Shown: positions 1 through 42,909 of the stretch, piece by piece | How the letters are laid out: the number at the start of each line of letters is the position of its first letter | Numbering within the stretch: position 1 is the stretch's first letter | Notes under the pieces: generated by a model | Told to the model about the DNA's origin: nothing | Database searches by the model: none | Seen by the model: only the letters and a program-made list of their open reading frames with translations | Translations under genes and position numbers: made by a program | Origin: Cyanophora paradoxa CCMP329 | Lineage: Eukaryota; Plantae; Glaucophyta | NCBI GenBank assembly: GCA_004431415.1 | Contig: QPMI01000211.1 | Location: forward strand, 1 to 42,909 | Direction: 5' to 3' | DNA length: 42,909 bases

Positions 1-1654
1 ACGAACAAGACAGGTTCAGTGACGATTCTTCGTTGGTCGACCATCGTGACTCGTACGCAGGACTCCTCCCCGTTCGTCTCCAGACGCCGACACGATGTTG
101 TCTTCGCCTACAATGCTGCAGGTAATTATGAAACCTGTTCAAACACATCATGGGGGCCGGCCTGCTCAAACTAACTGCCGAAAGTGTATCGAACCCGAAA
201 CCGAGGGTTCAAGCAACACTCGCTTGAGGGCGTGGACGAAGAGGATCAATCCGATTTTGAGATCGCCCGCTCTGCCGTAAGACCTTCTCCATTATTTTCT
301 TCAAACTTCTGACGGGCCTGACGATCCGTCCATCTGCCAAGGATACTAAATGCAAGGGCGGCTCCTTTTGTCCAATCGTCAATGAACAGCCATGCAAGGA
401 TTGCTTTCTTTATCCCAAGTTTGTCGTGGATCCGGAACTCAAATTGCGTTTTCCCATCAATCGAGCAAAATGTGGATGCTGCTTGGCGCTTTCTCCGGAA
501 GGTGAAACGCGTTTAGACGCTCACATCTACGGGCAAATCGGGTTTTGTGCTGGCACAAAGCTCTCTTCCGTCGACTCCTGCATCCGAATCCCACACGTCG
601 CCGAATTTGAAGAGATTCACATTAACGATCCACACGGAGCAAGGAGACTTGCGCTGGATTCCAGTTCGACGCGAAGCGCGTTTTGGAAAATTTCAAAAGA
701 TCAGGCTTCGTCCCGCGATCGAACCAGGGCATCCAAAACGCATCATGCTTGGAGACGCACAAGAGCCGGAACTCCTTCGTCTACAGGCTCCGACATATAA
801 AAACTGGAAAGTTCTTGTCATCAATCCAAATTGTCAACCGCAATCGTTTGCAGACCTCACTTCAAATCGCCAGTGCATACTCAAGGTGCATCACAAGAAG
901 ATGTTTCACAGCAGAGTTTCAAACGCTGATGATACGCAGCATCTTGCCGTCGAATACAATCAAGCTGCAAATGAATTCTACGTCGCTCGGAAGCAGAGCC
1001 GTGACAGAAAAGAATTCCTTTACCCGACTGCCATCAACATCCTGCCGGCGCGAGAGAGCTTTCCGCTCACTATTCCTGGCATGTATAAGCTCAAATGCGA
1101 TACACGAGATCAAGGACATAACCTTAAGCTTGCAGGACACATCTATGCGGTTTGCGCACAATCAGCGCACAATCAGTTTTGCCGCATTCTGAGAGCGCAT
1201 CAGATGATGAAGAGAATTCACGAAGTGGAAGACAATATTTGGATGCCAGCACTTGAACGCGAAATCAATGCATACAATCTTCTTGTTATGGTCAGTAATT
1301 TGTTTCCATTTTATAAAATCCTTTTTTGCGACCCATTCGCATTCGCAGTTTATGCTACAGTATAGAGTGACTTGGGACTCAATTTCAAAGCATATCTTTC
1401 AACCACTTCGACTTTGTGACGACACAAACAAGTTCAACCGCCTAGGATGTGTTTGTTACTTCACCAGCTCAGCGATGTGCGTTACGTACGCGCAATGTGT
1501 TCATTACTGGCGCTTTCCAATGTGTTGGTGGACATTGCAGGTCATCGAAACGAGGACGCGACAAAGTCGACGAACAGAATCGCAGCAAGAAGAAGCCGAA
1601 TGCAAACTCTTGAACATTACCAAAAGAGAACTCACTCTCTCTCTCTCTGTATAA
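1..1654 (+). pseudogene. Multi-exon orphan gene, 5'-truncated and frameshifted, with a Cys-rich segment
   Basis: Introns 122-184 (GTAATT..CTAAC..AAG), 277-341 and 1291-1360 all join open frames in phase (..FAYNAA/VYRTRNRG..EIARSA/DTKCKGGSFCP..CKDC..CGCC; ..NLLVM/YRVTWDS). At least one frame change between ~640 and ~900. Confidence 0.55.
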
Positions 1655-1758
1655 GTAGGGAAAAAACATTGTTTCTTGAGCCGGTAAACTCGAAATGTAA
1701 CGGCAAAATATGAATCGGAAATGAAACTTGAGCCTGCACGACAGTGTGAGCCACGACA

Positions 1759-3797
1759 AGGCCACTAGGGCTTCTAAAACAGCCTGCACGGCACTGGATG
1801 CTGATTTTCTCGTTGGCACTGAATCATGTTCTCATGATCCGACAAATCTGAATATTCTTCTCATGAGTGCAGGGCTCAGTTGATCATCTCTTCATTGTCT
1901 CAAGGCCACAAGGGTTTCTGAAACAGCCTGCACGACACTGGTTGCTGATTTTCGCGTTATCACCGAATGTGTTCTCATGAACCGGCCAATGAAACTCTTA
2001 AAGCCTTAAAGGCTCAAATATTCTTCTCATGAGTGCAGGGCTAAGTTGATCATCTCTTCACTGGTTCAAGGCCACAAGGGCTTCTTTAACACCCTGCACG
2101 ATACTGTTTGCTGATTTTCGCGTTATCACCGAATCATGTTCTCATGATCCGACATATAAAGCCTCAAAGACCCAAATATTCTTCTCATGAGTGCAGGGCT
2201 CAGTTGATCATCTCTTCATAGTCTCAAGGCCACAAGGGTTTCTGAAACAGCCTGCACGACACTGGTTGCTGATTTTCGCGTTATCACCGAATGGTGTTCT
2301 CATGAACCGGCCAATGAAACTCTTAAAGCCTAAAGACCCAAATATTCTTCTCATGAGTGCAGGGCTAAGTTGATCATCTCTTCACGGGCTCAAGGCCACA
2401 AGGGCTTCAAGAACAGCTTGCACGACACTGGTTGCTGATTTTCGCGTTATCACCGAATCATGGTCTCATGAACCGGCCAATGAAACCCTTAAAGACGAAA
2501 CCCCCAGATATTCTTCTCCTGAGTGCAGGGCTTAGTTGATCATCTCTTCACTGGTTCAAGGCCACAAGGGCTTCTTAAACACCCTGCACGAAACTGGATG
2601 CTGATTTTCGCGTTATCACCGAATGGTGTTCTCATGAACCGGCCAATGAAACTCGTTAAGCCTAAAAACCCAAATATTCTTCTCATGAGTGCAGGGCTCA
2701 GTTGATCATCTCTTCACGGGGACAAGGCCACAAGGGCTTCTGAAACAGCCTGCACGACACTGGTTGCTTATTTTCGCGATATCGCCAAATCATGTTCATG
2801 ATCAGCCTCAAATTATCTTTTCATGAGTGCAGGTTTTATTTGATCATCTCTTCACGGGCTCATGGCCACAAGGGCTTCTTAAACAGCCTGCACGGCACTG
2901 GATGCTGATTTTCTCGTTGGCACTGAATCATGTTCTCATGATCCGACAAATCTGAATATTCTTCAAGGCTTCTCATGAGTGCAGGGCTCAGTTTATCATC
3001 TCTTCATTGTCTCAAGGCCACAAGGGTTTCTGAAACAGCCTGCACGACACTGGTTGCTGATTTTCGCGTTATCACCGAATGGTGTTCTCATGAACCGGCC
3101 AATGAAACTCTTAAAGCCTTAAAGGCTCAAATATTCTTCTCATGAGTGCAGGGCTTAGTTGATCATCTCTTCACGGGCTCAAGGCCACTAGGGCTTCTAA
3201 AACAGCCTGCACGGCACTGGATGCTGATTTTCTCGTTGGGACTGAATCATGTTCTCATGATCCGACAAATAAAGCCTCAAAGACCCAAATATTCTTCTCA
3301 TGAGTGCAGGGCTCAGTTGATCATCTCTTCATAGTCTCAAGGCCACAAGGGTTTCTGAAACAGCCTGCACGACACTGGTTGCTGATTTTCGCGTTGGTGT
3401 TCTCATGAACCGGCCAATGAAACTCTTAAAACCTAAAGACCCAAATATTCTTCTCATGAGTGCAGGGCTCAGTTGATCATCTCTTCACGGGGACAAGGCC
3501 ACAAGGGCTTCTGAAACAGCCTGCACGACACTGGTTGCTGATTTTCGCGATATCGCCAAATCATGTTCTCATGATCCGACAAATAAAGCCTTAAAGGCTC
3601 GAATATTCTTCTCATGAGTGCAGGGCTCAGTTGATCATCTCTTCACTGGTTCAAGGCTACAAGGGCTTCTTTAACACCCTGCACGATACTGGTTGCTGAT
3701 TTTCGCGTTATCACCGAATCATGTTCTCATAAACCTGCCAATGAAACTCGTTAAGCCTAAAGACCCAAATATTCTTCTCATGAGTGCAGGGCTCAGT
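1759..3797. repeat. Tandem satellite array, ~13 units of 138-167 bp (mostly 158 or 166)
   Basis: Anchor TCATGAGTGCAGG (one variant TCCT) at 1861, 2027, 2185, 2351, 2517, 2683, 2821, 2973, 3140, 3298, 3454, 3612, 3778. Confidence 0.97.
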
Positions 3798-3818
3798 CAG
3801 AGAATGACCCTTGAATAT

Positions 3819-4800
3819 TCATTTGAAATTAAATTCGAGTCTTCTGCCTGAGAAATCGACCACAACTGCAGTTTGAGCAGATTCATCAAAATAAGGAAAC
3901 GACTTCTGTGCTGCTACTAAATGCTCGATGGATGGAGGAGGAACAATGCGAATGAGGTGTGGGTGTCTCCAGTCAGGGACTGTCTCGATTCGATACTGCT
4001 CGAATTCGTTCGGAAACAACCACTCTCTGGACTCCTGTTTCGAAGTATCAACAACATCGAGGTTTGCTAGAATGTTGTACTCGGGCAGCTCAAAAATGAT
4101 GACATGCACTATGTGATGATTGGAAGCCTTGTCGCCATGCTCCTTGAATTCGAAGAGTCCTCTGACGCGCCCGTACCTCCGGACTGGGATGAGAGTATCC
4201 GGTGGCAGCGATTCAAGTGCTTCCATTGAGAGATAAGATCGGCCAACTGGAAGTATACCCCGACCTCGAAGTTTGGATGCAGAAACGCTCTCGACAAAAG
4301 AAAACCATGACGTGTCATGTTTGCTCGAAGCCATATCCACTCCAAAATAAACGAGCTCGTTTGCATAGAACGTTGTGTAGTACACTCCGACGTTTGCAGG
4401 AAATCCTATCCATTTCACATTCGATGACTCTTCCAAAACGCTTGTATCCTCGTACGACGGTTGAGGAGTCCAAATATCAGAATCAGTTCCCCCAGGCCAT
4501 CTATGTCTCAGTTAGAAGTGCAGGAAGCTTCAGATAGTCTGATCCGGACACGCACCGTAGGGCTGCCTGTTCCGGAGCTTCTTCATGTCATCCGGGTACA
4601 ACCTAACCCCTCCTCAAGTGCGTGCTTCTCGTGCATGAATCGTGCGAGTAAACGCGCAAGGGGGCGCAATTGGGGGAATTTGAAAGCTGCCTCGCGTCGC
4701 AGGTACGCATTAAGCAGATGCCCATATGTTGAATTTGGATCTGTTCACTGGGAAAGCAGATTATTCCGGTCAAATCCAGAATCAGCACAATACGCGGAAC
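3819..4800 (-). CDS. Orphan protein, 3' exons of a spliced gene inside the element
   Basis: Open 205-aa ORF 3819-4436 with globular composition extends in frame to an acceptor at 4501. Minus-strand intron 4555-4501 is GTGCGT..CTAAC..TAG. Upstream exon appears disrupted; 5' limit approximate. Confidence 0.55.
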
Positions 4801-5289
4801 AAAACAACACACCTCCCCTCTACTTTGTAGCCGTATCGTGTGTGAACTTTGTATGAACTCCTTGGGACATAACACCTGGCATATTTCGTTGACAGTTCGA
4901 ATTATCGACCAGTGCGATCGTCGTCCAAAAGCCCTGGAATGCGTCCCATGAAATCGTAAAATGCTGCTCGAGCACAGCACATGACATTTTTTCCTTCCAA
5001 GCGGAAATAAGATTCTCGGAAGTGCCCGGAACACTGTGCTGCGCACCACATAGCGCCTTGCGGCGCTCGGAATCAAAGATGTTTGCGCTCCAATGCCAGG
5101 TAATGCCTTCATATCGTGCGCGCCTCTCTCAACTTGAGCAGCACAAACTGCATACGAGGGCTAGCGTGCCATATGGTCAATCCTGCAAGCGTAGCAATGG
5201 TAAGATGACGCCTACATGCTATGCAATGCAAGCAAGCAATGGAAAAAACTAACATGCACGGAAGAAACTCATTCATTGTTGTCCAGAAG

Positions 5290-8200
5290 CTAATTGGCGA
5301 TAGTGTCGTTGCTTCCGTGAACTATCGCAGCAAGTTTGCGAAGCTCAAGCACATAGTCTTCCACAAAACCTGAAAATATGTCGATAATTGAGAGATTGAT
5401 TGAAGCTTGGAAACACTTTTGCACTCGTTGCCCGAAGCAAGTCGAGTTCGTCATCATGAGAATTCTATAGAGGGAATTGGTGTTGTCCAAATCGCTATCA
5501 GAGTTGCACGAAGGACTGATAAGACGCGCGGCAGTTCAGAAAACTTGTTCGTTATTTAGCTGTTGTCAAAAAGTCCGGATCGCGAAACTGCTTGCATTTC
5601 AGAGAACGTCGTTTCAAAAGTAGCTCGAGTAGGCCTCACCTCAGAGCTCGAGTAGTGCATCCACGTAGAGTGGGTTGCTGCGATCCTACAAGCATGTTTC
5701 AGTTTTGGAGTTCCCAGATACGCGTATGCTGGAGATCGTCTCGAATTCGGAACGTCAACGCCGGATCAAACCTGTATGAACTCCTGTTGCAGTGTAAATC
5801 AATCGCTTAATCGAGCAATAAGAAATGATAATGTACTGAATAATGCTGTCAAGCTTTGCTTGGGCGGATTCATCATGCGGAAGAGCGATACCAGAGAGAA
5901 AGGTGAGCCCTACTCGTTGAAAGCATGCATTTGGTCCAGATGACGAGCTCCACATCTGAGCACATCCAAATCGTAATGGTGCTGCCCAGCACGTAAAAAT
6001 TCACTATCGAAAGCGGAGAAGTCCTGTGGAGGTCCAAGGAGGAATCCAGGAAAATTTGCCGTTTCAGCGAGACCGAGAACACCTTCTCGATTATCAGGGA
6101 CACCACCTCGATAATCAGGATCTGATTACCTCTGTTATCGTCTTTTAGAAACTCCTGTAGCTCTTTTTTTGTTTTCAAACCACGCATATTGTCTTGTCGA
6201 GCGTTCTCTGCGTCAATGCCTCGCTGACGCTGGAGGCGGAAGAATGTTAATGAATTCGAAGTATTCTGATGTCGAAATTCGAAACAAACCATAAGCGCGT
6301 CTGTTCGTGCAGAGCGGCCATCATCCTTCTTTGTAAACATGCACTTGTCGCGCCGCCAGTCACCGGCAGGAAGCTCCCAGCACTGTTTGAACTGTGGGTT
6401 GCGAGTTGTTGGCCCAGACAGGACTGACTCTTTTCTGTAAAGGGATTGCCATATACTGCGTTGAATTGTTCTGTTCAACACAAGCTTAATATAATGACAA
6501 GAATAGAAAAAGTTGTGAAAAGAAATAAACATACTGAGACGGGCAGATCCGACCTGACCAGGGAGATCGTCGATGTAAGAACACAACTGAAATATGCATG
6601 CTCAATATCGTTCGTGTCGCAATTCCTATATGGCACGCTTTTACCATTAAGTCATGGATTGGCGAAAAATGGAATACAAAGCTCTACCCAGTTGCTTTTG
6701 AAGAGCATGGATCCACTTCTTTTAGCCATGGGGTTAAAAATAACCGAAAAGGCCGTTGAAGTTGTGAACTTTTCCGTCGATTAGGAAAGCCAGTACGCTC
6801 AATTTTCTCTGCGCTCTTCGTGAGCAACGGACATGTACAAGGACACGGATTGGCGGAACGCAACCGAAATGTGGATGTGCTGTCATGGGGATCAGAATAT
6901 TGGCGTGAAACTCCCGTAATCTTTTCCAGTCCTGTCCCAAAACATGTTTGCAAATCCTAAATATTTGAAGGGATATAAAACGGACCAGAGGTTCTTTACT
7001 GCCGCGTCAGTTGAATACGCAAGAAGCACGCAAATTCCCCGCTTCTTTCCATTTCTGGAGAAGTACTCTTCCATCTTTCACGTAGTACGAAAGTGATCTG
7101 AATCCGTGTAGTCTCGAACCAGGGTTTGACGCGTCTCCCAGTTGCTGAAGGTGCAGTAGTAAGGTGGAGAGAATCACGTTCTGACGAGGCCGCTGGGCTC
7201 CGAACCTGACGAAGTCAGAGGAGAAGAACCACGAAAACTCGAAACATACATGAAACGCTTCAATAGTTGTGGATTGTTCAGAATACTTGCCAGGATTGGC
7301 TCAAAGGAAAAAAGAAGCTCGAGTTGCAGTTCTATACTCAGTGCCACCACAAAGACATGGCGCATTCTTGCTCGCACCACCACTTCTCGAATCGTCTTCA
7401 ATCCAGACTGTATCGCAAAATGAACCGAGATCCTGGAGCTCTCGTTCGCTGTGCAAAGGCGAAACCTAATGAAAGGCTGCAGAATGTTGAGTTCGCTGTG
7501 CGGAACCATTCGTCATAAAACTTACCTCAGCGAATACCGAGACGCGATTCATCATCGAACGCCAGCCGACCAGGCGGACAGGATTTGGTAACTTGAGAAA
7601 GCACTGATTCAAAAAGTTGCTGATATAGCTGAAACTCTCGATAGGAATTTGCGGAAACCGAGTCTTGAGCCTCGAACAAAACGCAGTGTAGCAGCTTCCT
7701 GTATCGAACGACGATAAGATAGTGTCTGGAATAAATTACGGTTCAGTAGCATTGTACGAACTGTTATGGGCAGTCTGTGAAAAGAGCACTTGTATAATCC
7801 TCAGGTTTCGAGCGTTCAAGATCCGAAGATAGAGATTGATCAGAGTTCTCAGCATACTCTTGCCAGATCTCATCAGATTCGGTGAGGTTCCCAGAATCAT
7901 CAGGTTCAATTCCATTTCATGTGCTGGAGATGCTTCTGCCTGTCTTGCCTGCAGCGCCTCGATCGCCTGTTTACGTTGACGTTTTTGGCGCTCTCTATAC
8001 TCTTGTTTTTGGTAGGGCAACATGTACAGTTCCTCGAGATTCTCGGCTGGGAACCCAGCCGTCGCGTAATCGTCCAGACGCCGAGTATCGCGCTATCCGA
8101 GTGCGTAATGCCGGCCGTGCACCGAATCCATAGAAAGCTTTCATTCTATGCATCGCGCTTGTGCGAACCGACACCAGGGCGCCTTTGCATTCTGAGCAAA

Positions 8201-8511
8201 AGCAAGGCTGTGCTTCTTTCACGTTCATGACTGTTTATCTGCGCTGGCTTGTACTTGTTACTCTTAAAGCTTGGAATGTTATGGTAAACACAGCATGGCA
8301 GACGGGAAGTGATCATGAGGGTACGTGTGGTTGGTCGGGGTACGCGATCCATCATTCGAAAGCAACAGACTGGACATTGCAGCGTAGCAGCCGACTGAAA
8401 GAGCTGTCGGACAATTGCTAGAAGCTCTCTCGGTGCTGTTCGGTCGCAACCTTTCCCTCCACGGCCGCCCAGAGACGGGCCGGCATTCGAGGTGCTTCGG
8501 TGGTTCGCCAA
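5290..8511 (-). pseudogene. Degenerate multi-exon orphan gene(s)
   Basis: Protein-like segments (5290-5490, 5873-6586, 6892-7074, 7174-7740) separated by GT-AG introns (e.g. minus-strand GTAAGT..CTGCAG near 7525-7477). Several in-frame stops and frameshifts; no recognisable domain. Confidence 0.4.
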
Positions 8512-11500
8512 TGCAAGTCCATCCTGCCTTGTCTTAAATCTTCACTTCTCACTTATACACTGCTCTGCAGAACCATGCTGCTTCCCACGCCACCGCGCAC
8601 GGTGGAAACGAGACGACTTGCCCATTGTTACGGCATCAAACGCGCCGAGGCGTATCAACTTGCCATACAGTTCAAAGCTGCATTAGAATCGTGCGCTCAT
8701 TCGAATGGGTTCGAATCACGCCGGCGTTCTGAAATCGTGCAGGCCTGGCGACCATTGTCGTCTGAGGACGCAGACCTTCGTAGGGACGCCGCGGAGAAGT
8801 GGCGTGAAGAGTGCGCTTCGATTGCTGTTGTTTATCTGCTGCTCCTTATGATTTGCTGTGCATGCGCAGTCTCGGAACTAAAGTGCAGGAGTGTTTGAGC
8901 GCTCGGACAGCGTTACAGCACGCAGCCGGAACCGAGAAAGGCCTCTCTTTGGAAGCAAGTCCCGAGGAGAACCTGTGTTCTTTTTCCTTCGAGCTCCTCA
9001 GCGCTGTTGAGCAACTCCATAACATCCGAAGAGCGGAGTTGGACGCTTCAAACCCGACTCGTTCGCTCGTCTCCTTGCGTATTTGCGCATTGGTCGCTGG
9101 TAATGATGAGAACGAGATCGCAGGATTCTGCAACTCGCGACTCTTTCGAAAAAGACGAAATTATGGTTGTAAAGCTTTTCCAGGAGTTTCAAGGTTCGTA
9201 TGCCTCCAAATGCCTCAAATGCCTCAAATGATCTTTTTCTCATCGCAGATATTCGTGGCAAGTGTAACGTCGCTCTTCATCATTCTGACGATAGTTTGAA
9301 TCCTTCAGCTTCGGACGGCAATCAGGGTTTGCGCCCCCGATTCTTTTTACTTTTCTGACGACATCGAAAAAGTTTTGCAGACTTCAAGCTCAAGCAGCAG
9401 GGCTGTCGGGAGTTCACTCGAGCGTTCAATTAAATCGGAGGTCGACATAACTGACCAAGAGAACGGTGCAATCCTTTTGGGACATCTTGCGTTCTGTTCA
9501 AATTTCCCTTCGTACAGTAAAGCCGATCTCAAACGCCGCTTCTTCTTCTGGTTTTCGTTAACCTATTCCTGGCAGGTGCATCTCATAAACTGTCTGATCT
9601 CCGCTCTTCTCCTTCCAGAGATTCAGGTCTGGTTTCCTGCATGAAGCGCTTGTCAGACACGTTTTTAATACTAAAGCAGAATCGAAAGCCATGCCGTTCC
9701 CGTTTCCTCAGCTGCAGCGCATGCCCTTCCCGCTGGCAAACACTCCCTCCATCAAAGTGGAAGGCGTGACTCTAATACTGTTTTTTGACGTCGTTAATTC
9801 TTTATAATGCTTTCAATGCAGGATCACCGGCGTCTTCTCTCGCATCAGAAAAGCAAACATCTCTTTCGTCATGTACAGCTGAAGTTCATGAAATGAAACG
9901 CCTTTTTCCTGGAGACCAAGATTGTACTTCGCGTGTGTCTGTTCTCCCATCTGCGATCGAAAGCTTTAATTTGACTCGTTTCGCTACCTTTAGTTGCTTC
10001 CGACCTCTTGACTATGAAGCGTGAGAATTTCAACTTCATGGCTTCAAGGTGTGCACCTCTTTGCGAATCTGTGCACCCCTAATTTGGAGGAATCATGCAC
10101 CTAGCAGGCTCGAGGCGGCAGAAAACAATTTGCACGAGCAGCCTCAAGCAACTGAGCTGCTTCGTCTGGGAAAAGCTCTGATTCGAGAAATTGGAAGCTT
10201 CATCGAAAATCGCGAAACTACAAGGTGCGATCTATTTTGTTCATTTCTCCATTTTTTGTACCTTATCCTGTACAGCCTCTCACCCAATCAAATACTTCTT
10301 CAAACAAAGCGTGAGCGAGAACTTGCAGTTTCGATCCGACAAATTAAATCCGGTATTATTTCAATCAATCAATTTCCTTTCTTTATTCTTTATTCAAGAA
10401 TTCTTTATTGTATCAGAAATCCAAGCGTCTTTTCCAACTCTCACGGAAGGCCTCGACATGACAATGGAGGATTTTATGAACTTCGGTTGGAAAATCGGTT
10501 TCTGGGATTTGATCGCTTACATTTATCCGCACACTCAGATGGTCGACTGAAGAAGGTTCTCCTTCTGTGCGCCGAAGTATCCAATCAACCTCAAAAATTC
10601 ATCGAAAGGCAAGTGTTTTACTGGCGATTTTATTGAGGTTATTGACGATCACTTCTCAGGGTCGATGGACTCAAGGACTCGTTTGCGAGAGATACGTCAT
10701 TAGCAAAATGCCTTCAAATCGCAACGACACTTGCCCATCAATTGACATGTGTTCAAGAAGCTATCACTTCTATAGCTTCCAAAACGAAACTTCGCGGCGA
10801 CCGCGAACTTAGTGGAGCTGACGAGTTCGTTTTGTTTTTTTGGTACAGGTTGTGTTCCTTAACCGTTTTGCAGGCTTGAACTTGAAGAGCTTCAAAGAGC
10901 TATCACAGATGAAGAGGATCGGAAGAATACTCTTCTATCTGTTGTGAAAGACCTGAGAGGGAAGTTCGAAACCTGTACGTCGTCGGATTTTCGCTCTGCG
11001 GTCAGTTTTGAAGAAATTTACCTTGCGCTCAGCTGTGAGTGAGATTCGGGAACGCCAAATCGGACCTTGCGAAGACTCGACGCCGAGTAAATATAAATGG
11101 GGTAACCCGCTTGCTGATCAATTCGCCGAACTTACGGCTCGAAAGCCAAAATGTGCAGATCCGTGTTTCTCATCGTCATTTCTGGTTTTTTATATTCACC
11201 ATGATTTCTTGCTTTCAGACACAAGTAAAGAATTCCAGAAAATGGAAACTCCAATGGATTCGTGGCCTCTCAGTGTACCTCTCCTACACGAAGTATGCGT
11301 AAAGCTTTTTTGTGCGTTTTCTTTTTTTCTTCGAGGAGCTTCATTTTCAAATCAAAGCTTAATACAGGTTTGAAAAACGTCGGAGTGAACGGATATCGTG
11401 AAATTTCCGATATAACGATCAGCGCATTTCTTTCAAAGCTCATCGACCATTTTGGCACATATCGATTTCAAGGATCGAACGCTGAACTGGTACTTTTTTT

Positions 11501-14436
11501 TATTTTTCTCAGTCTTGACATTAACAGCGCAAATCAGCGCAACCATATTCTTCAATTTCAACAGTTTTTTGTCGATGCCAAGTACGATATCAAAGTACCT
11601 GACGACCACATTTTCGCATCACCACCGGAAGGTTAGATTGATCGATATTCACTTGCCTTCAAATTCTCATTTTTGCACAGGATGTGGTTTTCTGGTAAAG
11701 CATCGGGAGGGGAAAAAATATACAAAGTCGGACAATATCCGGATTTTTGACGAAGCTTTAATGCCCATCATCTTCTGCCTCTGGAGAGCGATTTGCGAGC
11801 CGAGGCCGTCTGACTTCTCGAATTGTTATCCCGGTACAAACCTCGAGATTGTCGACTGTAGGTGCTTATGTATTCCATTGTTGGCAGGACTTCGTTCAAG
11901 AATCATACTCGTTATCAAGTTTCTTGCACATAAACTTCAGGTATTTGAAATTCTTCTACAATCACAGGAACCTTACAAACTTTAACAATCACAGGAACCT
12001 TACACGGATCATGTTGCCCAAAAGTATCTGAACTACCGACTCTGGCTATGGCGAAAAGACAAGCGGTCTTCGCTCGCACTTTTAGACGTAAGCCTCTGAA
12101 TATTTTTTCGAAGATGTCATCGGTTGAGATCATTAAATACTTCTGAACAATATTTCAAGGAGTCATCCGGTGAGATCATTGGCTACGACTCCCCGCAACA
12201 CCGGAAGTACTTGGTGAAGAAAAAAACCAATATCGATGCAAAGACTAAGGATCTCACCCGGACCGTACATGCTGCCGATTGGCGTTCGTTTTTGCATTTT
12301 GATTACTTCGAATTCATTTGGACTCTGACAACATTTTTGCAGTGACGCCGTTTCTCAAATCAGATGGCGCTGTTCAGATGTGGGATGGAGAATGCGAATC
12401 GAAAAGTGTCGACAAGGACGCGAGCAGACCTCTTTTGCCATTTGGCGCATTGGTTAACCTTTATTATCCAAGAACTGACTCAACTGGCAATGTCACGAAA
12501 GAGTTTGTTGCCGCTGGGATGTACACTGGTCGAGTGAACATCGAGCTTCTTGTCAAGAAACATGGCATCATCTTGCCAAAGGTTTGATCGTTGTTTGCTT
12601 TTTATAACTTCTAACTGTTCTTTCAGGACAGTCATGGAGTCTCCGTTGAACATCTGGTCGTTGTTATGACGGCGAGACGCATTGGTATGAAAGTTCCATG
12701 GCATTTTCAGGATCTTAGAGTCTCGTCTGTCCAGCAAACGAATGCGGTATGCCTTCAATTTCAGCGAATGACTTCAATTTTTTTCAAATCCAACTTATAT
12801 TGCAGCCCAATATGGAAAGCATCTCGGGACGGTTCAAATCAATCTTCTGGAGAGCTGACCTGATCGAAGAGACTCCTGTGCATGACGAACCAAGCGTCAA
12901 CGAACCGTCCATGTCGCTCGTTGAACACGATCCAGTGCGTGCAAGTGAAAAATGATCAGTCAAACATTTGATTGCTCGCAGTTCGCAGCAATTCCACATA
13001 AGCGCCAAAGAAGACCACGCGTGAGACCGCCGAAGGCCGAAAAGGGCGAAGATTCCGATCAAAACGCGATTGACGATGACGATGACAAAATATCCAAACA
13101 GAGCCTTGAACCAGCGACGAGAGGATACAAACGTCCTGGGTCGTCGAGCAATGGTTCAGATGAAAGGTACGCTTTAAATGTCACAAGAAAGATTTGTCGT
13201 TTGTTATTTACTCTCCAAAGAACGACTGGCGCGAAGAAGCAACGAGCAGTTCAACTCCAGCATTCCAAGGTCTGTTTGTGATGATTTTACCATTCTTTGT
13301 GACGCCGGCCATGAAATGCGCAGGTTGCGGTTGTGATTAAGCCAAAATCTCAAAGGTATTTATCTCAATGCCAACAACTTCGTGACGAAATGGTGTTAAG
13401 GTCAAGACCTGATGTGCCCGAGTCCAAGCGTGTAAGTATTCCCGTGTAAGTCCAAGACCTGAACGCTTATGTGTTTTCAGGTCAAACGTGTTTTGATCAA
13501 GCTTCCGCTTCAATCTGTTGCTCGACGAATCAAAGCAGACAAGCGCAAGCTGGGTGAACCTCCTTGTTTCAGAGAGGTGGAAATGGATGAGTACGACGGC
13601 TGGAATCGCTTCAATTTATTGCGGAGATCCGCTCAGCGCGACGAAAGCGAATATAACTGGGAGATGACTGAAACTGGCGAACTCGTTGTTGTTGGTGTTG
13701 GTTTTGTTATTCCTGAACCCAAGAGTGGGAAGCGTGCGTTAGACTTCGCCTCAGACGTGCGTTAGACTTCGCCTTAACATTAAATTCGCAGTGATTTACG
13801 AGCATCGACTTCCTGCGGTTAACAAGGTCGAGAAAATTCGGACTTGGTCGACTTTTGTTATAACTGAGATCAACAAATTCATCAAAGGCGCAATTCTTGA
13901 TTCTGCGTTCATGTACGCGGTAATGTTTCTTTATCAGTGTGATAGTTCCTTACGATTTGCACAGGTCACATGTTGTCAAAGAACATCAGCTCAACGCTCT
14001 TAGTCGAGAGAGCTGTAAATTTCTCCCGCACGCCTTGTTCGACCACATATCTGACGACATTTCCAAAAATGTGAGTAAATGTGATTTTTAATTATGATAT
14101 GAAAATTTGACGTCATTTGTTTTTTCGCAGTACACCCTTCCTGCCATTTTTTTAGAAGATTATCCAGAAGAGAACACATGGCAAGATCATACGGATATTT
14201 TTGTCGATTCCTCACACACCTCCTCACACACCACCGCTCCCCTCATGAAGCCAAACGGTTCGCAACAATGCGCAGGCGGTTCACCCGGTTTTGTAAATGT
14301 CAGTTTTCCCAGGGAACACGCAAGCAGATCGTTCTGGCGTTCAAGGTGTGACCGTCTTCAAATCTCTTTAATGTATCGATATTTTCGACAGAAGCTAACG
14401 ACGGAGTCAATGGACACGACATTTTATCGACTTTAG
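8500..14436 (+). pseudogene. Very long multi-exon gene (or genes) of the transposon containing a TnpA/ORF2-like domain; partly degenerate
   Basis: Series of short AT-rich GT-AG introns linking protein-like exons (e.g. ..KWRE/DLGTKVQEC.. across ~8810-8869). In-frame stops near 10548 and 12953, and small tandem duplications near 11958 and 13734. Confidence 0.5.
12343..12870 (+). CDS. Tnp1/En/Spm-like (TnpA C-terminal, Transposase_23-like) domain, three exons
   Basis: Phase-0 introns 12582-12626 (CTAAC branch) and 12747-12805 give VNLYYP..EFVAAG..KHGIILPK/DSHGVSVEHLV..KVPW../PNMESISGRFKSIFWRADLIEE. This matches, from memory, the VAxG..HGxxLP..VxV..LP..IxW pattern of CACTA ORF2 domains. Confidence 0.55.
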
Positions 14437-14577
14437 ATGAACTGGAGGATAACGCTCAAATTTCTTGACACAAACTGTAGTAACAGTTTCTAGTGTCAAC
14501 AATTATATTTTTCGTTTTAACACCTCCACTCGCCTTCTGATTCTCGCAGGTTGTCGAGCGCGGGCTGAAACGTGGCC

Positions 14578-14663
14578 GGGGGTGGGGGTGGGGGGGGGGG
14601 GGGGGGGCGGGGGCGGGGCGGGCGGGGGGGGGGGGGGGGGGGGGCTTGGGGCGGGGGGAGGGG
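14578..14663 (+). repeat. Poly-G tract (G-quadruplex-prone)
   Basis: ~86 nt almost entirely G, followed by CCAAGAAC repeats and strand-skewed low-complexity DNA. Confidence 0.9.
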
Positions 14664-15116
14664 ACTTACACCCCAGCACCATCGTTCAAGACATCCACCA
14701 AGACATCCCCAGACACAAGAACCCAAGAACCCAAGAACCCAAGATACTTATTCTTCATACTTCATACTCATTCTTCTAGATACACACACATACTACTCTC
14801 CACTTTTCCAAGTACCAGTACCTTCTACTCTTCTACTCTCTTCTACTACACACCTACTCTTCCATCCAGTCCCAAGTACCCAAGTGCAAGACATATAGAC
14901 ATCCACCAAGCTTGGAGAGGGGGACGGGCTAAGTGGGCACTGGTGGAGGGGGAGGGGACTTCGTTTCCCCTGTTTTTCAGTTATTATTCTCTTTCAAGAA
15001 TTTGTTTCGCGCACCCTTTTTAGATTAAAACCCAAGATACTCATTCTTCATACTTCATACTCATTCTTAGACTTCCATTTACTCTTCCACACACACTCAA
15101 GGCCAACCAACCTCAT

Positions 15117-16076
15117 AGCTCCATAGTTCAAGACGTCCACCAGTGCGAGGCACAAGAACCCAAGCTTGATACTCATTCTTCATACTTCATACTCATACTC
15201 CTCTAAGAAATCATCGCGCCTCACGGTTCGTGCGCGTCCAGCGTACCCCACATCCCCAGCTTCCTTTTCAACAACTGGATCATGTTTTATATTGTCCTCT
15301 TTCTCAGATTTCCCAACGAAATCGACGTCTCCGCAAGTCCCTTTGTTCATACGGCTTTCGAAGTTTGCGGAACACGGACCGGTACCTTTCCCAACCGACG
15401 GGCCACTCAAGGCACCACATGAGACCAACAAAACGTGCAATCAAGGCCAACCGACCTCATAGAACAAGATCCACACACACCCCAGCTCCATAGTTCAAGA
15501 CGTCCACCAGTGCAAGACACAAGAACCCAAGCTTGATACTCATTCTTCATACTTCATACTCATACTCCTCTAAGAAATCATCGCGCCCCACGGTTCGTGC
15601 GCGTCCAGCGTACCCCACATCCCCAGCTTCCTTTTCAACAACTGGATCATGTTTTATATTGTCCTCTTTCTCAGATTTCCCAACGAAATCGACGTCTCCG
15701 CAAGTCCCTTTGTTCATACGGCTTTCGAAGTTTGCGGAACACGGACCTTTCCCAACCGACGGGCCACTCAAGGCACCACATGAGACCAACAAAACGTGCA
15801 ATCAAGGCCAACCGACCTCATAGAACAAGATCCACACACACCCCAGCTCCATAGTTCAAGACGTCCACCAGTGCAAGACACAAGAACCCAAGCTTGATAC
15901 TCATTCTTCATACTTCATACTCATACTCCTCTAAGAAATCATCGCGCCTCACGGTTCGTGCGCGTCCAGCGTACCCCACATCCCCAGCTTCCTTTTCAAC
16001 AACTGGATCATGTTTTATATTGTCCTCTTTCTCAGATTTCCCAACGAAATCGACGTCTCCGCAAGTCCCTTTGTTC
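15117..16076. repeat. Tandem repeat with 367/361-bp unit, ~2.6 near-identical copies
   Basis: AGCTCCATAGTTCAAGACGTCC starts at 15117, 15484, 15845. Copy 1 has a 6-nt insertion; copy 3 is truncated at 16076. Degenerate partial copies near 14683 and 15030. Confidence 0.95.
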
Positions 16077-16090
16077 GTCCGGCTCGAGCT

Positions 16091-16181
16091 CAACCTCGAG
16101 CCTTTCCAAGCTGCTCATGGTTCGAGCCTTTCCAACCTCGAGCCTTACCAAGCTGCTCATGGTTCGAGCCTTTCCAAGCTG
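16091..16181. repeat. 42-bp tandem repeat, ~2.2 copies, built from a TCGAGCCTTTCCAA submotif
   Basis: CAACCTCGAG at 16091 and 16133; the submotif occurs four times. Confidence 0.9.
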
Positions 16182-16530
16182 TTTTTATAATTTCGTTAAA
16201 TGTGCTTCTCATTCGCAGAATGATTGCACCAATCCGTCAACTTCTGGAGAGTTCGCCAATGCGTTCAACAAAGTCCGCAGTTCCAGCCAGTGCCAACAAG
16301 CTCAAGGTTCGAGGTGCGGGACACATTCGTCTCTTCTTCGGGACCTGCCTTATCCTTTCCCAGATAAATATATATGCATTATAGCTAGATATACGCAGGA
16401 GGTATTCTGTGCGACAGCTTTTTCTAGTCAAACTTATTCAGCTACATGTGTGATGGAATTTAAACATTAAATCAAATAGCCACACGCCGCTGGGATGAAA
16501 AGAACGAGTGGGCCAGTTGGCAACGTTCGC

Positions 16531-16722
16531 TATTACACCGACCCCTATTACACCGACCCCTATTACACCGACCCCTATTACACCGACCCCTATTACACCG
16601 ACCCCTATTACACCGACCTGGTCGGAGTAATCGCCCGTGGGAAAACACCGACCTTGTCGGTGTACTAAAGGTCGGCGAAGCACTATTACTCAGTCGGCGT
16701 ACCAGCACATGATCTCCCAGTG
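16531..16722. repeat. Subterminal repeats and putative right terminus (CAGTG) of the En/Spm-like element
   Basis: TATTACACCGACCCC x6 (16531-16618), direct ACACCGACC at 16645, inverted copies at ~16620, 16656, 16670, 16692. Hairpins ATTAC-A-CCGACC-T-GGTCGG-A-GTAAT and ACACCGAC-CTT-GTCGGTGT. Confidence 0.75.
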
Positions 16723-19700
16723 AGAGCTGCCTTGACTCACTGTGGTCACTGAGACAGGCTCCACATGAGAAGGAAAAGTCACTGAGTGATGTATGACTCT
16801 GTGACTTCTTAAAAAAAGTAGCGGCAGCCGCTGCCCTTGCCAGTGAGCTTGGAAGTATGAAGTGGGAAGATCTGCCACAGAGTGGAGTTTTGTGGCTGAA
16901 ATTGGGTATCCGGCAGTTCCATCAATGGAAAGTCCCTTTTTTTCCCTTTTTCTTCCTGAAGTACTGTGACTGTTCAGTGCCGATTCAGAAACTGTTTGAT
17001 TCTTGGCAAACAAGAAATAATGAACATGTTCGCAGGTTGATGAAAAAGCATATGCCATATTCGCACTGCACTGTACAGTGTGATTTCAGAACATTCAGAA
17101 ATGGTTGGACTCCTCACAACCAACATACAATAAACAAAACAAAAAATAAACACCAACACAAGCAAAAACAAGCATATCTGATCTATGGAAAGTCCCTTTT
17201 TTTCCTTTTTTCTTCCTGAGAGAGAGATGAAGCAAAAGACACGCCCGTGGACCAGGAAGCAAAAAAAAAACATCTTGGCATGTACATCAAAAAGAAAAAC
17301 AAATGTTCCACAATGTTCAAACAACAAAACATGACAAAAACAAACAGAACAAACAGCACCACAACACATGCACAACACACAGAACAGAAACTTGCCAAAT
17401 TAAAAATGAAGAGCTTGTACTTGCATTGTTTGTTTCATAAAACAAACAACATTCTTTTCTAGATGGTATCTGTGTTTTGATCATAATGTGTGCATTATTC
17501 ATCATAACATCGCTGCATGCATAAAATATTTTTGCATGTTGCATGTATTGTATTATTGGCGTTGTTGGCCCGCTCTGCTGTGCTGTGGCTGCCCAGCTGT
17601 GCTCCCAGCCCGTGCGCTACACGCGAGATTGCCCCGAGGGGTGGTGGGGCTGTATTGGGAGCCGTGGTGCGGTCCCGGAGGGTACAGCGAGACTACTGAC
17701 TGGGGTACATGGTATGAGTGGCTCGACTCAGTGGAAACCAGGCTGGCAACATCTCCCTCACTGGTACGACCACGTCCACGTGGTCCACATCGGAACGGCA
17801 ACGACTACGCCCGCGTGGTCGGGGCCGGGACGGAAAACGCCTAGGCCTGGCAATGAACCAAGGGCCAGAAGGGGTACAACTCTCAAAGGCCGTCCGAAAG
17901 ATCGAGGGGTACGCCGAGGGAACGAGGGGTACAGGGATCTCCCTCACTGGTAAGGCGAAAGCTACCGAGGGGGGATCTCCCTCACTGGTAAGGATGAAGC
18001 CACTACGGAACTGCACGAGAAAGGACAGGGATGAGAAAGAACCCGCTATCCAGGGCAGCAGCGAGGCGCGAGGTCTGAAGAGGCCAAGCCACTGATGGGA
18101 CCCTGGGGGCCATACAGAGAGGCACCGGCACTTGCATCCCACAGCAAGAGACCAGGCAGAAAACCACCACCCAACGGGAAAGGAAATGGGAAGACTCAAA
18201 AGAGGAATGGAGAACGGCAAAGGATGCAAGGGGGCAGGGCCCGGGGGACATCGACGTCGGGGTACAGCACGTCAGCGACGGGGAGGGGCGGCTCGGGCAA
18301 TCACGGCCATCGTAAAGACGGGTGTGACGCGCGGCACGCAAGGTAAGTCTGGTCATCTTGAAGCCTCGATTGCGAGTGGCCGCATCTGAGCAAGACAGCA
18401 AGAGGGATCGGTCAGAGCCATCCTTCCGCAGGGGCCATCACTCAGGCGGGAGGCTAGCAGCTCGGGACCGGCGAGGCAACTCTCTTTGGGGCTCCAACGG
18501 GCCATGGCAGGCTATGCGACTCATCGGATACATCATCCGGGATTGGAAGGGGCAACGCCGCATCGGATACATCATCCGTGGGCCATCGGACAGCGATAAG
18601 GGTCACGACTGAACGGCGCGGGGGCCGGACTCCCAGTCGGTTGCGACAGACTCTCAGTCGGAAGCAAGATAGACTCTCAAAGCTCATAGACTCTCAAGGC
18701 GACTGGCATGGGTAGCCGAGTCGCGGGACACGCATAGATGGTTCCCTTCTAAGAGCGACTCTCGGGGGGCGAGCTGCTAATGCGACGGAAAGAATGAGAG
18801 AGAGCGTATCTTCAGCGTGAAGATGTAGCTTGGTCGCCGCCTCCAGTCCGTACGCGCAGGTCCGGGCGATCGCGGCCAAGCCTTTGAAGTGCGCGCCGGT
18901 CTGGTTGGGCGGACTCCCGGGACGCGCAGCACTCGCAGACAGCGCTCGCCTTTGGCGCCCTTGCTCACGCGCGCGGAGCGCGGCGTGTTGAGTCGCTGAG
19001 GTACGCAAGCCGAGGCTCATGCCGGAATCACCCGGCCTCCGATGCGCGATGGCGCTGATCGACGTGGAAAGAACACCAGCTCTCGATCAGGCCGCACGGA
19101 TTACGCTGGAATCACCCAGCTGCCAAGGCTGCTGCAGGCGGCACGGGAATCACCCGACGGTCCGACGCGGTCCAGCGCGCGAGCGAGGGCCGGTCGCGGG
19201 CATCACCCGGTGCTGCTGCTGACGAGCACATCGCTACGGTCGCGGTTGGGATCGCCGTCTTCTTCTCCTCCCTCCGCTTTGAAGATTCGGCCTCCGTGCC
19301 GATCGTCCCTCCTTCTCGTAGTCCAGCGATCGCGCGCACTCTCCACCATGTAGAATCCACGGACTCTCCACCGGCGCATCGACGTCCGCAGCGTCCGTCG
19401 ACGGGGCCAGCGGCTGTCGCGGCGAGGGTATTATTGGCGTTGTTGGCCCGCTCTGCTGTGCTGTGGCTGCCCAGCTGTGCTCCCAGCCCGTGCGCTACAC
19501 GCGAGATTGCCCCGAGGGGTGGTGGGGCTGTATTGGGAGCCGTGGTGCGGTCCCGGAGGGTACAGCGAGACTACTGACTGGGGTACATGGTATGAGTGGC
19601 TCGACTCAGTGGAAACCAGGCTGGCAACAATTGCAGCAGTGATATACTGTCCAAGTCCCTGTACATGTAGCCCTGTACCCCTGTAGCTCAGTCTGCCTGT

Positions 19701-20440
19701 ACCCCCAAGACACCACCTTGCCAGCTATCTAGCCTGGCAATACATGCATGAAATGCAATAATCAATGATTGATCCATTCTTGATCAATTCTTGATCACCT
19801 CTTGTACAACCTTGCCAGGTTGTTTTTGTCATTCTTGTTTTTGTTTGAAGTTTGTTTGTCAGCTTCTTGCAATTGTTCAGTGCCACAATGTGAACGTTCA
19901 AGCTTCTTGCCCATGTTCCTGCTAAGAATTGCCCTTTCTTTGCCAGCCATGGCCAGAATTTAACACCGAAACTCGATGTTCGATGACAGATCTAGATTAA
20001 AAATGATCAAACCTTTAAAATACATTGCGAAGAAGAAGAAGAGTATGTTTACACTGTGACACATCGCATTGTTTCGTGATCACTTCAGCATTTCTAGATC
20101 TGTTCTGAAATGTTCTCTTCTTCTTGTTCAGTGCTTCAGCTTCATTTTCGTTCTTTGTAATATGATTGAACCACAAGAGATTCATGCATTCAATTTCATT
20201 TCAAACTTCTTGCAATTGTTCAGTACTTTAGCTTTTCTTCTCATTTTCCTGTCTAAGCTAACTTCATTCTCATTCTTAAGCTTTGTTCTAATTGATTAGC
20301 AAAAGAAGAAGAAGAAGAGCCAATAATTATAAGCCAGGCCGGCGCCAGCCATTTCAATATAATATCATAAGAAGAAAAAGAAATCAAACATCCCTAAATA
20401 ACACTGGGGGGGTGCGGGGGGGCGGAGCCCCCCTGCTTGT
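16723..20440. mobile_element. AT-rich, CpG-poor non-coding element, interrupted by the LTR insertion; possible Helitron-like 3' hairpin
   Basis: Flanks rejoin across the ATTG TSD. 39-bp direct repeat at 16921 and 17181. Ends in hairpin GCGGGGGGG-CGGAG-CCCCCCTGC (20414-20436) followed by TTGT. Confidence 0.35.
17551..19629 (-). mobile_element. Non-autonomous LTR retroelement (TRIM/LARD-like), recent insertion
   Basis: Apparently identical 201-bp direct repeats 17551-17751 and 19429-19629. ATTG duplicated at 17547-17550 and 19630-19633. Minus-strand PPT-like AGTGAGGGAGA directly before TGTTG of the left LTR. No gag/pol ORF. Confidence 0.85.
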
Positions 20441-20445
20441 GAAGC

Positions 20446-21120
20446 TTGAGATAATCGGATTCAACCCCCGGGGCCCGTCCCGGATCGAAGGGTCTCGCCC
20501 AAAGCCCCCGGGGACCGGGGGAGCTCAGTGGTCACGTGCCCCGTGGGACGATGGGGTCAGCCCCTCAGGGCCGGGGTAACGGTCCCGCCGCCGGGGCCTG
20601 AGAGCTCGAGGATGTCATGCGGGCGCGCCGCGGCGGTGGCCATGGGCCGACCGTCGGACGTTCAATGCCTCTCCTCGAGCTTCAAGGCTTCGAGGCTCGG
20701 GCCAACCGCGGAGGGCCGGCCCTCATGATCACCTTCCGAAGTTCGATTTCTGATCACGAGGGCCGGAGCCTCGGAAGTTCGGAAGGGTTCCGGCTGGGGG
20801 GCCTTTGAACTAGTACTTGAGACTCGTAAGAAAATTTCGAGTTTTCGATCTTTAGGGTTAGCTATAGGCCTGAGGGTTTGCGCGATTCATCGTGACGTGT
20901 TTCATGAGCAAGTTTCACTGCCCCGGAGTCCGACGGTCACCGGGCCTCGGAGCTCGAGTCGGCTGAGGCCCGGGAGGGGGAGGGGGGCCCGGGAGCTGTA
21001 CATGGCCAGAGCCTTCGAGGCTGCGAGGCTCGGAGGAGACCGCGCGACTCTAGCGCTCACTGAATCAGTGAGCTGGCGTCCAGGAGATTTGCCAAAATAG
21101 TGAATCTGCATTGATCTCAA
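20446..21120. mobile_element. Possible small non-autonomous TIR element (MITE-like)
   Basis: Imperfect terminal inverted repeats TTGAGATAATCGGATTCA (20446-20463) and TGAATCTGCATTGATCTCAA (21101-21120). Internal hairpins at 20716-20766 and 21055-21073. No TSD identified. Confidence 0.35.
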
Positions 21121-21323
21121 AAGATCGTCCGTCTCACGACTAGGAAGGGCGGGAAGCGATAAGAACTACGAATAAAGAACTACGGCGGCTTGAAAAGCAT
21201 ACACAAGCGACCAAGGAGCGGGTGCTCCGGTCCGAATAGCTCAGAGGATCCTGGAAGGGGCCTACAAGGGAGGGGAGGAGGATGGGGCTGGGGCGGGCTG
21301 GGCGGGGGCGGGGGCGCGGGGGG

Positions 21324-23356
21324 TCAGACCCTGAGGATGGCGCGCTTGCCGGCGGTGACGCGCACGTCGCGGTCGCCCGCCTGGCGGGGGTTAGCTGCGG
21401 GCGCGGGGGGCGCGGCGCGGGCGGGGCGCACGACCGAGGCGACGCTGGGGGCCCGCGCCCCCGCGGGGTCACGTTCATCGCGTCCAGGGCCCCGGCGCTG
21501 AGGCCCCCCGACGCCCGCCCCGCAGCCCCCAGCCGGATCGAGCGCCGGTCCCCCGACGCCGACCCCGCCGCGAAGGAGCCCGAGCGCGTCTGCATGCGCA
21601 CGGGGACGCTCGCCGCGCTCCCCGCGTCGTCCTCGCCGACGAGCCGCAGCGCCCGCTTCTGCGCCGCGATCGCCAGCAGGTCGTTCGCGCTGGGGGCCCC
21701 GTCGTCGGCCCCGTCGGCGCAGGCGCAGCCGCAGGAGAAGAAGCGGAGCAGGGAGCGCCCGAGGCTCCGCGAGGGCGTCTCGTCGAGCGGGCGCCGCCGG
21801 TTCGGCGAGTACGCCTGCCGCTTCAGCTGCTCCCGCTCCACTGCGCCCGCCTCAGCGCGGCCGGCCGGCCGGCGGGCGGGCGCGGCGGGGCGGGGCGGGG
21901 CGGGCCGTGGGCGGCGAGGGTGGCGGCGTCCTCGAGCGCCTCCTCGTCCACTGCCGCCCCTCAGCGCCGCCCCGCCGGGGCCCGGGGGCGTGGCGCGGCG
22001 CACCCGAGACGGCCGACCACGCGCGGGCGTCGCCGCCGAGGGCCGCCCACAGGGCCGCCCGCGCGGCGGAGGGCGAGGCCTGGGGCGCCGGCTGCGGGGG
22101 CGTCAGCGGGGGGCGACGGGGCCTGGGGCGGGAGCGGGGCGGGGGCGGGGGCGGGGGCGGGGCGGGGGGGGGGGGGGTACGGGCCTCGGGGACGACCTCG
22201 AGGACCTCGGGGACGAAGGCGAGCTGCACGTGCAGCTTGCCCCGCATCTTCGTCGGGTCCTGCTGCAGCGACAGCCACAGGTCCGCCGTCTTCGCCTGCC
22301 CGCTCGCCAGCAGGCTCTCGAAGTCCACCGTCACGTACCCCAGCCGCTGCCGCGTGAACAGGTCGAACACCTGCCCCCGCCGCCGCCCCGCCCGTCACGC
22401 CACCGGCTTCGGAGGCGGGGGCGGGGCGCGGGGCGGGGCCGGGGCGGGCCTGGAGGAAGATGAGGGCGTTGGAGAGGTACCGCCTCCGCAGCTCCCGCAC
22501 GAACACTGCCCCCCCGTCAAGCGGGTCGGGGCGGGGCGGCGCGGGGCGGGGCGCACCCTGGTCGGACCAGCGCCACTCGCCGCTCGCGTAGACGGCGGGG
22601 CCCGTAAAGAACTCGCGCCCCGCGACTGCGCCGGCGGCGGGGTCGGGCGGGGGAGGCGGGTGGGGCGGGGCGGGGCGGGGCGGACGCTCGACGCAGACGA
22701 AGGGGACGAGGCGGGAGGCCTCCTCGCCCTTGGTGAGGCCCACGGCGGCGTGCACCCGCACGACCATCTGCGCCCGCTGCAGCCGCCGCCGCGTCCCCTG
22801 CGACCCCCCCCACGCGCTCTGCGCCTCCGACCCCTGCCCCCCCCGTCAGGCCCGCGAGGCGGGGCGGGGCGGGGCGGGCCGGGCGGCGCACGTTGGACTG
22901 GAAGGAGCGGACGCTCATCATGGAGTTGCGCCCGTCGCCGCCGCGCATTTGCGAGTCGCGGCCGTTGGCGCCGCGCGAGAAAGAGGTGCGCCCGTTGGCG
23001 GAGACGAAGCTGTCGCGGCCGCCGGCGCTCTTCTCCGACATAAGGCTCTCGCGCGCGTCCGGGAAGAGTTCGTCGCCGCTGCGGTTGATTGCCCGCGTCT
23101 GCGCCGGCATCTTCCCCTTGCTGCTGGTGCCGAACGAGCGCCGGCTCTCCCCAGGCGAGTTCTGTTCGGTCGTCGGCCGCGTCCTCAGCGGCGCCTTTGG
23201 TGCGCCGTTCGACATCGCCCCGTTCGTCCCGTTCGTCCCGTTCGTCCCGTTCGTGTGGCCCGGCTCGTCCTTGTCGCTGGCCGCCGCCGGGCTCAACCCG
23301 ACACCCGCGCCAGCGTTCGCGTTGTTCACAGCGCTCATTATGGCGTTGGCTAGCAT
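21324..23356 (-). CDS. C2-domain protein (multi-exon)
   Basis: Spliced product MLANAIMSAV..MVVRVHAAVGLTKGEEASRLVPFVCVELAGREFFTGPAVYASGEWRWSDQ..IFLQVFDLFTRQRLGYVTVDFESLL..DLWLSLQ..RGKLHVQLAF has the C2 beta-sandwich pattern. 3' end is approximate (needs a frame change in a G/C run). Confidence 0.75.
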
Positions 23357-23832
23357 CGCTGGACTCGCTGGAATCTGCGCCAGGCCAGTAAAGGTCAGCT
23401 CCGTGGTCTGGTCTTAGAGGTTTTCTGCAATCATCAACCGCCGCGGGCCGCACCTCAAGAAGTTGACTTGCCAGTCGACTCAGTTGGAGCCCGCCTGATC
23501 GACTGTCAGTCGGAGGGTCTTCCGAAGTTCGCCTGGTGGAGGTTCGTCGCACTTCGGATCCGCAGCCGGCGGCTCCAGCCGATGTACCGATGTACCGATC
23601 TGCTCTCTCTGTACCGATGCTAGAGCCACGACGCGCTCCTAGGCCTCGGCTGGGAACCAGCTGACTGTTGCGCTGGCTCGTGATGCGTCTACCCCCCCGC
23701 GCTCAGACCCTGCCGATCGAGCACAGAAGCCCGTCACGCGTCCGGGACCCGCAGAATCTTTCGTGATCGGATCGAGGGCATTCGAGCAATTTCGAGGCCC
23801 GCAGCAGCAGGGCTGTGCAGCCTGTGTTCACG

Positions 23833-26800
23833 ATGGAGGATGATGGCACGAGGAGGCGGAGGGCCGCAGCGCGCTGCCCGCGTATCCGCGTGGGCCTCGC
23901 CCGCGTCGTGCTCCCAATCTTCATCCTCCTGCTTATCTCATCGATCGTGGTGAGCCGTGAGCGTCGAGCGCTTCGAATTGCTCTGGCCATGGCCACCGGC
24001 GCTGCAGCGCGCATGCATCTCCGCTGTGCGATTCGAATGCTGCGCTCCGGTGCCCCTGAGCGCTTTCTCAGATGATCACAGTCATTTCCTCGACGTACGC
24101 AAATCGCACGGCTTCTCGCCTTAGCCGCTTCTATTTGGAACAAGTCGGCCACAGAATCGAAGCGGTCCGCACTAGTACTCGCTCGCGGCGCGCTAGCGCG
24201 CGTACGCGTGGAGCGCTCCTGCGGCCGCGGCTGCGCGCGGCTGGCGACGCGCCGCGCGCAGCGGTACCAGGACTTACAGAACGCGACGGAGCGGGCGACG
24301 GCGTCGCTGGGGGCGCGCATCCTGCGGTCGACGGGCGGCCGCGCGATGAGCTCCGCCGACTTCGGCGCCATCGCGAATCTCGCGCTCGACGCCTTCAGCG
24401 AGGGCGCCGGCCACCACTTCAACCTCTTCGGGGCCCGCCGCCGCCCGCGCTCGTGCTCCGCCCGCCTCGAGCTCGCCGGCGCACTGATCACGGCGACGGC
24501 GCGCGCGTTGGGCAGATGACGCTGCCGAACCGGGAGCAGCTGCTGCTGCGGCGGGAGAGCCCCGAGGCCTTCCTCGCCCAGTGGCCCCGCGCCGCCTACC
24601 CCGTCTCCATGCTCTCCTGGCGCATAAACGCGAGCCTGCCCGACTCCGCCCCGGGCCGCCCCGCCGTGCGCCGCGCCGCCCCACGCGCCGCGCCCCCCCG
24701 CCCGCCCCCAGCCGGCGCGTGCGCTGCATCTTCTCCCCCAGGTGGACCGCTTCACGTCGTACCTGGACCGGGAGACGGGCCGCTGGGTCGTCTTCGAGCG
24801 CGCCCCCAACGTCCCCGTCGACTTCAGGCGCCCCCGCCCCCTGCCGCGCGCTCCCTCGGCGGGGCGCGCCTGAGGCGGGTGACGCCAGGCTGCGCCCGTA
24901 CGTCGTCTCCGCAAAGGAAACGAAGGCCCCGGTGCGCATGCGCCGGGGCGCGCCCCCGCACGCCACTGGGCCCCCGTCCTCACCCGAGGCCCCGGCCCGC
25001 CCGCAGCTCTGGTCTCCCGCCTTCCCGGTACTAGATGCCATTCCCGCCCTTTCTCCTCCGCCCTCGCCCCCCTCTGAGCCAAGTGCAGTTCAACGCGAGC
25101 ATCCTGGGGGCGGCGCAGGTGCCTGTGCCCTGCCCTCGCCGGCGGGGCTGCGAGCGGGGCGGGGGCAGTTCGTGCACGTGGCGCCGCTGTACACGGGGGC
25201 GCCCTGGACGGCCCCCGACCTCCCCGGCGCCCTCGGGGAGACCCTGCCCCCGGAGATCCCGCCCTACGCGCCGCCCCCGGGCAGCGTCTACCGCGGCGCC
25301 GTGCGCCCCGCGAGGGCCCCCGCCGCAATCCGATCTCCGGGAGCGAGCGGGGCGCAGATCGCGCTGACGCTGCAGGGCCTGCGCCAGTACGTGACGAACG
25401 TCAAGGTCGCCGAGAGCGGTGCGCCGCCCCGGCCCGCCCGCCTCCCCGCGGCGGCCGCCGGGGCGAGGGAGGGAGGGCGGGGCAGGGTTCGCGGCGCTGG
25501 TGGCGAACGACATCGCGAGCGGGGCGCCGCGGGCGGTGGCGTACAAGCGGGCGGGGGCGATCGTGCGGCCGGTCCCGGCGGACCCCGTGGCGGGGACGAA
25601 CCTCGCCTTCGTGGAGACTGAGCAGCTCGCCGACCCCGAGCTCAAGGCCCGCCCCGCCCCGCCCCGCCACCCGCCCCCGAGCCCCGGGCGACGGGGGGCG
25701 GGGCGGGGCAGGCGTTCATGGAGGCGATGCCGCAGCGCCTCAGCGAGCTGCCCCTCCCGCCCCCCGCCGAGGCCGGCCTCCAGTTCGAGCCCTCCGAGGG
25801 GCCCGCCGCCCCCTTCATGCAGGCCCGCCCCGCCCCACTCCGCCCCGCCCCGCGCGTCTTCCGCGTGCGGCGGCGAGGGGGGCGCAGGAGATGGAGTTCA
25901 AGGTCGGGGGCCGGGAGTACGTCGGGCGCTGGCGCAAGCTCGCGGGGCAGCCCGGCGGGGCCCCAAACGCGACCATGCAGGCGCGCCCCCCTGCCCGCGA
26001 CCGCTGCAATTTCCCGCGATCCACGGCGACGCGGCGCGCGCGCAGCTCGTCCTCGGGGTCGCCGCCCCCAAGTCCGGTGCGGGCGGCTCCTCGCGGCCTC
26101 TGCGAGGGGGGCGGGGCCGAGGAGGGGCGGGCAGAGATCGAGGGCGACGTGGCGCGGCTGGAGGCGGCGACCATCGCCATCTCTGCGGCCTGCGGCGGCC
26201 TAGCCCTCCTCCTCGGCGCCGCCACCGTCCTCGAGGCGACCTCTCCTCCCGCCCCCGCGCCGGGGCCGGGGCCGCTGACGGTGGGACAGGTGCGGCGGGC
26301 GATGGGCCGGCTGCGAGGCGAGCTCGACGCGATGGCCTTCTTCAGGCGCCGCCCCGCCCCCAGGGCCTCCGGGCGGCCGCCGCCCGTCGCTCTCACCCTC
26401 ACCGCCCCGCAGCCTCGATCCCGACGCCCCGGGGCCGCCCCCTGTCGCCCCCGCCGCCACCCCGCCGGCCCCGCCCTCGGGCCTCGCCGGCTTCTTCGCC
26501 CGCCGCGGCAGCGTCGGCCGCCGCCGCCGCGCCTCGCACGCCGACCCCGAGGCCCCCGCCGGCCCCGCCCTCGCCCCGGGCGGCCCGCTGCTCTCGCAGG
26601 CGCCGCACGGGGCGGGGCGGGGCCGGCTGCGCTCCCCCATCTCGGAGCTCGACGAGGTGCGCGGCGGCGCGCCCCGCCCGCGCGGGCCGGGGCGAGGGGG
26701 AAGCTCGCAGGTGGGCGAGGCGCTGGCGAAGATGCAGCAGGCCGTCCAGGTGCCCGCGCCGGCGCCCGCAACCCCCCGCCCCGCCCCGCCCCCGACCGCC

Positions 26801-29800
26801 ACGCGCCAGCTCACGAGCACCATCTCGGACGCCCTCCTCGTCGTCGACGCCCGCGGTGGCAGCAGCACCCTCCCAGCCCTCCGCTCCCCCGCCCGCGCAC
26901 CTGACGGGGCGGCAGGGGCCGTGGTGCACTCCAACGCGGCCGCCCGCGCCCTCTTCTTTGCCGGTGCGCCCTGCCGCGCACCCGGCCTCGCGGGGGCGAC
27001 GGGGTGAAGGGCGGGGCGGCAGGGGGCGGGGGCGCTGGCCTCGCGGGGCCCGCCCGCATGCCCGTCATGTCCCTCGTCGCCCCCGCCGACCGCCCCGCCC
27101 TCGCCGGTCCCCCGGCCCCCGCCCCCGCCCCCGCCCCTCCAAACGCCCCCCGCAGGCTTCCTCGCGGCGGAGCAGGCGCCCGGGGCGACGATCGAGTGCT
27201 CGGCCCTCGCCTTGGGCGACCCCGTCCCCGGGGCCCCGGAGGGCGGCGCGGGGCGGGCCTTCCCCGTGGAGCTCAGCGTCGGGCGCATGGAGCTGCGCGA
27301 CCAGACCCTCCAGGTGCCCCCGCGCCTCCCCTCCCCTGCGCCCCGCCAGCGCCCCCCACGCCTCTCCCGCAGGTGCTGGTCGTCCGGGACGGTGCGCAGG
27401 GGCGGCGCAGGGGTGCTGCGGCGGGCGCGGCTGAGGGGACGGGGCAGTGTCGGAGCGGAAGGCGATGGAGGGGGCGCTGCAGCGCAGCGAGGCCGCCGCC
27501 CGCGTCACCTCCGAGGTGCCCCCGCGCCCCCGCGCCTCGCCCGAGCGCTCACGGCGGGGGCCGGCAGGACCTGCGCCGCATCATCGACACCGGTGCCGCG
27601 CTGCCTCCGCCCGCCTCGCGAGGGCGAGGCGAGCGGGGGCGGCCGGGGCGCAGCGAACGCGCCCATCTTCAACGTGGACCCCGCGCTGCGCGTCACCGCC
27701 TGGAACCGCGCCGCGGCACGAGTCACCGGCATCCAGCCCGTCCGCTCCCGACCAATCGCCCGCTGGCCGCCGGCGGGGCGTCGCGGGGGCGATGCGGGGC
27801 GGGGCGGGGGGCAGGGGCGATCGTGGGGCGGAACCTGCTGGAGCTGGTGGCGGAGCGGGACCGCGTCGGCGCCCAGCTCCTCTTCGCCCGCGTCCGCCCC
27901 GCAGCCGCCCCCGCCCGGCCCTGCGCCGGGCGAGGGTCGGCGGCAGGCGCTGGAGGGGGCGGGGGAGGAGGGGAGGGGAGGGGGAGCCCGTCGAGCTCGG
28001 CTTCGCCGTCCCGGCCGCCGCCGCAAGAGGCCCGCCCCGCCCCGCCTGCGCCTCCGGGGCCGAGGCCGGGGCGACGGGGCGGCAGCGGGAGCAACGCGAG
28101 CTCGAGCGGCGGCTCGCAGCCCCTCTCCTCGCTCGCCTCGTCGGCCCTCTCGCAGGGCGCCCGCCGCCTCGTCCGCCTCCTCGTCAGCGCCACCGCCAGG
28201 CCCGCCCCGCCCGCCCACCCCGCCCACCCCGCCCCGCCGCCGGCCCGAGCGCGCGGGCGCAGGCGGGACGCGCACGGGCGCGTCGTGGGCGCCGTCGCCG
28301 TCGGCCAGGCCCGCCCGCGAGCCGCCCCCGCCAGGGGCGTGCGCTGGGGTCTGAGGCGGGCGCTGTGGGGATCCGCGGGGCGCAGGACATGACGGAGCAG
28401 CGGGCGCGGATCGAGGCGGAGGCAATCAACGAGACGCGCAACCGCTTCCTCGTGCGCTCTGCTCGGCCCCTCGCCCGCTGCGCCCCCGCGGGAGCGCCGG
28501 GGCGCAGGCGTACACCGTCCACGAGCTCCGCACGCCCCTCAACGGTGCGCGGCGTAGCGGCGCGGCCTGGCACGGCGACGGCGATGGGCGGGGCAGGGGT
28601 GCTGGGCATGGGCGAGCTGCTGGGGGAGACGCGGCTGGACGGGGAGCAGCGGGAGCTTGCCCACGCCATCCGCATCTCCGCCGAGCAGGTGCCCCCGCCC
28701 CGCCCCGGCCCCGCATCCGCGTGCCCGCCCACGCGCCCCCGCCCGTGCCCAGATGCTCGTCATCGTCAACGAGTGCGCTCGGGCCCGTCCTCGCGCCTCC
28801 TCGCGGGAGCGGACGCCCTGGCCCTCTCAAACCTCTCTTCGCCCCGGGCCCCGCCGCAGCCTTCTCGACGTGCGCCCCGCGCAACCCCCCTCTCCTCGCC
28901 CCTCCCCCGCTCACCCAGCCCCGCGCCGTGCACGCGCAGCTGCACAAGATCGAGGTCCGGGGGGCGGCGCGGGGCGGGCCCGGCCGGGGCCCCCTTCGAC
29001 CTGGGTTCGGGCAGGCGGGGCGGATCGTGCTGGAGGCGATCCCCTTCGACCTCCGCGCTGTCGTCGAGGACACCGTCGAGGCCCGCCGCCCCCGCTCCCC
29101 CGCCCTGCCGGCATCGAGCCGCGCGGGCCGGGGCGCAGGCCGTCGCCCCCGCGGCCTTCGAGAAGGGCGTCGAGATCGCCGCGTACCTCCCCTGCGAGGG
29201 CGCTGCAGCCGGCCCCGGCGAGGCCGCCATCCCCATCCCCGCCCGCCTCCTCGGCGACCCCTGCCGCGTCAAGCAGGCCCGCCCCGCGAGCTCTCCCGCG
29301 CGCCGCCTGGCCGCGCCGACGGGCTGGGCGGGCAGATCATCACGAACCTCGCCTTCAACGGGGTGAAGTTCACGCAGCGCGGCCACGTGCTCGTGCGGGT
29401 GGCCGCCGTCCGCGCCCTCCCCGCCGCCATCCTCCTCCGCATCGAGGCCCGCCCCCGCCCCCGCGCGCGCCCCCGGGGCGGCAGCTGAGGGGGCGGCAGG
29501 TCGAGGACACGGGCCTCGGCATCGACGAGTGCGCCCCGGGCCCCCGCCCCCGCCGCTGCCCGCCCCGACCCCGTCCCCCTCTCCGCGCGCGCAGGAGCGG
29601 CCTCGAGCGGATCTTCCAGGAGTGCGCGCCGGGACCGCAGTCCCTCCCCGCCCCCGCGGGCGGCCAGGCTGACGCGGGGGCGGCAGCTACGTGCAGGCCG
29701 ACCAGTCCATCACCCGGTGCGCCCCCTGTCGCCCCGGCGGGGGCAGGCACGGCGGCTAAGCGCGCTCGGCGGGGGCAGGCTCTACGGGGGGACGGGCATG

Positions 29801-32309
29801 GGCGAGCCCTTCGCCGTCCCCGCTTCGCGCCGGGCCTCGGGGGCGTGACGGCGTGTGAGCGTGACGGCAGGGCTGGCGGTGTCGAAGCGGCTGGCGGAGC
29901 TGATGGGGGGCCGCATCGGGGTCTCCTCGAGGCCGGGGGAGGGCAGCCTCTTCTTTGTCGAGCTCCGCCTCGGCACCCTCCCCGAGCCCGCCCCCGAGGC
30001 CCGCCCCGCCCCCCGCGCCCCGCGCCCCGCCCCCCGCCCCTCACCCCGCCCGCCCCGCCAGGAGCAAGAGCAGGAGGAGGCGGAGGAGGAGGCGGTGGGG
30101 GGCGTGCTGGGCGGGGAGGGCCGGCAGGCGGGGCCGGCAGCCGAGCCCGAGCGGGCCGAGCTCGCCACCGACCGCGAGGCCTCTGAGGGCGCGCGCCCGC
30201 CAGGCGCCCCCCGGCCACCCTCGCCCACCCGCCGGCGCAGAGGAGGCGGTCGAGGAGGAGGCGGGCGGGGCCGCCGGCCTCATCCCGAACCTCCCCTCCC
30301 TCGCCCTCGTCGAGAACGAGGCGCCTCCCCCCCCGCCCCGCCCCCGCGCAAGCGGCCCCCGACCCGCGGCGGGACGGGGCGGTGCGGGGGCAGATGCTCT
30401 CGCACACGACGACGCCGCCGCCGCCGCGGGTGCTGGCGCGCCCGGGGCCCCCTTCGTGGCCCTCCACGTGGCCCACCCCGACCCCGCCATCGCCGCCATC
30501 GTCTGCTCCGCCCCGCCCCGCCCCGCCCCGCCTCCAATGCGCCGAGGGGCGTGGCGGCAGGTGCGCGCCTACGCCGTGGAGGTCGGCTGGCCGCCCGCCC
30601 TCGTCGACCCCGCCAGGCGAGGCCCCCGCCCCGCGCCGGCGGCGGCGGCCCCGGCCGGGGGCTCACGGGCGGGGCAGGGAGGGCGCGGGGACGGCGGGGG
30701 CGGTGGTGGTGGCGGACGCATCGGTGAGCCCCGAGGCGCTCGCGTGCCCACGGGGCCCCCTCGCCCTCGTCTGGCTCGCCGCCCGCGGCCGCCCCGCGCG
30801 CCGCGGCTCCGTTCGCCGCGGGAGCGAGGCCTCTGCGGGGGACCGCTCCGCCCGCTCCTCCGTCTCCTGCGCCAGGTCCCCGCCCCTCTGCCCCCTCCCC
30901 GGCGCCTGGGGCCCACGGTGGGGCAGTGGGGAGGGGCCGGCGGGGGCGGGGCCCCCGTGGCGCAGCTGCGGGTGACGAAGCCCGTGCGCCCGCACCGCCT
31001 CGCCGCCGCCCTCCAGGTGCCCCCGCCTCCCCGCGCCCGCCCCGGGCCCCCAGCCGCCTCGTGTGATCGCCCCCGCCGCCCCCAGCGCGCCCTGGAGTCC
31101 GTCTGGGCGCCGCCCCCGCCGCCTTCCTCTCCGGGCCACGGCCGCCCCCGCGCCCTCTCCCTGCGCGGCCTCGCTGGCGCCCTCTCCCCTTTGACCTTGG
31201 GCCTCCCGCCCGGCTCCCCGCCCCGGGCCGGCACTCCCGTGGCGGCCGCCCCGGGGACCCGGCGGCCGTCGCCCGTGCCGGAGCTGAGCCCGCGGACGCG
31301 GCCGCCGACGGCGCACCAGCAGGCCTCCCCAGAGCCCCCGAGAGCCCCGCAGAGGCGGCGCCAGCGGCGCCGGCCCCGGCGACGCCCACGGCGGCCCCGG
31401 CAGCGCTGCCGCAGGCGGCGGGGCCGGCCGCCGGGGCCCCGCCTGCGGCCCCGGCGGCGATCCTGTGCGCCGGCGCCTCTCTCTGCGGCGCTGCGCGCGG
31501 GCTCGCTCTGAAGCGCGGGGCGGGCGGGCGCAGGGTGGTGGACGACGTGGACCTCAAGTGAGCGCCCCGCGCCCCCGGGCCGCGCGGCGGCGGGGCTGAC
31601 GGGGCGGGCTGGGCAGCCGGAAGGTGTGCGTGACGATGCTGCAGCGAGCCGGCCTCCGCTGCGACACCGCCAACCACGGCGGCGAGGTCTCCCGCCCCGC
31701 CCCTGCCACGGGGCGCCGGCTCGAGGGGGCGGGGCGGGGCAGGCGGTGGAGGCGGTGCGGGGCCGGGCGGCGCGGGGCGAGCCGCCCTACGCCCTCGTCT
31801 TCATGGACATGGAGGCCCGCCCGCCCGCCCCGCCCCGCGGCCCGGCCCGCCGCCGCCGCCGCGAGAGCTCGAGCTTTGCGAGCCGCCGCCGAGCGAGCGC
31901 AGATGCCGGTGCTCGACGGCGTCGCCGCCACGCGCGAGATCCGCCGCTTCGTGCGCCCCGGCCCCGGCCCCGCCACCGTCCCCCCGAGCCCTCATCCCGC
32001 GGGGGCCGCAGGAGGCCGAGGAGGGGGCGGGCGGGCCGCCCTCCGCCATCGTGGTGCGCCCCTCCGCGCCCCTCGCCGCTCGGGATCCTCCCCGGGGGAG
32101 CCTGAGGGGCGGGGCGGGAGGCGGTGACGGCGAACGCGCTGTCGACGGGGGCGAGCGCGGAGCGGTGCCGGGAGGCCGGCATGGACGACTTCCTCACCAA
32201 GCGCGGCCGCCCCGCCCCGCCCCCCGCCCGCCTCACGCCCCGCAGGCCCGTCCGCAAGGAGCAGCTCCTCGCCGCCGCCCGTCGCTACGCCCCCGCCGCC
32301 GCACCCTGA
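23833..32309 (+). CDS. Membrane hybrid histidine kinase: TM-dCache-TM-HAMP-like-PAS-PAS-HisKA-HATPase-pseudoREC-REC (~55 introns)
   Basis: Spliced motifs: DFRLRPYV..LWSPAF (dCache-like); ISDALLVVD..FPVELSV..VRDVSERK and ANAPIFNVD..WNRAA (PAS); AYTVHELRTPLNG (H box); VNDLLDLHKIEAG; GDPCRVKQIITNLAFNGVKFT (N box); VEDTGLGI; YGGTGMGLAVSKRLAELMGG; VVDD..VFMDMEMPVLDG..VTANA..GMDDFLTKP (REC). Confidence 0.93.
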
Positions 32310-32491
32310 TCCCCGCCCCCCGACCCGCCCCCCGGCCCGGCGGCCGCCCCGTCCCACTGGCGGCACCCCAGAACCCCCGCCTGCAATGCAGCCGCCTCTG
32401 TACAGTCTCCCCCGAAAACCCTCTCCATTTGGCGCGAGAGAGCCGAGACAGGCGCGGGGAGGGGCAGGCAGGAAAGGGGGAGGGGGCGGGG

Positions 32492-34030
32492 TCAGGGCTG
32501 GGGCGGGGGCCGGGGGCTGGCGAAGGGGTTGGGGAAGTCGCGGGCGGCGGGGAGGGCGGGGAGGAAGACGCGCTCCCAGGCCTGCCGCACGAACTCCTCG
32601 ACGGCGCGCTCGTGCCCCGAGAGGTCCAGGTGGCGCCGCAGGGCGGCCTCGGGGCCGCCCTCGCCCCAGCCCCCGCCCTCGAAGTAGTCCGCCAGCGCCA
32701 GCCCCGCCGCCCGCGCCAGGAAGCCGGCCGTGAGCGCCTGCAGGCCGCGCCCAGCAGGAGGCCGCCGCCGAGGGAGCCGGCGAGGCAGAGGGCGGCGGCG
32801 GCGGCGGCGAGGCCGCGGGCGGTGCCGGCGCCGTCGGCGTCGAGGCGGGCGAGGCCGGCGACGACGCTCTCCGCCAGCTCCTGCGCCCGCCCCGCCTCGA
32901 GCCGCTCCCCGTACGCCCCCGCCACCTCCTCCGCCATCTTCGCCGCCAGCAGCGCCCCGACGGCCGCCCCGGCCCCGCCACGGGGCTCACCGCCACGCCC
33001 CCGGCCACCCGCCACTGGTAGGCCTCGACGAGGGCGGTCGCGGCGCGGCGGCGGGCGGCGGCGAGGCGGGGCCGGGCGCTCCGGGCGGCGCGGAAGCACT
33101 GGTAGAGGGCGTTCTCGGCGAGGAGCTCGGGGCCCTCGGCGGCGGCGACCTGCGCGACGCGGGCCGCGAGCGCGCCGCCCTCGGCCGCCACCACGTCCAG
33201 CGCCGCGCACCGCACGCCCCGCAGCCCGTGCGCCTCCGACCGCAGCGCCTCCAGCCCCGCCTCCCTCCCGCCCCGCTCCCGGGAGGGCCACGAGGAGGCA
33301 GCGCTTGCCCAGGCCCCCGGCGAGGGCGCGCAGGGCGCGGGCGGCGGGCGGGGGGAGCGGGGCGGAGGCGCAGGGGAAGAGGACGAGGTCGGCGGCGGCG
33401 GCGGCCTCGCGGGCGGCGGCCTCGGCGGCGCGGTCGCCCCCGAGGCCGCCCGAGGCCGCCACGAGCAGCTCCCGCCGCACCCCCTGCCCCACCGTCAGCC
33501 CGCGCCGGCGGCGGCGGCAAGCGCGCCCCGCACCTCGAGCCGCAGCGGGCGCATCGCGTCGGGGGCGCCGGGGCCGGGGCCGGGGCCGAGGAGGGCGGCG
33601 GCGGCGGCGGCGGCGGCGGGGGCGCCGCCCTCGCCGAAGCAGACGATGCGGAGGGCGCCGGCCTCGAGGGCCGCCTCGGCGCGCTCGGCCGCCCGCAGCG
33701 CCGCCCGCGCCGCGTCGGCGTCCTCGCCCGCGGCCCCGCGAGGGCGGCCAGCGCCTCCCCGAGCTCCCGCAGCTCCCGCACCCCCGCCCGCGCCTCCTCC
33801 ACCGGCCCCGGCCCCCGCCCTGCCCCGCCCGCCTCCTCCTGCGTCCGCCCCTCCGCCTCCTCAGCGGCGGCCGCCTGCCGTGGCGCCCGCTCCTCCCGCG
33901 GCCGCTCCTCCCGTGCCCGGGGCGGCGGCGGCGCCGGGGCCTTCTTCGCCGCGGCGGCCGCCTCGCAGGGTGCGGCCTTGGTCTTCGCGGCCTTGGCGTG
34001 GGCGCGGCGGCGGAGGTGGGAGCGGACGAA

Positions 34031-34067
<37 letters not shown>

Positions 34068-34752
34068 AGGACGAGGAACTTCTGGATGGGGAGGACGGCG
34101 GCCGCCACGACGAGGCCCACCACGCCGCCCGCACCCACCGACGCCCACCGGAACCACCGCGTCACGTCCAGCAGGCCCGGCAGCGCCCCCAGCGGGCTCC
34201 ACGCCAGCGGCGGCTGCTTCCCGCCTCCCACCCCGGAGCCGCCGGCCTGCGCGTCTGCGCCCCGCTTCTCTCCCTCGGCTGCGCTGTAGCTATCGAGCTG
34301 CGACTGCAGCTTCCCGAAGATCGCAGTGGCCGCCGCCTGCGCCGCAGCGGTGATCTGTTCTGGAAGGCCCTCCACGCTGGGCGGCTTCTCGGGATCGCCC
34401 TCTTCATGCGAGCATCGAGCCGCTCTGGAAGTGCGTGTTCGAAGCGACGGGTCCTCGAGGGCGCCCAGTGCCTGCGTGTGCGATCAGAGACAGCTGCGTC
34501 TGGCTTGCGCGGCGTGGCGCGTACCCTGCGGGCGATCGAAGAGCACAGGAACGAGGATCTCTTCGCTTCGAACCGCGGCTGGTGCGCTCCTGTGCTCTGC
34601 GGGAGCGCCTGGAAGGCCAATTCCGATTCTTTCCGCGCTGCACGCGCCGGCCTCGCCGAAGTGGCCGGTGCATACCACCCAATCGCCAGAGGCCGCGTGC
34701 GCGCCCCGGGAGCGGCCGGAGGCGCGGCGAAAGCCGCGGCTTCTGCAGCCAT
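32492..34752 (-). CDS. YcjF/DUF697-family protein of cyanobacterial type, degenerate GTPase domain, probable plastid transit peptide
   Basis: N-terminus MAAEAAAFAAPP, Ala/Arg/Ser-rich for ~100 aa; two hydrophobic helices. C-terminal GPELLAENALYQ..LVEAYQW..AKMAEEVAGAYG..GRAQELAESV..LADYFEGGGWGEGG..EEFVRQA resembles cyanobacterial DUF697 GTP-binding proteins (recognised from memory). Confidence 0.72.
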
Positions 34753-34809
34753 CCGAAGTCCCCCACCGGGATTCGATCGGCAGTCTTTCGCCACCTCGGC
34801 GATCGTGAA

Positions 34810-37800
34810 ATGCGCGCTGAGCCCCGTAGCGTCGCCCAGCCTCAGCTAGGCGAACGCGCGCACCCGTTGCTGAGCCGCTCACGCCTAGCGCAGGGCTTCG
34901 AGGCTGTGCGTGAAGAACATCCCGAAGCACCTCAACGAGAAGCGCTTAAAAGAGCACTTCGAGACCAAGGGAGAGGTCACAGATGTCAAGATCATCCGAA
35001 CAAAGTGCGCCCCCGCACGATCGCAGAGCTCGAGCAGCGAGCGCGGAGCAGCGAGCGAGGGGCAGCGAGCGGGGAGCAGCGAGCGCGCGGGGGAGCTGCA
35101 GGTGCTGACTTGCGCTCGCAGAGACGGGCGCTCGCGGCAGATCGGGTTCGTGGGCTACCGCTCGGAGAAGGAGGCGAAGGCGGCGCGCCACTACTTCAAC
35201 GGGACGTACGTGGACACCTCGAAGATCAGCGTCGAGTTCGCCAAGGCGGTGCGCCGCCGCTCGCGGCTGCGGCGCGCGCCGGGGCCGCCGCGCGACGCCC
35301 CCGCAGGTTGGGGACCCGTCGCTGAGCCGCCCCTGGAGCAAGTACTCCCAGGGTAGCAGCGCCTACGAGAAGCGGCACCCGAGCGCGGACGGCGGGGCGG
35401 GCAAGAAGGACGGGCAGCAGGGCGAGAAGGGGAAGAAGGCGCCGCGGGGGGAGGACGCGGTGATGCAGCTGGCGCGGGAGGACCCGCGGTTCAAGGCGCG
35501 CGCCGCGGGGCGGGGCCGCGGCGCGTACGCGGCGGGGGCTGAGGGGCGCGCAGGAGTTCCTGGAGGTGATGGCGCCGCGGACGAAGGGCAAGGTGTGGGG
35601 CAACGACGAGGCGGCCCCCGTGGCGCCCGAGGCGGCCCCCGAGGCGGCGCCGCTGGAGGTGGCGGAGGTGCGGGTGCAGCGCGTGGCCTCGCGCAAGGCC
35701 GGCGGCGACGGCGTCTTCTACGAGCGCAAGCACTTCAAGGCCCGCCCCGCCCCGCCCCGCCCCGCGCCCCCGGCTGCCGCGCGCGACGGGGCGCGCGCGC
35801 AGTTCGAGGACGAGGGGAGCGAGGGGGGCGGGGCGAGCGACGACGAGTACGAGGCCCTCCCCGACGCCGCCCCGCCAGCGCCCCCAGCGGCGACGAGGCC
35901 GAGGAGGAGGCGGCGGCCGAGGAGGGGGCGGGTCGGAGGGGGCGGGGGCGGGGAGGACCACATGGCGTACCTGAAGCGCAAGGTCGTACCCCGCTTCGAC
36001 GAGGACGACGCGGCCGCCGCCAGCGGGCCGGAGAGCGCCCCCGCCGCCTCCACCGACGGCGAGGCCAGCGGCTCCGCGGCCGCCGGCGCCGGGAGCGGGG
36101 CCGAGGGGGCCGGCTCGGGAGCCGAGCCCGAGAAGAAGAAGAAGAAGAGCCGGGCGCAGCGGCGGCGGGAGGCGGCGGAGCGGCGGGCGGCGGCGGCGGC
36201 GGCGGCGGCGGAGGCGGGCGGGGCGGGCCCCGGGGAGGGTGCGGAGCCGGCGGACGCGGGGGAGACGGGCCGCCTCTTCGTGCGCAACCTCCACTACGGC
36301 GTCACCGAGGAGGACCTCCAGAAGCGCGCCCGCCGCGCACGCCCGCCCCCGCCCCCGCGCCGCGTCGAGCCGGGGCGGGGCGGGGCCCGCCGCGCCGCGC
36401 AGGGCCTTCTCCAAGTTCGGGCCCCTCTCGGAGGTGCACGTCGTCACCGACGCGGAGGCGAAGCGCGGCAAGGGCCTCGCGTGCGGCCCCCGCCCCCCGC
36501 CCCCGCCGGGCGAGGCCCCCGGCGAGGTGGGCGCAGGCACGTGCAGTTCATGTTCCCGGAGCACGCGGTGGCGGCGCTGCAGAAGATGGACGGGGTCATC
36601 TTCCAGGGCCGCCTCATGCACGTCCTCCCGGGGCGGCCCCAGCCGGCCCCCAAGGAGCAGCCGCCCGGGCGCGGCCTGGGGGGGACCTCGGCGTTCAAGC
36701 AGGAGCGCGCGGCGAAGCAGGCCTCGCTGCGGGACAGCGAGCACAACTGGGCCGCCATGTACATGCGGGTCCGCCCCGCCGGCCGGCCCCGCGTGGAGCG
36801 GATGGCGGCCTGAGGGGCGCAGGGGGACGCGGCGGTGGGGGCGATGGCGGGGGAGATGGGCGTCGACAAGGCCGCCATCCTCGACCCCACAGCCGACGCG
36901 TCCGCCGCCCCGGCCCCGCGCCCCGCCCCCGTGCCCTGCCCCTGAGCGGGGCGCCGCGGGGGCAGCTCGATGGCGGTGCGGGTGGCGCTGGCGGAGACGC
37001 ACGTGATCGCGGCGACGCGGGACGCGCTGGCCCGCGAGGGGATCAACGTCGAGGCCCTCTCCGCGACGGGCACCGGGGTGCGCAAGGAGCGGAGCCGCAC
37101 GGCGATGGTGGCGAAGAACCTCCCCGCGGGGACCACCGAGGCCGACATCCGCGCCCTCTTCGGCAAGTTCGGGGCCCTCGCGCGCGTCGCGGTGCCCCCC
37201 GCGGGGGCCCTCGCGGTGGTGGAGTTCGTGGAGCGCGGGGAGGCGAAGCGGGCCTTCCGCGCCCTCGCCTACAAGCAGTTCAAGCAGGCGCCCCTCTACC
37301 TCGAGTGGGCCCCCGTCGGCCTCATCGCCGGGCCCGCACCCGCCCCCGCAGGCCCGCCCACCCCCCGCCCTCGCCTCCCCCGCCCCGCCGACGCGGCGCG
37401 CAGGGGCGGCGGAGGCGGCGCTGGAAGCGGGGGCGGAGGGGGAGGGGGAGGGAGACGGGGCGGGTGCGGGGCCCGGGGGCGCGCTGTTCGTGAAGAACCT
37501 GAACTTCGAGACGACGGAGGAGACGCTGCGGCGGGTCTTCGAGCGCGCCGGGCCCCTCCGCTCCTGCACCATCGCCCGCAAGCGCGACCCCCGCAAGGCA
37601 CCGCCCCCGCCCCGCCCGCCCCCGCCCCGCCCGCCCCGTGCGGGGCGTGACGGCGCGCAGGGGGCGGCGGCGGGGGCGACGCTGTCGCAGGGGTACGGCT
37701 TCGTGGAGTTCGCGCGGGCGGGGGACGCGGCGCGGGCGCTGAAGGAGCTCCAGGGCGTCCGCGTCGACGACCACGCCCTCGTCCTCAAGGCGCCCCGCCC

Positions 37801-38483
37801 CCTCCCCCTCCCGCCCCTGACCGCCCCCTCCCGCCCCTGACCGCCCCGGGCAGATCTCCCACCGCAAGAAGGAGGGAGCGGGGGCAGAGGCGGGCCCCTC
37901 GTCCCGCGGGGCGGCCGCGGCGGGGCCCGGCGCTCAGAAGGCGCCGAGCACCAAGGTCCTGGTGCGCGCGGGCGGGGCGGGGCGGGGCAGTGCGGGGCGG
38001 GGGGAGGTGGTGGGGGGAGGGGGCGGGGCCGAGTGTGGCGGGGCGCAGCTGCGGAACCTGGCGTTCGAGGCGACGAAGAAGGAGGTGCGGGAGCTCTTCC
38101 GCCCCTTCGGGGAGGTCCGCAGCGTGCGGCTGCCGAAGAAGTTCGACGGGACGCACCGCGGCTTCGCCTTCGTCGAGTTCGTCTCGCGCACGGAGGCCGC
38201 CAAGGCCGTCGAGGCCCTCAAGAACTCCCACCTCTACGGCCGCCACCTCGTCCTCGAGTTCGCCAAGGCCCGCACCCCCCGCCCCGCCCCGCTGCCCCCC
38301 GCACCCGCCCCGCCCGCCCCTGACGCCCCGCAGGAGGACGACAGCGTCGAGGCGCTGCGGGCGGCGACGGCGAAGCACTTTGCGGGGGCGAGCGCCGGCC
38401 GCGCCGCGAAGCGCCGGAAGATCGACGAGGAGGCCGGCAGCGGCGAGGACGAGGAGATGGAGGACACGATCTTGGCCGCCTGA
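34810..38483 (+). CDS. RBM19: Multiple-RRM 40S ribosome biogenesis factor RBM19/Mrd1
   Basis: MASRLCVKNIPK..GFVGYRSE..RPWSKYS; ETGRLFVRNL..FQGRLMHVLP; SSMAVRVALAETHVI; AKRAFRALAYKQFKQAPLYLEWAP; LFVKNLNFET; LRNLAFEATKKEVRELF..HRGFAFVEF..HLYGRHLVLEFAK. Five RRMs, ~14 introns. Confidence 0.95.
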
Positions 38484-38516
38484 CCCCCGCAGCCCCGCAG
38501 CGTAGTTTTGGCAGCG

Positions 38517-39963
38517 CTAGCGACAGTGAAACAGTGAACAGGGAGAAAGGAGGCGAGGGGGAGGGGGGAAGGAGGGCGGGGCGGGTGCGGGGGGGTGGTG
38601 GGAGGCTTGGGGAGGAGGCGGGCAAGGGAGGTGGAGGGAGCGCGGGGCAAGGCTCCAGCTGAGGCTGGAGGGTGGTGCAACGGTGTGGGGCGGCTGGAGT
38701 GGGCGGCCCGCGGCGGCGCGAGGGTGGCCCGCCGAGCAAGGCGGGAGGGGGGCGGGCGGGAAGGGCGAGGGCCCGGGGGCGGGGCTACCGGACGGGCGGG
38801 GGGCGGCGGAGGTGCGAGAGCGGATGCGCTCGGCCGCCTGCTGCGCGCGCCGCCGCTCCTCCGCCCGCCGCCGCGCCGCCGCCAGCCGCGCGAAGAGCCT
38901 GCGCGGCGGTGGGCGCGGGGCCGGAGGGGCCGGCGGGGCTGGGCGGGGCAGGGCGGGCACCCGCCAAGGAGGAAGCCGGCGGCGAGGCCTCCCGCGTGGC
39001 CCGCAGCGTCCTGCGCGCAGCGTCGGCCCGCACCGCGCCCCCGCCCCGGCGGCCCGCGCCCGCACGATGGAGCCGCAGCCGAAGGGCGCCCGCCCCCGCC
39101 CCGCATGAGGGGATACACGACGCTCATGTAGACCTGCTGGAGCATCGTCCTGCGCCGGCTCGCCCGCTCAGGGGCGGGGCGCGGCGGGGGGGCGGGGGGG
39201 AGGGCGGGGGGGCGGGCCAGACGAAGAAGGGGTCGTCCTCCTCGAGGGCGGACTCGCCGGAGCCGCCGCGCGCCCACGCCTGCGCCACCAGCGCCCCTGC
39301 CGCCCCCTCAGGATCCGGCCCCCGGGACACGCGGGGCCGGCCGGCGCGCCGATGAGGCCGAGGATGGAGCCCGAGGCGCCCACGCCGAGGTGCCGGTTCG
39401 CCGCCGCCGACGCCAGCGCGCACGCCGCCCTGCCGCCCGTACGCATCGGCCGGCCGGCGCGCCGGGCAGGCGGGCGGGCGGCGGCGGGGCGCACCCGAGA
39501 GGCCGTAGATGAGGGCGAAGCGGAGGTGCCCGAAGGCGCGCTCCGCCTGTGCGCGCGCCCGCCCGCCTCAGCTGAGCGCCCGCCGCGCGGCGCGGCGTGC
39601 GCGAAGGCGGCGCACGATGGGCCCGAGGCGGTAGAGGGAGACGGTGTTGGAGAGGACGTGCGGAAGGCCGCTGTGGAGGAAGGCGGAGGTGACGAGGCGC
39701 CACCACTCGCCGGCGGCGAGCCCCTCGTTCGACTTGCAGTACTTCAGCACGAACGCCATGCGCGCGCCCTCCGGCAGAGCCTCCTGGTACGCGAAGAGGC
39801 CCACGTTGGCGAGGAGTAGGCCGCCCGTGAGAAAGGGCCGGCGGCGGAAATCTCGGTACACGCCGCTCGCCCAGTGCGCGAGGGCGCTCCGGCCCGGCGG
39901 TGGCGACGGCGGTCGCGCCGAGCGCGGCGGCGTGCCCGCCGGCGCCCGCCCGAGCACCGGCAT
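38517..39963 (-). CDS. Rhomboid intramembrane serine protease (catalytic residues present)
   Basis: GEWWRLVTSAFLHSGLPHVLSN, GVGASGSILGLIG (catalytic Ser) and DAAGHAGGLAAG (catalytic His). 3' end uncertain; probable single-base G-run errors. Confidence 0.88.
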
Positions 39964-40237
39964 CGCGAAGACGCGCGTCCGCCTCGCGCGTTGGCTTAGC
40001 GCTCCCTGACAGCTGCAGCGCTAGCTATGACCCCTTTGAACAACGCGACGTCGACGGAATTCGAAGTGGCGCACCCGTGACCGCTAAGCGCTGCACGTGC
40101 ACCCCTACCCCTCTGAAGACGCTCTACCCCGCTTGCAGTGCCCTCTCTTTCGCGCTCCCCTCTCTAGAGCGCTCTACAGTTCTGTACATAGCATTACACG
40201 CGGCGGGGCTGCCGCCGGGGCTGGCCGGGGATCGGGG

Positions 40238-42909
40238 TCAGGCGAGGGCCGGCTGCGGCTGCGGCTGGGTCTCGGCCTCGTCGGATGGGTCGTCGGGGAT
40301 GCCGAGCAGCTCCTCGCGCCTGCGCTGCCGGGGCCGGCCGCGGGGCCGGCCGCGGGGGGCGCCGGGCGGGGCGGGGGCGCCGCGGCGCTCGGCGACGAGG
40401 GCGTCGAGCTGGGGATGGAGCAGCGGGCGGGGATGAGGAGGGCACGCCCGTCGCGGGCGACGGCGGCCTCGTCGAGGACGCAGGTGGACTCGCCGGGCAG
40501 GTCCGGCGCGTCGTGCATCGCGTCCAGCAGCAGCCGCTCCATGATCGTCCGCAGCCCGCGCGCCCCCGTGCCCCGCGCCAGCGCCTGCCGCGCCACCGCC
40601 CGCACCCCGCAGTTCGTCACGTGCAGCTCGCACTGCGCCCCCGTCGGTCCCGCGCGGCGCGGCGCAGGCGCGGGCGGGCGGGCGGGCGGGGCGCGGACGT
40701 TGCTCATGGCGAGCTGGCGGCGGTACTGCTTGACGAGGGCGTTGCGGGGCTTGGTGAGGACCTGCCGCGCGGCCGGTCAGCGCGGAGCGGGGGCGGGGCG
40801 GGGCGGGGCCGGGGAGGGGGGGGGCCTCGATGAGCTGCTCCTCGGACAAGGCGTGGAGGATGACCATCACGGGGAGGCGCCCGATCTGCGGCCGGCGCTC
40901 CGTCGGGGGCAGGGGCGGGGCGCGGCGGGGCGCGGCGGGGCGGACGAATTCAGGGATGAAGCCGAACTTGACGAGGTCCTCCGCGTCCGCCTGCTCCAGG
41001 ATCGCCGGGTCCGGCGCCCCGCCCCGCACCGGCGCCCCGAACCCGATGCTCTGCCCCGCCCCTTTCGCCTCGCGGGCGTGGCGGGGGCGGGGGCGGGGGC
41101 GGGCGGACGGTGGCGGCGCAGCGGGCGGCGACGATCTTGTCGAGAGACGTGAAGGCGCCCCCGACGATCTGCGCCCCGCCCCTCAGCCCCGCGCCCCCCG
41201 CCCGCTGCCGCGCGGGGCCCGCGGGGCCGACGAAGAGGATGTTGCGGGTGTCGACGGGGATGGTCTCGCCGCGGGGGTTCTTGCGGCCGCCCTTGTCGGG
41301 GACGTTGACGACCGTCCCCTCGAGCATCTTCAGCAGCGCCTGCTGCACCCCCTCCCCGCTCACGTCCCGCGTGATTGACACGCTCTCCGACTTGCGCTGC
41401 GCGCCCCCGTCACCACCCGCCCCGCGGGGGCCCCGCAGGGCGCGCGGGCGGGGCGGGGCGGGGCGGACGGCGATCTTGTCGATCTCGTCGATGTAGACAA
41501 TGCCGAGCTGGGCGAGCTCGACGCTGCCGCCGGCCTCCTGCAGCAGCTTGTACAGCACCGACTCGACGTCCTCCCCCACGTAGCCCTGCCCCCGCTCAGG
41601 CGCGGGGCGCAGGGCCCGCCGGCGGCGCGGCGCACCGCCTGCGTGAGGCTCGTCGCGTCGGCGATCACCAGCGGCACGTTCAGCTGCGCCCCGCCACACG
41701 CCCCGTCAGCGCCGGCGGGGCGGCGCCGGGGGGCCGGGCGGCCGGGCGGGGGGGCGCCTTGGCGGCGAGGGTCTTGGCGAGGAGGGTCTTCCCCGAGCCC
41801 GTGGGCCCGACCAGGAGGATGTTGCTCTTCTCGATCTCCACGTCCTCCTCCCCGCCCCGCGGCGGGCGCGCCCGGCCCTCCCCCTCCGGCCGCAGGTGCC
41901 CCTCCAGCGTGCCCCGCGCCGGGAGCGCCGGGGCGACGTGCGGGGCCGCCCCGTACTGGAAGGCGTCCGTGGCGGGGGCGAGGAAGGGTGGTAGGGGTCG
42001 CCCCGTCCGGTGCCCGCTGCTCGTCCACCCCGCCCTGCGCCCCGCCCCGCCTCGCCCCGGCCCGCCGCCCCTGCGCACCGCGCCGCGCACCCCGGGCGGC
42101 CCCGAGGGGCTGGCTGGCGTCCCCGTGGGCGTGGAGCTCGGCGGGGGCGTGGGCCCCCTCGAGGCCCGCCCCGCCCCGCCCCGCGCCCGCTCCTCGGCGT
42201 GCCCTGCGCCGGCCCCGCGGCCTCGGGCGGGGCGGGCGGGGCGGGAGGGCGGGCGGACGGCGGAGGCGGGCGCGGTGCTCGAGGGCGCGGGCGTTGCGGA
42301 TGCGGAGGTAGTGGTTGTAGACGGCGACGGCGAGGGCGCGCTTGGCCGCCTCCTGGCCCACCACGAAGTCGTCCAGGTGCGCCCCGATCTCCGACGGCCG
42401 CGGCACCGCCCGCCGCATCACCTCCTCCACGATCTGCGCACCCGTCGGCCCTCGCCCCGCCCACCTCCCCCGGAAGGAGCGCACCGCGCCGGCCTCGAGC
42501 TGCGCGGCGCTGGGGAGGCCGGCGCGGGGGTCGAGGGGGAGGCCGGAGCTGCTGGGGGGCGGCGGGGCGCCGAGCGAGCTCGCGCTCGGGCCCGGGCCCA
42601 CGCCGATGGAGGTCCCCCGCGAGGGCGCCTTCGGCCACGCCGGCCCCAGCCGCTGCCCCTGCGCGTTCTCCTGCGCACCCTCAGCCCCCGCCCCCCCCCC
42701 CCCCCCCCCCTGCAGTTACCGTTCCAATGTACCACGCCACCACGCAGCTCTGCCGCCGCCGCCAGCATGCATGAGGCGCGGGGCGTGTGTGGCGCGCAGC
42801 CGCAACCGCGTGCCCACCTTACAGAACAAGGTCGACTTCTGGGCCGTCACGCGCGCCTCAAGAGAACCTCTGCAGCTCGGGCACGTAATGCGCACAAGCT
42901 CATCCTCTT
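40238..42909 (-). CDS. CLPX: ClpX AAA+ unfoldase (probably mitochondrial), 5' end outside the window
   Basis: [96 protein letters not shown] loop, [11 protein letters not shown]. Confidence 0.96.

Follow-up and report, generated by a model that had tools for sequence, protein, structure and literature searches.

A probable large DNA transposon with a divergent EnSpm/Plavaka-related transposase in the glaucophyte Cyanophora paradoxa

Within the window, the whole 42,909-nucleotide stretch of C. paradoxa CCMP329 contig QPMI01000211.1 that was analyzed, positions 1-16722 form a block with a GC content of 41-54% (~47%), compared with 75-85% in the host genes of the window's right half. Genes of the block have a CpG observed/expected ratio of 1.0-1.2, versus 0.29 for the flank at 16723-17550. 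They lie on both strands and are spliced, their GT-AG introns being short (mostly 40-80 nt). Specifically, these genes are the 3' part of gene A (1-1613, plus strand, recognized from introns and frames, with five short introns seen); gene T (3819-8228, minus strand), which appears to encode an intron-rich, CMCT-like (EnSpm/Plavaka-related) DDE transposase of ~1,200 aa; and gene B (8575-14468, plus strand), for which a stop-free model of ~1,390 aa was obtained, its ~30 introns being short and their splice sites strong. A first-pass annotation had described a compositionally distinct block of at least 16.7 kb, which these GC and CpG contrasts bear out, and had counted three or four spliced genes on both strands; the splicing and the strands hold, and the number comes to three, with A partial. 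The right half of the window holds ordinary host genes matching AAA_2, RRM, and rhomboid, with a HATPase_c match below the cut-off.

The tandem arrays reported for the block are likewise real. A 166-bp satellite of ~12 copies (1757-3797) lies between A and T, whose 3' ends converge on it, and a 361-bp tandem repeat (15117-16084; 2.7 copies, 98%) contains an 82-nt intron-like piece in each unit, with smaller arrays of a 42-bp unit (two copies) and a 15-bp unit (5.9 copies) also present. The stretch 14550-16500 yielded no clear gene, and short-read contigs stop at about a plus-strand G tract (14578-14663). Derivation of the satellite from the block's terminus was considered and rejected, the similarity between them being no more than chance.

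The right end of the block has the structure of a transposon terminus. The 12-bp motif TATTACACCGAC occurs 11 times, on both strands, within 16531-16704, as six tandem 15-mers plus five dispersed copies that lie in both orientations and form inverted pairs. The last copy is separated by 14 nt from CAGTG (16718-16722), and the end reads CACTGGGAGAT on the minus strand (16712-16722), with AGAG next on the plus strand; the CCGAC-repeat terminus ending at 16722 was, on this evidence, correctly recognized at first pass. Subterminal repeats in both orientations are a feature of EnSpm/CACTA elements, as are 5'-CAC..GTG-3' termini, the right one represented here by CAGTG and the left one lying beyond the window, and the termini of Plavaka elements (TGT..ACA or CATCA..TGATG) were not found at this end. 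There are 18 CG dinucleotides in 16500-16699 against 2 in 16700-16899, and the Markov change-point falls near 16981, to the right of CAGTG, so composition alone is insufficient to place the end of the block. Searches with the terminus gave two matches among metagenome contigs, both attributable to chance and in GC-rich contigs, and none among viral contigs. The simplest reading is that 1-16722 inserted recently into older DNA already eroded in CpG.

Relatives were sought for gene T. A word search with its last exon (3822-4500) gave no match, and an exhaustive search recovered three real relatives (36-50% identity; E 1e-27 to 4e-20), to all of which the beta-barrel C-terminal domain of this exon is common. 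One is a C. paradoxa EukProt model, and another lies on L004, a 10.6-kb contig derived from short reads of a different sample. From 8219 to 4143, the exons of L004 match T in the same order, ~14 of the 20 exon pieces scoring clearly above shuffles, and the frame changes, on the window's side, are mostly single missing bases. The relatives point to at least three distinct T families.

Uncorrected, T yields a poor clean gene model (score 107-154, versus 566 for B), and its frameshifts are sequencing deletions with a long-read error profile. We compared 3800-9700 with short-read contigs from three DNA runs and one RNA run. In each DNA run, the region fell within one unbranched contig of 10.6-10.9 kb, and all three runs differed from the assembly identically, by 61 gaps (net 61 extra bases) and six substitutions; T thus appears broken because the assembly lacks ~61 single bases. 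Among the insertions listed, 10 of 12 extend a homopolymer. Applying the listed corrections removed all three stops from the last three exons of T with phase kept and raised the match of two of them to the exons of relatives from 15 to 42 and from 139 to 160; beyond these exons, with 12 of the 59 indels listed, T is probably intact as well. Decay of CpG and recoding of TGA were rejected as causes of the stops, CpG being undepleted and the short reads supplying the missing bases. In the three DNA runs, 3800-9700 had no diverged counterpart at ≥85% (no 85-99% paralogs), and the region is therefore single-copy or present in identical copies only, read depth being uncalibrated. The RNA run gave no contig over 3800-9700, which does not by itself prove silence. 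The presumed transposase, first thought to lie further left, is thus inside the window at ~8228-3819, where assembly deletions masked it.

The motifs of T, read against L004, point to a DDE enzyme. A putative first catalytic Asp, in LAYSTD (7006-7008, assigned from the TnpD consensus), and a putative second, in IDDLPG (6566-6571), are identical in L004; a conserved RCGxRHxDxxH (5925-5957), here termed the DxxH motif and possibly a replacement metal site, and a putative catalytic Glu in ERGxHxxK (5128-5130; GP-x9-ER in L004) follow, all on the minus strand. The order and spacing of the two Asp residues, DxxH, and GP-x9-ER fit the TnpD/Plavaka consensus, an assignment made by motif rather than by profile or fold. 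An N-terminal CxCxxC, a four-Cys ribbon, and FLTPWL are also conserved in both copies. Comparison with L004 overturned three motifs picked out by eye, namely CPPGRLAF, SDLP as the second Asp, and a Glu near 4910. Prediction of protein structure, proposed at first pass, led from the C-terminal domain of T (model pLDDT 51) to an Atlas cluster composed 100% of Plavaka transposases as its top fold match, a weak one at TM 0.34; Foldseek and VIA against the PDB returned only Tudor/SH3/BAH-like barrels (Z <4) for the same domain. Pfam searches with single exons of T, B, and L004, in which Transposase_21, DUF4218, and Plavaka were sought, gave no match, and Pfam on ~60 pieces, PHROGs, a PDB sequence search, and two Atlas feature searches were blank or at chance level.

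One signature of the wider family seems to be missing from T. A C2H2 zinc site, C(2)C plus H(3-4)H, has been reported as common to EnSpm, Transib, and RAG1 and marks the CMCT clade, with which T shares a CA..TG type end, putative D, D, and E residues, and DxxH, whereas C(2)C and H(3-4)H are lacking in both T copies. The C(2)C expected after the second Asp is absent from the L004 exons and from all window frames next to that Asp, and no His pair precedes GP-x9-ER in L004 or the last Glu in the window exon. The absence of both motifs from two divergent copies suggests that loss of the zinc site is a trait of the lineage; wrong exon calls or a shared inactivity are possible instead. An ordinary giant EnSpm or Plavaka element, its zinc motifs overlooked through wrong exon calls or lying within HxDxxH, is an unlikely reading. 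The exon models of T are predictions without RNA support, HxDxxH is formally an H(4)H in both copies, and a shifted L004 frame near 7550 has one Cys at about the expected place. Against this, the frame after the second Asp is set by homology of both T copies and holds no Cys pair, even with two missing bases allowed between codons; HxDxxH, the sole fit to the H(3-4)H pattern, lies far upstream of the last Glu; and L004, which lacks the His pair, derives from short reads. Since both motifs are absent, we class the element as CACTA-like in working rather than as proven EnSpm. The original designation as a giant En/Spm element thus survives as a related large DNA transposon, on its end structure, transposase-like motifs, and two-gene core, and fails as strict membership for want of these two motifs.

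Gene B proved to be the conserved partner of T. L004 also carries a gene divergently oriented to its T homolog, and three consecutive B exons match it in order, with a score reached by none of 1,000 shuffles. Together with the colinear match of T, this identifies the head-to-head T and B pair as a conserved core, whose layout is kept between elements with proteins only ~35-50% identical. The spacer between the divergent starts of the two genes (8229-8574; ~380 bp in L004) is a probable bidirectional promoter. Across three exons of B (12435-12880), a pattern of VAxG, HG, VxVxxxV, P, and W, found by eye where Pfam on single exons was blank, presumably corresponds to TNP1/Transposase_23 of TnpA proteins. 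On balance, we regard B as a likely TnpA/TNP1 counterpart. Binding to subterminal repeats and rapid divergence are typical of TnpA-type proteins (PMC2613891) and accord with the position and weak conservation of B. The stop codon of B may be another deletion error, and an HMG box at its start and Ulp1 at its end were rejected for want of support.

With B a probable TnpA/TNP1 counterpart, gene A alone would be true cargo, and it is probably the sole accessory candidate in the window. The block had been credited with several orphan accessory genes. B is neither orphan nor cargo, T is no orphan, and A is without known relatives: none was found in Pfam, a word search, Atlas, the PDB, or PHROGs, and comparison with L003-L005 gave no convincing match. 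A SET domain in A was rejected as unsupported, and deletion errors may affect A near 600-750. Our best guess, by analogy to the accessory genes of Bostrychia, is that A is an accessory gene with a possible anti-silencing role, and we lean toward placing it in the same element as T and B.

Among rival readings, T and B could be an immobile or domesticated CACTA-derived pair, or the block a composite of adjacent insertions (the CAGTG end, T plus B, and A). The single or identical copy and the lost zinc motifs favor such a history, as do the short-read contig, bounded by the satellite and the G tract (3768 to ~14570), and L004, in which the 390 bp after T are CpG-poor and hold no counterpart of A or of the satellite. 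Composition and intron style are nevertheless uniform across the block and unlike those of host genes, CpG is uneroded, the end structure is crisp, and at least three different T families are seen, and we consider an immobile or composite origin improbable. The low GC and the genes without database names could also come from a viral fragment that became endogenous or from an island acquired horizontally. Dense spliceosomal introns and the CACTG end argue against this, and the block gave no viral relatives or phage families and no capsid, packaging ATPase, polymerase, or integrase of an endogenous virus or Polinton; this reading is largely refuted, and we give it almost no weight.

We therefore favor the explanation that 1-16722 is probably the right part of a young, low-copy, and probably intact autonomous cut-and-paste transposon from a divergent CMCT (EnSpm/CACTA/Plavaka-related) lineage. 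The element is at least 13 kb long, or more than 16.7 kb if gene A is included. Under this explanation, T and B would be transcribed from their common spacer, in analogy with TnpD and TnpA; B would bind the CCGAC subterminal repeats and bring the element ends together; and T, as the DDE enzyme, would cut at CACTG/CAGTG, with a duplication of 2-3 bp on insertion. The insertion domain of T would have lost or replaced the canonical C2H2 zinc site. More tentatively, and at somewhat less than even odds, the CMCT lineage would be an undescribed one, encountered to date in Cyanophora plus a single further sample, and could combine an active transposase that has lost both halves of the C2H2 site (perhaps with a conserved Cys, Cys, His, and His set around DxxH instead), a TnpA-like partner from its own, divergently transcribed gene, and further cargo.

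Several known systems resemble the element in part. EnSpm/Plavaka elements of 16-20 kb with three to five genes are described from the red algae Chondrus and Bostrychia (PMC6431247; bioRxiv 10.1101/2025.02.11.637652), those of Chondrus being 16-20 kb with 4-5 ORFs (PMC6431247) and those of Bostrychia 17.4-19.1 kb (bioRxiv 10.1101/2025.02.11.637652). The size class, a DDE transposase with further genes, internal tandem repeats, and an algal host are shared, whereas no SET, methylase, or 2OG-oxygenase gene was detected here, nor were C(2)C and H(3-4)H. Plant CACTA/En-Spm elements (En-1, Tam1), of which soybean Tgmt* reaches 20.5 kb (PMC2613891), likewise have a CACT-type end, subterminal repeats in two orientations, and a transposase with a large, many-exon partner bearing a TNP1-like pattern. 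In contrast to plant CACTAs, single exons of T and B match neither PF02992 nor PF03017, and T and B are two head-to-head genes, whereas En/Spm expresses TnpD and TnpA from a single unit by alternative splicing (PMC2613891). Fungal Plavaka elements end in TGT or CATCA (PMC12730594), unlike the CACTG found here. The Plavaka-flanked giant repeats of Amoebidium are also large, gene-bearing elements in a protist genome but differ in being intron-poor tandem gene clusters with tyrosine recombinases (PMC11244446).

Because the elements of Chondrus, Bostrychia, and plants are already comparable, giant EnSpm elements with cargo are known, and size and cargo are not new here. What appears to be new is a divergent transposase family, unmatched in Pfam and apparently without the CMCT zinc signature, together with the head-to-head arrangement of T and B and the glaucophyte host. 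The C. paradoxa genome, available as a PacBio assembly with many short introns, contains 11.5% unclassified repeat (PMC6704402), and we found no description of glaucophyte elements of this type in the searchable literature. A practical warning follows from T, in that local long-read deletions can mask a transposase and make an element seem dead or non-autonomous. If our reading is true, the element would represent a further deep branch of the clade from which RAG1 arose and would provide a test of whether such transposases need the zinc site of the insertion domain.

To the right of the CACTA-like element, which ends with CAGTG at 16722, two tracts, at 16723-17550 and 19640-20400, are AT-rich, TG/CA-rich and CpG-depleted (o/e 0.29 and 0.38, respectively), a composition that suggests old repeats eroded by methylation in a genome that is otherwise CpG-rich. 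Between them lies a 217-bp direct repeat (17550-17766 and 19428-19644, 97% identical), enclosing about 1.7 kb of 63% GC with short internal repeats; the repeats and the DNA that they enclose may form an element in their own right, either LTR-like or duplicated, and two ORFs within this segment gave no Pfam matches. Words of the types CACTGAG, CTGAGTCAGTG and GACTCA cluster beside element ends at 16728-16800 and 21050-21070, as they do in L004 (10528-10616), a contig of a different sample carrying relatives of the element's genes, and may represent footprints or preferred target DNA. Host genes, with a GC content of about 80%, occupy 21900-42800. At about 29.9 kb there is a weak match to the histidine-kinase domain HATPase_c; further right come a gene with multiple RRMs at 34.9-38.5 kb, a rhomboid gene at 39.6-40 kb and, at about 41 kb, a ClpX-like AAA gene.

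In the block that ends at 16722, seven units of the 166-bp satellite (1757-3797) contain TTATCACCGA, which resembles the subterminal core TTACACCGA; similarity between the satellite unit and the element terminus was no better than chance.

Two distinct families of the transposase-like gene T, represented by L003 and L004, occur in a single run (ERR10034898). L003 shares the position of the last intron with the window's T, and L005 (ENA sample SAMEA7319890) is almost identical to the L004 copy.

The stop of partner gene B (region 14392-14700) may be a deletion error: with one base added, the frame would stay open and, once a 73-nt intron at 14477-14549 is spliced out, continue as a tail rich in RG/G, and the L004 homolog also carries GRGRGRG close to its end. 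Compared with short-read runs, the assembly has about 60 single-base deletions clustered as an island from 4482 to about 8300 (roughly 1.5 per 100 bp), whereas none appears among the differences listed for 3800-4481; across 8400-14200, the assembly has 97% of its words in common with short-read runs. Similar deletion artefacts may explain other "broken" or "transposase-less" elements of the C. paradoxa assembly.

Follow-up and report, generated by a model that had tools for sequence, protein, structure and literature searches.

Among the algae in which GC-AG introns are known to be abundant, GC donors account for 56–61% of donors in Emiliania huxleyi (PMC4028052), for 25.6% in Micromonas pusilla CCMP1545 (PMC4815162) and for 14–40% in Aureococcus (PMC3033335; bioRxiv 10.1101/2024.10.30.620910). 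The 5΄ end of U1 is canonical in Micromonas and Aureococcus despite their abundant GC donors, and the origin of abundant GC-AG introns has been termed an enigma (PMC3033335). Comparisons that span red algae, green algae and plants use Cyanophora paradoxa as the reference glaucophyte. The genome of this species has 67.6% GC and 9.2 introns per gene, with introns of 86 bp on average, and its published genes were predicted with BRAKER1/Augustus (PMC6704402). A literature search that included the genome paper and its supplements, with most subscription papers outside its scope, returned no statement on GC donors or splice signals in Cyanophora.

Genes and composition of the analyzed window

We analyzed a window of 42,909 nucleotides, the source of which is C. 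paradoxa: in a profile search, the kinase exon at 25488–25646 was 100% identical to the 1222-aa EukProt EP00741 protein tig00000893_g5345.t1. The right half of the window has 75–85% GC and densely packed short introns; the introns of the modeled genes have 87% GC, and the third codon positions of the RBM19 gene 97%. As in the algae rich in GC-AG introns, GC content is thus very high (genes 75–85%; genome 67.6%, PMC6704402).

Five intron-containing genes were modeled. A hybrid histidine kinase (tig00000893_g5345; 23833–32310, plus strand) and an RBM19/Mrd1 gene (34810–38483, plus strand) are followed on the minus strand by a rhomboid gene (38820–39963; frame-inferred introns) and a ClpX core (40238–42034), and upstream lies a candidate C2-domain-like gene recognized by eye (21323–23356, minus strand; frame-inferred introns), for which Pfam gave no C2 confirmation. 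Between the kinase and RBM19 genes, the minus strand carries a gene almost without introns (32492–34752), for which Pfam scans in two frames found no clear family. Little space separates the genes: RBM19 and rhomboid converge to within ~300 nt of each other (38483–38551), and the RNA contigs of ClpX and rhomboid end ~70 nt apart (40171–40100). Positions 1–16722 form an AT-rich element (~45% GC) with intron-containing genes, tandem repeats, a subterminal 15-nt array (16521–16625) and conventional-looking introns. A direct repeat of 217 nt (17550–17766 and 19428–19644; 97% identical, with ~1.7 kb between the copies) looks, from its sequence, like a small LTR-type element.

As judged from RNA contigs, the assembly lacks single bases in G/C runs at 35869, 39092 and 40410, and further single-base deletions probably lie near 27815, 30394, 30927, 31340–31400 and 39429. 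The rhomboid gene switches frame at the 39092 deletion, and the ClpX gene at the one at 40410. The base missing at 35869 is not needed to keep the RBM19 frame open, which implies a compensating difference.

GC-AG introns are frequent in five genes

GC donors were found in 36 of the 94 introns of the five genes in this one window (38%, 95% CI 29–48%), compared with an expectation of 2% (P = 3e-36). In a high-confidence set of 34 introns, whose junctions are independently fixed by RNA or homology, 12 had GC donors (95% CI 21–52%, P = 1.5e-12). By gene, the fractions were as follows: kinase (21/58), RBM19 (8/14), ClpX (2/8), rhomboid (2/6) and the upstream gene (3/8). The original prediction had named GC-AG introns a major class, which these counts and the five RNA joints described below bear out; it had given about 19 of ~57 for the kinase and, identically to the present parse, 8 of 14 for RBM19. 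The eight donor positions that it quoted all begin AG|GCCCGC.

Read contigs provided direct evidence. Their joints were examined over positions 34880–40870, with the best 15 listed. The spliced contigs belong to runs X1, X2 and X4 from two studies; their RNA status is presumed, yet they skip introns, unlike the contigs of X8. For five of their joints (36323>36403, 37595>37659, 37787>37852, 38265>38332 and 40760>40825), all equivalent placements were enumerated, and GC-AG on the coding strand was the sole reading with a standard terminus. In other words, segments with GC and AG ends are removed from these mRNAs, as in U2-type GC-AG introns. Use of a nearby GT donor, the outcome named beforehand as speaking against the prediction, was seen at none of the five RNA joints. 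Among the joints listed, two GT-AG joints were seen directly in RNA contigs, and two more were length-compatible. Unspliced DNA contigs of X8 span the GC donors at 35496, 37352 and 38268 without substitutions, so that base-call error is excluded at these donors. Frequent GC-AG introns in these five genes are accordingly confirmed.

GC-AG introns of the individual genes

The kinase comprises two hydrophobic TM-like segments, PAS-like repeats, HisKA, HATPase_c and a receiver domain, and is predicted to be membrane-bound; its 58 introns separate exons with a median of 71 nt and a minimum of 10 nt. The best matches of its N-terminal region are C. paradoxa g17321 and g21056, and the weaker ones are bacterial repeats. 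Its parse was made automatically and then corrected by hand, and its introns rest on homology and on the published model. For the homology test, in-frame donors within 45 nt, of any dinucleotide, were ranked with a profile built from 71 bacterial kinases. In the kinase core, all 13 junctions ranked first, including those with the GC donors 29081, 29277, 29447 and 29802. For example, intron 29081–29138 ranked first of 132 donor/acceptor choices, 29277–29335, directly before the N box, first of 95, 29447–29499, directly before the G1 box, first of 81, and 29802–29870, inside the G2 box with the donor GG|GCGAGC, first of 80. In the receiver domain, intron 32201–32245 (TKP motif, donor AA|GCGCGG) ranked first of 95, and the best GT alternative to intron 31815–31902 was worse by 19 bits.

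The published kinase model has the same junctions for nine GC introns of the present parse, among them 25647–25711 and 25823–25887. Mis-annotation had been foreseen for such introns, and of the 15 GC introns that the model spans, it indeed reads through 5, compared with 4 of the 29 GT introns, a difference that is not significant (P = 0.24). It misses the GC intron at 29802 and stops within it, so that the ATPase domain is cut short at its end and the receiver region is missing. If about a third of donors are GC, the gene models of C. paradoxa need GC-aware re-annotation. Three of the GC introns that the published model reads through (26236, 26552 and 28200) are in frame and could be coding, which would lower the kinase GC count by up to three. 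Four frame breaks adjoin G/C runs outside the conserved cores of the kinase; since RNA contigs show bases missing in G/C runs, these breaks are probably assembly errors, and they make the donors 27740 and 30321 uncertain.

The RBM19 model forms one open frame of 902 aa with 40–43% identity to Mrd1/RBM19 relatives. RNA contigs confirmed four of its GC-AG introns: 36324–36402 (AA|GCGCGC), 37598–37660 (AG|GCACCG), 37790–37853 (AG|GCGCCC) and 38268–38333 (AG|GCCCGC), the last with its donor also confirmed by DNA. Upstream of the donor of intron 37790, in-frame GTs stand at –9, –27 and –33, and no use of them was seen in the RNA contigs. Introns 35496–35553 and 37352–37403 are frame-inferred with donors confirmed by DNA, the RNA contig stopping 4 nt before the latter donor, and 35740–35802 is placed by frame. 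The first intron, 34812–34893, was placed from the reading frame and the N-terminal RRM and seems to divide the start codon as AT|G; a split start codon with a GC donor (34810–34896) is easily mis-annotated. As the RBM19 homology profile covers the C-terminal part only, the donor ranks of introns 1–5 are uninformative, and no relative was recovered from metagenomes scanned with an RBM19 exon. In ClpX, on the minus strand, intron 40762–40825 is RNA-confirmed and intron 41684–41757 ranked first of 90 by homology.

Splice signals shared by GC and GT donors

The two donor types share +4C (85/94), +5G (72/94) and +6C (80/94), all above local background; +4C and +6C exceed a local C background of 63% with P = 1.5e-9 and 2e-6. 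At +3, GT donors mainly have G and GC donors more often C, and the donor consensus G(T/C)(G/C)CGC put forward earlier is supported in the form GY(G/C)CGC. On the exon side of GC donors, –2A occurs in 30 of 36 and –1G in 33 of 36, in line with the greater reliance on exonic sequence that had been suggested.

In canonical snRNAs, U1 begins AUACUUACCUG and U6 has ACAGAGA. GC and GT donors alike reach about 12 of 26 possible H-bonds with canonical U1. A near-perfect U1 match at the other donor positions was not found: 35 of the 36 GC donors match at 3–5 of 9 positions, with 11.8 versus 24 H-bonds. The canonical U1 match also separates real from decoy GT donors poorly (AUC 0.62). The description of AG|GCCCGC as weak therefore stands against canonical U1; in its context the donor is specific, all 14 sense-strand occurrences in the modeled genes being used, a count with some circularity wherever the parse lacks an independent anchor. 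GTGCGC is used as a donor in 27 of its 36 occurrences in these genes.

At the 3΄ end, the acceptor is GCAG (–3 C in 99%, –4 G in 89%) and agrees with YAG; intron 32054–32120 has the only GAG acceptor among the 94, the rest being CAG, and this may be real or reflect a missing base. Across the 94 introns, positions –30 to –9 consist of 43% G, 42% C and 7% T, and no polypyrimidine tract was found. Such a tract is not universal in U2 introns. A branch-like motif centered on TGA or TAA, mostly CTGAC or CTGAG, lies 10–32 nt upstream in 40 of the 94 introns, compared with 5 in shuffles. The 5΄ half is rich in C: in 78 of the 94 introns its C skew exceeds that of the 3΄ half. Intron length has a median of 61.5 nt with a narrow spread.

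Two other kinds of intron were considered. U12-type introns, marked by an RTATCCT 5΄ motif and a CCTTAAC branch point, are not supported, as such a donor occurs in 0 of the 94 hexamers. Introns defined by hairpins are not supported either: with a mean z of –0.55, folding is slightly stronger than in shuffles, there is no obligatory stem, and the RNA-confirmed GC introns 37790, 38268 and 40825 have positive folding z.

In the AT-rich element, genes with T-rich introns (9194–14391, plus strand) have 23 GT donors and one GC donor (10609, AG|GCAAGT). This proportion (1/24) differs from the 36/94 of the host genes (P = 0.001), although the element introns are predicted and hand-picked and this choice favors GT, so that the contrast, drawn from sequence, is suggestive only. 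The element donors are without the CGC motif, their +4 position being A in 5, C in 8, G in 1 and T in 10; +4A is thus scarce in the host genes (5/94) compared with the element (5/24).

A trade-off among exonic AG, +2T and +5G

The original prediction placed these donors usually after exonic AG. This holds for GC donors (27/36) and fails for GT donors (10/58; P = 3e-8), and the 34 high-confidence introns show the same difference (9/12 versus 3/22, P = 6e-4). Among GT donors, +5G occurs in 2 of the 10 with exonic AG and in 43 of the 48 without it (P = 2.5e-5), and all nine GC donors without exonic AG have +5G. Counted per intron, two of the three elements (exonic AG, +2T and +5G) are present in 69 introns, one in 23, three in 2 and none in 0 (n = 94). 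The expected numbers were 17.5 for all three and 5.1 for none, and the depletion of introns with all three is also seen in the 34-intron set (1 versus 6.4 expected). These statistics, like the GC junctions and the donor and acceptor profiles, are established here.

Possible explanations of the GC donors

The reading that we favor, with a probability of roughly 0.6, is that these are ordinary U2-type introns in which GC pressure has eroded +2T to C at sites where pairing on the exon side makes up for it. The host introns would then be of the major-spliceosome type in an extremely GC-biased genome, and the 5΄ splice site would be read by three partly interchangeable contacts, about two of which are enough: pairing of exonic –2A/–1G with U1 and U5 loop 1, of +2U with U1, and of +5G with U1 and the U6 ACAGA box. 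An exon ending in AG would free +2T to become C, so that about a third of introns would have GC donors. Because the elements would be redundant, the surplus one would be lost, and in introns of 87% GC +2T would decay to C. In both donor types, +4C and +6C would stand in for the usual A/U, and the 3΄ end would be recognized as a GCAG that lacks a pyrimidine tract and is preceded, in fewer than half of the introns, by a CTGA(C/G) branch-like motif. We infer the T-to-C direction, the driving force (mutation bias or GC-biased conversion), the snRNA assigned to each contact and the canonical state of the snRNAs.

The trade-off described above is as expected under this reading, and it agrees with the published opposition of U5 and U6 pairing between 5΄ splice-site classes (PMC9803359, PMC11732430) and with exonic compensation at human GC donors (PMC3167603). 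Since +4C, +5G, +6C, the acceptor and the branch motif are common to GC and GT donors, one machinery appears to serve both. We also count in favor of eroded +2T that the AT-rich element has 23 GT donors out of 24 and a lone GC donor of the textbook strong type, and that high GC-AG levels are reported mainly for very GC-rich algae, two of which have a canonical U1 5΄ end (PMC3033335). Against it we count the poor canonical U1 pairing with its AUC of 0.62, and the enrichment of +4C and +6C beyond composition; canonical U1 and U6 do not pair with these bases. Two further points count against it: the hand-picked element introns favor GT, and their splicing by the host is only presumed; and genome GC predicts the GC-AG share weakly, as Micromonas RCC299 has 64% GC and 2.7% GC-AG introns (PMC3033335).

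A second reading, which we regard as doubtful but which can coexist with the eroded +2T, is that the snRNAs are canonical and that changes in proteins or modifications (METTL16/U6 m6A, SNRNP27K, U1C, LUC7) relax the checks on +2 and +4. The near absence of +4A in the host genes, set against the element, would fit, and absence of METTL16 or SNRNP27K has been associated with a vanished preference for +4A and a greater use of pairing on the exon side (PMC11732430); for Aureococcus and Micromonas, Iwata and Gotoh put forward modifications or U1 proteins (PMC3033335). However, published METTL16 loss favors +4U rather than the +4C seen here.

It is unlikely, in our estimate, that the spliceosome itself was respecified by an altered U1 5΄ end, an altered U6 ACAGA box or both, pairing with GY(G/C)CGC; variant U1/U6 snRNAs were one possibility named in the original prediction. 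The 5΄ splice-site code would in that case have been rewritten through compensatory changes in U1 and/or U6, the donors would be strong here, and the 3΄ site would be found without a pyrimidine tract; if true, an early-branching relative of plants would possess a major spliceosome that was respecified in nature. The observations that weigh against eroded +2T, namely the poor canonical U1 match and +4C and +6C above background, are those this reading would account for, together with the consistent use of AG|GCCCGC (14/14) and GTGCGC (27/36). Changed snRNAs were raised as a possibility for the GTGCGTG donors of Ostreococcus (PMC2483917), and Larue and Roy found only U11 of the minor snRNAs in C. 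paradoxa and suggested a transformed minor machinery (PMC10639083). On the other hand, AG|GTGCGT and AG|GYGCGT donors occur in Micromonas (PMC3879977), whose U1 5΄ end is canonical (PMC3033335), and the introns of the AT-rich element are without the CGC motif. Because abundant GC donors coexist with a canonical U1 5΄ end in Micromonas and Aureococcus, and because 23 of the 24 element donors are GT, respecified U1/U6 appears less likely than eroded +2T. An Rfam scan of the window returned no match, to snRNAs or to any other family.

We consider it very unlikely that the GC donors were spread by introner (transposon-like) families, as for IE-A1 of Micromonas pusilla. Intron density is high and lengths are narrow, the best-hit similarity among introns slightly exceeds that in shuffles (41 versus 35), and junction repeats are longer at GC introns, although the AG|G context accounts for these. 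However, the top pairs share only low-complexity CCCCG runs, the junction repeats vary from 0 to 7 nt without a fixed length, and no family or further multi-copy similarity was found among the 94 introns of this one window, nor was a terminal repeat or fixed target duplication apparent in their comparison; introner origin is not supported on this ground. The GC donors here are thus not tied to an obvious introner family.

Finally, that the GC donors conceal a GT (a T lost by assembly error, a nearby GT in use, or +2C edited to U) is scarcely credible, and the first two forms are refuted at the confirmed junctions: the single-base deletions in G/C runs at 35869, 39092 and 40410 and the three in-frame kinase introns that the published model reads through could suggest an artefact, but GC donors are fixed by RNA at five joints and matched by independent DNA contigs at three donors, and donor-agnostic homology ranking places GC first or far above any GT. 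Editing is the one form that spliced contigs would not reveal, and nothing here points to it.

Comparison with known systems

The locus resembles Emiliania in that GC donors are a major class, the AG acceptor is retained, the genome is GC-rich and GT-only prediction damages gene models. Emiliania differs in being a haptophyte with a higher GC fraction and some GA donors, of which none were seen here, and the part of its report available mentions no trade-off of the two-of-three kind found in Cyanophora (PMC4028052). Micromonas pusilla CCMP1545 shares the AG|GYGCGT-type donor with +4C/+5G and the CTGAC branch point (PMC3879977); the Cyanophora donors are unlike it in having +6 C and often +3 C. 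In M. pusilla, 79% of the GC donors belong to the introner family D-IE1 (PMC4815162), whereas no repeat family was seen in the Cyanophora window. In Aureococcus anophagefferens and Pelagomonas, GC-AG introns are likewise abundant (14–40%), which has been put down to high GC, and are low in the lower-GC Aureoumbra; these stramenopiles are intron-poor and have longer introns, whereas Cyanophora has 9.2 introns per gene (PMC6704402) and its kinase 58.

As in the GC-AG U2 introns of humans and plants, a stronger exonic match offsets the GC donor (PMC3167603, PMC3033335). There, however, such introns are about 1% of the total and have a stronger intronic consensus, whereas here the intronic U1 match is confined to +1 and +5. 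The trade-off also recalls the U5-strong and U6-strong classes of 5΄ splice sites, in which exonic AG anticorrelates with +5G (PMC9803359, PMC11732430); unlike these classes, Cyanophora adds +2T as a third traded position and has C at +4.

By these analogies, abundant GC-AG introns are of a known kind, and precedent does not require a variant U1; the original prediction had overlooked these published cases. Within the literature searched, the species, the lack of an evident introner link, the donor shifted to CGC/CCC and the explicit trade-off appear to be new. Since C. paradoxa is a cultured, intron-rich species, its trade-off rule and the internal contrast with the AT-rich element make drift with compensation testable against a changed spliceosome.
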